Part shown: positions 1-64,000 of the stretch, piece after piece | Position numbering within the stretch: the first letter of the stretch is position 1 | Layout: each line of letters begins with the position of its first letter | Assembly: GCA_963578775.1 (NCBI GenBank) | Contig: CAUZEG010000001.1 | Location: forward strand, 22,041-86,040 | DNA from: Myxococcales bacterium | GTDB taxonomy: Bacteria > Myxococcota_A > UBA9042 > UBA3505 | Length of the DNA stretch: 64,000 nt | Reading direction: 5' to 3' | Notes under the pieces: generated by a model | The model's database searches: none | Told to the model about the DNA's origin: nothing | The model's input: only the letters and a program-made list of their open reading frames with translations | Translations under genes and position numbers: made by a program

Positions 1-34
1 GGATGATATGTGGCGTCCAAAGACAACAAAACGT

Positions 35-112
35 TGGGGTGAGTGAGGGGAATTGAACCCCCGACCTCCTGAACCACAACCAGGCGCTCTAACCGACTGA
101 GCTACACCCACC
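35..112 (-). tRNA. tRNA-His (anticodon GTG), with the extra 5' G(-1) and an encoded CCA
   Basis: The reverse complement folds as a cloverleaf: acceptor GTGGGTG/CACTCAC, D-stem GCTC/GAGC, anticodon stem CCTGG/TCAGG with loop TTGTGGT, and T-arm GGGGG-TTCAATT-CCCCT. G-1 opposite discriminator C is the His hallmark. Confidence 0.88.
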
Positions 113-170
113 ATAGTTAGGTAGCCAATACCCAAAACCAACAAAATCAAAGAGCAGGAAGATTAACAGG

Positions 171-244
171 CACGCCTGAGAGGATTCGAACCTCTGACCC
201 ACGGATTAGAAGTCCGTTGCTCTATCCTGCTGAGCTACAGGCGC
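171..244 (-). tRNA. tRNA-Arg (anticodon TCT)
   Basis: The reverse complement gives acceptor GCGCCTG/CAGGCGT (G1-U72 wobble), D-stem GCTC/GAGC, anticodon stem ACGGA/TCCGT with loop CTTCTAA, and T-arm AGAGG-TTCGAAT-CCTCT. CCA is not fully encoded. Confidence 0.85.
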
Positions 245-495
245 CTAAAGCGTGGTGGCGGTTTATAGGCAGGATGAGAAAGGGTGTCAAGCATGCGGCC
301 CTCATCTCCCAATACGACGGGCTGTGATGCAATTCTTGCTCAAATCCCCTGGGGTATAAGTCGAGAAAAATTACACTTCATCCGACCGGAATTGTTGGTC
401 CGAAAAAAAAAAGTTGTTCAAGGCTGGAAACATATGCGCCGAATTCTGCATTGTATAGATAGACGCATTGGCGTTTTTTCTGAATCGAGGTAGTC

Positions 496-1215
496 ATGCT
501 TGTAGCGGTCGTAAGCGATATGCATCTGGGACGACGAGATCGTCTGGATCGCTTTGATCGGACGCCTGACTCCGTTTCTCGATTCAATAATCTACTGCGC
601 TATCTCGAGAACAATGTGGATCGGATCGTCCTTCTGGGTGATGTATTTGAAACATTGCGAGGTCGTAGTCCCCGCTCTGCCCAGGATGAGCTCAGGGGTG
701 TAATACAAGCCTACCCGGAGATTTCCAACCGAATCTTCGACAATCCCCAATACAAGTATATCCATGGCAATCACGATCTCGTAGCCGGCACAATGGGGAT
801 ACCCGACTTCCATCTGATTGATGAAGATGGCATGCGGATGCTCTTTTTTCATGGACATCAGCTCGATCCCATTTCCCGAGGTCAGGCTAAAATGAGCCAG
901 TTCTTCATATGGCTCGGTGGTTGGCTTGAAAGAATGGGATTCGGCATTACGAGTAGGCTCGATGGTAGCCCGAATTCCAAGGTTCTCGTCGAGACTCCCA
1001 AACCGGGTCGTTTTGAACAGGCCGCAGTGCTAATGGCTAAGGGCGTTGGTGCGGATGTGGTGGTTACCGGTCATACCCATCGGGCCAAGCGACTCGAAAT
1101 CGGCGATCACCTGTACCTGAACAGCGGGACATGTGTCTCCGGTCGCCGTGAGTTGCTTCTCCTGGACACGGCTGCAAAGATCTTCCGCGTTGTGCGAGAA
1201 CCCGACTTCGTGTGA
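496..1215 (+). CDS. Calcineurin-like metallophosphoesterase (LpxH-like fold)
   Basis: 239 aa with VVSDMHLG, GNHD, FFHGHQLD and VVTGHTHR metal-binding motifs. Confidence 0.8.
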   Translation: MLVAVVSDMHLGRRDRLDRFDRTPDSVSRFNNLLRYLENNVDRIVLLGDVFETLRGRSPRSAQDELRGVIQAYPEISNRIFDNPQYKYIHGNHDLVAGTMGIPDFHLIDEDGMRMLFFHGHQLDPISRGQAKMSQFFIWLGGWLERMGFGITSRLDGSPNSKVLVETPKPGRFEQAAVLMAKGVGADVVVTGHTHRAKRLEIGDHLYLNSGTCVSGRRELLLLDTAAKIFRVVREPDFV

Positions 1216-1220
1216 ATCGA

Positions 1221-1775
1221 TTAGCGAATTCGCAGCGGTTCCCTACTGATCTTTTCTTGTAGAGCTATGAGCCCGTCCAGAACCTGTTCGGGTCGTGGTG
1301 GGCAGCCGGGAATGTAGACGTCGACGGGCACGACATGGTCGATTCCCGGTACTGTGGCGTAGTTGTCGTAGAACCCACCGGTACTGGCACAAACCCCGAA
1401 CGCGATAACCCATTTGGGCTCCGCCATCTGGTCGTAGACTCTGCGGAGTACTGGCGCTTGCTTATGAGTGACCGTGCCAACCACGATCAGAAGATCCGCC
1501 TGGCGAGGGGAAAAACGGGGGATTTCAGCGCCAAAGCGTGCGATGTCGTAATGGGACCCTGCTGTCGACATATACTCCATGGCACAGCAGGCCGTCACAA
1601 AGGGATATTGAAAGAGCGAGTTTTTTCGCGCCCAATTGACCATAGTGGCCAGCTTCGTTGTATGGGCAACCCCGTCCATATCCGGATTGCGGAGAGCCGC
1701 ATCGGGATCAGGAAAGGCAGTTTCCGGCTTAGAAACCTGATGGACCGGCCATTTAGCTGTGGGTTCGTCTGCCAT
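1221..1775 (-). CDS. nuoB: NADH-quinone oxidoreductase subunit B-like (NuoB/20 kDa, N2 cluster subunit)
   Basis: 184 aa with CCAMEYM, GGFYDNY and PGCPPRPE motifs. It is orphan: no other nuo gene is adjacent. Confidence 0.85.
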
Positions 1776-1781
1776 ATCGGG

Positions 1782-2222
1782 TTACCCCGCCTGCATGAAC
1801 TCAAGAAAAGGAGTATCCCGGTCGATTAAAATCGCACCCTTGGCACAGACCGTTTCGCAGAGCTTACAGGATACGCAGCTTTTTTCGTGGACCCGGACGA
1901 CTCGCCAGAACAGTGCATTCGGATCATCTTCCAGGGTAATACAGTCGAATGGGCAGATATCGATGCAGTACTCGCAGGCGGTGCAGAGTTCATCGATGAC
2001 ATACGCACGTGGAATATCCTTCGCTTTTTTGACCGGCGGTACGAATCCTGTGGGGTCGGCAATCGCTTCCACCGGGCACCAGGCTGCGCAGACGCCACAA
2101 TCGATACAGATGCTGTCATCGATGTAGAAAAGTTCCTTGTTCTCACCGTGGATACAGAACACCGGGCACTTCTGCGCACAGACAGTGCAACCGATGCAGT
2201 TTTCCATGATGAAATGCGGCAT
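1782..2222 (-). CDS. Ferredoxin with four [4Fe-4S] binding motifs
   Basis: 146 aa with four CxxCxxCxxxC(P/A) motifs (CIGCTVCAQKCP, CIDCGVCAAWCP, CTACEYCIDICP, CVSCKLCETVCA). There is a 6-bp gap to nuoB. Confidence 0.8.
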   Translation of the reverse strand: MPHFIMENCIGCTVCAQKCPVFCIHGENKELFYIDDSICIDCGVCAAWCPVEAIADPTGFVPPVKKAKDIPRAYVIDELCTACEYCIDICPFDCITLEDDPNALFWRVVRVHEKSCVSCKLCETVCAKGAILIDRDTPFLEFMQAG

Positions 2223-2372
2223 TCGCCACCTCTTTCGACTTTTCTTAGTCTGGAAATGGATTCTTAGTATTACACTTTATGTACCGGAGCGGACAAAGTT
2301 CTTCAACTATCACGTCCAGGAGAGGTTGGATTTATACCAGAATATTGGCGCAGGTGCCATGTTTTCCCCAGA

Positions 2373-3767
2373 TTAGCGCGGTAAGATGTGGACGGCCTCG
2401 CCCAGGGCGACCAGAGCGGCTTCCATGATGGATTCGCTCAGGGTCGGATGGGGGTGAATCGTTGCCGCTACGTCGTCCAGCATGGCTCCCATTTCGATGG
2501 ACAGGGTTCCCTCGGCGATCAGATCCGAAACCGCGTGCCCAACCGCCTGCACGCCAAGGATTGCTCCAGAATCTCGTTCTGCGACGATTTTCACGAAGCC
2601 CCGGGTATGATTCATGGTCATTGCACGTCCGCTGGCCGCAAACGGGAACTTGCCGACAACCACGTCGTTTCCTGCGTCTCGGGCCTCTTTCTCCGTCAAC
2701 CCGGTCATGGCGATCTCTGGGTCTGTGAAGACGACCGCGGGGATGGCGGCGGCGTCAAAAGCGGCTGGCTTGCCTGCCATAACGTCGGCGCAGACTTCGC
2801 CCATCTTGCTGGCCCGATGGGCGAGCATCGGGTTTCCCGTTACGTCGCCGATGGCATATACGCCCTCGACCCCAGTCTCAAGGCGGTCATTGACCGGGAT
2901 GAATCCACGATCGTCGGGAGTCAACCCTATCCGGTCCAGCCCGAGGTCATCCGAATTGGGTCGCCTGCCGACGGTTACGAGAACCCGGTCAGCCGGAACT
3001 TCGATGGGACCGGTCTTGGTTTCAACATCCAGAACCAAGGCGTTTTTCGTCTCCCGAAATCCGGCTGCTTTTGCGTTGGTAAGTACGTTGACCTTTTGTT
3101 CGCGAAGGCGACGCATAAGGGGCTGGACAAGATCTTTTGGCATGGTCGGCAAGAGTCCCGCTGTTGCCTCGATAACCGTGACGTCGGTGCCGAGCCCGGC
3201 GTAGACCTGGCCGAGTTCGATTCCGATATAACCCCCACCGATCACAGCGAGCTTTCCCGGAATCATATTCGATTCCAGCGCTCTCGTGCTGTCCCAGATC
3301 CGTTCATCGGAGAGGGGGAAGGATGGAATGTTGATGGGAGATGATCCGGTGGCCAGGACAATATTACGAGCCTTGATTGTCTCGGTGGAACCGTCGGACT
3401 TTGTCATCTCAATCGTGCCAGGCCCCGAAAACCGGGCCCGACCCATCTTTATTTCAGCGCCATTTCCGGAGACAAGACGCTCGATTCCCTTGGTTAGTCG
3501 CGAGACGATGTCAGCGCGCCACTTCTGTAGTTTTTCGATGTTGATAATGGGGGACTGAAACTCGATGCCCATATCCGCAGCTTCATTCTGGATTTGCGCT
3601 ACATGGGCCGCATGAATAAGCGCTTTGCTGGGGATACAGCCGACATTCAAACACACTCCACCCATATATTTTTCGTCAATGAGAAGGGTTTTTAGGCCAT
3701 TCTGCGCCGAGCGGATGGCGGTTACATATCCGCCAGGGCCCGAACCAATAATCACAGCATCATACAT
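2373..3767 (-). CDS. lpd: Dihydrolipoyl dehydrogenase (E3)
   Basis: The ORF reads MYDAVIIGSGPGGY...GGVCLNVGCIPSKAL with a C-terminal HAHPTLSE. The start is taken at the internal Met (465 aa) rather than the 493-aa ORF start. Confidence 0.9.
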   Translation of the reverse strand: MYDAVIIGSGPGGYVTAIRSAQNGLKTLLIDEKYMGGVCLNVGCIPSKALIHAAHVAQIQNEAADMGIEFQSPIINIEKLQKWRADIVSRLTKGIERLVSGNGAEIKMGRARFSGPGTIEMTKSDGSTETIKARNIVLATGSSPINIPSFPLSDERIWDSTRALESNMIPGKLAVIGGGYIGIELGQVYAGLGTDVTVIEATAGLLPTMPKDLVQPLMRRLREQKVNVLTNAKAAGFRETKNALVLDVETKTGPIEVPADRVLVTVGRRPNSDDLGLDRIGLTPDDRGFIPVNDRLETGVEGVYAIGDVTGNPMLAHRASKMGEVCADVMAGKPAAFDAAAIPAVVFTDPEIAMTGLTEKEARDAGNDVVVGKFPFAASGRAMTMNHTRGFVKIVAERDSGAILGVQAVGHAVSDLIAEGTLSIEMGAMLDDVAATIHPHPTLSESIMEAALVALGEAVHILPR

Positions 3768-3792
3768 CTTGAAAACCTTGATTCCGTGCGAA

Positions 3793-4965
3793 CTAGAAAG
3801 GGCGCTCCCAGGGTGGTTGGTCTGCATCCATTGGAGTAGGCGCGTAACTCTCATCGATGTGAATAGCGTTTTGTTTCGCCTGACGTTTCAGGTGATCGGG
3901 GACCTGCGCGAAGACGTCTTGAAACATACTACCGATAGGCGGGATAGGTCTGTCTCCAGCCAGGGTTACAACATCCTTTACGTCCTGAATATAGCGGCTC
4001 GACAAAGCCTCGTCCTGTTCGGCCGTCATCAACTCTCGAGCAATCAGATAGGCTCGCAATCGTCGAATCGGGTCACGCTCCGTGGCCCATACCTCGGTTA
4101 CGGACTCATCCCGATAGCGAGATGGATCGTCGCTCGTGCTATGTGCGCCGACCCGGTAGGTCAGGGCCTCGATAAAGGTGGGCCCCTCACCGGACCGTGC
4201 CCGTGCCACGGCCTCTGTACAGACGTCGTGAACGCCAAGCAGGTCATTGCCGTCCACGCGTATGCCGATCATACCGTAGGCCTGGGCTTTCTCTGCAATC
4301 GTGTCGGTCGCCATTTGGCTGTCGACCGGGGTGGAGATGGCCCATTGATTATTCTGACATATGAGCACCATGGGTGCTTTCCAGAGGGCAGCAAAATTCA
4401 TGGCAATATGGAAGTCGGCCTCAGCCGTTCCCCCGTCGCCCATATAGGCCATAACGACTCGATCTGTACCTTTCTGCCGTTCGGCATAGGCCATGCCGAC
4501 CGCTTGTGGCAACTGGTTGGCTACCGGGCTCGACAGGCTCAGATGGCCGATGGATTTGTCGCTATAGTGGCATGGCATCTGTCGACCACCACAACGATCG
4601 GCGTCATTGCCCCAGACCTGGTTGATATAGGCTCGAAGCGGGTAGCCTCGCAATAATGCAGCGGGCCCTTCCCGAAGGGCAGGAACGCAGAGATCCCCCT
4701 CGTCAAGGGTGAGTGCGCTTCCGATTATCGCGGCTTCCTGGCCACGACAGCTGCCGTAAAAAGAGATACGGCCCTGGCGCTGAAGGTTTAGCATCTGTGC
4801 GTCCATAATCCGCACGAATCGCATCAAACGATAGCTGCGAAGCAGATCGGAATCGGAGGGCAGATGCGCCGCCTCCTGGGCCAATGTACCGTCGGGATTG
4901 AGCACACGAACAAGAGCCTCGCCATCGTCCGAAGTTGCGCCTGTTATGACTTCGTAGGAGTTCAA
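3793..4965 (-). CDS. 2-oxoacid dehydrogenase E1 component alpha subunit (TPP-dependent), second paralog
   Basis: 390 aa with LQRQGRISFY, a GDGG TPP-binding motif and NNQWAIST. It is a paralog of the E1alpha at 7247-8356. Confidence 0.85.
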   Translation of the reverse strand: MNSYEVITGATSDDGEALVRVLNPDGTLAQEAAHLPSDSDLLRSYRLMRFVRIMDAQMLNLQRQGRISFYGSCRGQEAAIIGSALTLDEGDLCVPALREGPAALLRGYPLRAYINQVWGNDADRCGGRQMPCHYSDKSIGHLSLSSPVANQLPQAVGMAYAERQKGTDRVVMAYMGDGGTAEADFHIAMNFAALWKAPMVLICQNNQWAISTPVDSQMATDTIAEKAQAYGMIGIRVDGNDLLGVHDVCTEAVARARSGEGPTFIEALTYRVGAHSTSDDPSRYRDESVTEVWATERDPIRRLRAYLIARELMTAEQDEALSSRYIQDVKDVVTLAGDRPIPPIGSMFQDVFAQVPDHLKRQAKQNAIHIDESYAPTPMDADQPPWERPF

Positions 4966-4976
4966 ACCACGGTTCC

Positions 4977-6227
4977 TTAACGTAGATCGAGCAATAGACG
5001 GGATGGATTCTCTAAAACGTTGCGAACCACCTGAACAAACGCGGCCCCCACATGCCCATCAATGAGTCGATGATCAAACGAGCAGGCGACATTCATTACA
5101 GGTCGAATCACGATTTCCCCGTCGTGAACGACGGGACGGTCTTTGATTTGATGGATGCCCAGGATCGCAACCTCTGGGTAGTTGATGATGGGTGTCGCCA
5201 GTACCCCACCGATGGGGCCAAGGCTGGTGATGGTGAAGGTGCTTCCTTTCAACTCATCGGGGCTCAACTTGCCATTTCGGCCTCGCTCGGCCAGGTCGGT
5301 GATTTCCTGAGCGATCTCCAGGATCGACTTCTGGTCGGCATCTCTAACGACGGGCACCATAAGTCCTTGATCGGACGCCAGGGCTACTCCGATATGGTAT
5401 CGATGCTTGGTTATTATTTCGCCCGCTGCTTCATCAAGGGAGGCATTCAGGCTGGGAAAGGATTTCAGTCCCTGGACGCACGCTTTGACGATGAAGGGAA
5501 GATAGCTGAGACGTACGCCACGTTCCGAGGCCTCGTCCTTGAGAGCCGTACGAGTTGCTACAAGCTCGTAACAGTCCACCTCTTCCACATAGGTGAAATG
5601 GGCCGCATGATCGAGTGACTCTCGCATGGCTGCCGAAATGATCTTTCGGACCCCGCGCAGAGGTGTACGCGTCTCATCTGGACCGGCCGGGACCGATGTC
5701 GGGGCTTTTACGGTCGTCGGGGCAACGGTTGGGCTGCCACCATCGATGGCTGTCAGCACATCTTCGCGGGTAATACGACCACCAGGCCCTGTACCGGTTA
5801 CCGCGTGGATGTCCACTCCCTTCTCTCGGGCCAGTTTTCGTGTGGCTGGGGCAGCGCGTACCGTTCCACCATTTGATTTCCCAGTTGCCTTTTTTGCGTC
5901 TGTTTTTGCTTTCTTCGCAGTAGGAGCTGGCTTTTCTGGGGCTTTTTCTGGGGCCTTGGGCGCTTCGGTTTTGGCCGGGGCGGACGATCCGCTCACTGTA
6001 ATGGTCATCAGGACATTCCCAACGGGGCAAGAGGCTCCTTCCGGATAGCCTTGCTTCAAAAGTGTGCCCTTTTTGGGTGATGGAATCTCAACCGTCGCTT
6101 TGTCGGTCTGAACTTCCACGATGGGTTGATCTTCGACGATGGACTCGCCTTCGCCCACTAGCCAACGTACGATTTCGCCTTCAACGACGCCTTCGCCGAT
6201 ATCTGGCAACTTGAATTCGTATTCCAT
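4977..6227 (-). CDS. Dihydrolipoamide acyltransferase (E2)
   Basis: Lipoyl domain (EFKLPDIGEG...VQTDKATVEIPS), Ala/Pro/Lys-rich linker, E3-binding region and catalytic DHRLIDG. The start is taken at the internal MEYEF Met (about 417 aa). Confidence 0.88.
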   Translation of the reverse strand: MEYEFKLPDIGEGVVEGEIVRWLVGEGESIVEDQPIVEVQTDKATVEIPSPKKGTLLKQGYPEGASCPVGNVLMTITVSGSSAPAKTEAPKAPEKAPEKPAPTAKKAKTDAKKATGKSNGGTVRAAPATRKLAREKGVDIHAVTGTGPGGRITREDVLTAIDGGSPTVAPTTVKAPTSVPAGPDETRTPLRGVRKIISAAMRESLDHAAHFTYVEEVDCYELVATRTALKDEASERGVRLSYLPFIVKACVQGLKSFPSLNASLDEAAGEIITKHRYHIGVALASDQGLMVPVVRDADQKSILEIAQEITDLAERGRNGKLSPDELKGSTFTITSLGPIGGVLATPIINYPEVAILGIHQIKDRPVVHDGEIVIRPVMNVACSFDHRLIDGHVGAAFVQVVRNVLENPSRLLLDLR

Positions 6228-6237
6228 TCTACACTCC

Positions 6238-7215
6238 TTACGCGTAGGTGGCTGTTTCGATGATGGCCGGAAGGATACGATTGGCCAGAGGAAGATAATC
6301 GTGTTCCAGGGTGTAGGGGAACGGTGTGTCGTAACCCGTGACACGAGCAATCGGCGCTTCCAGACTATCGAAGGCATCTTCCATGATCTGAGAGATTATC
6401 TCGGTTCCAAATCCCAGGGTGCGGGGGGCTTCATAGACGATAACGGCCCGGCCCGTTTTTTGAACGCTTTCGATGACGGTGTCTACGTCCCAGGGGACCA
6501 GAGAGCGCAGGTCTATCACTTCACAGTTTATATTCTGTTCGGCGGCCTGCTCGGCAGCCTTTGTCGCTTCTTGGACCATAGCTCCCCAGGACACCAATGT
6601 AAGATCTGTGCCTTCTCGAACAATGGAGGCTTTACCAATCGGGATTCGGTACGCCTCGTCCGGTACCTCGCCCTGGGCGGCTCTGTACACTCGTTTGGGC
6701 TCAAAGAAGATAACCGGATCCGGATCCTCGATGCTCTCAAGAAGCAGGCCCTTTGCATCATACGGGTTACTTGGCATCACAACCTTGAGACCCGGGGTAT
6801 GGGCAAAGTAGGTCTCTGGGCTCTGGCTATGGTACAGGCCACCCCGGATTCCACCACCGCTGGGGGTTCGTATCACCATGGGTACAGTCCATTCCCCGCC
6901 ACTGCGATAGCGCATCTTGGCTGCCTCATTCACGATCTGATCAAAGGCCGGGAAGATAAAGTCGGAGAACTGGATCTCGGCGACGGGTTTCAGGCCATTC
7001 AGGGCCATCCCGATGGCGGTTCCGATGATTCCACCTTCGGATAGCGGTGTATCGATAACCCGGTCGTCGCCGAAACGTTCTTGAAGCCCCAATGTGGCCC
7101 GAAAGACTCCGCCGAAGCGTCCAATATCCTCGCCCATGACCACGACGGACTTATCATGCTCCATGGCGTGGTTGAGCCCCGAGTTAATCGCTTGAATGAT
7201 ATTCATATGTGGCAT
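6238..7215 (-). CDS. 2-oxoacid dehydrogenase E1 component beta subunit
   Basis: Transketolase-like fold (MNIIQAINSGL...VVMGEDIG...). The start is at an internal Met of the 339-aa ORF. Confidence 0.85.
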   Translation of the reverse strand: MPHMNIIQAINSGLNHAMEHDKSVVVMGEDIGRFGGVFRATLGLQERFGDDRVIDTPLSEGGIIGTAIGMALNGLKPVAEIQFSDFIFPAFDQIVNEAAKMRYRSGGEWTVPMVIRTPSGGGIRGGLYHSQSPETYFAHTPGLKVVMPSNPYDAKGLLLESIEDPDPVIFFEPKRVYRAAQGEVPDEAYRIPIGKASIVREGTDLTLVSWGAMVQEATKAAEQAAEQNINCEVIDLRSLVPWDVDTVIESVQKTGRAVIVYEAPRTLGFGTEIISQIMEDAFDSLEAPIARVTGYDTPFPYTLEHDYLPLANRILPAIIETATYA

Positions 7216-7246
7216 TGGTTGTCTCCCTACCGGGCGATAGCGGGGG

Positions 7247-8356
7247 TCAGGTATCAAACCTACGGGCGTAGGCCTGTTGTTTCTTGAGGGATGGTGTCAG
7301 GTCTGCAAAAACATCTTCAAACATGCTGTCTATAGAGGGACGCGATTTGCTCTCGGCCGTATTTACGGCGTTGATAATCTCGGTAGAGATCGTCTCGGCA
7401 ATTTGTTTTTCGCTCTCGTCCGTGACCAGCCCCTTGGCCTGTAGGAGCTTACGGAGGCGCACCAGTGGCTCCAGATGAGTATGTTGGTCATATTCATCCT
7501 GGGACCGATATTTGCTGGGATCGTCCGATGTGCTGTGGGGGCCAAGTCGGTAGGTGACCGCCTCGATGAGCGTCGGTCCTTCACCACGCCGAGCACGTTC
7601 AGCCGCATCTCGGACGGCTTTCGTCATTGCGTAGACATCGTTACCATCCACTCGGATTCCCGGCATCCCATAGGCCTTCGCCTTTACATGAAATGTCGCG
7701 GTTGCTGTCTGAACGGTGGTGGGTTCACTGATCGCCCAGCCGTTATTTCGCAGTACGAAGATCGCGGGAACCTTGTAGACAGCGGCGAAATTCAAGCCCA
7801 CATGGAAATCACCTTCGGACGATGTACCGTCGCCAAAGAAGCATAGGGATACCTGGTCAAGACCACGGATCTTGGCTGCCCATGCGGAGCCTGTACATTG
7901 CGGAATCTGGGTCCCGACTGGACTTGAAATCGACATAAGATTGAATTCACGACCGCTGTGGTGGTTGGGCATCTGACGGCCCTTCGAATTGTCGTCCGCG
8001 TTGCCGAATAGCTGGTCTACAAATGTCTGGAGTGGGAATCCTCGATAGAGGGCCGGGCCGACTTCGCGATAGGCCGGGAAAATCAGGTCGGTATCACGGA
8101 GCGCATAGGCGGCACATACATGGGTTACCTCTTCGCCGTTGGTCCCAATGTAGAATCCAATACGGCCTTGCCGTTGCAGCTTGACCATGCGGTCTTCAAG
8201 CACCCGAATACGCACGATCTGCCGGAAGAGCTCGAGGAGGTCGTCATCCGAAATTTCCGGGAGGTCCTCTCGCACAAAGGTCCCGTCAGGATTCAGAAAC
8301 TGAAGCATCTCCTGTTTCTTGGACTTGATGTCGATTGGTGTGACGCTATCAGCCAT
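7247..8356 (-). CDS. 2-oxoacid dehydrogenase E1 component alpha subunit
   Basis: 369 aa with LQRQGRIGFY, FGDGTSSEGDFHVGLNFAAV and RNNGWAIS. Confidence 0.88.
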   Translation of the reverse strand: MADSVTPIDIKSKKQEMLQFLNPDGTFVREDLPEISDDDLLELFRQIVRIRVLEDRMVKLQRQGRIGFYIGTNGEEVTHVCAAYALRDTDLIFPAYREVGPALYRGFPLQTFVDQLFGNADDNSKGRQMPNHHSGREFNLMSISSPVGTQIPQCTGSAWAAKIRGLDQVSLCFFGDGTSSEGDFHVGLNFAAVYKVPAIFVLRNNGWAISEPTTVQTATATFHVKAKAYGMPGIRVDGNDVYAMTKAVRDAAERARRGEGPTLIEAVTYRLGPHSTSDDPSKYRSQDEYDQHTHLEPLVRLRKLLQAKGLVTDESEKQIAETISTEIINAVNTAESKSRPSIDSMFEDVFADLTPSLKKQQAYARRFDT

Positions 8357-9383
8357 CGTGTTCTCCCGCAGGGGTGACCTTTGCTGGACCGGAACCAGTA
8401 CCGGTCAGGACCCGAAATGGATTCGCAGTTGCTGTGATAGCGTTCTGACGCCCCAGTTGAGCAAGGCGGTGAAAGGAACCTGCTTTGTAGGAGGAACGGA
8501 CCAATGGTCCGGACGCGACATATTTGAAGCCTTTTAGGAGTCCCATATGTTCGTAATATTGAAACTGCTCCGGCGGGATATAGTCCGCTACGGCCAGGTG
8601 CTTTTGACTCGGTCGTAGGTATTGCCCAACCGTCAAAGCATCCACACCAACGGACCGCAGGTCATCCATGGTTTCCAGCACTTCGTCTTCCGTCTCTCCT
8701 AGACCGACCATAATCGACGACTTGGTGGGCAGAGACGGATTGAGGTCCTTTACGCGACGTAGCAGTTCTAGACTCTGCTCGTAGGACGCGCGCTTGTCGC
8801 GGACCCTTCGTGTAAGTCTTCGGCATGTCTCGACGTTATGCGCCAGCATATCGGGCTGCGCGGAAACAATGGTATTCAGGGATTCCAGCCGGCCCGCCAG
8901 ATCACCGATTAGAACCTCTACCAGGGTTTCGGATGAGAAGCTTCGAATGGCCTGAATGGTGGCCGCAAAGTGGGACGCTCCGCTGTCGGGAAGGTCATCG
9001 CGATCGACACTGGTGACAACGATGTATCGCGCTGCCATAGCGGCCACGGCTCGGGCTGTGTTCTCTGGTTCATCGAGATCAAGGGCTCCACCCGGGTTTC
9101 CGGTGGTTACGGCGCAGAAGCGACAACCACGGGTACAGATGCCGCCCATAATCATGATGGTTGCAGTCCCTTCGTTCCAGCATTCGGCAAGATTGGGACA
9201 GCGCGCTTCTTCACAAACGGTGAAGAGGTCTTTTGCACGTAGATCTTTCTTCAGGCGAACCAGGGTCTCACCTGCAAGCGGACGAATTTTCAGCCAATCG
9301 GGCTTGGGGGCACGATGACTGATCTTCGCTGGGCTGGATTCCCAGGAAGCTGATCTGGTTGGTCGGCTTACAACCACCTTCAA
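8349..9383 (-). CDS. lipA: Lipoyl synthase
   Basis: PKPDWLK, CEEARCPNLAECW and the radical-SAM motif CTRGCRFCAV. It overlaps the E1alpha start by 8 bp. Confidence 0.9.
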   Translation of the reverse strand: MKVVVSRPTRSASWESSPAKISHRAPKPDWLKIRPLAGETLVRLKKDLRAKDLFTVCEEARCPNLAECWNEGTATIMIMGGICTRGCRFCAVTTGNPGGALDLDEPENTARAVAAMAARYIVVTSVDRDDLPDSGASHFAATIQAIRSFSSETLVEVLIGDLAGRLESLNTIVSAQPDMLAHNVETCRRLTRRVRDKRASYEQSLELLRRVKDLNPSLPTKSSIMVGLGETEDEVLETMDDLRSVGVDALTVGQYLRPSQKHLAVADYIPPEQFQYYEHMGLLKGFKYVASGPLVRSSYKAGSFHRLAQLGRQNAITATANPFRVLTGTGSGPAKVTPAGEHDG

Positions 9384-9564
9384 CTCCAGTTGCTATCGAT
9401 CGGGCTTGGTTGAGTACAGGCGCACGGCGTCCCGTCTCGGGTCCTATACGCGCACGACACATTGCGCGCAAAGACTGAATTCGGGCAGAAACCTATATCC
9501 CGACAGCCCGGAGTGTCAAGCTACAGACGGCTTCCGGGGCGCTCCACAAGGCCCTGCGCATGCA

Positions 9565-10623
9565 TCATTCCACGACCCAGGTCTCCTTGCCGGTCACAAG
9601 ATTCTGGAGATCTCCAGTCCCTTTCTCCTCTTTGGCCTGCGTGACCTGGGATATCATTGTATCTTCGTATACCGGGTTGGACACACGGTGAAGAACGCCG
9701 ACCGGTACAGGAAAATCAGGAACATCAAAATCCGCCAACATATTGGAATAGGTCCGATTGCGGTGCGTCGGGTCATGGACGATGATATCGGACTCCGATA
9801 TGCCATTTTCTCCGATGGTAACCACTTCCGGGAGCCCGGCCGGGGTCATGCGAATACCCTTGTTTTTTTCTTTTCCGAAAATGAGCGGGGCCCCCTCGGT
9901 GAGGAGAAGTTGGTTATCAGCCTTTACATCCTTTTCCGTTACGTCGAAGAACGCACCGTCGTTGAAGATGTTGCAGTTCTGGAGAATCTCAATAAATGAG
10001 GTTCCCTTATGCTGGTAGGCTTCCATCAAGATCTTCGCCATATGCTTCGGATCCCGGTCAATAGTGCGGGCCACGAAGGTCGCATTGGCCCCAAGAGCCA
10101 AAGCAGTCGGCTTGATGGGCTGATCAATATTGCCCCAGGGCGATGATTTTGTGTTTTTGCCAACCTCACTGGTAGGGGAGAACTGTCCCTTTGTGAGGCC
10201 ATAAATCCGGTTGTTGAATAATAAGATGTTTACGTTCGGATTTCGTCGCAGGATATGGAGCAGGTGATTTCCGCCAATGGACAAGGCATCACCATCCCCC
10301 GTTACAAGCCAGACGCTCAACTCCGGATTGACCAACTTGATCCCCGTGGCAAAGGCGGGCGCACGACCGTGGATCGAATGAAAGCCGTAGGTGTTCATAT
10401 AGTACGGGAATCGCGACGAACAACCGATTCCAGACACAAATACGATCTTCTCTTTCGGGAGTCCCAGATCAGGCATCATCCTCTGGACGGCCGCCAGAAT
10501 GGCGTAATCTCCACAACCTGGACACCAGCGAACATCTTGATCACTGGAGAAGTCTTTTTTTGTTAATTTCGGGGCGGTGTTTCCGGCGTTTGGATCGGCA
10601 GCCATCGGAACACTCCTTTTCAC
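9565..10623 (-). CDS. korB: 2-oxoacid:ferredoxin oxidoreductase beta subunit (TPP-binding)
   Basis: WCPGCGD, GIGCSSR and TGDGD motifs. 4-bp overlap with korA. Confidence 0.88.
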   Translation of the reverse strand: MKRSVPMAADPNAGNTAPKLTKKDFSSDQDVRWCPGCGDYAILAAVQRMMPDLGLPKEKIVFVSGIGCSSRFPYYMNTYGFHSIHGRAPAFATGIKLVNPELSVWLVTGDGDALSIGGNHLLHILRRNPNVNILLFNNRIYGLTKGQFSPTSEVGKNTKSSPWGNIDQPIKPTALALGANATFVARTIDRDPKHMAKILMEAYQHKGTSFIEILQNCNIFNDGAFFDVTEKDVKADNQLLLTEGAPLIFGKEKNKGIRMTPAGLPEVVTIGENGISESDIIVHDPTHRNRTYSNMLADFDVPDFPVPVGVLHRVSNPVYEDTMISQVTQAKEEKGTGDLQNLVTGKETWVVE

Positions 10624-12470
10624 AGATATTTGTCGATTTCAGCGCGGATTTCGGAAACCTTGAATGGTAGGCCTCGAACGAGGTTGAAGCCGATTGCGTC
10701 GACGAGATATTCAGCTCGTATCATTTTACATAATTGTCCCATATTGATTTCTGGGATGAGAACGGTCTCAAATCTATTCAGAACATCTCCCAGATCTGCT
10801 GGGAAGGGATTGAGCCAGCGTAGATGACAATGGCCTACCGTGTGTCCGTCTGCCCGAGCGTGACGGACGGCTTCCCAGGTGGAGCCGTAGGTGGAGCCCC
10901 AGGTGAGGACCAGAAGCTTTCCTTTTTGGGCTCCATCGACCTCTGTTGGGGGGATGTCGTTACGGATGCGACTGACCTTACTCGCACGCAGACGTGTCAT
11001 CTTATCGTGATTCGTCGGATCATACGAAACGTTGCCCGTCAGATGTTCTTTTTCGAGCCCGCCCAGGCGGTGTTCGAGGTTCGGGGTTCCCGGGATCGCC
11101 CACGGCCGGGCTGCAGTGGCTGGATCTCGAAGATAGGGCTTAAAGCCCTTCGGGTCGGTCCGAAACTCCACTTCAATGGGCTCCAATTTGTCGACGTCGG
11201 GAACGAGCCATGGTTCGGCACCGTTAGCGACATAACCGTCCGATAAAAGCATGACCGGAATCATGTACTTCATCGCTATTCGCGAGGCTTCATAGGCCGC
11301 ATGAAATGCATCTCCTGGGCTGCGAATCGCTAAGACAGGTAGCGGTGAATCTCCGTTTCTACCATACATCGCCTGCAGCAGATCGGACTGCTCTGTTTTG
11401 GTGGGCAAACCTGTCGATGGCCCTCCGCGTTGGACGTTCACAATTACCGCAGGAAGTTCCGTCATAAGCGCAAGGCCGATGGCCTCGGCCTTCAAGGCGA
11501 CTCCTGGGCCACTTGTACTCGTAATTGCCAGGGCGCCCGTAAAGGCGGCACCGATGGTGGCGCACATGGCAGCAATTTCGTCTTCGGCCTGAAAGGTAAG
11601 TACACCGTAGTTACGCAACGCGGAAAGCGCATGAAGAATATCACTTGCCGGTGTAATCGGATACGATCCCTGGAACAGAGTTACACCGGCCTTTTGGGCC
11701 GCCGTCACAAAGCCAAGGGCCAGAGCGGTATTCCCAGTAATATTTCGATAAAGGCCGGGGGGTAGGTCGGCTTTGGGAATCATATATCGATTCTGGAAAA
11801 TCCCCGACACATCACCATAGATATGGCCGGCCTTCAGGGCGATAAGGTTCGCATCCATGATATCGGCCTTACGACCGAATTTTGCACGGATCCAGTCCTC
11901 GGTGGATTTCGGATTCCGGTCGAAGAGCCAGAACAGAACGCCCAGGGCATAGAAGTTCTTACATCGTCGCTTCTCACTGGTGCCCAGGGGGCTATCTGTC
12001 AGGGCCTTCTCAGTGAGATCCGTCAGGGGAATCTTGTAGAGGATGTAGTCATCCAGACTGCCATCCTCAAACGGATGGGTCTCATAGCCAGCCTTTTCGA
12101 TATCTCGCTTACCAAAGCCGTTTTCATTTACGATCAGGATGCCATCGGCCCGAAGCTCAGGTAGATTTTTCCGTAGGGCGGCGGCGTTCATCGCGACCAG
12201 GACATCGGGAGTATCTCCCGGCGTAAAGACTTCTTCGGAAGAAAACTGAATCTGAAATGCCGACACTCCGGGGAGGGTTCCGGCGGGAGCGCGGATCTCA
12301 GCGGGGAAGTCCGGCAGGGTGGACAAATCGTGTCCCGCAAGAGCAGAGTTTTGCGTGAACTGGGTTCCGGTAAGCTGTATACCGTCACCGGAATCGCCGG
12401 CAAATCGAATGGTAGCCTTTGTAAGGGCCGTATTCGTTACCGACTGACTAGCGGTAGCTGTGGATGTCAT
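10620..12470 (-). CDS. korA: 2-oxoacid:ferredoxin oxidoreductase alpha subunit
   Basis: 616 aa with GNTALALG...GSYPITPASD...TSTSGPG...RGGPSTGLPTKTEQSDL. Confidence 0.88.
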   Translation of the reverse strand: MTSTATASQSVTNTALTKATIRFAGDSGDGIQLTGTQFTQNSALAGHDLSTLPDFPAEIRAPAGTLPGVSAFQIQFSSEEVFTPGDTPDVLVAMNAAALRKNLPELRADGILIVNENGFGKRDIEKAGYETHPFEDGSLDDYILYKIPLTDLTEKALTDSPLGTSEKRRCKNFYALGVLFWLFDRNPKSTEDWIRAKFGRKADIMDANLIALKAGHIYGDVSGIFQNRYMIPKADLPPGLYRNITGNTALALGFVTAAQKAGVTLFQGSYPITPASDILHALSALRNYGVLTFQAEDEIAAMCATIGAAFTGALAITSTSGPGVALKAEAIGLALMTELPAVIVNVQRGGPSTGLPTKTEQSDLLQAMYGRNGDSPLPVLAIRSPGDAFHAAYEASRIAMKYMIPVMLLSDGYVANGAEPWLVPDVDKLEPIEVEFRTDPKGFKPYLRDPATAARPWAIPGTPNLEHRLGGLEKEHLTGNVSYDPTNHDKMTRLRASKVSRIRNDIPPTEVDGAQKGKLLVLTWGSTYGSTWEAVRHARADGHTVGHCHLRWLNPFPADLGDVLNRFETVLIPEINMGQLCKMIRAEYLVDAIGFNLVRGLPFKVSEIRAEIDKYL

Positions 12471-12515
12471 GGCTTTGAAACCAAATGAGAGTCGACGGTT
12501 CTCTAAACACGCAAC

Positions 12516-12536
12516 GAAAAAGTACGCCCTTGGGCG
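12516..12536 (-). terminator. Weak candidate intrinsic terminator after the deiminase-like gene
   Basis: Short GC hairpin (cgccc/gggcg) followed on the minus strand by TTTTT, in the 200-bp gap before korA. Confidence 0.3.
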
Positions 12537-12671
12537 TTGGGGCGACGATACTGCGATTTTTTACGGATGTCTAGACTAGCGACCTGTTTTTGCTTCGTAT
12601 TGTTGGGTTTTTTGACGTAAAAATGCATGCGGCCCGTTGTTAACTCTCTTTGTTGACCCCTATTCTGCGCC

Positions 12672-15050
12672 TCAGGAGAGCTGACGACAGTCTGCGGTCC
12701 GGCGACGTTTTTGACGGCATACGAAGAGCCCCAGGACCAGGATAAAGAGGGGCGAGATGGGCTGTGAATTGCCGTTTGGTGCGGCCGAGCATCCACCGGA
12801 TGACCCGGAACCATTACCCGGACCTGCATCTGCGGGCCCCGAACCATCACCACCGACGCTCTCGCAGGCGACACCGGTCAGGCAATCGAAATAGCCCGCC
12901 GCCTCTAACCAGCCGCAGCATTCGCTGCATTCTTGCTCGTGAAGGTTGTCATCGGATGTGCATACCCGGAGGGTATTCCCATTGCATTCTCCCGTCGTGG
13001 GGATCCCGTCACATGTATTCGGGTCCGCACCGCAGGCCAGCGGGAACTCGGGTGGGCCACTGCCCATCTGATCGCAATCGTAGCGATTGGCTTGATCATC
13101 CCAGCCGCAATTATCGGGTGTACCACAGTTTCGTTGTAGGAGAGTGCCGCCCTCACAGTACTTCACGAAGGGGCCCTCACAACAGCCTTGGTAGCTTATG
13201 CCGTCACAGCTGTCCTGCACAGGCACGCAGCTGGATAGCTGGCAGATCAGGCCGGCTCCGCACGTTCCACAGCTTCCGCCGCAACCATCATTGCCGCAGG
13301 TCTTTCCAGTACAATCGGGAACGCATTCTCCGGGACAGGCAATGGGGAATTCGGCTGGACCTTCTCCTGATTCCCCACAGTTGTAATAACCACCTTCCCA
13401 TCCACAAGTATTGTTACCGCAGTCCCATTCGACGATTTCGAAGTTTTCACAGAAGCGTACATTTCCCTCGTCGGTGCAACACCCCTGGTAGGTAAGACCC
13501 TGGCAGGGGTCCGGCTCGCAGCTGTTGGTGTCGCATTCCCATTTGGGGCCGTTACAACCTGTACTGACGTCACAGCTTCCGTCATACCCGGTGCCAGTGG
13601 TCGGAGAGCAGGTGCCTCCTGAACAGCTACCGGACGGTACCCAACGGGCCAGATTGCCTGCGGGTACGGTACGGCTGATACAGTGCATGGCCCCGCCCCA
13701 GGTGATGATCGTGTCCGATGGTATCTTCTGATGGTTCCACGAGGGCATAACCTCCTGCCAGATCTCCAGGGCCTCGTCTTCTAGATGCTCCTCGTCGTCA
13801 TAGGTCGGCCATAAATTGACCTGTCCGGTAGGTCCTTTGACGAAAGTAGAGTTGATATAGGTCCGCCAAACGCCCCGATTTACGCATGAGTGGCCGCTGG
13901 GGCAGTCGGTGTTATCAGTACAGAAATCGTCCATACTCCACCCTTCCTCGTCCACACAGCCTTTATTGGAAGGCATGGGCATTCGGATAACGGTCGGTGA
14001 TGTGCCGTCCGGGAGCACCACTTGCGAAAGGACCTGGGCGTTATCATCCAGGGTTTGCTTATTGCCGGCATCCTGGGCGTTTGTGTATTCCCCCAGGACG
14101 ATAGTGTTGTCATCAACAAGCTTAAAGAACATGTCGATGTGGGTGGTTCCCTCCTGCTGGAGTGGGCTGATGATCACGGTCTGGCTACAGCCTACGTAAT
14201 CGCTCATAAGCTGTTTGATTTCTGGTTCGCCCAGAGGGTTGCCCCACAAAATCCCCTGCGTTGTATAGCAGGTTCCCTGGCTATCCATCTGGAGGTTGCC
14301 TCCCTCAAATCCGAGGGGCACTCGGAAGGTGTCAATGCCTAGAGTTTCGTGACCGAAACGTGTTGGGATTGCGTCGTCGATCAACCGGTTCGGGTAATAC
14401 CGGAAGTCAACAAAAGCGATGTCGTTGGACGAGTTCTTTATGGGGAATGGTCCGTAGTCGATGACCCAGATCGTTTCGTAAGGCATTTGAATCCAGTGGA
14501 CCTTCGAGAAATCGCTGTTGGTCATGCCGAGGTCGGTCAGTCGGCTGATGATATTATTCTTATGGTTCTGGCTATCAAAGATCAGGTAGGCGTCCACGCC
14601 GGCTTCATGGGTCGAACTATAGATCATCTGTGCGAGTCCCTGATCAACCTGATTGGGGAGCCCGGTACCGGAGATCGTCAATAAGAGGATCTGCATGATC
14701 TCCCATTCCACCATGCCACTGATATTGGGTTCGACGGTTTTGGTTGGGATTGTAATGGCGTAGAATTCCGGATTCGCAGTCATCGGAGTGTGGCCATCCG
14801 CTTTTCCTGCGATTTTCTCTCCGGGGAGTGGAAAGGCCGGTAGCATGTCCGGAAATTCTCGCGCCGTATGCGGAATATATCCATCGTATCCGCGGAACTG
14901 CGGAGGTATCTCTGCCGGGCTGGCGGGTATGTTCGTGATGGTATGTTGCATGCCATCTGGATCCGGAGACTGGGTACAGCTCAGGGCCAGCAGCAGAGTC
15001 CAGACGAGTACGATGCACCTGCGATACGATCCGATCATGTTCATTTCCAT
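12672..15050 (-). CDS. Secreted/lipo-anchored agmatine-deiminase/Porphyromonas-type peptidylarginine-deiminase-like enzyme with three Cys-rich repeats and a MYXO-CTERM-like tail
   Basis: Signal peptide with lipobox (LALSC); GGNLQMD, HIDMFFKL and WGGAMHCIS catalytic-Cys motifs; three repeats of about 55 aa of the form YQGCC...CGW...EFP.AC; C-terminal GSGSSGGCSAAP + hydrophobic stretch + CRQKRRR. Confidence 0.7.
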   Translation of the reverse strand: MEMNMIGSYRRCIVLVWTLLLALSCTQSPDPDGMQHTITNIPASPAEIPPQFRGYDGYIPHTAREFPDMLPAFPLPGEKIAGKADGHTPMTANPEFYAITIPTKTVEPNISGMVEWEIMQILLLTISGTGLPNQVDQGLAQMIYSSTHEAGVDAYLIFDSQNHKNNIISRLTDLGMTNSDFSKVHWIQMPYETIWVIDYGPFPIKNSSNDIAFVDFRYYPNRLIDDAIPTRFGHETLGIDTFRVPLGFEGGNLQMDSQGTCYTTQGILWGNPLGEPEIKQLMSDYVGCSQTVIISPLQQEGTTHIDMFFKLVDDNTIVLGEYTNAQDAGNKQTLDDNAQVLSQVVLPDGTSPTVIRMPMPSNKGCVDEEGWSMDDFCTDNTDCPSGHSCVNRGVWRTYINSTFVKGPTGQVNLWPTYDDEEHLEDEALEIWQEVMPSWNHQKIPSDTIITWGGAMHCISRTVPAGNLARWVPSGSCSGGTCSPTTGTGYDGSCDVSTGCNGPKWECDTNSCEPDPCQGLTYQGCCTDEGNVRFCENFEIVEWDCGNNTCGWEGGYYNCGESGEGPAEFPIACPGECVPDCTGKTCGNDGCGGSCGTCGAGLICQLSSCVPVQDSCDGISYQGCCEGPFVKYCEGGTLLQRNCGTPDNCGWDDQANRYDCDQMGSGPPEFPLACGADPNTCDGIPTTGECNGNTLRVCTSDDNLHEQECSECCGWLEAAGYFDCLTGVACESVGGDGSGPADAGPGNGSGSSGGCSAAPNGNSQPISPLFILVLGLFVCRQKRRRTADCRQLS

Positions 15051-15192
15051 CTGATGAAGATGAGGGTGGTAAATGATGACCTGCGGCCGAGTGTTCCCCG
15101 GTTCCGGGCATCTTTTCCGGGTATGGTCGGAGCATAATACAGAAACAGGAAGACCACGTCACGGGGTAGAGGACGTTTTTCTTGTTAAATCA

Positions 15193-15906
15193 CTATCCAG
15201 TTGTGGTCTTCAGAAAGAGATCCAGCAGACTCGTCCCCGACGATCGTGCTTGTTGGATCTCATGATGGGTCCAGCTATTTCGAATGGACCCAGCATGCAG
15301 CAACATGACTTTCTGGGGCAGATGTTCGGCAAGGCCCATATCATGGGTCACGATGATGGTTGCACATCCCTCACGGCTCAGATCGTCTAACAGGTCTTTT
15401 GCGCGTAGCAGAACGGCTGGATCGAGAGCGGAAAGAGCTTCATCCAGGAGAAGGAGGCGTGGTCGGATTCCTTCGACCAGGGCAAATAATGCCCGCCGAA
15501 CCTCCCCGGGAGATGCCAATCGAAGGGGACGATCGGTCTTCGACTCAAGTCCCCACGCTGTAAGCAATGCTCGTGCTGTATCCTCCGGCGCATCATCGCT
15601 CTTCCAGGCCCGTAAGCCCAGGCAGACCAGCTCCAGAAGAGACAAGTAGGGAGGCAGATCGGGCTCCTGGGCGATTCGCAGACAAGGGGGATGACCATTG
15701 GCTGGACCGAATTCCACATGCCCCGTATTTGCCTGCAGTTCACCGACCAGGACTTTAAGAAGGGTCGACTTCCCGGCGCCGTTTGGTCCGACGAGACCGA
15801 CGACTTCTCCCGCATCAACGCGGAGATTCAACGCGCTCAATACCTCGAGTGAGCCATATCCAGCCGTCAGGTTCTCGACCGTAAGAGACGCTTGTTGTTC
15901 GGACAT
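15193..15906 (-). CDS. ABC transporter ATP-binding protein
   Basis: Walker A GPNGAGKST and signature/Walker B LLLLDEALSALD. Start taken at the internal MVMSEQ Met, overlapping the upstream permease stop. Confidence 0.8.
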   Translation of the reverse strand: MSEQQASLTVENLTAGYGSLEVLSALNLRVDAGEVVGLVGPNGAGKSTLLKVLVGELQANTGHVEFGPANGHPPCLRIAQEPDLPPYLSLLELVCLGLRAWKSDDAPEDTARALLTAWGLESKTDRPLRLASPGEVRRALFALVEGIRPRLLLLDEALSALDPAVLLRAKDLLDDLSREGCATIIVTHDMGLAEHLPQKVMLLHAGSIRNSWTHHEIQQARSSGTSLLDLFLKTTTG

Positions 15907-17234
15907 TACCATAGGGGGTGGCCTCCCCACCTGACGGTCAATATAACCAGCCCTGCGAGCAATGCAATGCGCACTCGAATCCACGATTCGGCGAAGAGAC
16001 GCGGTCCTATATGGCCGCCAAGAATACTAGCCAACCCAAAGACACCCCCCGCCAGGGCTGCCACGGCCCAGCTACTTTGATTCCATAGACAACCGGCGCA
16101 TAGAGCGGCTCCAATGAGAATCTGAATGAGCAAGGCGGGCCCGTTGAGCCGTCCGGAACCCAATGCCGCGGGAACCGGATTAGAGCTCGTGGCAGACGGC
16201 ATCAGATAGTGGCTCAGTTGCGAGGTTACCAGTCGTTGTCGGATCCACATGGCTGGGATGTCTAAAACGAGACCGAAGATAATCGCCCCAAAGACCAGCT
16301 TCCATTGATGCTCGGGTGCTGCTGCAACCAACCAGACCCCGAGGATCCCACATAGGACCGGTAGGAGTGGGGCTTGTCGTAGCGCCTGCACACGCACTGC
16401 GAGCCAGGGATAGCTGTATCCACCGCTCTGGGTTATCGATCGACTAGCTTCCTGGTATGGCGTCGCGAGAAGGAGGCCCTGACGGTCCAGGAAGTGGAGT
16501 CGAGGTGCTGCTGCGAGCAGATTGCCAACGCCCTTTTTGTCGAACCATACCAAGGCCGCGATAGCACTTGCTACTCCCGTCGCTACGACCACAATCAAGG
16601 GTACGATATTTCCCGTCTCCGACCAGATACGGTGGGAGAAATAGCAGATAAGGGCGTAGCTACCGAGAATACCGTAGAGTACCGCCAGGCCATATATCGC
16701 CGGCGCGACGTCGGCCGGTAAAATGTCGCGTCCCAGCATCCGGCCGACTTTTGATTGCGAGCCGGTCGTGGCCAGGGATCGGCAGAGCCAGCCAAGGCCC
16801 GCTCCGAAGATGGGTAAGCCGATCAGGAGCGGTAATGAGATAATGAATAACGGAGCCGCCGCTTCCGTGGTACGCGGATTGGCCATCAGGCATGTACCGG
16901 TGGTGGCCGCTACCAGAATCAGGAGTGCTATACATTGATGGTGGCGATACGCCTGGCGAACGGGAGAAGCCGGGGCCGGAATGGAGGCAACGGTTCTCAA
17001 GATGATATTTCGGAGAAAAAAATCGTAGGCAAAAAGGCCTTCGATGATGAGCGCGATCAGTACCAGGAGTAGCTGGTCATCTCGGGATAAGCCGGGGCCT
17101 GCATGACCAAGAAGTAGTCCCGCGGCGATCACAAGTGCGGAGCCGGAGAGTGCCAGCAAGGGCGTTCGCCGATAGGCATATTGACCGAGTACTGGCCAGG
17201 AATTGGTTTTACTGGAGGTGATATGCGTCTCCAT
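15906..17234 (-). CDS. Polytopic membrane protein, putative ABC-type permease partner
   Basis: 442 aa, highly hydrophobic with at least 10 predicted helices, immediately upstream of the ATPase. Confidence 0.55.
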   Translation of the reverse strand: METHITSSKTNSWPVLGQYAYRRTPLLALSGSALVIAAGLLLGHAGPGLSRDDQLLLVLIALIIEGLFAYDFFLRNIILRTVASIPAPASPVRQAYRHHQCIALLILVAATTGTCLMANPRTTEAAAPLFIISLPLLIGLPIFGAGLGWLCRSLATTGSQSKVGRMLGRDILPADVAPAIYGLAVLYGILGSYALICYFSHRIWSETGNIVPLIVVVATGVASAIAALVWFDKKGVGNLLAAAPRLHFLDRQGLLLATPYQEASRSITQSGGYSYPWLAVRVQALRQAPLLPVLCGILGVWLVAAAPEHQWKLVFGAIIFGLVLDIPAMWIRQRLVTSQLSHYLMPSATSSNPVPAALGSGRLNGPALLIQILIGAALCAGCLWNQSSWAVAALAGGVFGLASILGGHIGPRLFAESWIRVRIALLAGLVILTVRWGGHPLW

Positions 17235-17252
17235 TAAACCCGACGAGGAAAC

Positions 17253-18536
17253 TCATCGTAGGATGTTCTCGGTTCGGCCCGGTCCGACCGAAATCATGCG
17301 GATCGACGTTTCTGTTTCCTGCTCAATACATAGGAGCAGATTTTGTGCGTTCTCGGGAAGGGCACCGAATTCCCGGATTCCGGAGATGTCCTCAGAGAAC
17401 CCTGGGAAGTCGCGAAAAATGGGCTTCACGGCAGCCAGATCGTCGCGCCACGGCGCTATGATCGAAGTGCGGTTACCATCGACCTCATATCCAACACAGA
17501 CACGGATCGGGTCCACGCCCTGTAATACATCCAGTTTGGTGATGGCCAATTCTGTGAACCCGTTTGTGGTACAGACGTATCGTAATAATGGAAGGTCGAG
17601 CCAACCGCATCGTCGTGGTCGACCGGTCGTCGACCCATACTCGCGGCCCACTTCACGAAGGTGATCCAGGACGGGACCATCGAGGAGTTCGGTGGGGAAG
17701 GGCCCCTCTCCAACACGTGTTTGATAGGCCTTAACGATGCCAACTGACCGGGAAATAGTATGCGGTGGAACACCGGCCCCGGACGCGATCTCGGTCAGTC
17801 CGGTATGGCTGCTCGTGACGTAGGGTAATGTGCCATAGGTCCGGTCCAGAAGGCAGCCCTGGGCTCCTTCGAAGAGAATTGCCTGCCCCTTCTTAATCGC
17901 GTCGCAAAGCTGTAGTGACACATCGTGAATAAGTGGGGCCAACATATCCGCAGTCGGCCACACCCGTTCGACAATCTCTTCTGTGCTGAATGTGTCCGCT
18001 TCCAGCGCCCGAAGTTCCCGATTTCGCCGCGGCAGGACCCGGTCCACAGCACGGCTGAAATCGTCCTTGGAGCGTAGGGACTGCACCAGGGCCGAGATCC
18101 GGCCCATACGATCTTCGTACGCGGGACCGATGCCGCGTTTTGTGGTCCCAATCTTTTTATCACCGGCCTCTAGCTCCCGGGCAGCATCAAGTGCTCGGTG
18201 GACCGGGAGGATCAAAGTGGCGTTACCGGCCAGACGAAGCCGTTCGGTGGCCGGAATACCCCGGGCATGCAAGCCCTCGAGTTCCTCCACAAGTATAATC
18301 GGGTCGATTACGCAGCCAGGACCGATAGCGCAGATTTTATCGCCGTGGAGAATGCCGCTTGGAATATGGTGCAGGATGGTCTTTTCACCGTCGACAACCA
18401 GGGTATGCCCGGCGTTATTTCCACCCTGGAATCGAACCACCCAATCGTAGTCTGGGGCTAATGCGTCGACGATCTTCCCTTTCCCTTCGTCACCGAATTG
18501 GGCTCCGACTACCGCTGCTGTGTTTCGTATACTCAT
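17253..18536 (-). CDS. purA: Adenylosuccinate synthetase
   Basis: QFGDEGKGKIVD, GGNNAGHT and LHHIPSG motifs. Confidence 0.92.
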   Translation of the reverse strand: MSIRNTAAVVGAQFGDEGKGKIVDALAPDYDWVVRFQGGNNAGHTLVVDGEKTILHHIPSGILHGDKICAIGPGCVIDPIILVEELEGLHARGIPATERLRLAGNATLILPVHRALDAARELEAGDKKIGTTKRGIGPAYEDRMGRISALVQSLRSKDDFSRAVDRVLPRRNRELRALEADTFSTEEIVERVWPTADMLAPLIHDVSLQLCDAIKKGQAILFEGAQGCLLDRTYGTLPYVTSSHTGLTEIASGAGVPPHTISRSVGIVKAYQTRVGEGPFPTELLDGPVLDHLREVGREYGSTTGRPRRCGWLDLPLLRYVCTTNGFTELAITKLDVLQGVDPIRVCVGYEVDGNRTSIIAPWRDDLAAVKPIFRDFPGFSEDISGIREFGALPENAQNLLLCIEQETETSIRMISVGPGRTENILR

Positions 18537-19786
18537 CGCTGTGCTCCAAGGGACTGAATGTCCGAAATCAACGCATCCATATCGCCCGTTCGTTCGTTTT
18601 TCTCCGACTCGGCGGTCAAGGTCCAGTGAAGACCCGCGTCAGACACCTCTACAAGCGGGAACGTCTTCACCGTGAATGGTTCGGGCCATACGGCGGCAGA
18701 GAACCCGGCGTCTCGCAGGCTCCGTAGAACGGGTTCGACGCCAGCCCTGCTTCCCTTGACGTAGATTACGGGTCGATTGGTTTGCCCGGCACCACAACAG
18801 TCGGCAAGGGCATGAAGGTCAATTGCAAAACCAGCGGCCGGAAGGTCCAGGTTGAAGCGGGTCAGGAATCCGTCGTAACGTCCACCGGCCAGAATGGCCT
18901 GCCCCGAGCCGGGCGCGAAGGCCTCGAATACGACACCTGAATAGTAGGAACGGTCGCGGATTTCGGTGAAATCCAGGCGAATCATTTCTGGGGCGCAATT
19001 GGAGTGCAGTATATTGAGCCGTTGGCCGAAGTCTTCAAGAGCCGACTGTACTGGTTGGGGCCAGTCGAGCTGTAGCCAGGCCGGGAAGTCGGACGAGATA
19101 CCACTGAGCATGGGAAGCCGCGCTGCTAGTCGAATGTCTCCGCCGTGTTCTTCGACCATTTTGACCACATCATCAAATGCTTTACGGCCCAGGGCATCGA
19201 CCACCGGTTCGCGTTGCGCAGGTTCCGTCAGGCCGATTGCAGAGAGGAGAGCGTTGAGGACGGCGTTGTCTCCCACGGTGAGGATCGCATCTTCCAGGCC
19301 CAGCGCTGATAAACATTGCAGCGCAAGCTGTAGCATTTCGACATCGGCCTCCGGGCCGGTCCAACCGATCAGCTCGATTCCAGTGTGGGTTCGCTCTCGG
19401 CTCGCCAAGGCGTTTCCTCCGGTAACTCGATAAACGGGACCCGAATAGGATATCCGTACCGGTCCTTCTGCCGGTTTATGCATGGCGAGGTGTCGACCCA
19501 CCTGTGGGGTCAGATCGGGCCGCAGAATCAGTGGGTGGCCTGTCTCTGGGTCCACAAGATGGAATAGTTGCGCACGGCGGTCCCCGCGAAGAGCCGTGGC
19601 GAGTGCATCGTATCTCTCAATCAACGGTGTGCGGATCAGTCGATATCCATGTTGGCGGAACTCGTGCAGGAGGAGTTGCTCGGTGTCGGCCATCCATTCG
19701 GCGAGATCAGCCGGGTAATCACGGACACCCAGAGGGAGCAGCGCGTGACCGGAATGGGGGGAGAATGTATCTACGTCTGCTTGCAT
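18533..19786 (-). CDS. hisZ: ATP phosphoribosyltransferase regulatory subunit (HisRS-like)
   Basis: Class-II aaRS-like core without an anticodon-binding region; the hisZ-purA pairing is conserved; 4-bp overlap with purA. Confidence 0.7.
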   Translation of the reverse strand: MQADVDTFSPHSGHALLPLGVRDYPADLAEWMADTEQLLLHEFRQHGYRLIRTPLIERYDALATALRGDRRAQLFHLVDPETGHPLILRPDLTPQVGRHLAMHKPAEGPVRISYSGPVYRVTGGNALASRERTHTGIELIGWTGPEADVEMLQLALQCLSALGLEDAILTVGDNAVLNALLSAIGLTEPAQREPVVDALGRKAFDDVVKMVEEHGGDIRLAARLPMLSGISSDFPAWLQLDWPQPVQSALEDFGQRLNILHSNCAPEMIRLDFTEIRDRSYYSGVVFEAFAPGSGQAILAGGRYDGFLTRFNLDLPAAGFAIDLHALADCCGAGQTNRPVIYVKGSRAGVEPVLRSLRDAGFSAAVWPEPFTVKTFPLVEVSDAGLHWTLTAESEKNERTGDMDALISDIQSLGAQR

Positions 19787-19820
19787 TACTTGAGGATTCT
19801 CGCGGGAGCCATCATTGCGT

Positions 19821-21425
19821 TTATAGACTGATCTGTTTACAGGCGTGAATATGGTCGATATTGCTGATCTTGTTCAGGGTCTCTTCGCCCACGGCATCGT
19901 CAATATTCCATACGGCGAGTGCCTGTTTCTGGCCGGTCTCGGACAAAGATACCTGTAAGCCGTTGACGTTGATTCCGGAGTCGCCCAGGAGAGTGCCCAC
20001 CTTACCGATGATTCCGGGTACATCTGCGTTGCGGCTGACCAGAAGCTTCCCGTCGGGGATGACTTCGATTCGATAATCATCGATGCGCACAATACGAGAA
20101 TCCTCGTCTCCGAAGAGGGTTCCATGGACTTCGTTCGTGTGTTTTGGTCCCGCAAGTCGAATCGAGATCAGACGGGTAAAGCCAGTGGTCGTGGAGTCGA
20201 ACACCTCGTTCACGTCGATACCGCGTTCCTCTGCCAGCACAGGTGCATTAACCAGGTTGACGGTAGTACCAAGGCCCGATTCCAAGACACCCTTCAGTGC
20301 CGCATTGGTGACCATCGCTACGACACCAGGCTCGAAAATCTCACCATGATAGCCCACCCGGATCTCGCTTACGCCACCTTCGTGGTAATGGCCGGCGAAC
20401 TTCCCGAGTTTTCGTGCCAGGGTGACGTAGGGCCAGAGAGCAGCCTGTTCTTCCGCTTGAACACGTGGAAGATTGACGGCGTTTCGGACCACGTTGCGAA
20501 CGAAATAGTCGATAATTTGCTCGACGAGTTCACGGGCTACAAGGGTCTGGGCCTCGTGGGTACTCGCGCCGAGATGAGGCGTTCCCTGAAAGTTGGATTG
20601 TCCGACCAGTGCGCATTCACCGGGAGGTTCCGATTCGAAGACGTCCATCGCGGCGCCGGCTATCCAGCCCTTTTCCAGCCCTTCGGCGAGAGCATCTTCC
20701 ACCACGATTCCACCGCGGGCACAGTTGATGAGATAGGCCGACGATTTCATCTTCTGGATTTCGTCACGACCGATCATATGGCGTGTTTTTGGAGTCAACG
20801 GTGTGTGAATGCTGATGAAATCGGATGACTGAAGCAGGTCATCTATATTCCCACAATGCTTGATACCCATCTGTTCCATTCGTTCTGGAGATACGAAGGG
20901 ATCAAAACTCTGTACGTGCATCTGTAGTGCTCTGGCGCGATCGGCGACGATACCACCGATATTTCCAAGGCCGATGAGACCGAGTGTGGCGTTGCGTATT
21001 TCGCGCCCCATGAACTTCTTTTTGTCCCAACTACCCGATCGGATGGTCTGACCGGCGTTCACAAGATGCCGCGCTAGACTCAGCATATGGGCAATCGCCA
21101 GCTCCGCCGCGCTTGTGGAATTTCCACTGGGAGCGTTCATTACGATGACGCCTTTTTGCGTGGCGGCCTGTACGTCGATGTTGTCCACACCAATTCCGGC
21201 TCGTCCAATGAGTTTCAAACGGTCGGTCGCTTGAAGGACTTCTTGCGTTACCTTGGTTCGGCTCCGGACGATGAGAACATCGTAATCGCCGATGACTTCG
21301 ATAAGTTCAGACAAGGAAATACCGGCGCGATCGTCAACGGAGAACCCGCCGGCCTCATCAAGCATCGTTTGTGCGACCGGATTCAGGCTATCCGAAATCA
21401 GGACGCGAACCTTGGAAGTGCTCAT
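19821..21425 (-). CDS. serA: D-3-phosphoglycerate dehydrogenase
   Basis: 2-hydroxyacid dehydrogenase fold (GLIGLGNIGG NAD site) plus C-terminal ASB/ACT region. Start at the MSTSKVRVLISD Met. Confidence 0.85.
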   Translation of the reverse strand: MSTSKVRVLISDSLNPVAQTMLDEAGGFSVDDRAGISLSELIEVIGDYDVLIVRSRTKVTQEVLQATDRLKLIGRAGIGVDNIDVQAATQKGVIVMNAPSGNSTSAAELAIAHMLSLARHLVNAGQTIRSGSWDKKKFMGREIRNATLGLIGLGNIGGIVADRARALQMHVQSFDPFVSPERMEQMGIKHCGNIDDLLQSSDFISIHTPLTPKTRHMIGRDEIQKMKSSAYLINCARGGIVVEDALAEGLEKGWIAGAAMDVFESEPPGECALVGQSNFQGTPHLGASTHEAQTLVARELVEQIIDYFVRNVVRNAVNLPRVQAEEQAALWPYVTLARKLGKFAGHYHEGGVSEIRVGYHGEIFEPGVVAMVTNAALKGVLESGLGTTVNLVNAPVLAEERGIDVNEVFDSTTTGFTRLISIRLAGPKHTNEVHGTLFGDEDSRIVRIDDYRIEVIPDGKLLVSRNADVPGIIGKVGTLLGDSGINVNGLQVSLSETGQKQALAVWNIDDAVGEETLNKISNIDHIHACKQISL

Positions 21426-21512
21426 GGGGGCCTCAAACGGATGTGCGTAGACGGACATTCGGGCCCGCCGATCTTCATTTGCATCGGGATGTAACAACCC
21501 CGCCTGGGCTCG

Positions 21513-22424
21513 TCAATCGTTGATTTGGGAGCGTCCTGGCCAGGTCTCTGAGCAATAGCGTGCGCACCATTGAACAAAGGCTTCTTTATTCCTTGCATGC
21601 TTGAGTCCAGTGAACTTTCGCAAAAGGTCGAGAATTTCGGTTTTCAGACGGGTCTCTTCCTGTCCAAGGAGCTGTATGAGCGTTGGTATGGAAGGTCGAT
21701 CCAGGAGGGCACCAGCCGTGCGCACCGCGTTGCGACGAACAAATAGATTGGGATGAGATATCCAGACTCGAACGGTTGGCAGGGATTCGACCAGCCGAAG
21801 TTCGCGGATGGCATCAAGAGCCAATAGGTGGATACGGATATCTTGTGTATAAGGCGTGTTCTTAATGTGTTTCACCAGTTCTTCTCGGCAACCGAGATCG
21901 GGGTGAATACTACAGGCCCAGAGAAGGGCCGTCCGCAGTCCTGGATGACGTTCGGATTGGAGGAACTTCTTTGCGTTTTCTCGGAACTCCGGATCGCGAG
22001 CGTAGCCGAGTCCAACGGCGGCATAGCTGCGGATGATCCATGATTTGTCCCGAAGTAAAATGTGTTGAATCTCCTGTATACGCCGGTCACGGGCCATGCG
22101 CAGGCTTCGTAATACAGCGATTCTCCAATGAGGAGTATTCTTGAGGCCGACGAGTTTTTCAGCGGCATGAACTCGTACCCTGGTTCCCAGGCTCACGAGT
22201 TCGTCAGCCAGAGGGCAACCCGTCAACAGATTGCAGTTTTGTTTGATTTGGATCTGTGTCCAGATCGCTTTGGCCCGCGCCATCGGGGCAGAGATTTTGT
22301 GGTCGTGTATTGTATCCGTCTGCGCATCTTTTACCGGGGCGGTGGCTGCGGACTCCCTCCGCTTGTTCGAACACCCGGACACCATAAATGCGACAACACA
22401 GATGGGAATCAGAGCCTGTTTCAT
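21513..22424 (-). CDS. HEAT-repeat lipoprotein
   Basis: Signal peptide + lipobox (MVSGCS) followed by HEAT/PBS-lyase-like repeats. Start at the internal MKQALIP Met. Confidence 0.6.
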   Translation of the reverse strand: MKQALIPICVVAFMVSGCSNKRRESAATAPVKDAQTDTIHDHKISAPMARAKAIWTQIQIKQNCNLLTGCPLADELVSLGTRVRVHAAEKLVGLKNTPHWRIAVLRSLRMARDRRIQEIQHILLRDKSWIIRSYAAVGLGYARDPEFRENAKKFLQSERHPGLRTALLWACSIHPDLGCREELVKHIKNTPYTQDIRIHLLALDAIRELRLVESLPTVRVWISHPNLFVRRNAVRTAGALLDRPSIPTLIQLLGQEETRLKTEILDLLRKFTGLKHARNKEAFVQWCARYCSETWPGRSQIND

Positions 22425-22792
22425 GGGACGATGCCGTTGGTGTTGTGTACGAAGTGTTCGGCAGAGGCCTGACATACGTGTTTCAGGCACTCCTCCCGAT
22501 CTATGGCTTGCAGGTGTATTTCGGAGAACAGGCGCTTGGCGTGGAGAGTGCAGCTGGAGATTTCTTTACGCGGGATGGACCGGAAGTCGCGGCTGAAAAT
22601 GCCGAGGCGAAGGATGACTACCTGGAGCTCGGTTACAGCCCAGACTTCCTGACCGGATTGTCCTCGTCCTTGTGCCAGGGATTGGACACGCTCTTCTTTC
22701 GCCAGCCGTTTGGCGAAGTGGCGTTGGGCACGCATTGCGAAGAGTCGGCTTATAGGGTCAAACCGGGAAAAATGGTTCGGGTAATCCTTCAT
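22421..22792 (-). CDS. Hypothetical basic protein (123 aa)
   Basis: It exactly fills the gap between pfk and the HEAT lipoprotein, with 4-bp start/stop overlaps on both sides. No recognisable domain. Confidence 0.4.
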   Translation of the reverse strand: MKDYPNHFSRFDPISRLFAMRAQRHFAKRLAKEERVQSLAQGRGQSGQEVWAVTELQVVILRLGIFSRDFRSIPRKEISSCTLHAKRLFSEIHLQAIDREECLKHVCQASAEHFVHNTNGIVP

Positions 22793-23913
22793 TGCCTCTC
22801 GCTGCCACCTGAGTGCTGATCGCCGAAGGAGGTCCCAATCTGCCGGGCGCTATGAAGGACCGGATCGTCCAGGGATACAAGCCGCTGTCGACCGGCGGCG
22901 TTTTTCAGGGGGACATTTGTCACACGTCCATTCCGTAATGCGACCATATGGCCAAACAAGCCCAGATCTATGCATTCCACGGCGTGAACCCCGAAGCGGG
23001 TGGCGAGGGTGCGGTCGCCTGGTGTTGGAGAACCACCCCTCTGCAGATGTCCCAAAACCGTGATGCGGACTTCGTAGTCATCAAAAGTGGACTCCAACGC
23101 CTCTGCAAGGGACCGTGCAGCGCCGATATATTGACGACCATGGATATTTGTCTCTCCGTCGACTATCTGGGGAAGCTTCCCTTCAGGGAAGGCCCCTTCT
23201 GCGATGACAATAAGGGTGTAGTTTCGGTGCTCTTTCGACTCACGAGCTCGGATCTTTGAGACGATTTCATCCACTTCGAATGGGATCTCCGGTATCAAAA
23301 TCACATGCGCTCCACCGGCCAGTCCTGCGTACATTGCAATCCAGCCTGCATTTCGTCCCATCACTTCCAGGATCATGATGCGTTGGTGGCTTTCGGCCGT
23401 GGTCCGCAACTTATCGAGGGCTTCCACGGCGGAATTTACGGCGGACTCAAAACCGAAGGTTACATCGGTAGCTTCGAGGTCATTATCGATGGTTTTGGGG
23501 ACTCCGATGGCTCGAAATCCATGAGCACCGAGCTCATGAGCGATTGTGAGCGTCCCATCCCCCCCGATGACGATTACGCCCTTCAAGTCGAGCTGACGGA
23601 AATTCTCAATGACAGTCTTTGTCATATCTTTGCGTACCACGACACCGTCTTCTTCCACTTGATAATCGAAGGGATTACCCCGATTTGTGGTCCCGAGCAT
23701 CGTCCCACCCAATGGGAGGATATGGTGTACGTCCTCCAGGGTCAGCTCACGGATCCGATCCGGTTGCACCAGGCCATCAAAACCGTCGACGATACCGACC
23801 ACACGGTAATTGAAGCGGAGAATTGCAGTTCGCACCACAGCACGAATTACAGCGTTCAAACCGGGACAATCACCTCCGCCCGTCAATAAACCTATCTTTT
23901 CCATACTTGCCAC
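22789..23913 (-). CDS. pfk: 6-phosphofructokinase
   Basis: GLLTGGGDCPGLNAVIR and GGDGT motifs, PfkA-family fold. Confidence 0.85.
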   Translation of the reverse strand: MASMEKIGLLTGGGDCPGLNAVIRAVVRTAILRFNYRVVGIVDGFDGLVQPDRIRELTLEDVHHILPLGGTMLGTTNRGNPFDYQVEEDGVVVRKDMTKTVIENFRQLDLKGVIVIGGDGTLTIAHELGAHGFRAIGVPKTIDNDLEATDVTFGFESAVNSAVEALDKLRTTAESHQRIMILEVMGRNAGWIAMYAGLAGGAHVILIPEIPFEVDEIVSKIRARESKEHRNYTLIVIAEGAFPEGKLPQIVDGETNIHGRQYIGAARSLAEALESTFDDYEVRITVLGHLQRGGSPTPGDRTLATRFGVHAVECIDLGLFGHMVALRNGRVTNVPLKNAAGRQRLVSLDDPVLHSARQIGTSFGDQHSGGSERQ

Positions 23914-23924
23914 TCTCCCTCTGG

Positions 23925-25439
23925 CTATTTCGCCTCGGTCTGCTGCACGACGTCAATCTCTATCTCCCCAAGGGACGCGGACAACGCAAGCATGGATCGC
24001 AAATCAATTTCGCCAACATTGAACGGTATATGTCCAACATCAGCCCTCCGTTGACCAAAGGCCGGATCGACCGCCTGCCATTGACCATCGATCCAGACTT
24101 CGGCCCAGGCGTGGCCACCAAAGCCTCCCCCCATCATCGAGGTGTGGGTAAGACCGATAAGAGCCCTGGAGGGTATGCGCAGAGACCGAGCCAGAGCTAC
24201 AAACAACACCGCGTGTTCGGTGCAGTCCCCCTCCATTGTTCGAACCACATCCAAGGCGGATGCCAATTCAGGCCGGTACGCCTTTTTTACCGTCCTGTGG
24301 ACTCCTTGTATGAGCCGGTCGACCATTTCTTCCGGAGTCTTGGCGTCTGCCACCAGTATTTTGGCCAGGCGCCGGATTTCGGGCGCATCCGACTGGATCA
24401 GGCTGCTGGCCTCTAGCCCCTCGGTCGTGGACAGTTCTACCCCTTCCGAGGGTGCCTTTGCTGTCCTGGTGATCCGGATCGTCGCTGTTTTACCCTCTCT
24501 CTGCAGGACACGAACACGACCCGAATCAAAGCTGGCCGGTAATTTCGGCATCGTGATCCGCAGGTCGATACTATCTAAAGTCGATACATCCTGTATCGGT
24601 GGATCGACACGCACCAGAGTCAGGCTCAAAACGTCTGGGGCCTCCACCGCACTCGTCGCCACGGCCTGCGGTTCTACACGCACCGAAATCCCCCCGCCCT
24701 GATCCATTCGAACAAGTCGACCTTCCTCCGTATATACGGAGGTAATCTCCAGGCCGAACTCCTCCTCCACTTGTTTGATGATATGAAATTTCGTCAGTAC
24801 CCCCTGAACGAAGCGTATCTCCGGTTCAAGAAATTCATATCTCGTACGCGTCGCTTTGGCGTGGAGTGGAGGAACCACTCGAAAGGAAACCTTTTCAAAG
24901 GTAGTGCCCGGTTTTACGTCGCCTTCCCAGATTCGAATCTGAGGAGACAACATTCCTTTGAGAGTTTCCCCCGGTGATGGAAGCTCAGTCACCTTCGTTT
25001 CGTCCCCGATCCGCTCCGTAAGGGTGTAAGAGTCCGGGCCCTCTTCAAGAAGGATGTGCCGGTTTTCGAGGCCCACGAAACGCATATCCACCCGCACCAG
25101 GCGACCGTCATTCACATGATACTCCCTGATCTCGTCAACAGAGATCTCGCGGGTATCGCCCAGTCCTCGGATCTTCAATCGTGCTACGCTCGATGCGCGG
25201 TACACATCTCCGTCCTTGCGAGCGTCGAAATGGACATGTCCGGCCTTCTTATCAAAGAGATAATACCCGGCCCAGATATCCTCGGTGACACGGTCAAGAT
25301 ATTGCGAGCTGGGGAGACCATCAACGACCTGTACGGCCAACGTAGAGGGGGTTGATTTACTGGAGCATCCCGTACAACTCAGTAGAGCAATACTTATGGC
25401 TGCGATCAGGATGCCGGGATCTTTTTGAAAACGAAACAT
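23925..25439 (-). CDS. Transglutaminase-like (Cys-His-Asp) lipoprotein
   Basis: Lipobox LLSCTGCSS; C-terminal GDCTEHAVLF...GGHAWAEVW...D transglutaminase core. Confidence 0.7.
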   Translation of the reverse strand: MFRFQKDPGILIAAISIALLSCTGCSSKSTPSTLAVQVVDGLPSSQYLDRVTEDIWAGYYLFDKKAGHVHFDARKDGDVYRASSVARLKIRGLGDTREISVDEIREYHVNDGRLVRVDMRFVGLENRHILLEEGPDSYTLTERIGDETKVTELPSPGETLKGMLSPQIRIWEGDVKPGTTFEKVSFRVVPPLHAKATRTRYEFLEPEIRFVQGVLTKFHIIKQVEEEFGLEITSVYTEEGRLVRMDQGGGISVRVEPQAVATSAVEAPDVLSLTLVRVDPPIQDVSTLDSIDLRITMPKLPASFDSGRVRVLQREGKTATIRITRTAKAPSEGVELSTTEGLEASSLIQSDAPEIRRLAKILVADAKTPEEMVDRLIQGVHRTVKKAYRPELASALDVVRTMEGDCTEHAVLFVALARSLRIPSRALIGLTHTSMMGGGFGGHAWAEVWIDGQWQAVDPAFGQRRADVGHIPFNVGEIDLRSMLALSASLGEIEIDVVQQTEAK

Positions 25440-25489
25440 GACTCTGGATCCAACCAGGGTCTGTTCCGTTCGGCAAGTGGACGATCCGC

Positions 25490-26542
25490 CTAGCCGGCCT
25501 TTTCGATCTTGGGCAAGGGAGGCTTTTCGGCAGTGGCGGGCAGTAGGCCGACCTTTTCGCGTATCTTCTTTTCTATCTCGTCACATAGGTCGGTGTTTTC
25601 GGCGAAAAACTCTCCGACACGGTCACGACCTTGTCCAAGGCGGGTGGAACCGTACGAATACCAGGCTCCGGATTTCTCTATAATTTCATGCTGAACGCCA
25701 AGATCGATGATCTCGCCGCGCTTGTAGAATCCTTTACCATATTGGATATCAAATTCTGCTTCCCGGAACGGAGGTGAGACTTTGTTTTTTACGACGCGTA
25801 CCCGGGTGCGATTGCCAATTACCTCGTCGCCACGCTTCAGGGCTCCAATACGTCGTATGTCGCAACGAATAGTGGCGTAGAACTTTAATGCGTTGCCACC
25901 GGACGTTGTTTCGGGGCTGCCAAACATCACGCCGATCTTCATTCGGATCTGGTTGATGAAGAAGATCATGGTGTTGGAACGTGCAATGGAGCCAGTTAAT
26001 TTCCGTAGCGCTTGACTCATTAGTCGGGCCTGGAGACCGACATGATGGTCTCCCATTTCGCCTTCGATTTCGGCGCGGGGTACGAGGGCGGCGACGGAAT
26101 CGATGATAACCAGGTCGACGGAATTTGATTTTACGAGCATGTCGCAGATCTCGAGGGCTTGTTCTCCAGTGTCGGGTTGCGAGACCAGGAGTTCTTCGAC
26201 ATTGACGCCGAGTTTGCGTGCGTAGTTTAAATCGAGAGCGTGTTCGGCGTCGATGAAGGCGACGACTCCACCCACTTTCTGGACCTCGGCGGCGGCGTGG
26301 AGTGTAAGGGTGGTTTTCCCACTGGATTCAGGGCCGTATACTTCGACTATTCGTCCGCGAGGCCAGCCTCCGAGGCCGAGTGCGATGTCGAGGGTCAAGG
26401 AACCGGAGGATACGGTAGGTATCTGGCTAAGAGTCCGGCCATCCGTGCCGAGACGCATGATGGTGCCTTTCCCATACTGTCGTTCAATTTGCTTGAGTGT
26501 TTCTTCTAGATTCTTGTTTTTGTCGCGTATGGGGGTGGCCAT
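25490..26542 (-). CDS. recA: Recombinase RecA
   Basis: GPESSGKTT Walker A, and the canonical L1/L2 regions. Confidence 0.95.
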
Positions 26543-26667
26543 TTGGAGTCCTCGCTGGATATTGGGTCGTGGTTTGGTTTGTAATCAGTTATCGTCAGAC
26601 CGGTCAAGGTGTGTTTGGGAGCTCGATCCGAGGTGTGGAATAGTTGCTGGAATTGGCGTCCATGCCA

Positions 26668-27333
26668 TCAATTATAACGTCGGTAGATTCCCACAACGAC
26701 GCCCAGGATCTGGGTCGGTCGAAAATCGTGGGCGGAGACGTATATGGGATCCATGGTTGGGTTGGATGGCTGGAAACGGATTCGGTCGCCTTCGGGGAAA
26801 TAGCGTTTGACGGTTGCTTCGTCTTCTATCATTGCGACTACGATTTCGCCGGGGCGTGCAATGCTCTTTTTACGGACAAAGATATAGTCACCGTCGAAGA
26901 TACCGTCCCCAATCATGGACTCTCCAACTACTCGTAGGCCAAACACCGGGTCGTTGTTGCCGACAAAATAACGGTCGATGTAGACGGTGTCGTTGCTGGT
27001 CTCTACGGCGAGGATTGGGTTTCCCGCGGCAATTCGTCCGAGGATCGGTATGGCGACAACATTGTCGGATTCGCCGGAGGTAGATGCGACGGTCAGGTCT
27101 GGGGTGGGGTTTAGAGCTCGAGACTTGGACTCGTCTCTGGTCAAATACCCCTTGCGTTCTAATGCTTTCAGATGGTCGCTAACGCCATTTGTAGACTTAA
27201 TTCCCACGATAAGACCGAGTTCACGGATCGAGGGAGGATATCCATGGTCTTCTATAAAGCCTCTTATGGCGTTTAGAACTTGAAGTTGGCGGGCTGTCAG
27301 TTGGGGGCGTTCTTGACTCATGGGCGTACTCAC
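26668..27333 (-). CDS. lexA: LexA repressor (S24 peptidase)
   Basis: N-terminal wHTH (LTARQLQVL...GYPPSIREL), AG cleavage site, GESM Ser and VKR Lys. Confidence 0.9.
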
Positions 27334-27340
27334 CTACGAT

Positions 27341-27371
27341 ACATCTGTTCTGTATACTACTGAACAGATGT
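27341..27371. promoter_or_regulatory. Candidate LexA operator (SOS box): perfect 10-bp inverted repeat ACATCTGTTC-N11-GAACAGATGT
   Basis: Seen directly in the sequence, 8 bp upstream of the lexA start. It contains CTGTTC/GAACAG half-sites. Confidence 0.55.
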
Positions 27372-27460
27372 ATAGTCGTCAAGTTTGTGGGTCTACCCCT
27401 GGGGACAATGTCCTCGTCAGTGCGGTTGGGTGGAGGCCAGCGAGCGGGGTAGGGTGGATA

Positions 27461-29590
27461 CTAAGGACTTATATCGACGCTCGATATGGTCTCATCACTC
27501 CATAGATTTACGTAATCCACTTCCCCGTATTTCGTGTTTTCGCCGGTTGTGACCTGGTTGGTCTGTACGCCGAGAACAATCGTATAAGAGCCAGCCTTGT
27601 CGGGGATAAAGGACGCCGTGGAACCAGTCGTAACGTTCAACTTTGCAGCACTGTCTGCGGGTTTGTCGATGATATACCAGGTATAACCGCTGGCCGTGAT
27701 ATGTGCGTCACCGGAGAGACTACCAAGGCCACTTAGTTGGATTTCTGTTCCTACAGGGGCCTCGTCGATTGGGGCGATAATCGCTGTCGGAAGAACAATA
27801 CCTGCGTTCGGTTGGTTGTAGCCACGAAGTGCGACATTCCATACGGATGTATCACCCGCAGGCGGATAGACGTCGTCGTATTCTATTTCCAGATTGGTAT
27901 GGGAAATGATGGCCTCGCCCTCCGCCTTGAAACGAACGGTGAACGGAAGGAGTGTGAGTGGCGGGACGTCGAATCCTACGCCCGATGCGACGCCGTCCAA
28001 CTCAAAATTGATGGGGATGCCAGCAAAGCCGGGCGGTTCCACAAGACGGACATCCGTTACCCGAAGTGTATCGAGCCCCTCATTGGCGATGATCATGGTG
28101 CGTTCCTTCTTTTCGCCTTCCGAATGGAACTGTACGTAGGAAGCGGCGACGCCACCCTGGGACGGATACACCTGTATCAACGGCTTCGTGATACCACCTC
28201 GCAGGGGTACTGTGATTTCGGATTGGTAGGGGTTCTCATAGCTGATGACGAGATCGCGGTCGAAACCCTCTGCGGTAAATATGGTCAGGCCTTCGCCACT
28301 CGTTGGCGCTGCATAGTGCACGATTACATTCATCGAGTTCTGGGGTTGGATGGCGTAAAAAGAATCGAATGGCTTGGGATCTTCGCCCGGCCGTTGGACT
28401 TCCAGATAGTACGCGCCATATGCATCGTCGGGTTCGACGGCACCTTCTTCCAGGCGCACGGATCCTGGGCCTTCGTTGTATAGATTGATGATCTTCGAAG
28501 ACGCATCCCCAGCGCCGACAATATCGGTGAAATCCACGTATCCTTTCGCCATATCCTCGTAGCTCAAGACGAGCTTTCCTTCCTTGACGTTGCTTTTTAA
28601 TTCCACATTTGTGATGGGGTGCACAGGATCGTTGGTATGAACCTGAATGATGACGTTGTCTGGTCCCTGATCATCGATCGGTTGGTAACGAACCTCAAAC
28701 GTCAGCTTGGCTCCCGGGTTTGAGATTTGTGGCTGAATCACGCTACTTGGGGCGGGTTTATCGGTAATCGTGAATTCCGGGTTGGGATTCTTCAGGTCCA
28801 CATCGTAGAAGACCAGATCCTGGCTACCGTCGTTGACGATCTCGAACACCTGTGACTCCGGTTGAGCCGGCGTACCGTTCAGGTAGGTATAACTGGGGGG
28901 AAAGACCTGGACGGCAGCGGCTTCGCGCGGTGGCGTAAAGGCGATGAGATGCACTCTCTTATCCGGGTCGTTGGATTCGATTCGGAGGAACTGGGGAGTA
29001 CGCAGATCGGGAAGGGCCCCCGGCTCATAGCTCATCTGGAACTCCACCGTTTCAAAGGTGGAATTGGCGGGCAGTGTAAATGGCAGGTCATACGTGCCGG
29101 CACTCCATTTAACCTGGATGTCTTCGTTGCCCTTACAGGTGTAGGAGATAGAGTCATCCGCCCCGTTGCTACAATCGTTGCTCTGGACGCAGGTTTGAAA
29201 ACATCGGAGCCCGTCGCAATAACTCCCGGCTTTACATTCGGAGCTGCTTTCACAATCCCAGCCAACACATTCGCCGTTGTCACAGACAAAGCCATCGGCG
29301 CAGCCCAGATCGTCGGCGCAACCCATTGCCTCACAGATACCAGGTTCTAGCCGAAGTACACTCAGAACCAGGTCCTCACCACCCAGGTTTTGAATCACGA
29401 CACGAGCTGTCGCGGTCTGGCCCTGCCCAGTCACGAGTTCCGGGAAACTAAACACACCGGATTCCGCTTCTTCTTCGATGGTTATTTCCATCTGGCCGGA
29501 ATAGGTCTGACCAAATTTCCCGCCGCAAGCTGTGAGGACGAACAGCCCTACAAAGAGCATAAGGAAGTGAAAACGAATGTTCGGACGCAT
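27461..29590 (-). CDS. Large secreted lipoprotein (709 aa) with Cys-rich module, Ig-like (choice-of-anchor-D/ASH-like) repeats and a C-terminal PKD-like domain
   Basis: Lipobox LTACGG; CxxxxC-rich segment (residues about 85-150); repeated LxIxNxGxxxLxI beta-sandwich signatures; C-terminal GYTWYIIDKPADS...GSYTIVLGV. Confidence 0.6.
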   Translation of the reverse strand: MRPNIRFHFLMLFVGLFVLTACGGKFGQTYSGQMEITIEEEAESGVFSFPELVTGQGQTATARVVIQNLGGEDLVLSVLRLEPGICEAMGCADDLGCADGFVCDNGECVGWDCESSSECKAGSYCDGLRCFQTCVQSNDCSNGADDSISYTCKGNEDIQVKWSAGTYDLPFTLPANSTFETVEFQMSYEPGALPDLRTPQFLRIESNDPDKRVHLIAFTPPREAAAVQVFPPSYTYLNGTPAQPESQVFEIVNDGSQDLVFYDVDLKNPNPEFTITDKPAPSSVIQPQISNPGAKLTFEVRYQPIDDQGPDNVIIQVHTNDPVHPITNVELKSNVKEGKLVLSYEDMAKGYVDFTDIVGAGDASSKIINLYNEGPGSVRLEEGAVEPDDAYGAYYLEVQRPGEDPKPFDSFYAIQPQNSMNVIVHYAAPTSGEGLTIFTAEGFDRDLVISYENPYQSEITVPLRGGITKPLIQVYPSQGGVAASYVQFHSEGEKKERTMIIANEGLDTLRVTDVRLVEPPGFAGIPINFELDGVASGVGFDVPPLTLLPFTVRFKAEGEAIISHTNLEIEYDDVYPPAGDTSVWNVALRGYNQPNAGIVLPTAIIAPIDEAPVGTEIQLSGLGSLSGDAHITASGYTWYIIDKPADSAAKLNVTTGSTASFIPDKAGSYTIVLGVQTNQVTTGENTKYGEVDYVNLWSDETISSVDISP

Positions 29591-29697
29591 GTTGACCTCA
29601 TCAACGGATAATCAGGGACGTGGGTGGGAAAATTACCTTGGCTAATCTCTCTGCCTGTATCGGCATAGCCTACGAGTTTGAACTATCAATGCAAGCT

Positions 29698-32600
29698 TCA
29701 GGGCTGAATACAGAGGGTTTCATAATGCACTTCAATCTCCTGGCCAGGCTGCGGCATGCAAGCGCCATTCTCATCAAAGATGATACTGTTGGATGGGATG
29801 TCGAAGCTCCACCCCTGGTTGCACGGTACGCCATCAATTTTCACGCTGATGGAGTTTGGTTGGGCCAGGCGGGTAAGGAAAAACTGTTTCTTCAAGCCGA
29901 AGGCGATCTCACCGATTTCATCCAGAATACTGCTGTAATTGGAGGCGCAAATAGATGCGTTGACACCGCCTGTTTCCAGGGACACCTGTTGGTAGGTTGG
30001 CGCAGCATCGGCGGCTCCGTATTGGCTGTCACAGCCGCCCGGGACGTCGCCTACGATGGTATGGACGTGAATAAGATCTTCATTGGCGAACCCTTTCAGG
30101 TTTTTGAAGAAGTCGATATAGAAGCTCAGCTCGGCAGGAGACTGGTCCTCTTCATCCGAAATCATAACGATTTCAAGAGCCGCGTCCTCACGTAGGAAGC
30201 CCCAGTTGGCACCTCCGCAGTACTTTGTGGCGCCCGATACGTCGAGGGGATCCCCGTAGCAGCCGCCCGGTGAACAGGCCGCGTCGCTTCCGCAGGAGAT
30301 GGGATTACCCTGGGCGTCTTGCGCCAGATGCGTATTGGGAAGAGTCAGTGCCAGATAGGCGGCTTCAAGACCTTCTTCGGTGCCAGATCCGTTGTCTCCA
30401 ACATTCTTGACGTTGTTCGCAAACGCAGCCAGGCCATTGGGCGTCAGTGGGGTAACAAATCTCGGAGAGCCAAGAAAACGTCCACTGTCGTTGCCGATAT
30501 CCGTGGTGGTCACGGCGAGCTGATAGTTGGTGTTCCAGGCCTGGGCCGCTGCCACCATGCTATCGATGTTGTTGGCGATGTTGTTTTGCTCGTCGCTCAT
30601 GGAGCCGGAGTTGTCGACTACGAACAGGACGTCTACATCCTGGCCGGTCAGCTGGATGAACACATCGGTCTGTTCGATGTCATAGGTGCCTTCACCATGC
30701 ATGGGTACGGTAAGCGCCGGTATATTGGGATCGTCCGATTCCACAATCACCGTACAATGATCGATGCCAAGATTCTGTGGCACATACCGGACTTCCAGCT
30801 TCATTGGGCTTCCTTGAACCAGGACGCCCGGCAGCGGAGGACTGGAAATCAAGTCGAATTCGCTGCTGCAGCCATTATCAAGGTAGATATCGGTCACATT
30901 CAAGGGAGCGTTTCCCTTATTATAGATTGTAACCTCCGTATCCAATGAGGCGCACCCCACGGTAATCACCCCGAATTCAACCTCTTGTGGAATCACTGCG
31001 ATATCGCTGATTCCACTGGCTGCAATCAGGTTCGGATTTATCGAAGACGCGCCAGGTACCGCATCCGTGGGCGCCCACACGGCGTTTCCGTTGACGACGT
31101 CGAACATCTTCATATGAAGGAGGCCTCGATAATTGTCGAACTCCTCGCCAAAGATGCTGGCGTCGGGTGGGGGAGTAAACCGGATTTTAAGGGTTGAGGA
31201 TTCTCCCGGGTTAAGCACCATGGGCGGTGGAACCGCCAGCGCCATGAAGTTTTGACTACTCTGCGCCATCGAGCCTTCACCCGGTGTGCAACCGAAAGAG
31301 AATGGCCCAAAGCTCATGCAGTCAACGATTCGGAGCCGGTCCGGGTCTTCGAAACCAGGGATCTGGCATGCACCGCTTCCCACATTCGTGGCTTTTACGT
31401 CCATGATCTTGATCTTGCCATGGGGAACAATACCGTACTGTATGACCGGGGGAGAAAAGGCGACCTTACATTCCGCCGTTGCGGCAAGATGGGCGATCAT
31501 ACATTTCTGGATCGATGGATTGACCGGATCGTTGGTTTCTATATTCAGGGTGCCCTGTTTGGGGGGGCCAGTACCGAAGTTATTGTTAAAGGTCACCGTG
31601 AACTCGATGGCCGTTCCCGGCTCGACGGTTCCCGGTGCGGGGGGCGATCCCGTAGGAGCAAATCCTGGTACGGGTATGAGATTGAATCCATCTCCGTTCG
31701 CCGTGATACTTGAAACATGGAGTGGAGCGGACCCGCCATTGTACAGGGTAACAACCCTCTCGGTCATTAGACCGATGGCGGTGAATCCGAAGTCGACACA
31801 TCCGGAAGGTGTTATCAGTAGGGATGGGCTGTTTTCTCGTGCGTATACCGGGATCACCACGATGGGTTCGTCGGCATCATTGCTTGCAATGGACACCCCG
31901 CCTACGTTCACAGTACCCGAGCCGAAGGCCTCGGTAGGATCAAAAGCAACGCGCAGAACCAACGGCTCATTCACGGCCAGCAGGACCGGGAATGCGTTCG
32001 GTAGATCCAGGATTGTAAGACCAGCATTCGATCCCAGCGCAGGTTCAATGCTGGTTACCGTCAGTTCAATACTGCCTTGATTTACGACCAGGAGTTCGGC
32101 TTCGGCATGGCCGCCGACCTCTACGTAATCGAGATCGACCACCCCCGGGCTTACGACAATTTCCGGACCGCGCTCGCTCCCGGTTACGCCCACTTCGACG
32201 ACCGGAAGAACAGAGTTGGACAAGGTGATCAAGGCGACACCATGATCGGCATCACCACCGCTCGGATTATAGATGAAATCGACCGTGGCGCGCCCTTCCG
32301 GCGCCAGGTCAAAGGGAACTTGCAGCGTCACTCCGTCTACATCGTGGATGCTGCCAATGGAAAAGTCGGGACTCGCGTCTTCACGCCAGTTGAGCGAGGT
32401 AATCGTCAAAACATCCGAGCCGGCATTGATCAATTCGGCAGACTTGCCGGCCGGAGTTCCCCCGGCCGTTGGCCCAAAGTTGACCGGGTTGGGTAGCACC
32501 AGCAGGGATCCTTCCTGCGGGAGCGCACTGACCGAGATAATCACATCATCTCGGCCCGGTGATAGGGCATTGTGCTTGATCACAATGTTGTCAAAGTCCT

Positions 32601-32964
32601 GTACATCGTCAGTCGGTGTGTAGCAGACATTGACGACCATGGTCTCGCCCGGAGCCGCGGATAAATCATCCGGCAAAACCAGAGAGAAGTCACCTGTCAC
32701 GGACTCCAGGGCGACGCTAGACAGCTCAAGGAATGCCTCGGTACCCGAATGACTGATCGCCAATTCCTGACATTCGGTCTCGAACGGGGCTACGGCACCA
32801 AAGCTGATGAACTCTGGGCTAACGGAAATACCGATATCCTTGTCAATACAGAAACTGCCCGTGCAGTTGCCGGACCCGTTATTGTCAGAGCCACAGGATG
32901 CGAACAGGAATAGCAGGGAAATCAGTGTTGACAGAACTGTCTGTCGGCGGGCGACAAAGGCCAT
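29698..32964 (-). CDS. Giant secreted lipoprotein (1088 aa) with multiple Ig-like repeats and a C-terminal von Willebrand factor A domain
   Basis: Lipobox FASCGS; at least 6 LxIxNxGxxxLxV-type repeats; MIDAS motif DVLFVVDNSGSM near residue 770; Cys-rich C-terminal end. Confidence 0.65.
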   Translation of the reverse strand: MAFVARRQTVLSTLISLLFLFASCGSDNNGSGNCTGSFCIDKDIGISVSPEFISFGAVAPFETECQELAISHSGTEAFLELSSVALESVTGDFSLVLPDDLSAAPGETMVVNVCYTPTDDVQDFDNIVIKHNALSPGRDDVIISVSALPQEGSLLVLPNPVNFGPTAGGTPAGKSAELINAGSDVLTITSLNWREDASPDFSIGSIHDVDGVTLQVPFDLAPEGRATVDFIYNPSGGDADHGVALITLSNSVLPVVEVGVTGSERGPEIVVSPGVVDLDYVEVGGHAEAELLVVNQGSIELTVTSIEPALGSNAGLTILDLPNAFPVLLAVNEPLVLRVAFDPTEAFGSGTVNVGGVSIASNDADEPIVVIPVYARENSPSLLITPSGCVDFGFTAIGLMTERVVTLYNGGSAPLHVSSITANGDGFNLIPVPGFAPTGSPPAPGTVEPGTAIEFTVTFNNNFGTGPPKQGTLNIETNDPVNPSIQKCMIAHLAATAECKVAFSPPVIQYGIVPHGKIKIMDVKATNVGSGACQIPGFEDPDRLRIVDCMSFGPFSFGCTPGEGSMAQSSQNFMALAVPPPMVLNPGESSTLKIRFTPPPDASIFGEEFDNYRGLLHMKMFDVVNGNAVWAPTDAVPGASSINPNLIAASGISDIAVIPQEVEFGVITVGCASLDTEVTIYNKGNAPLNVTDIYLDNGCSSEFDLISSPPLPGVLVQGSPMKLEVRYVPQNLGIDHCTVIVESDDPNIPALTVPMHGEGTYDIEQTDVFIQLTGQDVDVLFVVDNSGSMSDEQNNIANNIDSMVAAAQAWNTNYQLAVTTTDIGNDSGRFLGSPRFVTPLTPNGLAAFANNVKNVGDNGSGTEEGLEAAYLALTLPNTHLAQDAQGNPISCGSDAACSPGGCYGDPLDVSGATKYCGGANWGFLREDAALEIVMISDEEDQSPAELSFYIDFFKNLKGFANEDLIHVHTIVGDVPGGCDSQYGAADAAPTYQQVSLETGGVNASICASNYSSILDEIGEIAFGLKKQFFLTRLAQPNSISVKIDGVPCNQGWSFDIPSNSIIFDENGACMPQPGQEIEVHYETLCIQP

Positions 32965-32989
32965 AGTGCGTTCTCTTTTTTTTGTTAGA

Positions 32990-35305
32990 TCAGGGTGAGA
33001 AAAATGGATTTACGTAGTTTGGGATAATCTTGAGACCGTTGAAACCGCTCCCGAAAATAGGTTGTACGGTTTGTTCCGGCCACGAGATCTCGCAAACCTC
33101 CCACATATCCTTTTCTGCGAGTTGAACGCCCTCTTTTGCCCACACTTCATTCCCGAATATGTACACACGAATCGTCGCTTGCGACGGCCCGAAACCGTTC
33201 GGATGCGCCGGTGATTGGGGGTCGTCCCAATAATGAACCCCAACCTTGTACGTGATACCGTTCTCAGGAACATTCAGATTCAGATTTTCCGGGCCGGCAC
33301 CATCGGTGTCGTCTCGGTCAAGACTCGGATTGTCGTCGATATTCGGGTCCAGTGATCCCCATTCCCGAGTGGGGAAGTACCAGAAACAATCGAAATCCGG
33401 GTCAAAGTAGCCATCGCCTTCACCATCGTTGTCAAGGTCCTGGCCATGTGCGAATTCGTGTACGAAGTGAAGATCCAGGTCGGTTCCCGCTTTGGAGCCT
33501 TCATCAAATTCATTGGTGTCGCCAGGCGTATGCCACAGCAGCTCGACGTGAATCGCTTCGTCAGGGGTCACAGTTACGATCCGGATCGCTGGCTCACAGG
33601 ATTCCTGGCCTGTTGAATCCCATACGGTGAGTTGGAAAACATACTCTCCCGCCGCGTTTACCGCGAAGACAGGATTGGGGAAGTTAACCCCTGGGATGAA
33701 CTGGCTGGTGGAGCCCTCTGGCTGGTCGATGGACCACTCATAGGAGTTGATCGACGCCCCACTGGTGGGTACGGACGCGGTTCCGTCCAGGTGCAACGTC
33801 GTCTGAGGAATGACATTGGTCCCTTCTTCGATCTCGATGACTGCCGTGGGACAAAGCACCGGCACGGAATAGCCGGTGATTTCCACAGGGACATACTCCG
33901 TGAAAGCATTCGTGCGAACAATAACGTAGCCACGATCGGGGATCGGGAGTCCATTTTCGTCTTTCGGCGATTCGGTGTCCGGCGTGATGAAGGTCACCGT
34001 GAAGGTCTCAAACAGGTTGACTGGTATCGACCAGGGTGCTTCCAGACTGGGTTCGGTTGCCTCTGGGCTTATATCGAAATTGAGGGAGAACTGGGCGCTG
34101 CTCGATGTAACGCCCAGGGAGCTCAGGACCGGATTTGTTGCATCGTCAGGCGTGGACAAGCGGACCTCATCGACCCGTAATGCCTCGTCGCCACAGGACT
34201 CGACCTGCACATCGATCTGGCTGATATTGCCGCCCTTTAGCTTGGCACCAAAATTCACATTGGACGGGACGACCTTGATACATGGGCCGGCCTCATTTCC
34301 AGAGAGATTGATTTCCTTCCCATCGATCGTGTTTTCACTATTTCCGTAGATGACCAGTTTTCCGTTGGCCGGTCGCTCTTCGTCCGGCGAGAACTGGATA
34401 TGGACATAGGCATTTTCCCCCTGTTCGATTTCCAGCGGCGGCTCGAATACGACTTCTTCATTGGCTCCAAAGACGGATTCCTCAACCACAAGCGAAAAGA
34501 ACTGATCACCGAGAACCAGCATGCGGAAGATCAGGAGTGTTCCACTGCCTGTGTTCAACAACAGTACGGGTTCTTCTGGGTTTTCACCGGCATGAACGTT
34601 CTTGAACACGACCTCACTGGGGTTCGTAACCAGGATGGGTTCGGCTTTCTGAATGAACACGGGAATGACCGCCTGGCCATTGCCCGGGGAGTTATTGATG
34701 AGTTCAAGTCCCAGAGCACGAGGGATTTCATCGGCCAGAGTATATTCCAACTCGATATGTACTTCGTCGGATAGCTCGGAGGTACCAAGTCCGGTTTCAA
34801 CGACTGTAATAGGCGCCGTCAAATCGGGATCGTCGCCAGGTACCATATGGGCGATGTCACCGCGGTAGATTCGATTAATGCGAACCCCGGGGTCGACCGC
34901 GACAGCCGCGCAATCGGCGTCACTGTTACAGGCGACGGTCAAGTCTTTACCACATACTCGTGCGGGTGCCTCTTCTGCTGAACACAGGGGAGCCGTGAGT
35001 CCCAGACAGAGCTCACTGGTCTTATAGCAGGTATCGACATTTAGCCGGATGGTCTCCAGCACCAGATCCTTGTTGCCCGTATTTTGAATGGTGAGAACTT
35101 CCGTTGCGGTCTGCGCACTGTCAAAGGAGATGACTTCTGGGATCGTCTCCAGGACGGGTTTCTCGTCCAGGGAGAACTTATCCTCTCCACCACAGCCGAT
35201 GGTCAGCATTATCGCCAACGGAACGACGATCGCTTTGAACAAGTTCGAGCGACCGGTTCCAGTACGTTGAGTTTGTTTCGGGCAGAAGAGAAAGGATCGG
35301 ATCAT
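32990..35305 (-). CDS. Large secreted lipoprotein (about 771 aa) with Ig-like/PKD-like repeats and an Asp-rich Ca-binding-like C-terminal domain
   Basis: Start taken at the internal Met (MIRSFLF), preceded by GGAG 7 nt upstream. Lipobox LTIGCGG; DLDNDGEGDGYFDPDFD motif. Confidence 0.6.
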   Translation of the reverse strand: MIRSFLFCPKQTQRTGTGRSNLFKAIVVPLAIMLTIGCGGEDKFSLDEKPVLETIPEVISFDSAQTATEVLTIQNTGNKDLVLETIRLNVDTCYKTSELCLGLTAPLCSAEEAPARVCGKDLTVACNSDADCAAVAVDPGVRINRIYRGDIAHMVPGDDPDLTAPITVVETGLGTSELSDEVHIELEYTLADEIPRALGLELINNSPGNGQAVIPVFIQKAEPILVTNPSEVVFKNVHAGENPEEPVLLLNTGSGTLLIFRMLVLGDQFFSLVVEESVFGANEEVVFEPPLEIEQGENAYVHIQFSPDEERPANGKLVIYGNSENTIDGKEINLSGNEAGPCIKVVPSNVNFGAKLKGGNISQIDVQVESCGDEALRVDEVRLSTPDDATNPVLSSLGVTSSSAQFSLNFDISPEATEPSLEAPWSIPVNLFETFTVTFITPDTESPKDENGLPIPDRGYVIVRTNAFTEYVPVEITGYSVPVLCPTAVIEIEEGTNVIPQTTLHLDGTASVPTSGASINSYEWSIDQPEGSTSQFIPGVNFPNPVFAVNAAGEYVFQLTVWDSTGQESCEPAIRIVTVTPDEAIHVELLWHTPGDTNEFDEGSKAGTDLDLHFVHEFAHGQDLDNDGEGDGYFDPDFDCFWYFPTREWGSLDPNIDDNPSLDRDDTDGAGPENLNLNVPENGITYKVGVHYWDDPQSPAHPNGFGPSQATIRVYIFGNEVWAKEGVQLAEKDMWEVCEISWPEQTVQPIFGSGFNGLKIIPNYVNPFFSP

Positions 35306-35837
35306 AAAAAACTCCAGGCAACGGAGGGCTATACGGTAAGACAATGTATACAGAAAAGGTGTTCGTAGACAGCGTACAAAATCCGGTAACAGAGGTGGAA
35401 CACAAAAGATTGCGCGCATACGTGGAGCGCGAAGTATAGGCAACCACGGGAAAGCCGGTCAATACCAGATCTGGCATCCTCAGGTTTTTCGGGCTGTAAT
35501 CACTATTCCGAGCAGCTACTACTCCATGCTCTTACGGTTGGTCGGGCGCGTTGTTTTGCCATCCGCGGCCCTGCCAGAACCATGAAAACGTCGTGATTTA
35601 GCGGGACCATCGTCGTTTTACGGTCGTAGACAGCAACAAGAAGACGACCTTTTGAAACAATCTGGACAGACGTAGAATTCAAGGTACAAACACGGTCGTG
35701 CATTGTAATTGTCATCCAGGGTTGACAGATGGATTGTCTTTCCTCGATGATGGCGCGCCAGTCGGGTTGATTTGTCTTAGGCACTTGGAAGTTCGTAGTT
35801 TGTTGGTTTCCTTTTCCAGTAAGTAGCGTGCCGTAAT

Positions 35838-37628
35838 ATGAAAACAGTCTTGAATTCTCCGAAATCTGTTCAACAAATCGTATATGCCGTTGTCATTTTG
35901 TGGCTGGTGTCCAGCCTGAGTATGCTTGGCTGTGATATGACGGCCAAGTTCCACGTCAAGCGTATTAAATTTGATCGTATGCAGGCCGTTTCGATGTTCC
36001 CGGCCGAACAAACGCCCAACGGATTCCAACGAGTCTGTAGCGGTCCGGCTCAGTATATCGAACTCAACATGAACTTCGTGTCCACCGAACGAACGGAGAG
36101 TGGTTCCGGTCAGGCCGAGGATCCGGATAAGGACCGTTCGATTCGCCCCGGCGACACCGTCGCAAAGGGAGCCGAACGTGAAGTGGTGGAAGAGGGTGTT
36201 ACGGTAACCAAGGACACGATTGACATCGAAATGGACTGTATCGAGTCCTATCCGGATACAGACCTTACCGGTGCCCAGTCCTGTTCCGATCTGTCGGAGC
36301 CTGCGTCTCCGATGCAGACCCTCAACTACAAAGAGATTACCGCCAGTCGGAACCACCATGTATCTGTTGCCCTTGTTATTGACGATACCGGCTCGATGCT
36401 CGGACTCGTAAATAAGGGGGATTACAAAGAAGAGCGTGCTGCGGCCACCGAGTGCTTATTGCTCTCCAATATCTCCAGTTATGGTTCCGATACCAAACGC
36501 TATCGACTGAGTGAGGGGAAAACCTTCATCAACAGTCTGAACGATGACGATGAACTCATCCTCTACAGCTATAACGGCGAGGCGGGAGTGAAAGTCGTAT
36601 GCACCGAGACGGCTGAGACCGAGTTGGAGCGTGCCAACAAATGTTTCGGTACGCGCCGAGATATTTTTGTGAACGCAACCAGTCAGCTCACCGGCACGGC
36701 CAGTGATCGCAGTAATCTGTGGGATGCAGCGGCCACGGCCTGGGATTTTCTGAAGGAAAAGGCGACGGGTGAAAAGCATATTCTGATCGTCAACGATGGC
36801 CCCGACACCTGTACGGCCAGCGAAGACTATCGGCGCGGCGTCCCGGCCTGTTCCGCAACGGGCTACGACGACTTCCTTGAGATCATCGAGGAGGAATTCG
36901 CAACGCACCAGATCCATGTGTCGTTCATCCAGTTTCAGGGCTACGCCTATCGCGACCATGATCCCCGCCAATGGGAAGCAGCCTGTCTGACGGGTGGTCA
37001 GTATGTGTTCATCAACAGCGAAGATCTTCCCCATGACGGGGGTGGCCTTCGTGACGCCCTACGCGAGGCATTTAGTAAGGTACGGTACACCTTGGCTGGA
37101 TCCTGGCGTGCCATCACCAAGGTACCCTCCTTCGAGAGCGATGATGTAGGAGGTGCTTCGCCGGGCGCCATGTATGCAGTCGCCGGTGGCATAACCTTGA
37201 ATGCCGGCACGATATTCAAGGATCCGTCTGTGTACCAGGCGTTCCGCATTAATGGTGCGGACGACAACCGGATGGCCCTTCGAAAGTCCTGTGCAGACCA
37301 TGCCGAATGCACCGCCAGCTTCGACGCCTGTCAAAGCCCCTGTTCACCCGAGTCGAGTATCTGTACGGATCATCGTACTGAGGTTGCAGCTGGGGAATTT
37401 TATATCGTTCCGGACGGTAGCGCGTGTACCGATGCTTCGGCCGGCATTTGTTGCGATGCCACGTGTTCGGATATCGCCGAATGTTCTGCTCCTGCGCCGA
37501 CCGCATGTACCGAAGACCAGGATTGTAACCAGGGTGATTTGTGTATCCCTGGCGATTCATTTTGTTCATGGCAGCTCTGCTCCGGCAACACGAGTGTTTG
37601 TTATGAATGCCACGAACAGGCCCCCTGA
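35838..37628 (+). CDS. VWA-domain lipoprotein with Cys-rich C-terminal module (CglB-like adhesin candidate)
   Basis: Signal + lipobox (SMLGCD); MIDAS motif VALVIDDTGSM; about 20 Cys in the last 120 aa; first gene of the Glt/Nfs-like operon. Confidence 0.6.
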   Translation: MKTVLNSPKSVQQIVYAVVILWLVSSLSMLGCDMTAKFHVKRIKFDRMQAVSMFPAEQTPNGFQRVCSGPAQYIELNMNFVSTERTESGSGQAEDPDKDRSIRPGDTVAKGAEREVVEEGVTVTKDTIDIEMDCIESYPDTDLTGAQSCSDLSEPASPMQTLNYKEITASRNHHVSVALVIDDTGSMLGLVNKGDYKEERAAATECLLLSNISSYGSDTKRYRLSEGKTFINSLNDDDELILYSYNGEAGVKVVCTETAETELERANKCFGTRRDIFVNATSQLTGTASDRSNLWDAAATAWDFLKEKATGEKHILIVNDGPDTCTASEDYRRGVPACSATGYDDFLEIIEEEFATHQIHVSFIQFQGYAYRDHDPRQWEAACLTGGQYVFINSEDLPHDGGGLRDALREAFSKVRYTLAGSWRAITKVPSFESDDVGGASPGAMYAVAGGITLNAGTIFKDPSVYQAFRINGADDNRMALRKSCADHAECTASFDACQSPCSPESSICTDHRTEVAAGEFYIVPDGSACTDASAGICCDATCSDIAECSAPAPTACTEDQDCNQGDLCIPGDSFCSWQLCSGNTSVCYECHEQAP

Positions 37629-37679
37629 TTGTTCTCCTATCTCTGTATTTCTCCGTAGTTCTTGAAAAAGGTCGAAACG

Positions 37680-38405
37680 ATGAAGAAAAATCGTATCGTA
37701 GCTCTCTTCACCATCGTACTACTTGCGTTTGGTGCTGTGTCGTTCAACCCGACGACCGGATTCGCAAAAGATACCAACTCGGTGGATGAGGCCTTCGACC
37801 TCTACTGGGCTAAGAAGCGAGCTATTCGTGTCATTCAGAAGCGTAAGTACCTCAAGGAAAATCGCACCGAGTTGTTTTTCCAGTCTGGTGTGATTCCAAA
37901 CGATGACTTTTGGCTGTACATCCCGATTGGTGTCGGGGCCACCTATTTCATCTCGGAAGCAATCGGGATAGAGTTGGAAGGATCCTACATCCATCCGAAG
38001 CGTAGTGAGTTGAAAGGCTTTCTGGAGGCTAACAAACTCGATGTGGGATTGCCGCAGTATCTTGTTTATCACGGTACCTTGAGCGGCATGTGGAGCCCGG
38101 CCCACGGAAAGATTGGCTTCTTCTCGTCAAAGCTCGTTCATTTTGATCTATCGTTTTCCTTCGGCATTGGTGTGATGGGAACCATGGTGGATCGGGATGG
38201 TGATGGGAAAGAATACGAGCATGCGCCGACCTTTACCGGCGCTCTTGGGGCGGCTTTCCGCCTCTGGTTCTCGGATAAGATCGCCATGCGAATTGGGTAT
38301 CGACACTATTTCCATCCGGCCGATCAAGAAGCTGTTGGTGGAGGCGTGTCCTTCCCGGCCGAGTTCTTTGTCGGTGCGAGCTTTCTCACCGGCGGAACGG
38401 AATAG
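37680..38405 (+). CDS. Small outer-membrane beta-barrel protein (GltA/GltB/NfsA/NfsB-like)
   Basis: Signal peptide IVALFTIVLLAFGAVS with an amphipathic alternating beta-strand pattern. ATG at 37680 with an AAAGG RBS is preferred over the TTG at 37662. Confidence 0.55.
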   Translation: MKKNRIVALFTIVLLAFGAVSFNPTTGFAKDTNSVDEAFDLYWAKKRAIRVIQKRKYLKENRTELFFQSGVIPNDDFWLYIPIGVGATYFISEAIGIELEGSYIHPKRSELKGFLEANKLDVGLPQYLVYHGTLSGMWSPAHGKIGFFSSKLVHFDLSFSFGIGVMGTMVDRDGDGKEYEHAPTFTGALGAAFRLWFSDKIAMRIGYRHYFHPADQEAVGGGVSFPAEFFVGASFLTGGTE

Positions 38406-38427
38406 GCGCACCGTTGGTTAGATTAGA

Positions 38428-40356
38428 TTGGACGCTTACAGCCAGGAAGACAGTATGAAAGCTCGCCAGAAACAACTTCTTGTTCCGTTCGTTATGTTGA
38501 CGCTGCTGCTTGTAGCCGGGACCGGTTCCGCCTTGGCGATTACAAAGGCGCAGATTATCCAGCTTACGGAGTTGGAGGTGCCCGCGTCTGTGATCCTCAA
38601 AAAGATGAACAAAGATAGAACGGTCTTCAAGCTTTCGCCGACAGAGATCTATGAGCTGAAGAAAAAGGGAGTGGATGCCGCAGTCATCAATTTGATGCTG
38701 GCCTCACCGGAGAAGTTCAAGACCAAAGGCGCGGCGACGACGACAACCCCAAAGAAGACAGAACCGACCCTCACTCCGGAGATGAAAGCGGCGCAAGAGG
38801 AACGTATGCGCAAAGAGGCCCAGCGCCTCGCCGAGCAGCTGGAGAAACGGCGAGCTCGTCAGCGTAGGGTCTATGCCCAGGGTGTTCTAAAGAAGGGAAA
38901 ACAACTGGCAGATAAGGGGCGTTTCGTTGAATCCATCAAGAAGTTTCAGCGGTTCCTATCGGATGGTTCTTTCGCTCCGGGCAGTGAGGAATACATTATT
39001 GCCCATTACGGAATTGCCAACGCCCTGGTGAAGGCCCGCTTGAATCAAGCGGCAGCGGAAACGCTGGTTCAGGTGTTGATCGCCTCCGATCAGTTGCGTC
39101 AGCTCGCTCCCGAATATGAAGCCCCGTTCTTTGTGCAGGCCTTTCATGACCTGCGCCGCCTTCGTCAAACCGTGGGATACAGTCCACCGGAGCTTGAACA
39201 ACTGACAACGATGGATCCGTCGTTCTTCGGAGCCAAGTTCCAGGACGAGTTCTATTATGTATTGGGCGAATTCTTCTACGAGTCGCAGCGTCCCGAGCGG
39301 GCCGAACCCTATTTCAATCGGATCTCCGACCGGAGCCCAGATTACCCGAAGGCGCTCTATCTGAAATCTCTTCAGCTGGTAGACCAACAGCAGTTCCGGT
39401 CGGCCGCGCAGATGCTGCAAGAGGTGATCATTTCGGCCGAACGAAACGGTACGGAGTACACGGTCATTGAACTTGCATATCTGGCGTTGGCCCGTATTGC
39501 CTATGCCAATAATGATTATTATGCGGCCGTCTTCTATTACAGGAAGATCAACGTGGATTCGGTTCGAGCACCGATCGCGTTTTTTGAGTCTGCCTGGTCC
39601 TATTTCCTGAACGGTGATCGGGTTCGTGCTCTGGGCATGTTCCACGCCTTGCATTCACCGGCTTTGAATCATTATTTCTACCCGGAACTCTGGATTCTTG
39701 AGGCCACAATCTATCTGAACAGTTGCCATTATAAAGAGGCCCGCAAGGCATTGGATATGTTCAATGATAGAGTGGCCGTACTTGCTATCCCGCTCACAAA
39801 ATTCCTCCGAAAGCAACGTAAGCCGCAAGATGCATACAAGGCCGTCATTGCTACGGTTGCTGGCTCACGAAACTACGATCTGCCCCCGGACCTGACCAAG
39901 CCGCTCCTCGCGGATGTACTGTTCTATAATTATTACCGAACGATTCGTCAGGTCGAAAAGGAACAGGTGATCTTAAACAAGGTGAAAGATGACCTGGCTG
40001 GTTTGAGGAATAGTCTGCTTGCCAAGCTTGCTACAGCTCGTGCGAGTACCGTCATTCATGCTGGCATTCGGGTACAGCAGATGTTACGCGCCGTGAAGGG
40101 CGATATTGATAAATACAGTATCAACGTCACGGAGATTGAAATTGACTTGTCCGCGATCGAGATGGAAGCCATTGATGAGGAGACCCGCCGTTTGATGGCA
40201 CAAGAGCAAGAACAGGCTGAAAAACGTCGAAAATCCGCAGAAGGAGCACTGGCGGTTGTCGGCTCCGATTCCATGGCTTGGCCCTTTGAAGGGGAATATT
40301 GGGTCGACGAGATTCCATATTATAGAGCGATGTTGAAAGATAGGTGTGCCCAATGA
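38428..40356 (+). CDS. Secreted TPR-like periplasmic protein (GltC/NfsC-like)
   Basis: Signal peptide (..LLLVAGTGSALA), Thr/Lys-rich linker, then an all-alpha TPR-like region; 642 aa; 13-bp overlap with the next gene. Confidence 0.5.
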   Translation: MDAYSQEDSMKARQKQLLVPFVMLTLLLVAGTGSALAITKAQIIQLTELEVPASVILKKMNKDRTVFKLSPTEIYELKKKGVDAAVINLMLASPEKFKTKGAATTTTPKKTEPTLTPEMKAAQEERMRKEAQRLAEQLEKRRARQRRVYAQGVLKKGKQLADKGRFVESIKKFQRFLSDGSFAPGSEEYIIAHYGIANALVKARLNQAAAETLVQVLIASDQLRQLAPEYEAPFFVQAFHDLRRLRQTVGYSPPELEQLTTMDPSFFGAKFQDEFYYVLGEFFYESQRPERAEPYFNRISDRSPDYPKALYLKSLQLVDQQQFRSAAQMLQEVIISAERNGTEYTVIELAYLALARIAYANNDYYAAVFYYRKINVDSVRAPIAFFESAWSYFLNGDRVRALGMFHALHSPALNHYFYPELWILEATIYLNSCHYKEARKALDMFNDRVAVLAIPLTKFLRKQRKPQDAYKAVIATVAGSRNYDLPPDLTKPLLADVLFYNYYRTIRQVEKEQVILNKVKDDLAGLRNSLLAKLATARASTVIHAGIRVQQMLRAVKGDIDKYSINVTEIEIDLSAIEMEAIDEETRRLMAQEQEQAEKRRKSAEGALAVVGSDSMAWPFEGEYWVDEIPYYRAMLKDRCAQ

Positions 40357-43300
40357 TGCTGTTCGGTCGAACCGTACGCACTTTGCTACTACTCTCCATT
40401 TGCGTGACCATTCCGTTGTCTGCGCACGGCCAGAAGAAGAAGAGCCGTGCTGTAAAGGCGATGAAAGCCGATATGGGTAAAAAGAAGGTCAAGGTCGAGG
40501 AACAAGGTGGTCCCGCGTCCCTGCAAGATGTCGAACAGGCCGCATTGGATGCCCAGGTCAAAGTGAACCTGGAACGAAAATCTACAATTCGTATGGACCA
40601 GATTAGCAAGATGGAGCGTTTGCTTCGTGACAACCCCCATTACCACAATAAGGTCGGTATTTATCACCGGCTGGCAGAAGCCAACTGGCAGGAATCAAAA
40701 TACAGATTCCTGATGAAAATGGACGACTTTCGGAACCAGGTGGACGCCTATGATGCGGGGACACTGAGTCGGGAACCGAAAATGCCGGACGAAAACTATG
40801 AGGTGGCGTTGGAGTTCTACCGTCGAGTTCAACGCCAGTTCCCGGATTATTTCCGTATCGATGAGGTAACCTATTATCTGGCGAAAGGTCTGCTTCTCGA
40901 GGGGAAGAATAAGAAAAACAACAACCTCACCCTTGAAGGAGTGTCCAATCTTTTGAAGGTTGTGAACACCTACCCCAAAAGCCGATTTGTTGCTGAAGCC
41001 TACCTCGCTCTGGCTGAGTACTATTTTGATAGAAGTATGCTCACACAGGCTCGCTTGAAGTATGAGCAGATCATCAACAACCATAAGCGCTCATCCATGT
41101 TTAACTATGCCCTCTATAAACTCGCCTGGGTGTACTATAACCAGAAGGAGATGGAACGTTCGGTCAAGACTTTCAAGAAGGTCGTGAAGGCTGTGACAAG
41201 TTCCGGGGTAGCGGCGAAGATCGAATTCCGCGATCAGGCGCTTAATGATCTGATCCGTGTCTACGCGGAAATGGACGATGGTTGGAAGTTGGCCAAGAAG
41301 TACTTCCTTACCCAGGTGTCAGAAGACGAGACCTATGTGAAGTTGAAGAAATTGGGCAGTCTTCTACTGGGGATGGATCGGGACGAAGAAGCTATCTCGC
41401 TGTACGAGCATTTCCTGAAGAAATTCCCAACGGACAAGATGTGCATCGCATGGTGGGATAATATCCTGAGCGTTCGCGTAGCCCAGGAGGATCTGGGCCA
41501 GCTTGAAAAAGATACCCGGCGCATGGTGGCGTTTATTGGAGCGAAGGGAACCTGGCGAAAAGCCCATTCTATAGATGATGAAGTACTGGAGAATGCCTAC
41601 AAGCTCGGCGAAGGGCGTATGCTGTGGATCGCCAATCAATACCATCGTGAAGCCCAGAGATTACGGAAGCAGAAGCTGTATTTCCGAGCGGCCGATCTCT
41701 ATGAGCTGTTCCTGCGAGAGTTCAATGACAGCGAGAACGCGATTCGCAAGAGTAAGAATGCCTACATGGTCAATTTCTACCTTGCTGAGATCCTCTCGGA
41801 CGAAAAGAAGGACTACAAAAAAGCGCTGGTGCAGTACGAGCGTGTTCTTGAGCGTGATAGAAAAGGTGAATACACCGAGGATGCGGCTCTGGGCGCGGTC
41901 TATTGTTATTACGAGTTGATGTACAAGAAGAATCTTCGTGAACGACCCCGGGGTGGGAAAACCATCGATACGGTCAAGTTGAGCGAAGAGGAATTGAAAG
42001 AGAGCGCCAAGCTCAAGAAGCGGAGCGACTTGGCACCGTTGGAGCAGGGGTTTGTTCAATCCGCCGATGCCTACGTCAATATCGTGCGTGAATGGCTTAA
42101 GGATCCGAAGGTCCGGAGAAAGAACCCAAAGCGTGGTGCGCGAATCCCAGAGATGATGTTTGTGGCCGCGGAGATGTTGTACAACCACGGCCAATATGAA
42201 GAGGCCGTCTCTCGACTCAAGATCATCTTTGAGGACTTTCCGCGACATGAGTTTGCGGCCTGGTCCGTCCAGATGCTGATCGACTGTTATGCCAAGCTGG
42301 CACATTGGGAGAAGGTCGAAAACTGGTCCAACAAGCTTATCAAGGCTCGAAACTTCAAGGTCTTAACCCGGAAGACTCTCAACAAGTTCCGCGCAATTGC
42401 TGTGGGTGAATTGGCTCGAGAGCATGCGTTGAAGAAGGAATACAGCAAAGCGATTTCCCAGTATAAGCGGGTGTATAAGGAATTCCGTCGCGCTCGAAAC
42501 ACGGACGATAAAGAGTTGGCGGCCAATGCCATATTCAACATTGCGGCCATCCATTACCAGGCGAGGGATATTCGCGCTGCCATTAAGACCTACGGGAAGA
42601 TGCGCAAAGAGTTCCCGGCAGCGGAAAAGGCACCGGAAGCACAATACTTGATTGGTGAAATATACGAGAGCCAGACGCAGTTTGTGGATGCAGCCAGGTC
42701 GTTCCTGGTTATGGAAAAATTCAAGTCGGATAGTAGGGCGGCGGATGCTATTTTGAATGCAGGCCTCATTTATGAAGCCGTAGATCGCCCGAAGGACGCA
42801 ATAAAGACCTTTGTGAAGTATCTGAGGCTATTCCCGAAGAAAAAGAATGCGGACAAAGTGTACTTTCGTATTGGACGGGTTCACGAAGATAGCGGTGGTC
42901 GTAGGAATCTGATCAGGGCCAAAGATCACTACATCAAGTTTATTAAGAGATACGCGTCCTCCAAGGTTCTGGTGGTAGAAGCTCACACCCGCGTGGGAGC
43001 GATTCTCCGTAAATTGAACGAAAAGCGAAACCGACGCCATGCCGAGCGGCATTATGGGAAAGCCCAAGTGGTATTTGTCGAGGTCGATCCCAAGGCGACA
43101 GGATTCAAGCAGGCCCAATATTTTGCAGCCCAGGCCAAGTTCGAATTGACCGAGTATTCCTATGCGGACTACGAGGCGATTTCCTTGGACAAGAAGACAA
43201 TGAAAAAGCTTGAGGGAATCAGGGAAAGGGTCACGAAGAAGGCCGAAGCGTTCAAGGCTGTGGAGAATGCCTACCTCTCGATCATGGCGGTCTACAAACA

Positions 43301-43691
43301 GCCACAATGGAATGCAGCGGCTCTGTTTCGTACGGGAATGCTCTATTATAACTTTGTGAACTTCCTCCTCGACGCACCGATTCCGGACGGACTCGACCTC
43401 GATACCGAGGATGCTTATCGTCTGTATCTGGAGCAGCAGGCTAAAATCCCACGGGAAAAGTCCCTGGTCGCGTTTGGTCTTGCTCTGAAATCAGCGCACC
43501 AGATGGAGGTATATAATGACTGGTCGAAGAAGTCGGCTATCTATGCCTCGAAGGTAAATCCCGAGGAATATCCGGTCTCGGATGAAAAGGCCGTACGTAG
43601 TGATCACACGCGCGATACGCTGGGCTCGGCTTCCCTTCTGCGTTATCTGAAGCGCAACAACATCGTCGTTGATATGGCGCCTGCCCAATAG
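40344..43691 (+). CDS. Large secreted TPR-repeat protein (GltD/AgmU/NfsD-like)
   Basis: 1115 aa; signal peptide followed by continuous TPR-like helical repeats. Confidence 0.55.
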   Translation: MCPMMLFGRTVRTLLLLSICVTIPLSAHGQKKKSRAVKAMKADMGKKKVKVEEQGGPASLQDVEQAALDAQVKVNLERKSTIRMDQISKMERLLRDNPHYHNKVGIYHRLAEANWQESKYRFLMKMDDFRNQVDAYDAGTLSREPKMPDENYEVALEFYRRVQRQFPDYFRIDEVTYYLAKGLLLEGKNKKNNNLTLEGVSNLLKVVNTYPKSRFVAEAYLALAEYYFDRSMLTQARLKYEQIINNHKRSSMFNYALYKLAWVYYNQKEMERSVKTFKKVVKAVTSSGVAAKIEFRDQALNDLIRVYAEMDDGWKLAKKYFLTQVSEDETYVKLKKLGSLLLGMDRDEEAISLYEHFLKKFPTDKMCIAWWDNILSVRVAQEDLGQLEKDTRRMVAFIGAKGTWRKAHSIDDEVLENAYKLGEGRMLWIANQYHREAQRLRKQKLYFRAADLYELFLREFNDSENAIRKSKNAYMVNFYLAEILSDEKKDYKKALVQYERVLERDRKGEYTEDAALGAVYCYYELMYKKNLRERPRGGKTIDTVKLSEEELKESAKLKKRSDLAPLEQGFVQSADAYVNIVREWLKDPKVRRKNPKRGARIPEMMFVAAEMLYNHGQYEEAVSRLKIIFEDFPRHEFAAWSVQMLIDCYAKLAHWEKVENWSNKLIKARNFKVLTRKTLNKFRAIAVGELAREHALKKEYSKAISQYKRVYKEFRRARNTDDKELAANAIFNIAAIHYQARDIRAAIKTYGKMRKEFPAAEKAPEAQYLIGEIYESQTQFVDAARSFLVMEKFKSDSRAADAILNAGLIYEAVDRPKDAIKTFVKYLRLFPKKKNADKVYFRIGRVHEDSGGRRNLIRAKDHYIKFIKRYASSKVLVVEAHTRVGAILRKLNEKRNRRHAERHYGKAQVVFVEVDPKATGFKQAQYFAAQAKFELTEYSYADYEAISLDKKTMKKLEGIRERVTKKAEAFKAVENAYLSIMAVYKQPQWNAAALFRTGMLYYNFVNFLLDAPIPDGLDLDTEDAYRLYLEQQAKIPREKSLVAFGLALKSAHQMEVYNDWSKKSAIYASKVNPEEYPVSDEKAVRSDHTRDTLGSASLLRYLKRNNIVVDMAPAQ

Positions 43692-43710
43692 GGATTGGCG
43701 AGGTACGAAT

Positions 43711-45192
43711 ATGAGACGAAACCAACTTTGTTCGATAGCAGTCCTTATTATTTGTGGTGCGAGCTTGATTGCTTGTGGTGGAGCCCAGGTCGCTACGAAG
43801 ACCGATTCGTCGACCACGACCACAACGAAAAAGACAAAGAAGAAAGGTGAAGACCTTACCCGGCGGGCTCCGGTCAAGGAGCGCGTAATCAAGTACGTGG
43901 AAGGAGTGCCGAAGAAGGCTCAGGACTTATTCCGTCAGGGAATGAAAGCCGCCTTGACGGCCCCGCCCAATTACAAAGTGAGCCTGAAGAAATTCCGCAA
44001 GGCCATTGATAAGGACCAGGCGTTTCTGGAGGCCTATACGAATCTCGGGAAGGTGTACGAAAAGTTGCGCAATCTGGAAAAGGCACGCGAAGTATACCTG
44101 GAAGCTCTGGAAAAGAATGGGGACAAGCTGGAGACCCTTCAATACCGTGCTTTTATTGGAAAGCTCTCTCTCATCAATGCGCGTCGGGAATTTGAGAGAG
44201 GCAATCGACCAGAATCCAATCGCTTGATGCAGGAAGGAAAAGACATACTGGACAATGTTCTGGCACGAGACGTGGACAATGTCGCCGCCAACAATGCGAC
44301 TGCGCTGTACTGGTTGGAACGAGACGATCCGAAGAAGGCGGAAGAGTATGTCATTCGTGTACTGGAGCGAGAACCACAAAACACGGAAGCATTGAATACC
44401 CGTGGTCTGATCAATCTCGAACGGGGAAAACTCAAGATTGCGAAGTGGATTTTCGAGCAGAAGGTTCTTTCATTGGACCCCAACAGTCCCGAGGCCCATA
44501 CCAATCTCGGCGTGGTATATGTACGGATGGGGGCTCTTCCGGCTGCTGTTCGATCTTTCAAGACCGCGTTGGATCTGGATCCGGATAATCTGCCCGCTCA
44601 TCTCAATCTGGCCAGCGTACAGTTGAACTGGTTGGACTACTCTGGTGCGGCCGAGCGGTATGAGTTGGTACTCAGTCGTCAGAAGGACAATGTGGAAGCC
44701 TGGATCGGTCTGGGATCATCCCAATGGGGCATGATGAAATTCGAGGATGCAGTGAAGTCCTACGATACCGCTCTGAAGATTGATTCACGCAGGACACCGA
44801 TCCTTCTGAAGATTGCGAAGATCTATGAAACCCACCTCGACAAACTTGATGATGCGATCGCTACTCTGAACAAGTATTTGGATATTACTGGGGAAGGAGC
44901 GGATTCCGCAGTGGGGAAACAGATCAAGATCCTGGTGGATATGAAGAAGATGAACGTCAACATATCTGACGACGATGAGGATGATATGGACGATGATATG
45001 GACGATGATGACGATTCGTCTGATTCCGAGGATCCCAAGACCGAAGACACTCCCAAGACGAAAGATCCGGAAAAATCTGAAGAGCCTGCCAAAAAGGCCG
45101 ATGGCGGTAGTCCCGCCAAGGCCGGTCCAGCGAAGGCAGCTCCTGCCAAGGAAGCCCCAGGAAAAACCGCACCCAAGCCCAGCTCGGATTGA
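43711..45192 (+). CDS. TPR-repeat lipoprotein with acidic and Lys/Ala/Pro-rich C-terminal tail (GltE/AglT/NfsE-like)
   Basis: Start at MRRNQLCS (RBS GGCGAGG); lipobox LIACGG; canonical TPRs; tail DDDEDDMDDDMDDDDD...PAKAGPAKAAPAKEAP. Confidence 0.55.
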   Translation: MRRNQLCSIAVLIICGASLIACGGAQVATKTDSSTTTTTKKTKKKGEDLTRRAPVKERVIKYVEGVPKKAQDLFRQGMKAALTAPPNYKVSLKKFRKAIDKDQAFLEAYTNLGKVYEKLRNLEKAREVYLEALEKNGDKLETLQYRAFIGKLSLINARREFERGNRPESNRLMQEGKDILDNVLARDVDNVAANNATALYWLERDDPKKAEEYVIRVLEREPQNTEALNTRGLINLERGKLKIAKWIFEQKVLSLDPNSPEAHTNLGVVYVRMGALPAAVRSFKTALDLDPDNLPAHLNLASVQLNWLDYSGAAERYELVLSRQKDNVEAWIGLGSSQWGMMKFEDAVKSYDTALKIDSRRTPILLKIAKIYETHLDKLDDAIATLNKYLDITGEGADSAVGKQIKILVDMKKMNVNISDDDEDDMDDDMDDDDDSSDSEDPKTEDTPKTKDPEKSEEPAKKADGGSPAKAGPAKAAPAKEAPGKTAPKPSSD

Positions 45193-45241
45193 AAAGCAGG
45201 TTGAAAGCGTTTAACGTTAAGGAATCAAAAGAGGTCCGATA

Positions 45242-45502
45242 ATGAAACGTAGTTTAGTGATGGCATGTAGCATCGTACTCGCGTTTGCGTTCCTGGGAAC
45301 AGCGATCGCGGCACCACCGAAAGGGGTGAAGGCGAAATTCTACGATTTCTCGGACCAATTGATCGATGGTGAGATCCGACGACCGACAGCGCTGTATACG
45401 GACACGCGTCAGGCCGCAAAATTCCAGCGCCTATTACGGTTGAAGCGTCTTTTCAGCAAGGACGTTCTTCTTAGAACAGCGAAGGATCCGGTCTTTAAAT
45501 AA
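45242..45502 (+). CDS. Small secreted protein (86 aa; GltF/NfsF-like by position and size)
   Basis: Signal peptide MKRSLVMACSIVLAFAFLGTAIA; RBS AAAAGAGG. Confidence 0.45.
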   Translation: MKRSLVMACSIVLAFAFLGTAIAAPPKGVKAKFYDFSDQLIDGEIRRPTALYTDTRQAAKFQRLLRLKRLFSKDVLLRTAKDPVFK

Positions 45503-45602
45503 TGCCTGTTACGGCAGCTGACGAACTTAATTGAACGGCCAACAGTTTGACGTCTAACAAGGCCGCATCTATATTGCGTTTCGGTATCAATGTGGGCGGG
45601 CA

Positions 45603-46322
45603 ATGATTGTTGTCGAGAGTCAGAAACGACGCGGATTCATCGGGCGTCTTGAGACCGGGCAGGATGTTGTAACCGGGATTCGCGACTTTTGTGTTCGTGA
45701 ACGAGTGGAAACAGCCTTTTTCTCGGGTTTTGGCTATGTGTCCAACCCGGTGGTTCGGATTTTTCGCCCCGAACATAAACGCTACCTGAAGGGCGAGGAG
45801 AACCTGACCGGTGATTATTTATTAACGTCTGTTCAGGGTTCTGTTTCCTTCCATCAGGAAGCTCGCGAATTGAATATTGTGGTCACATGCCGTCACGTAG
45901 AAACGGGTGACGTCGTTGTCGCGGAACTGCTTGGCGCGGAGGTTATATCCTTTGAGTTCAGCGTAAGCTCATTCGACGACGTTCGCTTATATCGTGATCA
46001 TGATGAACATACCGGTCTTCGGCAATGGGTGATGATGGAGATGGTGGACGATACCTCGGCCGCCAAGCCAGTTGTGGTATCCGCCAAGCCCGAACCTGTA
46101 GAGACAGTCGAAGAGGAGTCTGTAGAGATCGCCATTGGGGATTTCCTGGAGCATCCTCGTCTTGGCTTATGCGAAGTTATAGAGCTCGTGGGAGATTCAA
46201 GGCTGGCCATACGCCTTCAAACGGATCGAATCGTAGAATTGCACCGGGGTATCATAAATCTCGAACAAACTGGCGAGCGAGATGAACACCGGGTCTTCAA
46301 CGTTTCCATTCGTCGGAAGTAA
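45603..46322 (+). CDS. DUF296/PPC-domain protein with acidic C-terminal extension
   Basis: GRLETGQDVVTGIRDF...VSNPVVRIF...LLTSVQGSVSF...VVVAELLGAEVISFEF matches the PPC/DUF296 beta-sandwich pattern. Confidence 0.45.
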   Translation: MIVVESQKRRGFIGRLETGQDVVTGIRDFCVRERVETAFFSGFGYVSNPVVRIFRPEHKRYLKGEENLTGDYLLTSVQGSVSFHQEARELNIVVTCRHVETGDVVVAELLGAEVISFEFSVSSFDDVRLYRDHDEHTGLRQWVMMEMVDDTSAAKPVVVSAKPEPVETVEEESVEIAIGDFLEHPRLGLCEVIELVGDSRLAIRLQTDRIVELHRGIINLEQTGERDEHRVFNVSIRRK

Positions 46323-46330
46323 CTTCGAGC

Positions 46331-46367
46331 AAAAAAAAACCGCGGGCGTTGCCACCCGCGGCTTTCT
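46331..46367. terminator. Bidirectional intrinsic terminator
   Basis: A9 run, then a perfect 7-bp stem ccgcggg/cccgcgg with an 8-nt loop, then CTTTCT. It sits between the convergent 45603-46322(+) gene and glnII(-). Confidence 0.7.
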
Positions 46368-46379
46368 AGCTGTTTAGAG

Positions 46380-47384
46380 CTACGGCTTAAGAGCCTCGCA
46401 ACAGGTCTCCATCATCAGTTGAGATACGACATATGGATCGCAGTTGGCGTTGGGCCGTCGATCTTCCAGATAGCCTTTCTGGTCACGTTCGACCTGCCAC
46501 GGAATACGTACAGATGCACCACGATCGGAGACGCCCCATTTGAACTCCTTGAAGCTGCAGGTCTCATGCAGTCCTGTAAGGCGCTCTTCAATGGCATAGC
46601 CATAGTTCCGAATATGGAGGTCTGCCTTCTCACCAAGCGCTTGCGCGGCCTTGACAATGGCATCGTATGATTCGCGCATTTCAAGAGTTGAAAAATTAGT
46701 ATGCGCTCCAGCACCGTTCCAATCACCCTTGACTGGTTTGGGATAGAGCGTTGCGCTGACACCAAATTCCTCGGCAACCCGATATAGAAGCCAACGCGCA
46801 ACCCACAACTGGTCGGCGATGTCGGGAGCTCCTACAGGGCCAATCTGGAACTCCCACTGCGCGGGCATGACCTCTGCGTTGATGCCGCTGAAGGACAGGC
46901 CGGCCGCCAAACATGCATCCATATGCGCCTCTACGATGTCGCGACCAAAGACTTCATCGGCTCCGACACCGCAATAATAGCCACCCTGTGGAGCTGGAAA
47001 GCCACTATCAGGCCAACCCAGGGGCTTGATCCCATCGAAGAAGGTATATTCCTGCTCGATTCCAAACCAGGATTGGTGGCTGGAGTATTTTTCAGCGGTT
47101 GCGGCACATGAAGCACGCGTGTTGGTCGTGTGTGGGGTCATATCGGTATTCAGGACCTCGCACAGGACAATTTTATTGTCGCCGCCCCGGACCGGGTCTG
47201 GACAGATAAATACTGGTTTTAAGACACAATCCGAGTTCTCCCCGGGTGCCTGGTTTGTGCTGGAGCCATCAAAGCCCCAGAGCGAGGGTGCTTCACCTAG
47301 ATCCATGACCTTTGTCTTCGACCGCATTTTGGCGGTGGGTTCTGTTCCGTCAAGCCAGAGATATTCAGCCTTATACTTGTTCAT
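46380..47384 (-). CDS. glnII: Glutamine synthetase type II (eukaryote-like GSII)
   Basis: 334 aa with WGFDGSSTNQAPGENSD and the GSII catalytic core. Confidence 0.85.
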   Translation of the reverse strand: MNKYKAEYLWLDGTEPTAKMRSKTKVMDLGEAPSLWGFDGSSTNQAPGENSDCVLKPVFICPDPVRGGDNKIVLCEVLNTDMTPHTTNTRASCAATAEKYSSHQSWFGIEQEYTFFDGIKPLGWPDSGFPAPQGGYYCGVGADEVFGRDIVEAHMDACLAAGLSFSGINAEVMPAQWEFQIGPVGAPDIADQLWVARWLLYRVAEEFGVSATLYPKPVKGDWNGAGAHTNFSTLEMRESYDAIVKAAQALGEKADLHIRNYGYAIEERLTGLHETCSFKEFKWGVSDRGASVRIPWQVERDQKGYLEDRRPNANCDPYVVSQLMMETCCEALKP

Positions 47385-47681
47385 CAGTTCCTCAATTACG
47401 CGTGATTATACCCATGCAAACCGGTGGGTTTCTTCCTTCATATCCGGTAATTGTTTCCGGTCTGTTTCGGGACTGTAAAATCATTGTTCCGGTTGTGGCT
47501 GGGAGGGGTTTATCGGGGCAAATTCCTATGCCATGGAGAATGGCAATTAACTCTGCTGCTCTTCACACTTTGATCAATCGGATCGAATCTCGAAGTGTAG
47601 AGCGAGCCGGGTGATTTTGTTGTAGCCCGTGTTCGAAAGATGGGGAGCATATCCTCTGCCCAATGGCATGGACCTGTGGGG

Positions 47682-48629
47682 TCAGCCGTCCGAACCGGTA
47701 GCCGCCAAGCCATTCCAGATCTCGAAGATCATCTCAATCTCGAGCTTGGTATCATCACCCCCAGGCTCACAGCGGTCGACATCTGTGGTTTCGCCATCGA
47801 CCAGCCCTTTTGAATAGCCATCGCAATCCCAATCGTCTTTGGCATCCGGTAGGGTGCAGGCACCACAATCCGTATCGGCCATAACGAATCGGAGGAGGTC
47901 GAAGAGGCTCTGGTGATCGTCCGGTTTCAATCGACTTATGAATTCGATGCGCTTGGCCTCAATGGGATCGATATCTGGGACAACTTCCGCACCGGCTTCC
48001 GCTTCAATTTCCGCTTTTCGGGTGCGGATGTAATCGAATAGAAGGTGGTTCTCGTTACGCATTTGGTCCAGCGTCTCGCGGGCGATTTCACCTCGCGGCC
48101 GGGTTGGAAATTCACGTGCGCCTTTCCCCGCCTTAAAGGGAACAACGAAACCGTCGAAGGGAATGAAACGAAAGGTCATCGTTTCCAGACACGGGTCGGC
48201 TCCCTCGAACTGGGTTGTCATGCGAATGGAACCCGTTGGGCAGGGTTCGACGCATAGACCGCAGTACATACATTTGCCCATATCGATGTCGAAGGCATAC
48301 ATGCCACGAATCTTCTTATCGGACGTGGGGTCGTCCCGTTTCTCAATGAGAATCTGGATGCAATCAATAGGACAAAACGTTTCACATAATGTGCACGCCG
48401 TGCAGATATCCATATCGACTTCAAGGAAACCACGGGTGCGTTCTGGGAGCATCTCCCACATCTGTTTTCCTTCCGGCAGACGGTCGGGATATTGGACCGT
48501 GATCGGAGTTCGAACGAGGTTGGCCATTGTGACCGCCATACCTTCGAAGGTAGAGGTCGCCGACTTCCAGATCTTTTGGAAGTAGCTCTGGTCTTGAATG
48601 GACTCTACTGCTGTGGCTGTTCGAGACAT
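47682..48629 (-). CDS. nuoI: NuoI-like 2x[4Fe-4S] subunit with about 150-aa Cys-containing acidic C-terminal extension
   Basis: CTACTLCETFCP and CMYCGLCVEPCP; extension contains DCGACTLPDAKDDWDCDGY. Confidence 0.75.
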   Translation of the reverse strand: MSRTATAVESIQDQSYFQKIWKSATSTFEGMAVTMANLVRTPITVQYPDRLPEGKQMWEMLPERTRGFLEVDMDICTACTLCETFCPIDCIQILIEKRDDPTSDKKIRGMYAFDIDMGKCMYCGLCVEPCPTGSIRMTTQFEGADPCLETMTFRFIPFDGFVVPFKAGKGAREFPTRPRGEIARETLDQMRNENHLLFDYIRTRKAEIEAEAGAEVVPDIDPIEAKRIEFISRLKPDDHQSLFDLLRFVMADTDCGACTLPDAKDDWDCDGYSKGLVDGETTDVDRCEPGGDDTKLEIEMIFEIWNGLAATGSDG

Positions 48630-48648
48630 ACGTCAAAGACTCCTGACG

Positions 48649-50661
48649 CTAGTAATGCAGACTTCCGGTAAATCGACCTGATCGCGCCAAGCCGACCTCA
48701 AGGTTATACCGGACCCGTTTGAGGAACAAGGCTAAAACAATAACACTTATGCCGAACAAACCGTAGCGAACGACATCTTGTACCCCCTGGGGAACCCATG
48801 TGATCCAGAAGGCAGTGAGCATGAATCCCGCAAAGGAAACGGGGATAAAATACTTCCAACACATGATCATCATCTGATCGAGTCTGATGCGTGGTAGGGT
48901 CCATCGAATCCAGATGATGACAAAGACCAGCGCGAACGCTTTCAGGGTGAGGATAGCCAGGCCGAGGAGCTGAAGCCCCATGGAGGCCTCCATCTCAAAG
49001 GGCGTGACGCCCGGGATCTGCCAACCACCCATAAAGAGAACCGTTACCAGCGCGCTTATAACGTACAGGTTTGCCCATTCCGCGAAGAAGAAGAACACGA
49101 AGCGCATCCCGCTGTATTCCGTATTATACCCGCTGACCAGCTCCGACTCCGCTTCGGGGAGGTCGAACGGCGCCCGGTTTCCTTCGGCCAGGGCCGAGAC
49201 GAAGAAGATGAAAAAGCCGGCCAACAAAGCTGGGTTGTGGAACATATTCCATTCCCAGGGGTATCCACCCTGAAGATTAACGGTACTCTGTAGAGATAGG
49301 CTACCCGTGATAACTACAACCGACAGGACGGACAATCCCAGCGGGATCTCGTACGAAACCATCTGGGCCGCCGAACGGAACCCCCCTAATAGGGACCACT
49401 TATTATTGCTTGCCCAACCGCCGAGAATGATCCCGACCACCACGACACTTGTTACCGCCAGGATGTAAAAAATGCCGATGTCGAGATCTGCCACGACCAG
49501 GCTCTGACTGAAGGGAAGATGTACGAAGGTCAGAAACACCCCGGCCATGACGAAGTACGGCGACATTCGGAAGAACACATTCTGGGCGTTGGGTGGGATG
49601 AGATCTTCTTTTTGGATGGCCTTCAGCCCATCCGCCAACCATTGCAGAAATCCACCGGGCCCCACACGATTGGGGCCAATTCGACTTTGGATACGGCCGG
49701 CGATACGGCGCTCGACGTAGGAGGTGATCCCTGCAAAGGGAGCAAAGAACCCCATTAGAATTAGACTCGCGCACAAAATATAGGCGACCACCTGCCAGAA
49801 CCAGACAGGCAAGGAACTTCCTGGCGCAGCGACACGATCAATGATCACGCGTCTTTCCGTCCCATCACGTATTGCATGGATCAGAGTTGGGCTCCCCGTC
49901 CGTCCGACGGCGGTAGCGAGGACTGTCGACAATTCGGTTTTCGTGGTGACATCTCTATTCGCCACCTTTTTCAGAATGTCGCCGATGACCAGGCTCCGAT
50001 CCTCTGGCGCCGCAGCAAATTGTTTGAAACCGGCATCGGTATATCCGACCACCTTCAGGCCCTGCTCGGTTGATGTGAGCTGCACTCCGAGTGAGGCCCC
50101 TGGTGTCAGCGGCACGGCTGAGACTAGTCGGTGAACGAAGGTATGGAGCACTAGCGGAAAAATATCCAACGTTACGGGAAGCTGGATTGTCTCCCACAGG
50201 ATTTGTTCTGTGCCGTCGGTTGCAGCAGTGGAACGCCCCAATCGGACCGTCATCATGCCGGTAAAAATCCCGTGCCGTAGACCGAGTGCCATCTCCAGGC
50301 GGTTGTCTACCTTATGTCGAACCCGACCCGATCGAGAGACCGTGGCCGGAAGAGTAATGTGGAATGCCGCGTCCTTTTCTCCCGTGGCGAATGCCACCTC
50401 ACCCTCGAGTAGGATCTCGGCCTTCGTAAGAGCTTCAAAGGCCGCAATAGTCTCCCCGGCTGGAGGGACAAGCCGAACTTCCAGATGACTATACGGCTGG
50501 ATCTGTTTTGGCCCGACTTCAATCACATTGAATCGGGATGAGGTCGCGGTATTGGCGTTGGCGAGCCCAGGTATAGTCCCAACCAACATAATCGCAAAGA
50601 CAAGTACTGCGTACGCTCTGAAAGCCATGAATCTCATACGTTTCCTTGCTGGGGACAACAC
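48649..50661 (-). CDS. nuoH: NuoH (ND1) homolog fused to an N-terminal signal-anchored periplasmic domain with a PDZ-like module
   Basis: The C-terminal 390 aa match NuoH (ERRIAGRIQSRIGPNRVGPGGFLQ, EGNRAPFDLPEAESELV). The N-terminal 280 aa have a signal/TM segment plus PDZ-like LVIGDILKKVANRDV...TLIHAIRDGTERRVII. Confidence 0.75.
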   Translation of the reverse strand: MLSPARKRMRFMAFRAYAVLVFAIMLVGTIPGLANANTATSSRFNVIEVGPKQIQPYSHLEVRLVPPAGETIAAFEALTKAEILLEGEVAFATGEKDAAFHITLPATVSRSGRVRHKVDNRLEMALGLRHGIFTGMMTVRLGRSTAATDGTEQILWETIQLPVTLDIFPLVLHTFVHRLVSAVPLTPGASLGVQLTSTEQGLKVVGYTDAGFKQFAAAPEDRSLVIGDILKKVANRDVTTKTELSTVLATAVGRTGSPTLIHAIRDGTERRVIIDRVAAPGSSLPVWFWQVVAYILCASLILMGFFAPFAGITSYVERRIAGRIQSRIGPNRVGPGGFLQWLADGLKAIQKEDLIPPNAQNVFFRMSPYFVMAGVFLTFVHLPFSQSLVVADLDIGIFYILAVTSVVVVGIILGGWASNNKWSLLGGFRSAAQMVSYEIPLGLSVLSVVVITGSLSLQSTVNLQGGYPWEWNMFHNPALLAGFFIFFVSALAEGNRAPFDLPEAESELVSGYNTEYSGMRFVFFFFAEWANLYVISALVTVLFMGGWQIPGVTPFEMEASMGLQLLGLAILTLKAFALVFVIIWIRWTLPRIRLDQMMIMCWKYFIPVSFAGFMLTAFWITWVPQGVQDVVRYGLFGISVIVLALFLKRVRYNLEVGLARSGRFTGSLHY

Positions 50662-50735
50662 AAGGTTTGAGCCTCTTTCTCAGCCTATACTGAGAACCTC
50701 CGAAGTACTCGATTTTTTGGGAAATGACAAGTCTA

Positions 50736-51521
50736 TCAATCGAGTAGTGGGCGGTTCGGATGGTCTTTTTTCCATCTACGCAGTTTTGGGCGTAGATCAA
50801 CGTTTATTTTGGGGCGTTTTCGTCCCCCCACCGATCCGGCGGAATTGGACTCCCTTCGGGGAGGAGTAGCACGGCGCCCGCGGAATTCAGCCGGCTCGTA
50901 AATGTACCCCATGGGGTCGGGACCGGCACCGGTAGCGCGAGACGAATTGTTCGGATAGACCTGAACAGACCAGCTATCTTCTCCCACAGGAAACAAGTAG
51001 ATGCGTGCTGTGGCTAGAGCGGACTTGTTTTCTTCAGGAATGGCATCCATCGCTTCGTCGGAGACCGCAAGTTGATATCCAATCCGATTGCCAGGAACGG
51101 TTCGTGTCACCATCGTATAATTCAACGTTCGGTAAAAGGTTTCAATCTGCTTGGCAGAGGCCTGTATCATGGCCGTGCCGGAGTTCTGTGAGGACTTTTG
51201 GTGCGAGAATCCTTCGGGTAGATGGACACCCAGCAATCGTTGGTCGGCAATCTTCAGTTTGGGAGGCGCCAATCCTTGAAGGTTCAATCCGCGCCGTTCT
51301 TGATCCTTCTGGTTTGAGCTCGACGCCTCCTCTTCTTGTGCTTCCGGGCTGACTCCACTGGACTCTGCGACGGGGGTCTCTTGTTCAGCGGCTGGCTCAA
51401 ACGGACGATCGAGCGTGGGGTCGTTACTCTGTTTATCACATCCGGACCAGCCGAATAGACATACGGTGGACAGCAGAACCATGATTCGGCGGGTCCAACC
51501 ACCTTTTCCATGATCCGTCAT
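50736..51521 (-). CDS. Hypothetical lipoprotein co-transcribed downstream of pilY1
   Basis: Lipobox LFGWSGCD; 4-bp overlap with the pilY1 stop. Confidence 0.5.
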   Translation of the reverse strand: MTDHGKGGWTRRIMVLLSTVCLFGWSGCDKQSNDPTLDRPFEPAAEQETPVAESSGVSPEAQEEEASSSNQKDQERRGLNLQGLAPPKLKIADQRLLGVHLPEGFSHQKSSQNSGTAMIQASAKQIETFYRTLNYTMVTRTVPGNRIGYQLAVSDEAMDAIPEENKSALATARIYLFPVGEDSWSVQVYPNNSSRATGAGPDPMGYIYEPAEFRGRRATPPRRESNSAGSVGGRKRPKINVDLRPKLRRWKKDHPNRPLLD

Positions 51522-54500
51522 TCGAGTAGATTGCCCCAGGCGTTGATAAATACTCGTTGGAAGCGTGAGGTCACTTTCAGAGTGGATCGTTTCAGTTCAG
51601 AATCAGCTCCTGAGGAGGGTTTCTGATTGTCACTTCCCTCGCCACTGGTCTTCTGAATAATAAATTCCATTGTGGGGGGGAGGCTGGACGCCAGGCCGGA
51701 GTCGCTACAGGAGGGGCGTACTAGAATCTCGACTCCGTGGGTGCGCCCTTCGCCCAGGTCCACGTCTGTGGTCAGTTCGGAGGTGGTAGCGTTTTCATCG
51801 GCGTCGATCGCGGGTTCGATATCGTCGATGGCATTGGCGTCTATGCCCACATAATTGATACCCCACAGCCTACCGTCACCAATGGCACAATAATCACCCT
51901 CTACCCGGGTGTATGCGGTTTGATAGACAGCGCGGTCAAAGATGAGGGGCGGACCTGTTGCCATGGACGCATCGAAGTATTTCACCCAATTCGTTGTAGA
52001 GGCCACCTCTTCCGCGATCCCATCGGCATTCAATACGGTCGACTCAACGATGGAGATTAAACGAGATTTGAGCGGTGAGCGATCGCGGGTGTCCGATAAC
52101 CGATTGGTATGGTAGGCCACGACCAGACGTCCTCTGTCCGGATGTAGAGAGAGGGCAGGGGATTCCCATACTGGACGTCGGTTGGTTGAATCCAGTGATT
52201 CTGGGGTTTCTCCTTCCGGGATGTTGTAGGCGTCGTGGAAGTAATGTAACCGCCAGGTATCCGGATTAATATCCTTGAATCGGAGATACCATAGCTGGCC
52301 GCCACCATCCCCCATGATACAGCGGGTTGTGAGGGTGCCTGGAAAGGAGTTGTAACAGGCCGGCTCGCCCAACATATCGAAATCGATATGGTCTGTATTC
52401 TCTGCAGCATCGTTATTGTCTACGACGTTCTGCGTGAAATTGCTGAACTCCACGACCTTCTCGCCCGTCTCAAGATCTACCACGTAGACAACCTTCCCAG
52501 ATGCCGATACGCCATCCCGAGCTTCTCCTCCAGGAATGATCGCGACGGCTCGTTCCTCGGCTGCGCCGGTAGCCGCAAAACGGAAGTATACGGACCCGAT
52601 GGCTACCTTGGAGCGAATAAATCCAAGCTTGGCAAAGTCATTGCAGTCGCCACCCGTGGTGCAGGCGGTAGTGTCTTCTGTATCGTAACATTGCAGGATA
52701 TCGGCAGAGTCAGGCGCGCATCGCCCCTCGGGGGTGATTTCCCATAATAGCTTTGGATCTTCGGGATCCGTTACATCGAGTGCAAAGGCCCCGGAGGTAC
52801 GGAATCCTCCGGGCACGACAACGATCGAGCGCCAATTCGCCAGGGATTGTTCCGAGGTGTCGCCAGCCTTACGGTGGAGAAGGACCTCGCGTAGGACTGG
52901 GATTCCGTCGAGAAGAAAGTCAAAACGATCCGACAGTGTATGCAGGCGGCTATGTACAAACTTCGGTAGGTAGGCAAACAGCTCCTCACCATAGTCTGCT
53001 TTGGCCACCTCGACCGGTCGGTCCACTCGGAACCCGTGAAAAAGTCCATCGTGCGATGCTGTATAAAGTACCGTGGGTCGATCTTTTACCGAGTCCTGGT
53101 AGAGCGTAAACGATGGATCACTGATATCGACACCCTCCAGGTCGCTCTGAATAACCGGGGAACTATGATAGATCGCACCAAGGGGGTGTTTACTGCGACA
53201 GGAATCCTCCTCGCCACGAATAAAACCGATCAGTTGGGTGGCAAATTTTTCTCGGACCGCTTTGTCTGAGGCCTTCCCGGCCACATATAGACCGCAGACC
53301 TTGAAGCCGTTGTTCAAGGTCGAGATCACAAGGTCTGAAAGAACGCCGGTAGTCGGTACTCCCAGGGCATCGGCTGTAAGATCGGCATTGCCTGTGTCGA
53401 AATCAACCAGGCCAGATCGCCCCTCGACCACCGTCAGTACATTACGATCCGAAATCCGATCCTTGAGTGCCTCGCCGATATCGAAGATCTCACAAATACT
53501 CGATGCATCGTCACTGGCGTCGGTCTTGCAGCTGTCGTCACAGCGATAAATGGCCTGTTCCAGGATAGCTCTCCGATTTAGCCGGTTTGAACTGTCGCCT
53601 TTATAGCCAGAATTGAACTGATAGAGATTGTCGAGAGCGTGATTTGTTTTCGTGGTGAAGGTTGTTCGAGTCCGTGAAACAGGCCCACTCAAGATGTCCA
53701 GGAGGAGAGCCGTCATAACGACAGAGAGTTGTGTATCCCCATCGGCGATAAACGCGCCATCGAATTCACCACCACTACCGGCCACTGCGATTTCATCGAG
53801 GACGTTGATCTCCTGTCCCTCTACGTTGAAGCCGATGACATAGACTTTTATGCCGGCCGCAAAGAGTTCGGCAGCAGCGTCGGCCGTGGTGGGATACCCC
53901 TGGTCATCCTCACCCATGGTCGGTTTTCCGTCCGTCATCAAGAGAACGAACTTGTCCCGACAGGAATAGAACATATCTCCTACGCCCGTATTTTCGTTCC
54001 ATGGACCCATTCGCTTATCGGTTTCAACCATATACAGACCGTCCTTAAGGAACGAACTGATCGGAGTGCCACCGTGGGGAATAACGGACCATAAGGAGTC
54101 ATCGATATCTTTGGCCGTGGCGTCATAGTCGGCTTCCAGGTCATTTACTGGGGGCATGACCATACCGCCGATGGCCGCAAATTCACGACGTGCACCAAGA
54201 TTCACCCCAGCACTGGTGACCAGGCCATATGAATACCCAGACAGAGCGTCGTTACCAGTTCCCAGATCGGAGTCGAATGTGCCAAAGGCAAACTTGATCT
54301 CGGAGCTTAGAATGTCGAGAAGACCATCATCGAATTGATCGGGGTTCCCCGTCAGATTCCAGATGATATGCGGAATTCCATAGCCGTAGTCTTCGCGGGT
54401 CGGCGGAATTGTTCGTGGATCGCTGGTACATGTGAAACTGTTGAATGTACCCGTCAGAATCTCCAGGGTTTGCGCCCATCGGGTTAGTTCCGGGGTTCCC

Positions 54501-54712
54501 GCGTTGCAATTTGGCTGAAGCCCCTCCTCATTGAGGTATTCCATCGAGCCGGATGTATCGATCCAAAGGAGAACGATGGGAGCTTCTCGTTCTCCCTCAA
54601 CACCAGCGAACGCGGTGGTTGTCACAAGGCCTATAAATACGATGGCTTGCACGAACACGAGGGTACGTCGGGCAAGCCTCGAGACAGACAAATTCATTCT
54701 GGGTATCTTCAC
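51518..54712 (-). CDS. pilY1: PilY1-like type IV pilus tip-associated protein with N-terminal VWA domain
   Basis: 1064 aa; signal peptide; MIDAS LLWIDTSGSM; C-terminal beta-propeller-like region; follows the pilX-like gene. Confidence 0.7.
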   Translation of the reverse strand: MKIPRMNLSVSRLARRTLVFVQAIVFIGLVTTTAFAGVEGEREAPIVLLWIDTSGSMEYLNEEGLQPNCNAGTPELTRWAQTLEILTGTFNSFTCTSDPRTIPPTREDYGYGIPHIIWNLTGNPDQFDDGLLDILSSEIKFAFGTFDSDLGTGNDALSGYSYGLVTSAGVNLGARREFAAIGGMVMPPVNDLEADYDATAKDIDDSLWSVIPHGGTPISSFLKDGLYMVETDKRMGPWNENTGVGDMFYSCRDKFVLLMTDGKPTMGEDDQGYPTTADAAAELFAAGIKVYVIGFNVEGQEINVLDEIAVAGSGGEFDGAFIADGDTQLSVVMTALLLDILSGPVSRTRTTFTTKTNHALDNLYQFNSGYKGDSSNRLNRRAILEQAIYRCDDSCKTDASDDASSICEIFDIGEALKDRISDRNVLTVVEGRSGLVDFDTGNADLTADALGVPTTGVLSDLVISTLNNGFKVCGLYVAGKASDKAVREKFATQLIGFIRGEEDSCRSKHPLGAIYHSSPVIQSDLEGVDISDPSFTLYQDSVKDRPTVLYTASHDGLFHGFRVDRPVEVAKADYGEELFAYLPKFVHSRLHTLSDRFDFLLDGIPVLREVLLHRKAGDTSEQSLANWRSIVVVPGGFRTSGAFALDVTDPEDPKLLWEITPEGRCAPDSADILQCYDTEDTTACTTGGDCNDFAKLGFIRSKVAIGSVYFRFAATGAAEERAVAIIPGGEARDGVSASGKVVYVVDLETGEKVVEFSNFTQNVVDNNDAAENTDHIDFDMLGEPACYNSFPGTLTTRCIMGDGGGQLWYLRFKDINPDTWRLHYFHDAYNIPEGETPESLDSTNRRPVWESPALSLHPDRGRLVVAYHTNRLSDTRDRSPLKSRLISIVESTVLNADGIAEEVASTTNWVKYFDASMATGPPLIFDRAVYQTAYTRVEGDYCAIGDGRLWGINYVGIDANAIDDIEPAIDADENATTSELTTDVDLGEGRTHGVEILVRPSCSDSGLASSLPPTMEFIIQKTSGEGSDNQKPSSGADSELKRSTLKVTSRFQRVFINAWGNLLE

Positions 54713-54715
54713 GAA

Positions 54716-55258
54716 TCAGAGGTTACATGGAACGGGGCCTAAGTATACCATAGACCGCGCGCGTTGTACGCTCAATCGTTGCGTATGTTCAACGCTGGTA
54801 GTGTTTGGGCCCGCTTCCTCTCCCAGGCCGTATTTTGATGTGGTTGTCCATATGTATCGTCGAAAGCAAAGTCCCTGGAGTGAGTACCCGGGAATTCGAT
54901 TCGTGACGAACGGGTGGGTCATCTCGGTCTCGAACTCCACAATACTTGCATTTGCCCCTTCGCGGCCAAAAGAGCCGGCAGCAGCCAGGTCATATACCGT
55001 AAAATTGAGGTCTTCATCTTTTATGATGTAGTTGTGGAGTGCCGCAAAGGCCAGAAATCCCTGTGGATCCTGCGAGGCTTTCGCTGTTGTCGCGACCAAT
55101 CCTCCCTCCGCCACGGCATAGGCGGTTTTAGCAAAGCGCTCGTTCCCCACCATCGCGATCTCTACTGTGGTCTTTTCCACCTCAAGCACCAGCAAGCCCG
55201 TCAACATCAACGTCATTAACAGCGCAAGGAAGAGTACAGCTCCCGATTGACGTTTCAT
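54716..55258 (-). CDS. pilX: PilX-like minor pilin
   Basis: N-terminal hydrophobic helix AVLFLALLMTLMLTGLLVLEVE, PilX_N-like. Confidence 0.6.
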   Translation of the reverse strand: MKRQSGAVLFLALLMTLMLTGLLVLEVEKTTVEIAMVGNERFAKTAYAVAEGGLVATTAKASQDPQGFLAFAALHNYIIKDEDLNFTVYDLAAAGSFGREGANASIVEFETEMTHPFVTNRIPGYSLQGLCFRRYIWTTTSKYGLGEEAGPNTTSVEHTQRLSVQRARSMVYLGPVPCNL

Positions 55259-56421
55259 GGTCCGCCTCCGCCTGGCTTGAGGTTTTTGGCAGTGAGCGAT
55301 CGCAGTTGAATTCGGGTGGCGGCGGATATGCAGCGAGCCGCACTGGTTGAATCGGCGTCCAGATCGTAGGTTTTTATCGGGGAGTGAAGACCATCCCGTT
55401 TTGTATGGAATACATCTGGGTCTTCTGTGGGGGTTCGGGCGGTCAGCTTGACCGTGATGGCCCGGAGATCCTCTGGTTTTGCCAATGGAGATATTCCCAG
55501 ACGGTCCTTGGGAGCGAGTCCTCCCCCGGTGGCAGAATCAATGGTCGGAAAATAACTGAGTTCGGGATCCGTTCCGGTTAGATCGTCATCAAAAAAGAAG
55601 TCATAGAACTGCATATCTACGATATCTTTTGCGACGATAAGTCGGGTATTCTCGATCGGATCCGTACCGGCTTTGTCGAGTTCTTCGCGGACCAGAACCA
55701 GGTCTTCATCATCGGATCCAGGGACCGGGCTCCTCATGATGCGGAACCGAATAAAATTGACCACATTGACATGATATCCTGTGCCAAATCCTTCGACTCC
55801 ACACATCTGTGGTGGGCTGACTCGAGGCATCGTACCCGCTTGAACTTCAATTCGCTTGGTGCTGAAAGTCGCGGATGTGATGGGAACGATCATGTCGAAT
55901 TGTTCGTTGGTGGTGATCTTGAGATACCGATTCGTCTTGAAGACGTCCTCCCACTCGGCTTCGGTTTGTGGCAGGTCCGCATCGGCGACGAGCTGAACAC
56001 TGTTCCCAGTGATATTACTGGTAGTGTACGTTCGCCCACCGGAGAAATCTCCAAAGAGGATGAGGGAGACTGGGCTGATATTTGGATTGCTCGAACCATC
56101 GAAGATATCCCCCTCACCTTCCTGGAGAATGACCGCCCGAAGAATGTCCGCTGGTTGGGGGCAAACCGATTGGTCCGCGCTACTGTTTGGGGTGGCCATA
56201 AAGCCCGCAAGCCGAACATCATGTTTAATCAATTCAATGGCCAGCCGTAGCTGTCGTTGCATGTCCAGATGTCGGTCCTGGATCTTGAGTCCCGTTACGC
56301 TTCGCCCGTACATCGTCCCCAGACCCACAACCGCAATTGATGAGACGAAGGCCACAACGGCCACCTCGGCAAGGGTAAATCCCCAGATGCGTTTACGTTG
56401 TTGTTGGGATGTGGATTTCAT
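55255..56421 (-). CDS. pilW: PilW-like minor pilin
   Basis: Prepilin leader ending G|FTLAEVAVV (Glu+5). Confidence 0.7.
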   Translation of the reverse strand: MKSTSQQQRKRIWGFTLAEVAVVAFVSSIAVVGLGTMYGRSVTGLKIQDRHLDMQRQLRLAIELIKHDVRLAGFMATPNSSADQSVCPQPADILRAVILQEGEGDIFDGSSNPNISPVSLILFGDFSGGRTYTTSNITGNSVQLVADADLPQTEAEWEDVFKTNRYLKITTNEQFDMIVPITSATFSTKRIEVQAGTMPRVSPPQMCGVEGFGTGYHVNVVNFIRFRIMRSPVPGSDDEDLVLVREELDKAGTDPIENTRLIVAKDIVDMQFYDFFFDDDLTGTDPELSYFPTIDSATGGGLAPKDRLGISPLAKPEDLRAITVKLTARTPTEDPDVFHTKRDGLHSPIKTYDLDADSTSAARCISAATRIQLRSLTAKNLKPGGGGP

Positions 56422-57044
56422 TGGGCGGTGGATGGGTTGAGCATGATGATCACGGGAGCCGACATGTAGGCAATATTGCCAGGGTCGTCGATCATAGAGA
56501 GTTCACACTGTTTATATTCATCTCGTTTGCCGGCGGGTCGGGCCCAGAGAACGCGGACGTCGGCACGAAGGAGTATATCTGAGAGTAGCCATGTCCAGCG
56601 GTAATGAATGCAGAACCTCTTGTCTTCATCGGCTGGAAATTCCGTAAGGATCCCCTCATCATAGACGTCGAAGTTTGCCATGGTGCCCACGTAGCCGCCG
56701 GGAGTTGCTACGATCCACTCACTCTGGGAACCGGCCGAAGCAGGATTGGGGGCTTTGTTGAGGAACTCAAATTTGACCTGGCTCGCGGATTGAGTGCTCT
56801 GATTGGTCCATTCGATACCCTCTGTGCGAAGGGTTTCCGCAAAATGTTCCGAGAGTTGCATAGCGTGAAACATAGAGCGGCTACCAGACAGCCCATGAAT
56901 GGATGCCGTCTGTAGATCGAGAGCCCCCACAAATCCGATGATCGTTATGGAGACAGCCGCAAGCACCTCAAGTAGTGTCACTCCGCGGCGGTTACGGTCC
57001 TGTGCCGGTATTTTTGTATTAGTATTCGAGAGAAACATCGCCAT
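56418..57044 (-). CDS. pilV: PilV-like minor pilin
   Basis: RRG|VTLLEVLAAV prepilin-type N-terminus; start at an internal Met. Confidence 0.6.
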   Translation of the reverse strand: MAMFLSNTNTKIPAQDRNRRGVTLLEVLAAVSITIIGFVGALDLQTASIHGLSGSRSMFHAMQLSEHFAETLRTEGIEWTNQSTQSASQVKFEFLNKAPNPASAGSQSEWIVATPGGYVGTMANFDVYDEGILTEFPADEDKRFCIHYRWTWLLSDILLRADVRVLWARPAGKRDEYKQCELSMIDDPGNIAYMSAPVIIMLNPSTAQ

Positions 57045-57672
57045 TATGTCCAATAACCACTTTGTGGCTGGGCTGGTTATTCGTCTCACTTCCACCAACA
57101 GTCTTCACATTTTGTTCCAACTCCAGCTTTATATCTCCCGCCGCAAGGCTCGATGTATCCGCTGGTACGGCGGCGCCGGTGTCTCCACGCACAACACGAC
57201 CGTTGGGTTTTACACAGATGCCTTTGGTGGCCAGATTCATACCGGTTGGCGTTACTCCTACCAATGAGACCGACGGAAAGTGGTCGGCCAGAATAAACTC
57301 GTTCATTTTCTTCGTTTCCGGCAGGTTGGGATCTGGGATCGATGTGCACGATGAGCTTGTACCTTCAACGACCGTGATTACGCCATTACTCGAACCGCCC
57401 GTTGCGCTGGCAGGAAATATACCATAGGCCCGCGTCCGCATGGCCGCGTGAACTCGAGCGTACCGAACGACTGCGAAGACCTTATTCGTCGCACGAGTCA
57501 GCTCATTCTCGATCGCGAACTGTTGGACTATAGGGAGCGCCATTGAAGCCATGGCTGCTACAATGGAGATAACGATCATCATTTCCATAAGGGTATAGCC
57601 GTTCGCCCTGCTAGCTTTTTTTCTTCTTCGTCGTCCGGTTGGCCGAGTCATTCCGTTCTCCCTGCCCTCCAC
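57019..57672 (-). CDS. Type IV pilin-like protein (FimT/GspH-like minor pilin)
   Basis: ANG|YTLMEMMIVISIV prepilin leader with Glu+5. Confidence 0.65.
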   Translation of the reverse strand: MEGRENGMTRPTGRRRRKKASRANGYTLMEMMIVISIVAAMASMALPIVQQFAIENELTRATNKVFAVVRYARVHAAMRTRAYGIFPASATGGSSNGVITVVEGTSSSCTSIPDPNLPETKKMNEFILADHFPSVSLVGVTPTGMNLATKGICVKPNGRVVRGDTGAAVPADTSSLAAGDIKLELEQNVKTVGGSETNNQPSHKVVIGHNGDVSLEY

Positions 57673-57764
57673 GCTACCCCAAAGTATTGGTCAACGGCAA
57701 AAGATAATCCAATTTCAGCACTATGGACTAGGCGTCTTGTTGTCCGACGGAAAGGACCCGCAGT

Positions 57765-58916
57765 TTAGACTTCCAGCAAGAGTGCGAGCTTTTCTGATAT
57801 GGCCCGGCCGACTTCGGAGCAACGCGCCGAACCTCCGAGGTCATAGGTTCGACCAGCGGTGGTTTTCAAGGTTTCCTGGACGGCAAATTCCAGCTTATCA
57901 CCCGCTGTAACGAGTTGGTTCAGACCATGCTTTGTGCCCAGCCAGTCGACCATCATTCGCACGGCCAGGATGCATGCGACAGGATTTACCTTGTCCAGCC
58001 CTGCGTGTTTGGGAGCGCTTCCATGGATTGGTTCAAACATGGCGTGATCGTCACCAATATTACCACCGGCCGCGACCCCCAGGCCCCCTTGTAGAACAGC
58101 GGCAAGGTCCGTGATTACATCGCCGGAGAAATTGGGGGCGACGACGACGTCGAAATATTCGGGTGTGCGGACCAACCACTGGCAAAAGGCATCGACGTAC
58201 GCGTAATCCCTTTCCACGTCTGGGAATTCGCTCGCGACCTCATCAAAGACCTGTCGAAATAGCCGATGGGCCTGGATGATATTGGATTTATCCACGCAGG
58301 TAACACGCCGTTTCCCATCCGCGGGGGCACCATTCCGTCTTCGAGCAAGTTCGAAGGACCTACGAATTACCCGCTCGGAGCCGACACGCGTGATGATGAT
58401 GGGCGACGTGATCATTTCCGTCTTCATATTTCGTTCCAATCGGAACGAACCAGGAACATAGGCGTCTTCCGTGTTTTCACGGATGATCACCATGTCCACC
58501 TTCTCGGGCTGCCAGACCTGTTGGAGTTCGCCATGGATGCGATGTTCGACACCCGGAAAGAGTTTTACGGGGCGAACATTGGTGTACAGGTCCAGATTTT
58601 TCCGGAGCCCGACAACCAGCTCGTACCCGGCCAGTTCGCCATCACCTCGTCGCACAACCTTACCGTCGGGGCCGTCATGTCCCACTGCTCCCAGAATGAC
58701 AGCGTCGGCCGCTCGGACCTTCTCGAGGGATCCATCGGGCCATTCGGTTCCAAACTCGGAGTAATGTGCACCACCGCCAGGAATTGTCGTACAGTCGAAT
58801 TGTACGTTCGCAAAGCGTTCTACGACTTTCAGGACAGGCAGCGAAGCATCGACTACTTCGGGACCAACCCCATCGCCCGGCAGGAGCACAATGTTGAATC
58901 TGTTGCTAGTGGTCAT
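57765..58916 (-). CDS. Isocitrate/isopropylmalate dehydrogenase family protein (tartrate/3-IPM dehydrogenase-like)
   Basis: LLPGDGVGPEV N-terminus and the C-terminal NxxGD/GSAPK-type motifs of the family. Confidence 0.7.
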   Translation of the reverse strand: MTTSNRFNIVLLPGDGVGPEVVDASLPVLKVVERFANVQFDCTTIPGGGAHYSEFGTEWPDGSLEKVRAADAVILGAVGHDGPDGKVVRRGDGELAGYELVVGLRKNLDLYTNVRPVKLFPGVEHRIHGELQQVWQPEKVDMVIIRENTEDAYVPGSFRLERNMKTEMITSPIIITRVGSERVIRRSFELARRRNGAPADGKRRVTCVDKSNIIQAHRLFRQVFDEVASEFPDVERDYAYVDAFCQWLVRTPEYFDVVVAPNFSGDVITDLAAVLQGGLGVAAGGNIGDDHAMFEPIHGSAPKHAGLDKVNPVACILAVRMMVDWLGTKHGLNQLVTAGDKLEFAVQETLKTTAGRTYDLGGSARCSEVGRAISEKLALLLEV

Positions 58917-58930
58917 GCGGTATCCGTTGT

Positions 58931-59491
58931 CTATGCCGACGGATCGGCGTGTTTCCCGGGCATGTTTATCGCGAATTTATGGGCCCACGCAAGTAGGTCC
59001 TGCCGGTTCAATAGTTCCATCGGACGATCTTCGCCTTGAAATACGGCTTCCTCGGAGAAGTATCCGTTTGTGAAGACGATCCCTTTTTTGATGTTTTCTA
59101 CCTTGAATTCATCGTGAAAACTGATGATGTCCGTTACATCTACGAGTTCACCTTCCCGTACCCGGACGGAACGAAACGCAAAGCGCCCCCCCACAAGGGG
59201 GCGGAGATCCTGAGCGAGAAAGGAACCGTACACATCGTCCAGGCTCTGCATTTCGGTAATTTCGAGCTCCAGCGCCTGCGCCAGACTCACCATGACGTTG
59301 AAGAGTTCCTCCGAAGACCACGGGAGGGGTAGCCGTTCCTCGCTGGGTACGTCACGAAAGGAAGATTCCGGTGAGATAGCTCTCGGAACCACATCACGAT
59401 CTCTACCTAAGAGGGTATTAATCACGATCCCCGCCCCGAGCATCAACAGGACCAGCACGAAGATAGGACCGAGTAAACCTGCTCCTGGCAT
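58931..59491 (-). CDS. Membrane-anchored protein with restriction-endonuclease-like (Mrr_cat-like) fold
   Basis: N-terminal TM; candidate D...EXK core (VDVTDIISFHDEFKVENIKKG). Confidence 0.35.
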   Translation of the reverse strand: MPGAGLLGPIFVLVLLMLGAGIVINTLLGRDRDVVPRAISPESSFRDVPSEERLPLPWSSEELFNVMVSLAQALELEITEMQSLDDVYGSFLAQDLRPLVGGRFAFRSVRVREGELVDVTDIISFHDEFKVENIKKGIVFTNGYFSEEAVFQGEDRPMELLNRQDLLAWAHKFAINMPGKHADPSA

Positions 59492-60186
59492 TATTCGGTT
59501 CTCTTGGCTGGGGTTTGGGATAGGCTCAACATATCGATTGCGTAGCTGAGATTACGGGCCACGACGGGATCCCTATATTTCCGATCATGTGTTGCTTTAT
59601 CTCGTGCGATTCCGAGGGGAACCTTGTCGGACTGGGTGGCAACTCTATGGAATTGGACCGCAGCCTGTCGGCGGATCGAGCGGTCACGGTCCTCGAGCAT
59701 GACATACAGGACTTCCCGAACTTTTGGGTCCGTACTTTCCCCACGGGCAAGAGCAAGGGCCGCTGAATATCGAACCAGATGTTCACCTTGTTCCGTTGTT
59801 CCTGTTGTTCCGACCTTCAGATAACCTAGGAGGAGAGAAGCCACATCATCTTTATGGGCGAACTTTTGCAATGCGTAGGCACAATGACTACGAATAGTGA
59901 CACTTGTACCCACATTGCAGACATCTAGAACGAGGGGGAGAAATTCGTCCTCCATCTCCTTGGTCTGCTTCTCGGAGCGGTTGCCGAAACTCTTCAACGC
60001 TTCGAGCTGTCGCACTTCTTCCTTTGATAGCAGATAACTCCGTATCTTGCCTTTGTTCAAAGTCTGCTTATTGAAGAGCACGTAGACGAATACAAGCGGG
60101 ATCACGATTCCGCAGATTGCCAGCATCCAGACGGTTTTCTTGCGGGTCTTGGCTTTGGGATTGGGACTGTTGATTTTACGCGGCAT
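59491..60186 (-). CDS. Membrane-anchored HEAT-repeat protein
   Basis: One N-terminal TM, then HEAT-like repeats; 1-bp overlap with the downstream gene. Confidence 0.5.
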   Translation of the reverse strand: MPRKINSPNPKAKTRKKTVWMLAICGIVIPLVFVYVLFNKQTLNKGKIRSYLLSKEEVRQLEALKSFGNRSEKQTKEMEDEFLPLVLDVCNVGTSVTIRSHCAYALQKFAHKDDVASLLLGYLKVGTTGTTEQGEHLVRYSAALALARGESTDPKVREVLYVMLEDRDRSIRRQAAVQFHRVATQSDKVPLGIARDKATHDRKYRDPVVARNLSYAIDMLSLSQTPAKRTE

Positions 60187-60348
60187 ACTGTTATCGGTTG
60201 TTTTAACGGTAGCGGTGGTTATGGAAGAAAGAACGTGCGGGTCTTGAAATGGCTAGTCTTGGGTAGTGTGAAGCCATACTCGAGGTCGCACGAAGATATC
60301 ATTCCCGGCGGATCCACCTTAGGGGTGGTCAGATTAATAACGGGATAC

Positions 60349-63300
60349 CTAATCTTCGGGGGCCGGTTCCGGTGCGTCGGCTCCAGGCTCCTCGGCTCCA
60401 GGCTCCTCGGCTCCAGGCTCACCGTCCAAGCCGTCGTCCGCACTTGGGGGTGGTGCGATGGATTCCTGATACAGACGCATCGTCTCTTCTGCGTCCGCCT
60501 GGTTCATTGTGTACATGAACGCCACCATCATACGGTAGGTCTCCTGTACATCGAGTGGGTAGCCGTTTAATTCCTTCTTGCCGGCCTCCAGTGCTGTGAG
60601 GATCGCGGGCTCCAGAGCCTTTCGTCCGGCGATGGGTGCCATGGTCTGGGCAAAGAACGCGGCTTGTTGTTCCAACGGCTCACGGCCCGTAACAAAGGCA
60701 GGCATGGACGTGTATGGCATGAACGATTGTGGCTTGATGAGCCAGCGAACGACCCAGTCGGGACGGAGTCTGTTTGTCGCACGAGCAAGGTTGGGTGCAA
60801 GGCTTTCCCGATCCACTTCCGGTCCGATCTCATCCGAGATCATATGACACTTATAGCATTGGAGCTGCACAAAGGTGTTTTGAGCACGCTTTTTAGCCTC
60901 TGGATCCATCTGTGACGTCTGGGTGTCGACGTAGGGTATCTCTGGGTTCACGTATGGAACTGGCTGCTTGTCTAGAGCCGCAAAGAACCGCGCAATCTTG
61001 GTCGCTTCACTATCTGTCAGCTCGAATGTAGGCATGCGAACATCAAGATTGGGCCGAATCGTGTATGGGGAACGTAGGAATTCTGCCAACCATTTTGGCT
61101 GCACTCGAGTTCCTTCGCCATCCAGGAGGGGTGGGGCCATCTGCTTTTTGTCGTACCAGGACATATGGCGTAGTTGGCCTCCCTGCTGCTCTACCTGGTG
61201 GCAGCCGGTACAATTATACTGGTTCACCAACCACCAACCTTCGGCTATGCTTTTCCGGTCACCGAGCGGCTCGTCGCGAATGCCAGCACCCCTGGGTTCG
61301 TCTATGCTTCCCAGCATAAAGGTCGCGAGCGCATTGATTTCTTCGTCATTAAGACGGAAGTTCGGCATACGAAGAATCGGAGTCTCACGTTTACGGTTGT
61401 CCGTGCAATAGCCGGTTTCGGGCTCATACTCGAGACAATCGAATACGCGTGGATTTTGTAGTTTGGTCTTAAACCAATCCCAAGCTGTTTCCCGATGGTG
61501 CTTCTTGAAATCCTGGGTCAGATGACCGAAGTCGAGCAGGGAGACATCCTTCGAACCCTCGTACGTTAACTCCGTACCAATACGTCCGGCTTTTTCCTGT
61601 CCTTTGATTTCGTGGCAGCCTGTACATCCATAATACAGGGCTCGCTCTTCACCGACTGCTGCCAGTTCGTTTAGGGCTGTTTCGCTCTGATCAAACAAGC
61701 CTTTGTATTTGTCATACCCCATGGAAGCTCGCTGATCGGCGCTCAGGGTTTTACTCTTGAGATAGGTCGCGACGGCCACAGACTCGGCACGGCTCAGCCG
61801 GAGGTTGGGCATTACTGTATGCGCATTATGTGCACGCGGATTCTGTACCCATGATGCAAGATAATCACGGTTGGATTTTTCTCCGACGTAGGAGAGATCT
61901 GCAGCGAAATCGGGGTGGCCAACCGTATTGTCATCAAGTTTCACACGATGGCATCCAAGGCATCCCCGCTCTCGCACCAGACTACGTCCGGCGGATACGA
62001 GTATCTGGTCGGCACATTCGCCAGCTGTCCCTTCTTCGCCGAGGCCGCGGCATTGGTCCAGACGCGCTTGAACATCTGGCGTGACGTCCTGCGCCTTGGG
62101 AAGTCCGGCCGAAACCAGCTCTTTCGCGGCGGCTGCTTCGTCTCGTGGTGTTATAGTCGCCACCTCTTGCCCCTCGTCGGCCGAGAAGGCATTGCGCCAT
62201 AAGAATACGCTTATGGCCCGGACATCGTCTTCCTTCTGGTCCAGGTAGAAGTTGGGCATCTTGGTATCTGGACGGAAGCGGTGCGGGTTTTCGATCCAGA
62301 TAGGTAGCCATTCACGTTCCAGCTTTTTAGCGATCTCTTTCAGGTTGGGTCCGATGCGTTTATGTTCCGACTTCAACTCACCGGCGCGGTCCTGTAGTTT
62401 GCTGACCTGTGTCTGGGCTGCTTCGATCTGAATGGTGTGCGCATCAATAGCGGACTGTAAGGCTTCGAGTTCGGATGGTTCTGTCGACTCCAGGCTAGCC
62501 GATAGGTCGGTCTTGCTGGTTACCAGTCCTGTCAGTTTATTTTTGGCTTCGTTTGTTGAGCGAACCAGATCAAGCTCTTCGTCTTCCCAGGTCGCAAATC
62601 CCTGGTATTTGTGACAACCCCAACATCCTTTTGCACGGAAGAGCTCCTTGCCCTTTATGAATACCTTGGAGTGATCCAGGTTGATTTGACTCCTATGGCA
62701 GTCTACGCAACCGGCCTCATCCATGCCATCCGGGTACATGGGCCATGGTGTTTTATGGTAGTAACCATGGCCGCGATTGACCGCATTGATAAGGGGACCG
62801 GCACCTTTGTGGCAGTAGGTACAACCGAATTCCTCGGTTGGATGGAGATCAATGAGTTCTGGAGTCGGGTGTGCCTTGAAGGGATGTTTGTATCCGTACG
62901 TTTCTTTTGCGTTGGGAATATCTTCGAGAAGGGCGACCTCTGGATAGATGACTCCAACATGACAGGTTTGGCAGCGGTCGACTTGTACATGGCGACCGTT
63001 GCCATGACGTTTGAGGTCGAATACCTGTCGAATGGATATGCTGAATTCCTGATCGAGATTATCAAGAGAGCCTTTGGCTCGCGCGGCTCTTACTTCGACG
63101 GCCTTAAATGGCGTAAACACGACTTTCGCCGCTTCACAATCTGTCTTTAATTCACGCTTTTTGTCCGCGAGATTCCGGGCCAATTCGTTGGCATCATCCC
63201 GTTTGCTATTGGCCGCATCAACCCTCGCTTGTAGCTTATCAATCTTGACCTTTGTCTTCGGATTTCGTTTCCCCGAATGGTGGATAGAAACCTCGTAGGT

Positions 63301-63696
63301 ATAGATCAGGGCTTGCAGGTCGGCACGGTCGTATTTGGCACTATCAAGAGCCTCCATGCCGAGAGCTTTCTGTTCGGCGATCTTGGCATCTATATTTCCA
63401 ATCTTCTTTTTAAGATCATCGTTGCATGCGCTGGTAACATTTGCCTGCGCTACTTTATATTCTTCAGTCGCCTGTATTTCGGCGAGTTCATCCAGAGCGT
63501 TTTGCAGGCCGATAGTTCGGGCTGCTTTCAAAACGGGCACGAAGTTTTTCTGATAGGCGATCCATGGTCGGCGACCGATCATCTCGTCATAGGTCGCCCA
63601 TCCCATCGCCAGGACCAGTAGAACACTCGACACAAAGAGGGCAGGCAGAAGACTACGTTCTGTGATGGGATCGCGTGGGATTTGTTCTTTGGCCAT
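60349..63696 (-). CDS. Membrane-anchored octaheme c-type cytochrome with coiled-coil region and C-terminal (EPGAE)n repeat
   Basis: Eight CxxCH motifs (CQTCH, CTYCH, CVDCH, CWGCH, CLGCH, 2x CTGCH, CYKCH), each followed by an MP(N/T)F-type Met ligand; N-terminal TM helix. Confidence 0.75.
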   Translation of the reverse strand: MAKEQIPRDPITERSLLPALFVSSVLLVLAMGWATYDEMIGRRPWIAYQKNFVPVLKAARTIGLQNALDELAEIQATEEYKVAQANVTSACNDDLKKKIGNIDAKIAEQKALGMEALDSAKYDRADLQALIYTYEVSIHHSGKRNPKTKVKIDKLQARVDAANSKRDDANELARNLADKKRELKTDCEAAKVVFTPFKAVEVRAARAKGSLDNLDQEFSISIRQVFDLKRHGNGRHVQVDRCQTCHVGVIYPEVALLEDIPNAKETYGYKHPFKAHPTPELIDLHPTEEFGCTYCHKGAGPLINAVNRGHGYYHKTPWPMYPDGMDEAGCVDCHRSQINLDHSKVFIKGKELFRAKGCWGCHKYQGFATWEDEELDLVRSTNEAKNKLTGLVTSKTDLSASLESTEPSELEALQSAIDAHTIQIEAAQTQVSKLQDRAGELKSEHKRIGPNLKEIAKKLEREWLPIWIENPHRFRPDTKMPNFYLDQKEDDVRAISVFLWRNAFSADEGQEVATITPRDEAAAAKELVSAGLPKAQDVTPDVQARLDQCRGLGEEGTAGECADQILVSAGRSLVRERGCLGCHRVKLDDNTVGHPDFAADLSYVGEKSNRDYLASWVQNPRAHNAHTVMPNLRLSRAESVAVATYLKSKTLSADQRASMGYDKYKGLFDQSETALNELAAVGEERALYYGCTGCHEIKGQEKAGRIGTELTYEGSKDVSLLDFGHLTQDFKKHHRETAWDWFKTKLQNPRVFDCLEYEPETGYCTDNRKRETPILRMPNFRLNDEEINALATFMLGSIDEPRGAGIRDEPLGDRKSIAEGWWLVNQYNCTGCHQVEQQGGQLRHMSWYDKKQMAPPLLDGEGTRVQPKWLAEFLRSPYTIRPNLDVRMPTFELTDSEATKIARFFAALDKQPVPYVNPEIPYVDTQTSQMDPEAKKRAQNTFVQLQCYKCHMISDEIGPEVDRESLAPNLARATNRLRPDWVVRWLIKPQSFMPYTSMPAFVTGREPLEQQAAFFAQTMAPIAGRKALEPAILTALEAGKKELNGYPLDVQETYRMMVAFMYTMNQADAEETMRLYQESIAPPPSADDGLDGEPGAEEPGAEEPGADAPEPAPED
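60378..60420. repeat. About 2.9 copies of a 15-bp in-frame tandem repeat (cggctccaggctcct)
   Basis: Seen directly; it encodes EPGAEEPGAEEPGA at the C-terminus of the cytochrome. Confidence 0.85.
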
Positions 63697-63740
63697 ATGC
63701 AGTTCCTAAAGGCTTTGACAAGCCAAGGGGCGTTTACATG

Positions 63741-64000
63741 CTAGATATTGAAGAATGGTGTGACCCAGATGTACTTGATGGCGAACGCAATACGGGCGAC
63801 CATCTTTATTGGTAGAGACATCATGCTAAGGAAGAGTCCGGCAAAAATACCAAAGCGGACCGGTCCCATTTTTTCCAGGGTTGCCGCAGACATCTTCTTG
63901 AAGCAAAGATGAAGGAGTCCTCCGCCGACAACGAAGTAACCCCCAACAACCGCCCCTCCGAAGAGCATAGCCCCAGTGGTGCCGTCCTTGATCCCGAATA
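63741..64000 (-). CDS. C-terminal fragment of a membrane protein (continues beyond the window edge)
   Basis: The reading frame is open from the window edge; Gly-rich hydrophobic segments; the N-terminus lies outside the window. Confidence 0.5.
   Translation of the reverse strand, partial: FGIKDGTTGAMLFGGAVVGGYFVVGGGLLHLCFKKMSAATLEKMGPVRFGIFAGLFLSMMSLPIKMVARIAFAIKYIWVTPFFNI

What the first reader, a model, noticed from the sequence alone, without database searches (positions are those of the whole stretch)
12672..15050. Cell-surface agmatine-deiminase/PPAD-like enzyme with Cys-rich repeats and MYXO-CTERM-like anchor
A guanidino-group-modifying enzyme core is embedded in a secreted protein. 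It carries GGNLQMD, HIDMFF and the catalytic-Cys motif WGGAMHCIS, all typical of the agmatine deiminase / Porphyromonas peptidylarginine deiminase family. The core follows a lipoprotein-type signal peptide and is followed by three repeats of about 55 aa (YQGCC...CGW...EFP.AC) and a GSGSSGGCS + TM + CRQKRRR tail that resembles the MYXO-CTERM sorting signal. Cytoplasmic AguA is normally a stand-alone enzyme of about 350 aa, so an exported, anchored version suggests extracellular citrullination or agmatine conversion. It may act as a surface protein-modifying enzyme, analogous to P. gingivalis PPAD.
Basis: partly seen in the sequence, partly recalled or inferred. Interest (0 to 1): 0.6.

Follow-up and report, generated by a model that had tools for sequence, protein, structure and literature searches.

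The report
Exported, membrane-anchored PPAD-like arginine deiminase
This gene encodes an exported, probably lipid-anchored enzyme of the agmatine/peptidyl-arginine deiminase superfamily, from an uncultured marine bacterium (probably Myxococcota), whose active-site loops resemble the only known bacterial protein-citrullinating enzyme of this type (P. gingivalis PPAD) more than ordinary agmatine deiminases; no member of its family has been studied.

Summary
Window 12672-15050 (-) is an intact 792-aa ORF; public gene calls start at Met5, giving 788 aa. It has a lipobox signal peptide and a PF04371 deiminase core (E = 8e-32). All five catalytic residues (D198, H304, D306, N400, C457) are invariant in 97 relatives. 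Three Cys-rich "CGW" repeats follow, then a Gly/Ser-Cys-helix-Arg tail.

It is not AguA: it scores 72 bits against a 382-bit equivalog cutoff and has no agmatine-pathway neighbours. A family profile hits PPAD best (E = 1.5e-45; AguA 1e-27). The family shares PPAD's lack of the AguA "FNAWGG" loop and has Arg at PPAD Arg154. Most members also lack the AguA lid loop. PPAD's Arg152 and Tyr233 are not conserved, so the substrate is unresolved.

The tail is not reported by MYXO-CTERM (TIGR03901). The 71%-identical orthologue's tail passes, as do most family tails tested. A family tail HMM scores the query at 46 bits (best shuffle 14).

The CGW module is an uncurated portable domain found in 844 representative proteins. 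It also occurs on trypsin-like, clostripain, M23, amidase and SLT enzymes.

I file it as a new variant of a known kind, of moderate interest. Surface location and citrullination are inferred.

The parts
12672..15050 (-). Whole ORF, 792 aa including the stop codon. Public gene calls start at Met5 (nt 15038), giving 788 aa.
   Evidence: The 71%-identical full-length orthologue P0001 covers 100% of it.
14976..15050 (-). Signal peptide with lipobox (aa 1-25: n-region RR, h-region CIVLVWTLLLAL, lipobox LALS|C25).
   Evidence: It matches the PROSITE PS51257-type pattern, as do 72 of 97 family members under the strict pattern. AF2 predicts a helix at aa 5-23 followed by a disordered linker at aa 27-42.
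14763..14975 (-). Disordered linker plus a family-conserved N-terminal segment (aa 26-96; LPxxxLPGE..GKAD motif). No Pfam or NCBIfam family matches it.
13656..14762 (-). Guanidino-group-modifying catalytic domain (PF04371 / pentein alpha-beta propeller), aa 97-465. Catalytic residues are D198, H304, D306, N400 and C457. Cys261 and Cys288 are invariant.
13869..13970 (-). A 34-aa, 4-Cys insertion (aa 361-394) in the loop before the YxN asparagine, at the position of the AguA lid loop. It is present only in the query, P0001 and P0005.
   Evidence: Weak sub-threshold Dumpy_DPY/EB-type hits, 22 bits against a cutoff of 27. AF2 pLDDT is about 87-92.
13509..13655 (-). Post-catalytic Cys-rich segment (aa 466-514), conserved in the family (C476, C481, C493, C499, C506).
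13326..13508 (-). CGW repeat 1 (aa 515-575).
   Evidence: pLDDT is above 90 in the domain model.
13212..13325 (-). CxPxCxGKxCGxDGCGGSCGxC module (aa 576-613). There is one copy here and up to 15 in longer paralogues.
   Evidence: No Pfam family. The model has low confidence here.
13023..13211 (-). CGW repeat 2 (aa 614-676).
12852..13022 (-). CGW repeat 3 (aa 677-733). It is divergent and lacks the EFPxAC end.
12792..12851 (-). Gly/Ser/Asp-rich disordered spacer (aa 734-753).
   Evidence: pLDDT is below 50 over aa 736-765.
12675..12791 (-). C-terminal tripartite sorting-type tail: Cys754, a spacer, a hydrophobic helix (about aa 767-778), RQKRRR, and a 9-aa extension.
   Evidence: AF2 predicts a helix at aa 767-784.

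Best explanation
The gene encodes an exported, catalytically competent guanidino-group deiminase of the PF04371 superfamily. It belongs to a distinct clade found almost only in uncultured Myxococcota-type MAGs.

Proposed route (inferred):
1. Sec export through a lipoprotein signal peptide, with Cys25 lipidated.
2. Transient inner-membrane anchoring by the C-terminal helix.
3. Processing at Cys754 by a myxosortase-type CPBP protease, as shown for MYXO-CTERM proteins.
4. Display at the cell envelope or cell surface, with many disulfides stabilising the protein.

Chemistry (shown by conservation): Cys457 attacks the guanidinium carbon held by Asp198 and Asp306, with His304 and Asn400 assisting. 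The reaction releases ammonia and leaves a ureido (citrulline-type) product.

Substrate (inferred): the family lacks the AguA FNAWGG loop, and most members also lack the AguA lid loop that encloses that enzyme's small-molecule tunnel. It keeps the PPAD Arg154 equivalent. I therefore think peptide- or protein-bound arginine (or free Arg-like compounds) is more likely than agmatine. Because PPAD's Arg152 and Tyr233 are absent, the enzyme need not be restricted to C-terminal arginines.

The three CGW repeats are portable modules shared with secreted proteases and peptidoglycan hydrolases. They probably act as a targeting or stalk element of a lytic or scavenging surface enzyme set.
For: Enzyme identity:
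- PF04371, E = 8.4e-32.
- All five catalytic residues are invariant in 97 sequences and align with PPAD and AguA.
- The AF2 model has pLDDT 86 and matches pentein deiminases at E of about 1e-22 to 1e-25.

Not AguA:
- TIGR03380 gives 72.5 bits against a cutoff of 381.8.
- None of five genomic contexts contains aguB, putrescine carbamoyltransferase, carbamate kinase or an antiporter. The plasmid AguA genes sit beside permease or polyamine-transporter genes.

PPAD-like site:
- The family profile gives PPAD 159 bits (E = 1.5e-45), against about 100 bits or less for characterised or annotated agmatine deiminases.
- The family shares PPAD's absence of the 10-aa FNAWGG loop.
- It shares Arg at the R154 position, where AguA has Trp.
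- Most members have a short loop where AguA has a lid of about 25 aa.
- Published roles of PPAD R152, R154 and Y233 come from PMC4893104 and PMC4487231.

Export and anchoring:
- A lipobox is present in 72 of 97 members.
- The protein has 50 Cys, and Cys261 and Cys288 are invariant.
- 76 of 97 members carry a tail aligned on an invariant Cys.
- 66 of 76 tails hit TIGR03901, and 7 of 9 tested pass the 20-bit cutoff, including the orthologue P0001.
- The query tail scores 46.4 bits on a family tail HMM that excluded it; the best shuffle scores 13.9.
- The MYXO-CTERM/myxosortase/T2SS mechanism comes from PMC11980579.

Module:
- 844 representative proteins carry it.
- It co-occurs with Trypsin, Amidase_2, M23, M64, SLT and clostripain domains.
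- 54 of 144 module proteins carry the same tail type.
Against: - The query's own tail is not reported by TIGR03901. It has prolines just before a short hydrophobic stretch and a 9-aa extension after the basic cluster.
- No myxosortase gene was seen in the window or in about 20 kb of flanks.
- The organism's phylum is inferred from homologues only. RecA was uninformative.
- PPAD's indispensable Arg152 is Pro220 here, Tyr233 is Gly301, and PPAD Thr180 is Glu249 as in AguA.
- Pairwise identity is about 23-25% to both PPAD and AguA, so the family is a third clade, not a PPAD orthologue.
- The query's sub-clade has a 34-aa Cys-rich insertion at the lid-loop position, which could close the site again.
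- The fold search cannot tell PPAD from AguA.
- No activity, localisation or expression data exist.
Confidence: 0.6

Rival explanations
1. It is an extracytoplasmic agmatine deiminase. It would convert environmental agmatine, or another small guanidino amine, to N-carbamoylputrescine plus ammonia at the cell envelope, as a nitrogen-scavenging step.
For: The PF04371 fold matches AguA structures as well as it matches PPAD. Glu249 in the EGG motif and the acidic residue at position 300 are shared with AguA. PPAD's carboxylate clamp Arg152 and Tyr233 are absent. The query's sub-clade has an insertion at the lid position.
Against: The AguA equivalog score is far below its cutoff. The FNAWGG loop is missing, and most family members also lack the long AguA lid. 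Invariant Arg222 replaces the AguA Trp. No aguB, transporter or carbamoyltransferase neighbours appear in five contexts. The profile scores PPAD about 60 bits above AguA.
Confidence: 0.25
2. The protein stays in the periplasm or on the inner membrane, held by the N-terminal lipid and/or an uncleaved C-terminal helix. It would then act on periplasmic substrates and would not be surface displayed.
For: The tail fails the curated MYXO-CTERM threshold. No sortase or T2SS gene was identified with confidence nearby. The lipobox alone would suffice for envelope anchoring.
Against: The tail is typical of the family, and most family tails hit MYXO-CTERM. The CGW module travels with secreted lytic enzymes whose targets lie outside the cell. 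MYXO-CTERM proteins studied so far reach the surface through the T2SS (PMC11980579).
Confidence: 0.15
3. It is a non-catalytic adhesin or pseudo-enzyme that only uses the deiminase fold as a binding domain.
For: The Cys-rich repeat region is large and resembles adhesin architecture. No pathway context is present.
Against: All five catalytic residues, and the GGN, THIDMF and G-A-x-HC motifs, are invariant across 97 sequences at 30-70% identity. This indicates selection for catalysis.
Confidence: 0.03
4. The tail belongs to the JDVT-CTERM/MrtJ system rather than to MYXO-CTERM.
For: JDVT-CTERM is the only sorting-signal HMM that reports the query tail, at 17-18 bits. The tail has a single Cys in the signature motif and a Pro about 10 residues after it.
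Against: The score is below the cutoff of 27. The near-invariant Asp-Pro motif is Gln-Pro here. JDVT-CTERM proteins occur about once per genome, next to their protease, in Pseudomonadota (bioRxiv 10.1101/2023.06.07.544157). This family has several paralogues per genome and no adjacent CPBP gene.
Confidence: 0.03

Closest known systems
Porphyromonas gingivalis peptidylarginine deiminase (PPAD; PDB 4YT9, 4YTG, 5AK7)
   Same: Both are PF04371 pentein catalytic domains and the best profile match (E = 1.5e-45). Catalytic residues D130/H236/D238/N297/C351 correspond to D198/H304/D306/N400/C457. Both lack the AguA FNAWGG loop, and PPAD's short pre-Asn loop is shared by most family members (though not by the query's sub-clade). 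Arg154 corresponds to the invariant Arg222. Both are exported, envelope-anchored enzymes with a non-catalytic C-terminal region and a C-terminal sorting signal.
   Different: Identity is only about 24%. Arg152 becomes Pro220 (His in most of the family), Tyr233 becomes Gly301, and Thr180 becomes Glu249. There is no Ig-like domain and no T9SS C-terminal domain. In their place are Cys-rich CGW modules, a lipobox and a MYXO-CTERM-type tail. The phylum and habitat differ (marine or aquatic MAGs). The query also has a 34-aa Cys-rich insertion at the active-site lid position.
Agmatine deiminase AguA / AgDI / plant AIH (TIGR03380; PDB 2JER, 2EWO, 1VKP, 6NIB, 3HVM, 6B10)
   Same: Same superfamily, fold and catalytic residues. 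The EGG-motif Glu and the acidic residue four positions before the catalytic His are shared.
   Different: The query scores 72 bits against the 382-bit equivalog cutoff. AguA is cytoplasmic, about 330-390 aa, oligomeric, and has a closed tunnel built from the FNAWGG loop and a long lid loop. Its genes sit with transporters and the aguB or carbamoyltransferase pathway. None of this holds here.
MYXO-CTERM / myxosortase (MrtX) clients such as TraA and myxosortase-dependent hydrolases (TIGR03901; NF038112 M36 peptidase; NF045638 phytase-like)
   Same: N-terminal signal peptide, an extracellular hydrolase or adhesin body, a Gly/Ser-rich spacer, an invariant Cys, a TM helix and an Arg cluster at the C-terminus. 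The family occurs in Myxococcota with several paralogues per genome.
   Different: The query's tail is below the model's reporting level, although its orthologue's tail passes. There is no curated 'myxosortase-dependent deiminase' family. An N-terminal lipobox is also present. No myxosortase was seen on the available contig.
CBM14 / peritrophin-A type small disulfide-rich chitin-binding domains (EHEP 8IN6, CHIT1 CBM14)
   Same: Small beta-hairpin, disulfide-rich modules arranged in tandem. These are the only (weak) structural neighbours of the CGW repeats. The CGW module also rides on peptidoglycan-active enzymes, which is compatible with a GlcNAc-polymer ligand.
   Different: The best Foldseek hit has E = 4e-3, probability 0.51 and TM below 0.2, so it is not significant. 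No Pfam match exists. The similarity is a lead only.

Membership tests
PF04371 (PAD_porph) guanidino-group-modifying enzymes | Pfam model score above the gathering threshold | tested here: met
   111.1 bits against a cutoff of 25, E = 8.4e-32, over aa 164-463.
PF04371 (PAD_porph) guanidino-group-modifying enzymes | Catalytic Cys/His/Asn plus two guanidinium-binding Asp residues | tested here: met
   D198, H304, D306, N400 and C457 align with PPAD D130/H236/D238/N297/C351 and with three AguAs. They are invariant in 97 relatives.
PF04371 (PAD_porph) guanidino-group-modifying enzymes | Five-fold alpha/beta propeller (pentein) fold | tested here: met
   The AF2 model has pLDDT 86. Foldseek hits 1XKN, PPAD and AguA structures at E = 1e-20 to 1e-25, with target TM 0.66-0.83.
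Agmatine deiminase AguA (TIGR03380 equivalog) | Equivalog HMM score above the cutoff | tested here: not met
   72.5 bits against 381.8. NF010070 gives 67 bits against 483.
Agmatine deiminase AguA (TIGR03380 equivalog) | FNAWGG loop and long lid loop that close the substrate tunnel | tested here: not met
   The 10-aa FNAWGG loop is absent. The AguA-type lid is absent, replaced in the query by an unrelated 4-Cys insertion and in most of the family by about 6 aa.
Agmatine deiminase AguA (TIGR03380 equivalog) | Cytoplasmic stand-alone enzyme in a polyamine or agmatine gene context | tested here: not met
   A signal peptide or lipobox, 50 Cys and a tail are present. Neighbours are housekeeping genes and differ between contexts.
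PPAD-type peptidylarginine exo-deiminase | Carboxylate clamp Arg152 + Arg154 and gate residue Tyr233 | tested here: not met
   Only the Arg154 equivalent (Arg222) is conserved. Arg152 becomes Pro220 and Tyr233 becomes Gly301. Residue roles come from PMC4893104 and PMC4487231.
PPAD-type peptidylarginine exo-deiminase | Ig-like domain after the catalytic domain and a T9SS C-terminal domain | tested here: not met
   The profile alignment to PPAD ends at chain residue 315, the end of the catalytic domain. The C-terminal region has no Pfam match and no Ig-like fold hit.
PPAD-type peptidylarginine exo-deiminase | Deimination of peptidyl (C-terminal) arginine | not testable with these tools
   This needs an enzyme assay.
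MYXO-CTERM sorting domain (TIGR03901) | HMM score at or above the 20-bit cutoff | tested here: not met
   The model does not report the query, either full length or as an isolated 48-60-aa tail, at E <= 10. The orthologue P0001's tail scores 23.5 bits, and 7 of 9 tested family tails score 20 bits or more.
MYXO-CTERM sorting domain (TIGR03901) | Tripartite layout at the extreme C-terminus: Cys-containing signature, TM helix, Arg-rich cluster, plus an N-terminal signal peptide | tested here: met
   SSGGC754, then PLFILVLGLFV, then RQKRRR, with 9 extra residues at the end. Cys754 falls in the invariant Cys column of 76 family tails. The family tail HMM gives 46.4 bits against 13.9 for the best shuffle.
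MYXO-CTERM sorting domain (TIGR03901) | Host encodes a myxosortase (MrtX/MrtC/MrtP) and many other MYXO-CTERM proteins | not testable with these tools
   Only about 104 kb of the genome was examined (the window plus about 20 kb of flanks). It contains no CPBP protease and no second tail. Myxosortase is not expected near its clients.
JDVT-CTERM (NF033191) | HMM score at or above 27 bits, a DP motif about 9 residues after the Cys, and an adjacent MrtJ protease | tested here: not met
   13.9-18.4 bits. The motif is QP, not DP. No adjacent CPBP gene was found.
Bacterial lipoprotein (PROSITE PS51257-type lipobox) | Uncharged hydrophobic h-region followed by [LIVMFWSTAG](2)-[LIVMFYSTAGCQ]-[AGS]-C, with Cys at position 15-35 and a basic n-region | tested here: met
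   The sequence LLLALSC25 matches the pattern (Cys21 if counted from Met5, with RR in the n-region). 72 of 97 family members also match. No dedicated predictor was available.

The most novel reading that the evidence does not exclude
This clade would be the first protein- or peptide-arginine deiminase system of the PF04371 type outside Porphyromonas. It would be a multi-paralogue family of doubly lipid-anchored surface enzymes in uncultured aquatic Myxococcota. They would carry the same uncurated CGW targeting module as trypsin-like and clostripain-like (Arg-cleaving) proteases and cell-wall hydrolases. Together these enzymes would process prey or environmental proteins, in a parallel to the gingipain-PPAD pair, releasing ammonia and citrullinated peptides. 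Because PPAD's Arg152 and Tyr233 are absent, the enzymes might also accept internal arginines.
Probability: 0.25. Interest if true: 0.7.

Novelty: new variant of a known kind. Interest (0 to 1): 0.5.

Why it matters
PPAD is described as the only characterised bacterial PF04371 peptidyl-arginine deiminase (bioRxiv 10.1101/2020.07.16.207027). It is studied mainly as a peculiarity of one oral pathogen.

This family is large. I found 191 confirmed matches (tblastn-confirmed stretches) in species-representative genomes, often with several paralogues per genome. It combines an exported enzyme with PPAD-like active-site loops, a different sorting system and a portable Cys-rich module. If it acts on peptides, extracellular arginine deimination would be a general envelope function in predatory or proteolytic environmental bacteria, relevant to marine nitrogen recycling and prey processing.

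The family also offers a clean natural test set for MYXO-CTERM/myxosortase sorting of enzymes, and for what the CGW module binds. If it is only an exported agmatine deiminase, it is a modest architectural variant.

Tried and rejected
- **Generic MYXO-CTERM membership of the query tail.** I tested it three ways (full length, 60 aa, 48 aa). The model never reported it, so I do not file the tail as a TIGR03901 member.
- **JDVT-CTERM.** Rejected: the score is sub-threshold, there is no DP motif, and the biology does not fit.
- **Pfam and NCBIfam on sub-regions.** I scanned the N-terminal region, the insertion, the repeats and the GCGG module. Nothing reached threshold.
- **Fold-based discrimination of PPAD from AguA.** Not possible, because both rank equally.
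- **Operon logic.** The neighbours are housekeeping genes. They are conserved only in the closest relative and not across the family.
- **Sortase or T2SS in the neighbourhood.** No CPBP gene was found in the window or in about 20 kb of flanks. A pseudopilin-like cluster at 54.7-57.7 kb could not be assigned to a T2SS or to type IV pili.
- **Taxonomy from RecA.** Uninformative. There is an exact self-match, but the named hits are about 70% identical Gammaproteobacteria.
- **Simple NJ tree and identity comparison.** The family is about equidistant from PPAD and AguA, so I dropped the claim that it is a 'PPAD orthologue'.
- **AgDI specificity literature.** The Llacer paper is not held, and the plant AIH paper did not give transferable amine-binding residues.
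- **Promoter and terminator scan.** It gave only weak consensus matches.


Full report
**Observation**

Window 12672-15050 (-) is an uninterrupted 792-aa ORF. The same gene is on record in public metagenome assemblies, called from Met5 (788 aa), on a 105-kb ENA contig. Its GC content is like that of the rest of the window.

PF04371 (PAD_porph) matches aa 164-463 at E = 8.4e-32. The three C-terminal repeats are real. Local alignment z-scores against composition-preserving shuffles are 18 (r1/r2), 8 (r2/r3) and 4.2 (r1/r3), and no shuffle reached the observed score. The third repeat is divergent.

One is a CxPxCxGKxCGxDGCGGSCGxC module between repeats 1 and 2. The other is a 34-aa, four-Cys insertion inside the catalytic domain.

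**Enzyme core**

A search of 5.8 billion proteins returned 96 relatives, 650-1380 aa long. The best, P0001, is 71% identical over the full length. In a 97-sequence alignment, D198, H304, D306, N400 and C457 are invariant, as are Cys261 and Cys288.

A profile of 60 family members hits P. gingivalis PPAD best (E = 1.5e-45, 159 bits, covering the whole catalytic domain). The Chlorobium 1XKN protein comes next (1e-38). Characterised or annotated agmatine deiminases follow at 1e-27 to 1e-16.

The AlphaFold model built with that alignment is confident (mean pLDDT 86) and has the pentein fold. Foldseek ranks PPAD and AguA structures equally, so the fold alone does not decide the subfamily.

**Not AguA, but only partly PPAD**

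The NCBIfam AguA equivalog scores 72.5 bits against a cutoff of 381.8.

I aligned the query and 11 relatives with the PPAD catalytic domain (reconstructed) and three annotated AguA proteins fetched from plasmids. The family and PPAD share several features:
- absence of the 10-residue AguA 'FNAWGG' loop;
- Arg at PPAD Arg154 (query Arg222, invariant), where AguA has Trp;
- absence of a 2-residue insertion before the catalytic His;
- in most members, a short loop before the YxN asparagine, where AguA has a lid of about 25 residues.

Goulas et al. attribute the closed AgDI site to such diverging segments.

Other features do not match PPAD:
[quoted passage not shown] It is Pro220 here, and His in 53 of 97 members.
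- Tyr233, which blocks C-terminally extended substrates, is Gly301 (95 of 97 members).
- Thr180 is Glu249, as in AguA.

Pairwise identity is about 23-25% to both PPAD and AguA. The family is therefore a third clade of PF04371 with PPAD-like loop architecture around the active site. The substrate is not settled. I favour peptide-bound or free arginine-type substrates over agmatine, and I see no reason to expect strict C-terminal specificity.

In the query, P0001 and P0005 only, a 30-34-aa four-Cys insertion occupies the lid-loop position. Its effect on substrate access is unknown.

**Export and anchoring**

The N-terminus is a lipoprotein-type signal (…LLLALS|C25) that matches the PROSITE-type lipobox pattern. 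So do 72 of 97 relatives under the strict pattern. The mature protein has about 48 Cys, which fits an extracytoplasmic, disulfide-rich protein.

The C-terminus is tripartite: SSGGC754, a spacer, PLFILVLGLFV, then RQKRRR. The generic MYXO-CTERM model never reports it, whether full length or as an isolated tail. Only JDVT-CTERM hits, below threshold.

However, the tail position is homologous across the family:
- 76 of 97 relatives end the same way, with one invariant Cys column.
- 66 of 76 tails hit TIGR03901.
- 7 of 9 tails examined individually reach the 20-bit cutoff, including the orthologue P0001 at 23.5 bits.
- An HMM built from 74 relatives' tails, without the query or P0001, scores the query at 46.4 bits. 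The family median is 48. The best of 1000 shuffles is 13.9, and other window ORF tails score 0.5 or less.

MYXO-CTERM proteins are cleaved by the CPBP protease myxosortase MrtX in a Cys-dependent way. They reach the surface through the T2SS, and lipidation of the Cys is proposed (PMC11980579).

I found no CPBP protease in the window or in about 20 kb of flanks. This is expected for a housekeeping sortase and is not informative.

The sorting route is therefore an inference from family membership, not a demonstrated property. The combination of an N-terminal lipobox and a C-terminal Cys tail suggests double lipid anchoring, which is unexplained.

**Cys-rich modules**

Neither Pfam nor NCBIfam recognises the repeats. 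A separate model of aa 470-735 is confident within the repeats (pLDDT above 90). It finds no significant solved structure. The weak top hits are CBM14/peritrophin-A-type chitin-binding domains.

A profile of the three repeats finds 844 representative proteins among 1.84 billion, with up to 20 copies per protein. Of 66 of these that I scanned:
- 8 carry PAD_porph;
- 8 carry Trypsin;
- 4 carry Amidase_2;
- 3 carry Peptidase_M23;
- 2 each carry M64, SLT and LTD;
- 1 carries clostripain.

Of 144 module proteins, 54 have the same tail type and 87 have a lipobox. The module is therefore a portable element of an exported lytic or hydrolytic enzyme set. A glycan (GlcNAc-polymer) ligand is a lead, not a result.

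**Context and taxonomy**

The neighbours are an ABC ATPase with an 11-TM orphan protein upstream, and KorA/KorB, LipA and PDH genes downstream. This order is conserved in P0001's contig. Four other family members sit in unrelated contexts, with no agmatine-pathway genes. The gene is therefore a stand-alone unit.

Of the 80 best genome loci that encode relatives, nearly all are labelled Myxococcales, Myxococcota or 'Deltaproteobacteria' MAGs, and several genomes have three paralogues. The best species-representative match is only 47% identical. RecA gave no usable label. Placement in Myxococcota is therefore likely but inferred.

**Verdict**

- The tail fails the curated MYXO-CTERM model and is supported only through family evidence.
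- The enzyme is neither AguA nor a PPAD orthologue.
- Surface location and citrullination are untested.

The protein and its relatives already exist in public databases under automatic names ('agmatine deiminase family protein', 'MYXO-CTERM domain-containing protein', 'hypothetical'). I found no paper on this family in the literature searches I ran. I rate it a new variant of a known kind, with moderate interest (0.5).

Noticed in passing
window 13869-13970 (-), aa 361-394: A 34-aa, four-Cys insertion lies inside the catalytic domain, at the loop where AguA enzymes carry their active-site lid. It is present only in the query, P0001 and P0005; the family median loop is about 6 aa. It gives weak sub-threshold DPY/EB-module hits.
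   Followed up: partly
window 14976-15050 and 12675-12791 (-); family proteins P0001-P0096: Most family members carry both an N-terminal lipobox (72 of 97) and a C-terminal Cys-TM-Arg tail (76 of 97). This implies possible lipid anchoring at both ends. I found no discussion of this combination in the myxosortase papers I read.
   Followed up: partly
window 12852-13508 (-); proteins P0116-P0259: The CGW repeat is an uncurated portable domain. It occurs in 844 representative proteins, with up to 20 copies per protein. It is attached to trypsin-like, clostripain, M23, M64, Amidase_2 and SLT domains as well as to deiminases.
   Followed up: partly
window 13212-13325 (-); P0009-P0023: A second Cys-rich unit, CxPxCxGKxCGxDGCGGxCGxC, occurs once here and 10-15 times in the 1200-1380-aa paralogues. 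No Pfam family matches it.
   Followed up: partly
window 15193-17234 (-): An 11-TM protein with no Pfam or NCBIfam match overlaps an ABC ATPase gene immediately upstream of the deiminase. The pair is conserved next to the orthologue in L001 (76-79% identity).
   Followed up: no
window 10620-21497 versus L001: The deiminase is 71% identical to its orthologue, while the flanking housekeeping genes are 76-92% identical. The deiminase therefore evolves faster than its neighbours, as exposed proteins often do.
   Followed up: no
window 27461-35443 (-): Three consecutive large lipoprotein-like ORFs (709, 1088 and 817 aa) carry choice-of-anchor D domains. The middle one has weak CglD-like and MIDAS-adhesin similarity.
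   Followed up: no
window 35838-37628 (+): A 596-aa secreted-looking protein is 4.5% Cys, has a Cys-rich C-terminus, and has no Pfam or NCBIfam match.
   Followed up: no
window 50736-57672 (-): A cluster of small proteins carries prepilin-type N-methylation motifs and a PilX_N-like start. It sits beside orphan ORFs of 1064 aa and 261 aa. It could be T2SS pseudopilins or type IV minor pilins; I could not assign it.
   Followed up: no
window 60349-63696 (-); L093: A 1115-aa multihaem cytochrome c has an MtrC/MtrF-like domain. Just beyond the window edge it is adjacent to Rieske/cytochrome b genes and haem a synthesis genes.
   Followed up: no
window 48649-50661 (-): A NuoH homologue has an N-terminal extension of about 290 aa (670 aa in total; NuoH matches aa 291-622).
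   Followed up: no
window 46380-47384 (-): A GlnII-type (type II) glutamine synthetase scores 615 bits, above the equivalog cutoff.
   Followed up: no
window 35-244 (-): tRNA-His(GTG) and tRNA-Arg(TCT) genes lie at the window edge. These are the only Rfam matches in the window.
   Followed up: yes
The exact protein (788 aa from Met5) is on record on at least 3 contigs, yet it did not appear among the homology-search hits, where the best was 71% identical. P0118 is a 182-aa fragment with a near-identical tail, from another sample.
   Followed up: partly

Follow-up and report, generated by a model that had tools for sequence, protein, structure and literature searches.

Three large, unannotated lipoproteins encoded beside genes that resemble the outer-membrane (OM) platform of a gliding machine, in an uncultured marine myxobacterium-like organism, raise the question of whether they serve that platform or simply adjoin it. 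The window examined is the whole 64-kb stretch of DNA analysed, in which ORFs at 27461-29590 (709 aa), 29698-32964 (1088 aa) and 32990-35443 all lie on the minus strand (as do all features of these genes located below); gene prediction run independently for the source contig gave products of 771, 1088 and 709 aa, and the corresponding genes are referred to here as A, B and C. Lipoboxes read from the translations (LTIGCGG in A, LFASCGS and VLTACGG in the other two), each with Gly at the position after the lipid Cys, are kept by the orthologues, and all three proteins are strongly acidic and have in common a strand signature of the LxIxNxGxxxLxI type. No enzyme or transporter is encoded among them, lexA and recA being the next genes downstream. 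The ORFs, gene call, lipoboxes and domain searches thus bear out an earlier note on this DNA, which had described three lipoproteins of these sizes and domain types lacking any such partner. Its further description of a divergently encoded operon stands as plausible rather than demonstrated: as spacers within the trio measure only 25 and 107 bp, and a terminator scan of the trio gave nothing above chance, A-B-C may well be transcribed as a single unit.

For gene A, a reading of 817 aa from a TTG at 35443 was rejected, since L090, an 87%-identical relative from a TARA Oceans sample, carries a 1-nt indel between that TTG and the ATG at 35305. Together with the gene calls, this indel places the start of A at the ATG and, as judged from the sequence, marks the TTG-extended stretch to 35443 as non-coding; gene A (32990..35305, with its conserved lipobox LTIGC) then encodes a lipoprotein of 771 aa.

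B (29698..32964) is a 1088-aa lipoprotein in which an Ig-like stalk precedes a C-terminal integrin-beta-like MIDAS module. The stalk (residues 25-759; 30688..32892), defined by Ig-like domain matches, has a Cys-containing segment near residues 497-560 and comprises at least five Ig-like domains of the choice-of-anchor-D/ASH/HYDIN type: the choice-of-anchor D model NF012200 scores 127.9 bits in five stretches, and PF22544, PF15780 and PF22073 exceed their own cut-offs (ASH and HYDIN-Ig matches). The module itself (residues 760-1088; 29701..30687), delineated by AlphaFold, Foldseek and weak NCBIfam matches, is predicted with high confidence (pLDDT 95.1) as a VWA fold embedded in a small beta domain built from its N- and C-terminal strands; in the model, a strand at module positions 5-11 and C-terminal strands at 268-324 flank the alpha/beta VWA core, and a Cys-containing loop occupies residues 891-916 of the protein. 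Integrin beta chains, 3fcs_B among them, constitute the top 44 Foldseek matches (E 1.5e-9), so that the modelled structure is clearly an integrin-beta-like VWA fold. The MIDAS motif, D-N-S-G-S (residues 784-788; 30601..30615), can be read from the sequence, and its D, S and S hardly vary across 110 homologues of the module. Fold comparison alone was able to reveal this affiliation; searching PDB sequences with a profile of the module gave no matches, and the Pfam VWA models remained under threshold (PF00092, 14.2 bits against 23.8; PF13519, 17.2 bits against 27). The VWA domain with MIDAS that had been assigned to the 1088-aa protein is therefore upheld by the motif and the predicted fold, but not by the Pfam VWA models at 14-17 bits. 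Modules of this one type are used as stand-alone lipoproteins, on Ig-like stalks and in other contexts.

The first 38 residues of protein A (35192..35305, read from the translation) form its signal peptide and lipobox, with Cys38 as the lipidated residue. Its first Ig-like domain contains a Cys-rich insert of 6 Cys (residues 93-132; 34910..35029), which aligns with a Cys-rich insert in C, and a domain of the choice-of-anchor-D/Cep192_D4 type (residues 219-325; 34331..34651) scores 48.6 bits on NF012200 (cut-off 45) and 42.3 bits on PF22073 (cut-off 35.5). A K319L-like PKD domain (residues 499-569; 33599..33811) reaches 34.8 bits on PF22352 against a gathering threshold of 27. The C-terminal part (residues 575-771; 32993..33583) is an acidic beta-sandwich with a TerD-like fold, carrying the motif DLDNDG and the almost invariant LDRDDTDGxGPEN. 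This domain resembles TerD (PDB 2qz7, 2kxt), which binds calcium, in its beta-sandwich fold, whereas its sequence identity is 14-17%, and it is exported and fused after a PKD domain on a lipoprotein, unlike TerD proteins, which are stress proteins of the cytoplasm; a Pfam search of A (E up to 0.1) gave no TerD match, and no model matched the C-terminal domain. Among 119 homologues there is likewise no Pfam entry for the domain, some carrying only the adjacent PKD family. By analogy of fold, this domain may bind calcium. A calcium-binding repeat of the thrombospondin/COMP type was rejected in favor of the TerD-like fold, inside which the single DLDNDG motif lies.

Gene C (27461..29590) encodes a 709-aa lipoprotein that BLASTP identifies as a distant, co-linear paralogue of A without the TerD-like domain, with similarity at the N-terminus (9e-07) and across the C-terminal third (4e-04); orthologues occur on contigs L002, L006-L008 and L090. 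As had been noted earlier, a Cys-dense module is present, with 12 Cys in residues 86-152 of C (29135..29335, read from the sequence) and 6 in the counterpart in A. The PKD-like domain of C (residues 615-683; 27542..27748) is sub-threshold (PF22352, 14.1 bits, E 0.048) though it aligns to the PKD region of A, and its score on NF012200 is 26.3 bits, under the 45-bit cut-off; hence the PKD-like domains and Ig-like repeats ascribed to the set hold at threshold for A, and the Ig-like repeats also for B, but not for C.

Correction of the A start also changes the divergent intergenic region, which, as defined by gene starts and comparison with L090, spans 532 bp (35306..35837); an earlier figure of 394 bp had followed from the assumed TTG start. 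Two conserved promoter-proximal blocks are separated by a spacer of ~160 bp that is not conserved. One block, of ~190 bp, contains a promoter-like TTGACC-N18-TATACT (35433..35462, minus strand) ~130 nt upstream of the A start, with hexamers identical in L090; since consensus matches in a promoter scan were not above chance in number, this conserved pair is kept as a lead only. Comparison of the spacer with that of L090 disclosed no element shared by both divergent units, and the notion of a shared control region is weakened, regulation in common being unsupported. A riboswitch or structured leader was also considered and rejected, as the spacer has no Rfam match (E up to 1) and its leader fold is no better than shuffles (z -0.72).

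Across this region, on the plus strand, lies an operon that begins with a Cys-rich, 596-aa lipoprotein (35838..37628) bearing a TDGPDTC motif as well as the MIDAS-like DDTGS. It belongs to a family of which 199 representatives were found and always lies ahead of the barrel gene, and hhalign relates it to the B module with 79% probability across the VWA core; searches gave no Pfam or NCBIfam match, and a profile search of PDB sequences returned nothing relevant. It had been called CglB-like, but despite the DDTGS motif this was rejected at the sequence level, none of 76 sequences (the protein and 75 sampled homologues) matching the CglB model. There follow an OM beta-barrel of the GltA/GltB type (OMP_myx_plus, 37662..38405; TIGR04565, 82.3 bits, cut-off 60), a GltC-like TPR protein (38428..40356; NF033756 gliding_GltC, 149 bits, E 1.7e-43, equivalog cut-off 450), a giant TPR protein (40344..43691) and a GltE-like TPR lipoprotein (43669..45192; NF033758 gliding_GltE, 118 bits, E 3.9e-34, cut-off 225). 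The GltC and GltE matches reflect significant homology yet fall far under equivalog cut-offs; the giant TPR protein, which matches only TPR/YbgF/BamD-type models, is probably GltD-like, to judge from its size, position and TPR content. Neither AglRQS-like motor genes nor GltF-K genes occur within the window. A PilY1-like protein (51518..54712), previously counted among the VWA proteins, has an N-terminal DTSGS motif and no Pfam family match; it is encoded, with minor pilins, 16 kb from the trio. Unrelated housekeeping genes occupy the left 23 kb (pyruvate dehydrogenase, 2-oxoacid oxidoreductase, lipoyl synthase and similar) and the right side (NuoH/I, GlnII, cytochrome genes) of the window.

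The earlier note had staked a specific link on co-occurrence with the adjacent operon, and in the close clade such co-occurrence was found: on seven contigs, a block of GltD-like, GltC-like, GltA/B-type barrel and VWA-like lipoprotein genes faces A-B-C divergently, with B identities of 39-100% and GC contents of 51-69%. Part of this synteny reflects simple inheritance, as lexA is co-conserved with the block on the same contigs, while recA and a PCC-domain gene, further out, have moved. An independent association is found in Bdellovibrionota (L042, L087), where a stand-alone B-type MIDAS module lies directly upstream of a barrel and a GltC-like gene, followed in L087 by MotA/ExbB, two ExbD genes, two TPR proteins and an FHA protein. 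Recurrence of the block and these operons, as patterns of gene order, favor a functional link between the trio and the Glt-like genes. More distantly, at 24-30% identity, B-type homologues of full length (Myxococcaceae, Cystobacter and others) are without Glt-like neighbours; none were detected around distant homologues from these groups, Archangium and others by BLASTP or by clade-derived HMMs, whose sensitivity appears adequate as they also detected the Bdellovibrionota genes. In L091 a toxin-antitoxin island separates A from B, and C is missing; in L088 a stand-alone module occurs in an unrelated context. The possibility raised earlier, that these are ordinary members of a generic family, is correct for the Ig-like part; the MIDAS module is broadly distributed too, with unrelated contexts in L088, L025/L026 and L091. 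The closest relatives with a name are MAGs of Myxococcota and Bradymonadia, groups that include predators.

Taken together, we consider it somewhat probable that A, B and C are OM-anchored, surface-directed lipoproteins that most likely constitute an adhesin set of the adjacent Glt-like OM platform. Ig-like domains of the choice-of-anchor-D type usually mark exported surface proteins, and A, B and C may be exposed on the surface. In such a scheme the ~700-residue stalk of B would present at its tip a MIDAS head that is integrin-beta-like and of the CglD/Bd1483 type, and this head could bind substratum or prey ligands via a metal ion. A (Ig, PKD, TerD-like) and C (Ig, Cys-rich, PKD-like) would be paralogous accessory stalk proteins that might join B in a complex, stabilise or extend it, and confer calcium dependence. 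The Glt-like platform (barrel, GltC-like protein and 596-aa lipoprotein), if coupled to the trio, could supply force or control exposure in gliding, as for CglB/CglD in Myxococcus xanthus. Running against this reading are the lack of motor and GltF-K genes in the window, co-conservation of lexA, separate promoter blocks, remote B homologues devoid of Glt neighbours, the L091 and L088 contexts, and GltC/GltE matches below equivalog cut-offs. Several of the same observations would suit generic cell-surface or matrix lipoproteins (of a coat, biofilm or substrate-binding layer) that are independent of the Glt-like operon, their adjacency being inherited: the Ig-like part matches a very large, heterogeneous family, the unrelated lexA is conserved beside the trio, remoter B-type homologues and stand-alone modules occupy unrelated contexts, and the divergent spacer has two distinct conserved blocks. 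We regard this as doubtful, however, given that adjacency persists through the full range of GC (51% to 69%) and down to 39% identity while recA and the PCC-domain gene moved, and that the MIDAS module is independently linked to barrel-GltC genes in Bdellovibrionota.

Other alternatives retain an adhesive or organising role for the trio but assign it a different task. The gene order barrel, GltC-like, GltD-like, GltE-like presumably resembles that of the M. xanthus nfsA-H operon, and no motor genes are nearby in the 64-kb window, so the neighbouring operon might be Nfs-like (spore-coat assembly) and the trio might organise a polysaccharide coat or matrix in differentiation. That proposal seems very improbable, in that the best model matches are to GltC and GltE, the window has no sporulation or exopolysaccharide export genes, and a VWA-like lipoprotein heads the operon, whereas we know of no VWA adhesins associated with Nfs. 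A set of adhesins for prey contact and attachment like Bd0875, and not for substratum gliding, accords with the predatory groups among the nearest relatives, the PilY1-like VWA protein and minor pilins 16 kb away, the remote relationship of the B module to the Bd0875-type MIDAS model, and the action of Bd0875 at the predator-prey interface (PMC11003981). It is nonetheless quite improbable, as B reaches only 48-52 bits on the Bd0875 model (cut-off 700) and is partnered in the genome by a Glt-like platform, a pairing that matches Bd1483 of a gliding cluster, whose deletion causes no invasion defect (PMC11003981). Returning to an adhesin set of the Glt-like platform, a bolder version, which we deem unlikely, would have the three proteins form a heteromeric, calcium-dependent, integrin-like "split CglD" that is loaded and exposed by the platform with the 596-aa lipoprotein; in it, B would carry the beta-I-like head, A the domain of calcium-binding type, and both A and C the Cys-rich elements of the stalk.

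VWA/MIDAS lipoproteins such as CglB, CglD and Bd1483 are the substratum-touching parts of myxobacterial and Bdellovibrio gliding machines, and the locus bears on how such proteins are loaded onto an OM platform. With platform genes and a full candidate adhesin set compactly side by side on seven contigs, interaction partners become predictable and testable. Should the heteromeric version prove true, a lineage with no CglB or CglD equivalog in the window would have its own focal-adhesion-type solution for gliding or prey attachment. Two sizeable unannotated families emerge as by-products: the exported, PKD-linked TerD-like domain and the Cys-rich, VWA-like lipoprotein of 596 aa.

Among known systems, CglD of M. 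xanthus is similar in being a large, Cys-rich, calcium-linked lipoprotein whose function is tied to that of the Glt machine, and in having a DxSxS MIDAS in its VWA domain. It differs in that the N-terminal part of B is instead a choice-of-anchor-D Ig-like stalk, that the calcium-binding-type and Cys-rich parts are on separate proteins, A and C, and that the trio adjoins Glt-like genes; to our knowledge cglD is not encoded beside Glt genes in M. xanthus. B lacks the COMP/thrombospondin-type DxDxDG repeat array of CglD and has no DxDxDG motif at all. The B module aligns with positions 633-875 of the CglD profile NF033765, full-length B scoring 35.9 bits and the module alone 37.5 bits, against a cut-off of 400. 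An integrin beta I domain is likewise the best structural match of CglD (bioRxiv 10.1101/2023.10.19.562135). The TerD-like fold in A and the acidity of all three proteins parallel the calcium dependence reported for CglD, a protein that stabilises focal adhesions and is required for gliding that depends on calcium.

Closer in module architecture are Bd0875 and Bd1483 of Bdellovibrio bacteriovorus, in which the MIDAS/VWA fold is also inserted in a small beta domain from both termini (PMC11003981). Homology to the module is remote: B scores 48.2 bits (full length) and 52.4 bits (module) on the Bd0875-type model NF052240 (cut-off 700), while 109 of the 110 module homologues weakly match this model (best E-value 1.1e-20) and 106 match that of CglD. 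The lipobox of Bd0875 leads straight into the module of a protein of ~380 aa, whereas in B the module ends a ~735-residue stalk, with lipobox Cys24 far from residue 760, and two partner lipoproteins are present. The stand-alone modules upstream of barrel and GltC-like genes in L042 and L087 recall Bd1483, part of the gliding cluster Bd1473-1483 (PMC2277423, PMC2797640), although the operon head here is held by another VWA-like family, that of the 596-aa protein. CglB, also a VWA lipoprotein adhesin, provides the functional model proposed for B and this 596-aa neighbour, being of the alpha-I-like type, working with GltA/B/C-type OM proteins and loaded in a GltA/B/H/K/C platform, with which it has been co-expressed in E. 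coli and probed by proteinase-K shaving (PMC9946355); its model, NF033757 (cut-off 200 bits), matches none of A, B, C, the neighbour or the 75 sampled homologues. The ASH-HYDIN-type Ig-like domains by which A and B, but not C, pass the choice-of-anchor D cut-off place them in a generic family that has no functional meaning alone. Seen against these systems, the trio is a fresh variation on an established theme rather than a system of a new kind.

The window lies within a 105.5-kb metagenome contig (ENA ERZ27247711, GC about 54%). At window positions 27461-35443, three ORFs run one after another on the minus strand, and an independent gene call on that contig returned products of 771, 1088 and 709 aa, here termed A (32990-35305), B (29698-32964) and C (27461-29590), all strongly acidic. 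A signal peptide and lipobox open each protein (LTIGC/GG in A, LFASC/GS in B, VLTAC/GG in C); the lipobox Cys is invariant across six B homologues, and orthologues of all three on other contigs again carry lipoboxes, bearing out the lipoprotein trio proposed in the earlier note. Spacers of 25 bp (A-B) and 107 bp (B-C), in which a scan found no terminator-like sites above chance, make a single operon plausible. The genes 3' of C (lexA, recA, and those for a transglutaminase-domain protein and a phosphofructokinase) are all unrelated to the trio.

An 87%-identical relative in a TARA Oceans assembly (L090) differs from the window by a 1-nt indel between TTG 35443 and ATG 35305, which shows this stretch to be non-coding and puts the start of A at 35305; the divergent spacer then measures 532 bp, replacing the 394-bp control region previously proposed. 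An intergenic footprint made against the same relative revealed about 200 bp of conserved sequence adjoining the start of the divergent 596-aa gene and about 190 bp upstream of A, separated by about 160 bp that are unconserved. The block upstream of A contains a TTGACC-N18-TATACT pair (35462-35433), identical in L090. No shared element was found in the spacer, which matches no Rfam family and has no unusually stable leader structure; from its sequence, it looks like two separate promoter regions.

B matches the choice-of-anchor-D model over five stretches (127.9 bits) and exceeds the cut-offs of the ASH, HYDIN-Ig and Cep192_D4 models. Its C-terminal residues 760-1088 contain DNSGS, and a search with this module recovered 229 homologues, mostly stand-alone proteins 330-400 aa long, drawn from Myxococcota, Bdellovibrio and other groups and as a rule lacking a Pfam entry. 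Pfam VWA models remained below threshold on B, but the predicted VWA domain with MIDAS is upheld by an AlphaFold model (mean pLDDT 95.1; alignment built from 110 of the 229 homologues), in which an N-terminal strand and C-terminal strands flank an alpha/beta VWA core, and whose top 44 Foldseek matches in the PDB are integrin beta subunits (E 1.5e-9 to 6e-8, TM 0.4-0.47).

Domain models place choice-of-anchor-D (48.6 bits) and PKD (34.8 bits) domains in A. C falls below every domain cut-off, so the Ig-like repeats expected throughout are confirmed by models in A and B only, and the PKD-like domains in A only, although C is co-linear with A over its C-terminal third, including the PKD-like stretch, and at its N-terminus, including a Cys-rich insert within the first Ig-like domain. 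The Cys-dense module is present as described, with 12 Cys in residues 86-152 of C and 6 in residues 93-132 of A. The last 197 residues of A matched no Pfam family; this domain (32993-33583, minus strand) has 119 homologues, typically proteins of 280-340 aa in which it usually follows PKD, and the loop LDRDDTDGxGPEN is nearly invariant in their alignment. It is an exported TerD-like beta-sandwich without a Pfam model. The Asp-rich, calcium-binding-like domain of the earlier note was thus right in spirit, but a single DLDNDG occurs and a DxDxDG repeat array is rejected. Matches to the domain also come from Phycisphaerae and Caldilinea MAGs, besides Myxococcota.

The divergent plus-strand unit opens with the Cys-rich 596-aa lipoprotein (35838-37628), in which DDTGS resembles a MIDAS motif and a TDGPDTC strand also occurs. 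Next come a GltA/GltB-type barrel (TIGR04565, 82.3 bits, cut-off 60) and a GltC-like protein that scores 149 bits (E 1.7e-43), short of the equivalog cut-off. A 1115-aa TPR protein, GltD-like by size and position only, and a GltE-like TPR lipoprotein (118 bits) follow. Genes for an AglRQS-like motor or for GltF-K are absent from the 64-kb window. The family of the 596-aa protein (199 representatives) conserves DxSGS and TDGPDTC and has no informative Pfam or NCBIfam match. The earlier label of CglB-like is not supported at the sequence level: none of 76 sequences (the protein itself and 75 sampled homologues) matches the CglB model. Profile comparison aligns it with the B module over the VWA core only (79% probability). 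Its gene directly precedes the barrel gene on every contig seen (the window, L002, L006-L008, L086, L089 and L090), and the protein may be the platform's own adhesin.

Elsewhere in the window, a 1064-aa protein (51518-54712, minus strand) with an N-terminal MIDAS motif (IDTSGSM), a VLLMTDG strand and no Pfam family adjoins minus-strand genes (55255-57672) whose products bear N-terminal methylation motifs of the prepilin and PilV types, a context that makes it PilY1-like. Also on the minus strand are a 670-aa NuoH homologue (48649-50661) whose N-terminus is extended by about 290 aa, adjoined by a NuoI-like protein with a further RnfB-like part at its C-terminus; a c-type cytochrome of 1115 aa with several domains, giving SoxX-like, cbb3-type, cytochrome c7 and MtrC/MtrF-like matches (60349-63696); and two paralogous pyruvate dehydrogenase E1-alpha genes (3793-4965 and 7247-8356) in a single 2-oxoacid dehydrogenase cluster.

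Close full-length B homologues are rare; a scan limited to a single genome from each species found B-type proteins across Myxococcota. All window proteins were compared with the ORFs of fetched loci by BLASTP and by HMMs from orthologue sets. The GltD-like, GltC-like, barrel and 596-aa genes stand divergently opposite A, B and C on seven contigs of 51%-69% GC: the window, L090 (87%), L002 (55%), L086 (a frameshifted assembly) and L006-L008 (39-40%). L006 (5178-9737) has a tandem duplicate of A upstream of B, the paralogues being 42-44% identical to the window's A. On a more distant contig (L004, 34%), an A-like gene and B are retained alongside a third Ig-like protein, and the contig ends too soon to show what lies beyond. 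In L091 (1-11356), A and B, about 50% identical to the window's, are set apart by an island of about 6.6 kb with acetyltransferase, ParE and PIN toxin-antitoxin genes and MgtC; a frameshift interrupts B, and in place of the missing C there are convergent genes of the Ser/Thr kinase and WD40 types.

We give slightly better than even credence to the reading that A, B and C form a surface adhesin set working with the adjacent Glt-like outer-membrane platform; surface exposure, assembly into a complex, calcium binding and coupling to the platform are inferences within it. In this scheme an Ig-like stalk would hold out the integrin-beta-like MIDAS head of B, with A and C as accessory stalk proteins, A adding a calcium-binding-type domain. 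The main competitor, unlikely though of real weight, is that these are generic surface or matrix proteins whose adjacency is inherited. Since lexA is also kept after C on block contigs (L086 ends before that position), conservation is partly plain inheritance, and the co-occurrence seen on seven contigs does not extend to B-type proteins at 24-30% identity (Myxococcaceae, Cystobacter, others), for which no Glt-like neighbours were found. In L025 (13481-17460) and L026 (12692-16591), from Myxococcaceae and Cystobacter, a distant B-type protein that combines Ig-like repeats with a MIDAS module precedes two tandem Ser/Thr kinase-like genes, a different conserved context. Against the generic reading, gene order has changed outside the block: recA does not follow lexA in L006-L008, and a PCC-domain gene, after the GltE-like gene in the window (45603-46322, plus strand), has in L006 (17780-18652) and L008 (17436-18404) switched strand and moved across the block to beyond lexA, indicating rearrangement around a conserved core.

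Bdellovibrionota bear on the same choice. In L042 (a Bdellovibrionales MAG) and L087 (Bdellovibrio sp., GCA_016187935.1), a stand-alone B-type module is encoded directly ahead of a barrel and a GltC-like protein. The L087 locus (10001-20866) is a putative compact gliding operon in which the module is a 408-aa MIDAS lipoprotein, and the GltC-like gene is followed by those for an 86-aa protein, MotA/ExbB, two ExbD, two TPR proteins (932 and 209 aa) and an FHA protein (634 aa). This order agrees with the published position of Bd1483, a lipobox MIDAS protein, in the gliding cluster Bd1473-Bd1483 (PMC2277423, PMC2797640, PMC11003981), which by analogy suggests a like adhesin role. As judged by gene order, the two loci are independent support, from another phylum-level lineage, for a link between module and Glt genes; in L088 the module occurs in an unrelated context. 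A prey-contact set resembling Bd0875, whose inserted-domain layout, like that of Bd1483, equals that of the B module (PMC11003981), appears improbable. An Nfs-like coat-assembly role is more improbable still.

The adhesin-set reading gives the trio the role of CglB and CglD in M. xanthus (PMC9946355; bioRxiv 10.1101/2023.10.19.562135), and the locus is useful for the question of how adhesins get loaded on a Glt platform. B would resemble CglD, for which the same kind of structural match is reported (integrin beta3 3FCS_B; bioRxiv 10.1101/2023.10.19.562135), and Bd1483 in its working, but its module matches the NCBIfam models for CglD (37.5 versus 400 bits) and the Bdellovibrio MIDAS adhesin (52 versus 700 bits) weakly, far below their equivalog cut-offs, and B belongs to neither family. 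It lacks CglD's COMP-like repeat array, does not place its module directly behind the lipobox as in the Bdellovibrio type, and has no match to the CglB model. Close homologues in the source databases are all nameless or "hypothetical protein". Three features are new: the occurrence of this MIDAS module on an Ig-like stalk, a conserved trio that gives B two paralogous lipoprotein partners, and the constant place of that trio across from a compact Glt-like operon whose first gene encodes a VWA-like lipoprotein of another kind.

What the first reader, a model, noticed from the sequence alone, without database searches (positions are those of the whole stretch)
35838..46322. Glt/Nfs-like envelope-spanning complex operon with a CglB-like VWA lipoprotein
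Seven co-directional, tightly spaced plus-strand genes encode a Cys-rich VWA lipoprotein (MIDAS DDTGSM), a 242-aa OM beta-barrel, three secreted TPR proteins of 642, 1115 and about 494 aa, an 86-aa secreted protein and a DUF296 protein. The order (beta-barrel, C, D, E, F) and sizes mirror the Myxococcus xanthus NfsA/B-C-D-E-F sporulation complex and its gliding paralogs GltA/B, GltC, GltD/AgmU, GltE/AglT and GltF. The M. xanthus sizes are recalled from memory (about 250-280, 670, 1200, 480 and 85 aa) and are approximate. The VWA lipoprotein resembles the gliding adhesin CglB in domain logic (VWA plus many Cys), but in M. xanthus cglB is not linked to the glt genes, so the physical linkage here would be new. 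The inner-membrane partners (GltG/I/J, AglRQS) are not in the window, which suggests either a minimal periplasmic/OM module or that the rest is encoded elsewhere.
Basis: partly seen in the sequence, partly recalled or inferred. Interest (0 to 1): 0.78.

Follow-up and report, generated by a model that had tools for sequence, protein, structure and literature searches.

The report
Gliding-machine operon with its own adhesin
An uncultured marine relative of the myxobacteria encodes the outer-membrane and periplasmic parts of the Myxococcus "focal-adhesion" gliding machine in one operon headed by a cysteine-rich, integrin-like (VWA) surface lipoprotein, and this layout recurs in dozens of uncultured Myxococcota genomes, whereas in Myxococcus the adhesin gene sits apart from the machine genes.

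Summary
Six of the seven plus-strand genes (35838-45502) form a conserved block: a VWA lipoprotein, one GltA/B-type barrel, GltC-, GltD- and GltE-like TPR proteins, and a GltF/CglF-like 86-aa protein. Curated HMMs hit GltC (1.7e-43), GltE (3.9e-34), CglF (3e-7) and the myxobacterial barrel domain (82 bits, above its cutoff). The 1115-aa protein aligns end to end with D proteins of clusters that also carry ExbB/ExbD motors and GltG. The seventh gene (DUF296/PCC) is never syntenic, so I exclude it.

VWA-then-barrel order holds in 49 of 65 related loci, and the full colinear block in 36 of 47, all from uncultured Myxococcota. Three divergent Ig-repeat lipoproteins, one with a CglD-like VWA, are often attached.

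No motor or GltG/GltJ gene lies in the window.

Verdict: a new variant of the Glt system, a compact adhesin-plus-transducer module. Gliding or adhesion function is inferred, not shown.

The parts
35838..37628 (+). Cys-rich VWA lipoprotein (596 aa) and candidate surface adhesin. Layout: lipobox Cys32, N-terminal beta-sandwich (about residues 43-166), VWA domain (about 175-430), small beta domain, Cys-rich tail (485-596).
36381..36398 (+). MIDAS motif DDTGSM (D-x-T-x-S variant of D-x-S-x-S)
   Evidence: One search gives the position. The column is conserved as D-Q-S-G-S in the family.
37662..38405 (+). Single GltA/GltB/NfsA/NfsB-type outer-membrane beta-barrel (247 aa, or 241 aa from the ATG at 37680)
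   Evidence: TIGR04565 OMP_myx_plus hit at 3.6e-23, 82.3 bits, above the curated cutoff of 60. Pfam OMP_b-brl hit at 1.9e-4. It is homologous to both barrels of the canonical cluster L081 and to both barrels of L084. The single-sequence AF2 model was uninformative (pLDDT 34).
38428..40356 (+). GltC-like periplasmic TPR protein (642 aa)
   Evidence: NF033756 gliding_GltC hit at 1.7e-43, 149 bits, covering model positions 107-619 of 622. This is below the equivalog cutoff of 450. It is 30-31% identical end to end to the C proteins of L083 and L084.
40344..43691 (+). GltD/NfsD-like long TPR protein (1115 aa), the presumed central periplasmic pillar
   Evidence: It is 24% identical over 1061 aa to L081_D (E 1e-63) and 26% over 1090 aa to L082_D (E 4e-73). 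Both lie in clusters with ExbB/ExbD genes and a GltG-like gene, FHA-bearing in L081. The search found 177 homologues. Its YbgF-type TPR units exceed the TIGR02795 cutoff (104 bits against 90).
43669..45192 (+). GltE-like TPR lipoprotein (507 aa from TTG; probable ATG start at 43711, 493 aa; lipobox SLIAC) with an acidic, low-complexity C-terminal tail
   Evidence: NF033758 gliding_GltE hit at 3.9e-34, 118 bits, covering model positions 6-373 of 411. This is below the cutoff of 225.
45242..45502 (+). GltF/CglF-like small secreted protein (86 aa)
   Evidence: NF033764 gliding_CglF hit at 3e-7, 30 bits against a cutoff of 90. It is 45% identical to the F protein of L083, which itself hits CglF at 7.9e-11. 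It is conserved after E in relatives at 44-75% identity. CglF is GltF according to PMC4488436.
32990..35443 (-). Divergent Ig-repeat (choice-of-anchor D) lipoprotein 'up1' (probable ATG start at 35305; lipobox LTIGC)
   Evidence: NF012200 hit at 1.3e-12. It sits divergent from the VWA gene in 22 of 55 related loci with enough upstream sequence.
29698..32964 (-). Divergent 1088-aa lipoprotein 'up2': three choice-of-anchor D Ig domains plus a C-terminal MIDAS VWA domain (DNSGSM at residue 784). The VWA half is CglD-like.
   Evidence: NF012200 hit at 2.2e-37. NF033765 gliding_CglD hit at 1.9e-9 (residues 760-1009 against model positions 629-875 of 1124). NF052240 Bdellovibrio MIDAS adhesin hit at 8.5e-13. 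Lipobox LFASC. Conserved in relatives at 25-40% identity.
27461..29590 (-). Divergent 709-aa Cys-rich Ig-repeat lipoprotein 'up3' (lipobox VLTAC)
   Evidence: NF012200 hit at 8.2e-6. Conserved next to LexA in about a dozen related loci.

Best explanation
The block 35838-45502 encodes the outer-membrane and periplasmic half of an Agl-Glt-type trans-envelope force transducer, together with its own surface adhesin.

Shown:
- The barrel, C, D, E and F proteins are homologues of GltA/B, GltC, GltD, GltE and GltF.
- The first gene encodes a lipoprotein with a MIDAS-bearing VWA fold and 26 cysteines in the mature protein.
- The six genes are kept in this order across dozens of uncultured Myxococcota.

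Inferred by analogy with M. xanthus (PMC9946355, PMC11761067):
- The single barrel sits in the outer membrane, and the GltC-like protein docks beneath it.
- The GltD-like solenoid forms the periplasmic shaft. The GltE-like lipoprotein binds it, and the GltF-like peptide bridges C to the TonB-like domain of an inner-membrane partner.
- The VWA lipoprotein is passed to the cell surface through or alongside the barrel. There its disulfide-stabilised VWA domain binds the substratum or prey through its MIDAS site.
- The three divergently transcribed Ig-repeat lipoproteins, one with a CglD-like beta-I-type VWA, act as accessory surface adhesins.
- Power would come from a TolQR/ExbBD-like AglRQS motor and a GltG/GltJ-type protein encoded elsewhere in the genome.

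The likely output is surface gliding and/or force-coupled attachment to particles or prey.
For: - HMM hits to GltC, GltE, CglF and OMP_myx_plus.
- Full-length homology of D to D proteins in motor-bearing clusters.
- The only specific NCBIfam family touched by the VWA family is CglB.
- Synteny: the barrel follows the VWA gene in 49 of 65 loci, and the colinear AB-C-D-E block is present in 36 of 47. A metagenomic relative at 30% identity has an identical nine-gene layout.
- A more distant cluster, L083, has a 410-aa VWA lipoprotein at the same position. It is homologous by hhalign (98.7%, E 2.7e-16), and that cluster continues with a GltJ-like gene.
- The upstream protein up2 hits CglD and a Bdellovibrio MIDAS adhesin.
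- In M. xanthus, CglB is loaded on and retained by the GltABHK-C platform (PMC9946355, PMC11761067).
Against: - No AglRQS, GltG or GltJ homologue is in the 64-kb window or in the 10-kb flanks of the 78 related loci, apart from one GltG-like gene in L078. A motor connection is therefore unproven.
- All HMM scores for C, E and F are below the equivalog cutoffs, so these are distant family members of untested function.
- GltK and GltH, both needed for CglB display in M. xanthus, were not found.
- The VWA protein is not a CglB orthologue, and its surface exposure is pure inference.
- The closest relatives come from a planktonic size fraction of a Tara Oceans sample, where gliding is not an obvious lifestyle.
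- Nothing here separates a motility role from an Nfs-like polymer-handling role.
Confidence: 0.62

Rival explanations
1. This is an Nfs-like, non-motility machine. The same A/B-C-D-E-F module, driven by a Tol/Exb-type motor, moves or anchors a surface polymer (capsule, spore coat, exopolysaccharide). The VWA and Ig lipoproteins bind that polymer rather than an external substratum.
For: The contiguous barrel-C-D-E-F order is that of nfsA-H, and in M. xanthus Agl-Nfs transports spore-coat polymer (PMC3858216, listed). Luciano et al. state that the conserved core occurs in many non-gliding bacteria with unknown function. The relatives are marine and planktonic.
Against: No NfsG/H equivalents and no polysaccharide-synthesis genes lie next to the block. 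The conserved partners are MIDAS-VWA and Ig-repeat lipoproteins, which are typical adhesins, including a CglD-like one. The HMMs that hit are the gliding models, but no Nfs-specific models exist in NCBIfam for comparison.
Confidence: 0.2
2. This is a motor-independent adhesin-display or outer-membrane tethering module. In this clade the block has lost its link to GltG/J and AglRQS. It serves only to export, hold and present VWA and Ig adhesins, or to tether the outer membrane in the manner of Tol-Pal/YbgF, without directed force transmission.
For: GltJ-like genes follow F in the more distant clusters L083 and L084. No GltG/J or motor gene is adjacent in any of the roughly 50 loci of the window's VWA family. 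D carries YbgF-type TPR units above the TIGR02795 cutoff.
Against: In M. xanthus the motor (M1) and the G1 and G2 clusters are also unlinked, so absence from the operon says little. GltD, GltE and GltF have no known role other than coupling to GltG/J. Keeping all three over deep divergence argues that the coupling is retained.
Confidence: 0.13
3. This is a generic TPR/VWA lipoprotein operon (for example Bat-like aerotolerance or an unrelated TPR scaffold) with only superficial resemblance to Glt.
For: Many generic TPR models also hit C, D and E. The VWA protein has no Pfam or NCBIfam hit of its own.
Against: The near-full-length hits to the GltC and GltE models are the top hits and far exceed the generic TPR models in coverage. 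The CglF hit, the barrel-domain hit above threshold, and the end-to-end D homology with motor-linked clusters are specific. No MoxR, DUF58 or BatA-type genes are present.
Confidence: 0.03

Closest known systems
Myxococcus xanthus Agl-Glt gliding (bacterial focal adhesion) machinery, outer-membrane and periplasmic modules GltA/B/H/K, GltC, GltD, GltE, GltF
   Same: Homologues of the A/B barrel, C, D, E and F are all present with matching sizes (NCBIfam model lengths are GltC 622, GltE 411 and CglF 88). E is a lipoprotein, as GltE is. All have export signals.
   Different: There is one barrel instead of the interdependent GltA-GltB pair. GltH and GltK were not found. The genes are contiguous, rather than split into the G1 and G2 clusters. 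GltG, GltI, GltJ and AglRQS are not linked. Scores fall below the equivalog cutoffs. An adhesin gene heads the operon.
CglB, the VWA outer-membrane lipoprotein adhesin of M. xanthus gliding (NF033757; PMC9946355)
   Same: It is a lipoprotein with a MIDAS-bearing VWA domain, many cysteines that probably form disulfides, and a functional or genomic association with Glt. CglB is the only specific NCBIfam family touched by the window protein's family.
   Different: The window protein does not hit the CglB model, and the best relative scores 23 bits against a cutoff of 200, within the VWA half only. It is 596 aa against about 402-416. It has an extra roughly 125-aa N-terminal beta-sandwich before the VWA domain and a roughly 110-aa Cys-rich tail. 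It has 26 mature cysteines against 16. It is encoded in the glt operon, whereas I know of no report linking M. xanthus cglB to glt genes (my own knowledge; the papers read here report co-occurrence only).
CglD, the beta-integrin-like VWA lipoprotein of M. xanthus (NF033765; bioRxiv 10.1101/2023.10.19.562135)
   Same: The upstream protein at 29698-32964 is a lipoprotein of similar length (1088 aa against 1130). Its C-terminal MIDAS VWA region aligns to CglD model positions 629-875.
   Different: Its N-terminal half consists of choice-of-anchor D (ASH/HYDIN-type Ig) repeats, not the COMP-like Ca-binding region. The score is far below the cutoff (36 bits against 400).
M. xanthus Nfs sporulation complex (NfsA-H; PMC3858216)
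   Same: It has a contiguous barrel-C-D-E-F order, and it is paralogous to Glt.
   Different: The window has no second barrel and no G or H genes. Nfs has no adhesin partner, whereas this block carries two VWA lipoproteins. No test here separates Nfs-type from Glt-type ancestry.
'Expanded core' Glt clusters outside Myxococcus (for example Bdellovibrio Bd0828-0838; PMC3169522) and the metagenomic clusters L081 and L082
   Same: They share a contiguous A/B-C-D-E-F layout.
   Different: Those clusters carry the ExbB/ExbD motor and/or GltG next to F, and no VWA lipoprotein sits at the head of L081 or L082. The window's type has the adhesin but no motor or G gene.

Membership tests
Agl-Glt / Nfs family of envelope-spanning complexes | GltC-family periplasmic TPR protein | tested here: met
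   NF033756 hit at 1.7e-43, covering model positions 107-619 of 622. The score of 149 bits is below the equivalog cutoff of 450, so it is a homologue, not an equivalog.
Agl-Glt / Nfs family of envelope-spanning complexes | GltD/NfsD-family TPR protein of about 1100-1200 aa, located between C and E | tested here: met
   No NCBIfam model matched the D protein. End-to-end alignments to the D proteins of L081 (E 1e-63) and L082 (E 4e-73), which lie in clusters with ExbB/ExbD and GltG. Not compared directly with the M. xanthus GltD sequence, which was unavailable.
Agl-Glt / Nfs family of envelope-spanning complexes | GltE-family TPR lipoprotein | tested here: met
   NF033758 hit at 3.9e-34, covering model positions 6-373 of 411 (118 bits, cutoff 225). 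Lipobox SLIAC.
Agl-Glt / Nfs family of envelope-spanning complexes | GltF/CglF small secreted protein | tested here: met
   NF033764 hit at 3e-7 (30 bits, cutoff 90). The hit is weak on its own, but it is supported by position, size, a signal peptide and 45% identity to the L083 F protein, which hits CglF at 7.9e-11.
Agl-Glt / Nfs family of envelope-spanning complexes | GltA/GltB-type OM beta-barrel (TIGR04565 domain) | tested here: met
   82.3 bits, above the curated cutoff of 60. Only one copy is present, whereas M. xanthus needs both A and B.
Agl-Glt / Nfs family of envelope-spanning complexes | GltG (and GltJ) TonB/TolA-like inner-membrane coupling protein | tested here: not met
   None is in the window. 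All ORFs of 180 aa or more were scanned, and tblastn with four GltG/GltJ-like queries found nothing. The rest of the genome could not be searched.
Agl-Glt / Nfs family of envelope-spanning complexes | AglRQS (TolQ/TolR, ExbB/ExbD-type) proton-driven motor | tested here: not met
   There is no MotA_ExbB or ExbD hit in the window, and tblastn with the L081 ExbD and the L082 MotA/ExbD proteins found nothing. Presence elsewhere in the genome is not testable with these tools.
Agl-Glt / Nfs family of envelope-spanning complexes | GltK lipoprotein and GltH barrel of the M. xanthus OM platform | tested here: inconclusive
   There is no second barrel and no extra small lipoprotein in the block. The presumptive H protein of L081 finds nothing. 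No GltK or GltH model hit was seen. Luciano et al. consider K and H to be late Myxococcales additions.
CglB adhesin (NF033757) | Score at or above the curated equivalog cutoff of the CglB model | tested here: not met
   The window protein gives no hit even at E of 1 or below. Three of 31 family members hit, the best being P0019 at 23.2 bits against a cutoff of 200, aligning residues 170-362 to model positions 23-223 of 402.
CglB adhesin (NF033757) | OM lipoprotein signal (lipobox Cys) | tested here: met
   LSMLGC with Cys32, which is nearly invariant in the family.
CglB adhesin (NF033757) | VWA domain with a complete MIDAS | tested here: met
CglB adhesin (NF033757) | Many cysteines consistent with disulfide stabilisation (16 in CglB besides the lipobox Cys) | tested here: met
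   26 cysteines in the mature protein, about 17 of them invariant in 31 homologues. Disulfide bonding itself was not tested.
CglB adhesin (NF033757) | Architecture: about 400-aa protein, with the VWA starting soon after the lipobox plus a small beta-jellyroll | tested here: not met
   The protein is 596 aa, with a roughly 125-aa beta-sandwich before the VWA and a Cys-rich tail of about 110 aa. In the CglB model the MIDAS region lies at positions 29-55.
CglB adhesin (NF033757) | Association with the Glt machinery | tested here: met
   The association is stronger than the co-occurrence reported for CglB. The gene is operon-adjacent to the barrel gene in 49 of 65 loci.
CglB adhesin (NF033757) | Surface exposure and substratum adhesion at focal adhesions | not testable with these tools
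   This needs protease shaving, immunolabelling and motility assays.
CglD adhesin (NF033765), for the upstream protein 29698-32964 | Lipoprotein with a C-terminal beta-I-like MIDAS VWA | tested here: met
   Lipobox LFASC and DNSGSM at residue 784. CglD model positions 629-875 are aligned at 1.9e-9.
CglD adhesin (NF033765), for the upstream protein 29698-32964 | N-terminal COMP-like Ca-binding half, and an equivalog-level score | tested here: not met
   The N-terminal half is three choice-of-anchor D Ig domains. The score is 36 bits against a cutoff of 400.

The most novel reading that the evidence does not exclude
This family of operon-encoded, Cys-rich VWA lipoproteins (272 cluster representatives, essentially all from uncultured Myxococcota) is the original adhesin of Glt-type machines, and CglB and CglD of Myxococcus are dispersed, remodelled descendants or replacements. 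If so, adhesin-transducer coupling is older than the Myxococcus gliding apparatus. A minimal outer-membrane platform of one barrel plus GltC, without GltK, GltH or a second barrel, would then be enough to load and present a VWA adhesin. Marine, apparently planktonic Myxococcota would use this for force-coupled attachment to particles or prey.
Probability: 0.3. Interest if true: 0.7.

Novelty: new variant of a known kind. Interest (0 to 1): 0.55.

Why it matters
In M. xanthus the gliding adhesin CglB was tied to the Glt machine only through genetics, biochemistry and genome co-occurrence, and its gene sits apart from the glt clusters. Here a VWA lipoprotein is the first gene of a barrel-C-D-E-F operon, and this holds in about 50 loci from uncultured Myxococcota. 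This is independent comparative evidence that a MIDAS adhesin belongs with the Glt outer-membrane and periplasmic module.

The cluster also defines a simpler natural version of the outer-membrane platform, with one barrel and no GltK or GltH. That version could make the adhesin-loading step easier to reconstitute and model.

It also adds a large, unannotated protein family (currently labelled 'hypothetical' or 'VWA domain-containing') that can serve as a marker for Glt-type surface machinery in metagenomes.

It is an incremental finding, not a new kind of system.

Tried and rejected
- The first genome-contig scan with the single VWA protein found nothing. The alignment-based scan worked.
- Re-searching the 5.8-billion-protein set with alignment A1 returned only the same family and no named CglB. 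The profile search of 1.84 billion representatives listed only strong in-family hits in its top 150, so CglB-level relatives could not be retrieved.
- The homologue search with the D protein returned no protein named GltD, AgmU or NfsD. Identity was established through the genomic context of distant hits instead.
- The single-sequence AF2 model of the barrel was useless (pLDDT 34).
- Promoter and terminator scans gave counts no higher than shuffled controls. A promoter-like site at 45547-45575 in front of the DUF296 gene is only suggestive.
- I looked for a recurrent neighbour of the 'solo' VWA paralogues and found none. The apparent GltG hit in L038 is a VIT-VWA protein that shares only the AgmX/PglI C-terminal domain.
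- I rejected DUF296/PCC as part of the system (never syntenic), a Bat-like aerotolerance operon (no MoxR, DUF58 or BatA), and a generic TPR operon.
- I could not decide between Glt and Nfs orthology because no M. xanthus sequences were accessible.

Full report
**1. What is in the sequence**

The region 35838-46322 holds seven co-directional plus-strand ORFs of 596, 247, 642, 1115, 507, 86 and 239 aa. They are separated by 33, 22, -13, -23, 49 and 100 nt. The window is about 54% G+C. The 40-46 kb stretch is lower (0.50) and purine-rich on the coding strand, which fits the Lys/Glu-rich TPR proteins encoded there.

Export signals can be read directly from the translations. The 596-aa protein has a lipoprotein signal (…LSMLGC32/DMT). 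The 507-aa protein has one after the internal ATG at 43711 (…GASLIAC/GG). The 247-, 642-, 1115- and 86-aa proteins have Sec-type signals. The 239-aa protein has none.

**2. Identity of the genes**

Pfam sees only TPRs, a weak OMP_b-brl hit and the PCC/DUF296 domain. NCBIfam is more specific.

| Protein | Model | E-value | Bits / cutoff | Model coverage |
|---|---|---|---|---|
| 642 aa | NF033756 GltC | 1.7e-43 | 149 / 450 | 107-619 of 622 |
| 507 aa | NF033758 GltE | 3.9e-34 | 118 / 225 | 6-373 of 411 |
| 86 aa | NF033764 CglF | 3e-7 | 30 / 90 | 36-82 of 88 |
| 247 aa | TIGR04565 OMP_myx_plus | 3.6e-23 | 82 / 60 | 2-159 of 161 |

CglF is GltF (PMC4488436). The barrel exceeds its curated cutoff. 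The GltC, GltE and CglF scores are below the equivalog cutoffs, so these are distant homologues, not equivalogs.

No dedicated NCBIfam model matched the 1115-aa protein, so I tested it by context. Its 177 homologues include distant ones, 23-28% identical over about 90% of the length. Their genomic context is as follows:
- L081: ExbB, ExbD, then two barrels, C, D, E, F, FHA-GltG, a 242-aa protein and an Ig protein.
- L082: a 260-aa protein (no Pfam or BLAST match) in the barrel position, then C, D, E, F, MotA/ExbB, ExbD, ExbD and a GltG-like protein.

The window protein aligns with these D proteins over 1061 and 1090 residues (E 1e-63 and 4e-73 in a small database). It is therefore a GltD/NfsD-family protein and not merely a TPR protein. 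Its YbgF-type TPR units exceed the TIGR02795 cutoff. That fits the Tol-Pal ancestry of the system and the role of GltD as the partner of the TolA/TonB-like GltG (PMC11761067).

**3. The VWA lipoprotein**

The 596-aa protein has no Pfam or NCBIfam hit of its own, but it does have 40 homologues. The closest is 88% identical and comes from a Tara Oceans station-034 DCM 0.22-1.6 µm scaffold. The sequence is also held in NCBI; the near-identical D protein (93%) carries the WGS prefix MDTE01. Many homologues carry PF13519 (VWA_2).

The 31-sequence alignment A1 shows these conserved features:
- the lipobox Cys
- a conserved mature N-terminus, C-D-x-T-A
- the MIDAS triad D182-x-S/T184-x-S186 (DDTGSM in the window, nt 36381-36398)
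- conserved GRSNLW and DGPDTC motifs, which I take to supply the remaining MIDAS ligands (inference)
- about 17 invariant cysteines

**4. Relation to CglB**

CglB of M. xanthus is a lipoprotein with a VWA domain plus a small beta-jellyroll, a MIDAS, a lipobox Cys20 and 16 further cysteines (PMC9946355). The CglB model NF033757 is the only specific family that any A1 member touches. However, only 3 of 31 members hit it. The best is P0019, at 23 bits against a cutoff of 200. That alignment covers only model positions 23-223 of 402, which is the first half of the VWA domain. The window protein itself does not hit the model.

The architecture also differs. The window protein has an extra N-terminal beta-sandwich and a Cys-rich tail, and it is 596 aa against about 402-416. 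So the protein works on the same domain logic as CglB but fails the membership test. It represents a separate family. That family has 272 representatives (50%-identity clusters) at E of 1e-3 or below and 187 at 1e-30 or below, among 1.84 billion representatives.

**5. Synteny**

An alignment-based scan of one genome per GTDB species found 78 loci. All are in uncultured MAGs labelled Myxococcota, Myxococcales or Deltaproteobacteria, with a few obviously mislabelled. Several MAGs carry 2-4 copies.

tblastn with the window proteins gave these counts.

| Test | Loci with enough flank | Loci that pass |
|---|---|---|
| Barrel gene directly follows the VWA gene | 65 | 49 |
| Colinear barrel-C-D-E block present | 47 | 36 |
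| Upstream 817-aa gene sits divergent from the VWA gene | 55 | 22 |

F follows E wherever the contig continues. About a dozen loci keep the whole series LexA, up3, up2, up1, then (divergently) VWA, barrel, C, D, E, F. One example is the metagenomic locus L002, at 30% VWA identity. The DUF296 gene was found in none of these loci, and in many relatives a DEAD-box helicase follows F instead.

Sixteen 'solo' VWA paralogues lie in unrelated contexts with no recurrent neighbour.

Two more distant clusters bridge to the canonical type.
- L083 has three divergent ASH/Ig proteins, a 410-aa VWA lipoprotein, a barrel, C, D, E, F and a GltJ-like protein. The VWA lipoprotein matches A1 by hhalign at 98.7% probability, E 2.7e-16, from the lipobox to beyond the VWA domain. 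The GltJ-like protein hits NF033761 at 3e-48.
- L084 has a 568-aa lipoprotein, two barrels, C, D, E, F and a GltJ-like protein.

A VWA lipoprotein at the head of a glt-type operon is therefore a recurrent and deeply conserved arrangement.

**6. The upstream genes**

The three divergent genes (27461-29590, 29698-32964, 32990-35443) all encode lipoproteins with choice-of-anchor D Ig-like domains. The 1088-aa protein also ends in a MIDAS VWA domain (DNSGSM at residue 784). That domain hits the CglD model at positions 629-875 of 1124 (1.9e-9) and the Bdellovibrio MIDAS-adhesin model (8.5e-13).

CglD is a 1130-aa beta-integrin-like lipoprotein that stabilises focal adhesions. Its N-terminal half is COMP-like (bioRxiv 10.1101/2023.10.19.562135). 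In the window protein, Ig repeats take that place. The locus therefore encodes two VWA lipoproteins analogous to the two known Myxococcus gliding adhesins.

**7. What is missing**

Every ORF of 180 aa or more in the 64-kb window was scanned. The remainder is housekeeping:
- nuo-like genes, 2-oxoacid dehydrogenase and PFOR
- purA, hisS, serA and pfk
- recA and lexA
- a glutamine-synthetase-like gene
- a pilin-like cluster and a multihaem cytochrome

There is no MotA/ExbB, ExbD, TonB-like, GltG or GltJ gene. tblastn with such proteins from L081-L084 found nothing in the window, and almost nothing in the flanks of the 78 loci. GltK and GltH were not found either.

In M. xanthus the motor and the two glt clusters are also unlinked (PMC3169522). 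Absence from the window therefore does not show absence from the genome, and I could not search the genome.

**8. Mechanism, with shown and inferred steps separated**

Shown: homology of five proteins to GltA/B, C, D, E and F; a lipoprotein with a MIDAS VWA fold and conserved cysteines; and conserved operon structure.

Inferred from the M. xanthus biochemistry and structural model:
- The barrel anchors the module in the outer membrane.
- C docks beneath the barrel.
- D forms the periplasmic shaft, with E bound to it.
- F bridges C to the TonB-like domain of an inner-membrane partner.
- The VWA lipoprotein is displayed at the surface through the barrel and binds the substratum or prey through its MIDAS site.
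- The Ig and VWA lipoproteins add adhesion.
- An AglRQS-like motor elsewhere supplies force.

I put the Glt-family assignment at about 0.9, the VWA protein being a functional partner and adhesin of the module at about 0.7, and the complete motor-coupled gliding or adhesion model at about 0.6.

Rival explanations are an Nfs-like polymer-handling role (0.2), a motor-independent display or tethering module (0.13) and a generic TPR operon (0.03, contradicted).

**9. Novelty**

The Glt system and its spread beyond Myxococcus are known (PMC3169522). A recent survey also notes A-motility homologues in uncultured Myxococcota classes (bioRxiv 10.64898/2026.07.10.737566).

Luciano et al. reported CglB only in Myxococcales, excluding Anaeromyxobacter. 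Islam et al. reported genome co-occurrence with Agl-Glt, not linkage. Full-text searches found no paper that describes a VWA lipoprotein gene inside glt clusters.

I therefore rate this as a new variant of a known kind. It is a compact glt operon with a single barrel, no GltK or GltH, and its own distinct, so far unnamed family of adhesin-like VWA lipoproteins, often with a CglD-like neighbour. It is of moderate interest to specialists and does not change any concept.

Noticed in passing
window 45603-46322 (+): The PCC/DUF296 gene (239 aa, PF03479 at 1.7e-11) has no signal peptide. It is preceded by a promoter-like site at 45547-45575 and is absent from all 78 related loci. It is a neighbour of the glt-type block, not a member.
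   Followed up: yes
window 50736-57672 (-): A run of six minus-strand genes. Two encode proteins with N-terminal methylation (pilin-like) motifs (56418-57098, 57019-57672). Four encode proteins with no hit in the libraries they were scanned against (388, 180, 1064 and 261 aa). This may be a minor-pilin plus large tip-protein (PilY1-like) set or a pseudopilus cluster.
   Followed up: no
window 47682-50661 (-): Unusual complex I-like genes. There is a 670-aa NuoH homologue with a roughly 290-aa N-terminal extension, and a 315-aa NuoI-like ferredoxin with an extra RnfB-like C-terminal region. They are not flanked by the other nuo genes; a NuoB-like gene lies far away at 1221-1775.
   Followed up: no
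window 60349-63696 (-): A 1115-aa multihaem cytochrome c with cbb3/FixO-like, c7-like and MtrC/MtrF-like domains. This is unexpected for a planktonic marine Myxococcota-like organism.
   Followed up: no
window 26668-27333 (-) and loci L002, L007-L009, L016, L022, L025, L027, L028, L060, L074: lexA sits immediately beyond the third Ig-lipoprotein gene. This holds in the window and in about a dozen relatives whose VWA proteins are only about 30% identical. That is unusually deep conservation of a housekeeping neighbour next to the adhesin/glt supercluster.
   Followed up: partly
L083 15671-17419 and L084 15382-17487: GltJ-like genes directly follow gltF in these clusters. They have a zinc ribbon and an AgmX/PglI C-terminal domain, and hit NF033761 at about 1e-48. 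L083 also has flagellar rod genes nearby. Luciano et al. placed the origin of gltJ in the Myxococcales ancestor, so the taxonomy of these MAGs would be worth checking.
   Followed up: partly
L001 10001-21632; L078 6939-10762: 'Solo' paralogues of the VWA lipoprotein occur in other contexts. One lies next to FG-GAP (integrin-alpha-like) repeat proteins, including a 5806-aa giant. Another is divergent from a GltG-like 504-aa gene. One MAG (CAZQPP) carries at least four copies (L003-L006).
   Followed up: partly
window 40000-46000: A local composition shift: G+C about 0.50 against 0.53-0.55 elsewhere, with GC skew of +0.10 to +0.13 and AT skew of +0.08 to +0.13. It coincides with the Lys/Glu-rich GltD- and GltE-like genes, where K+E makes up 18% of residues. 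This looks like a coding-composition effect and not foreign DNA.
   Followed up: partly
window 12672-15050 (-): A 792-aa protein with a Porphyromonas-type peptidyl-arginine/agmatine deiminase domain (PF04371 at 8e-32) that occupies only the middle of the protein. The flanking regions are unassigned.
   Followed up: no
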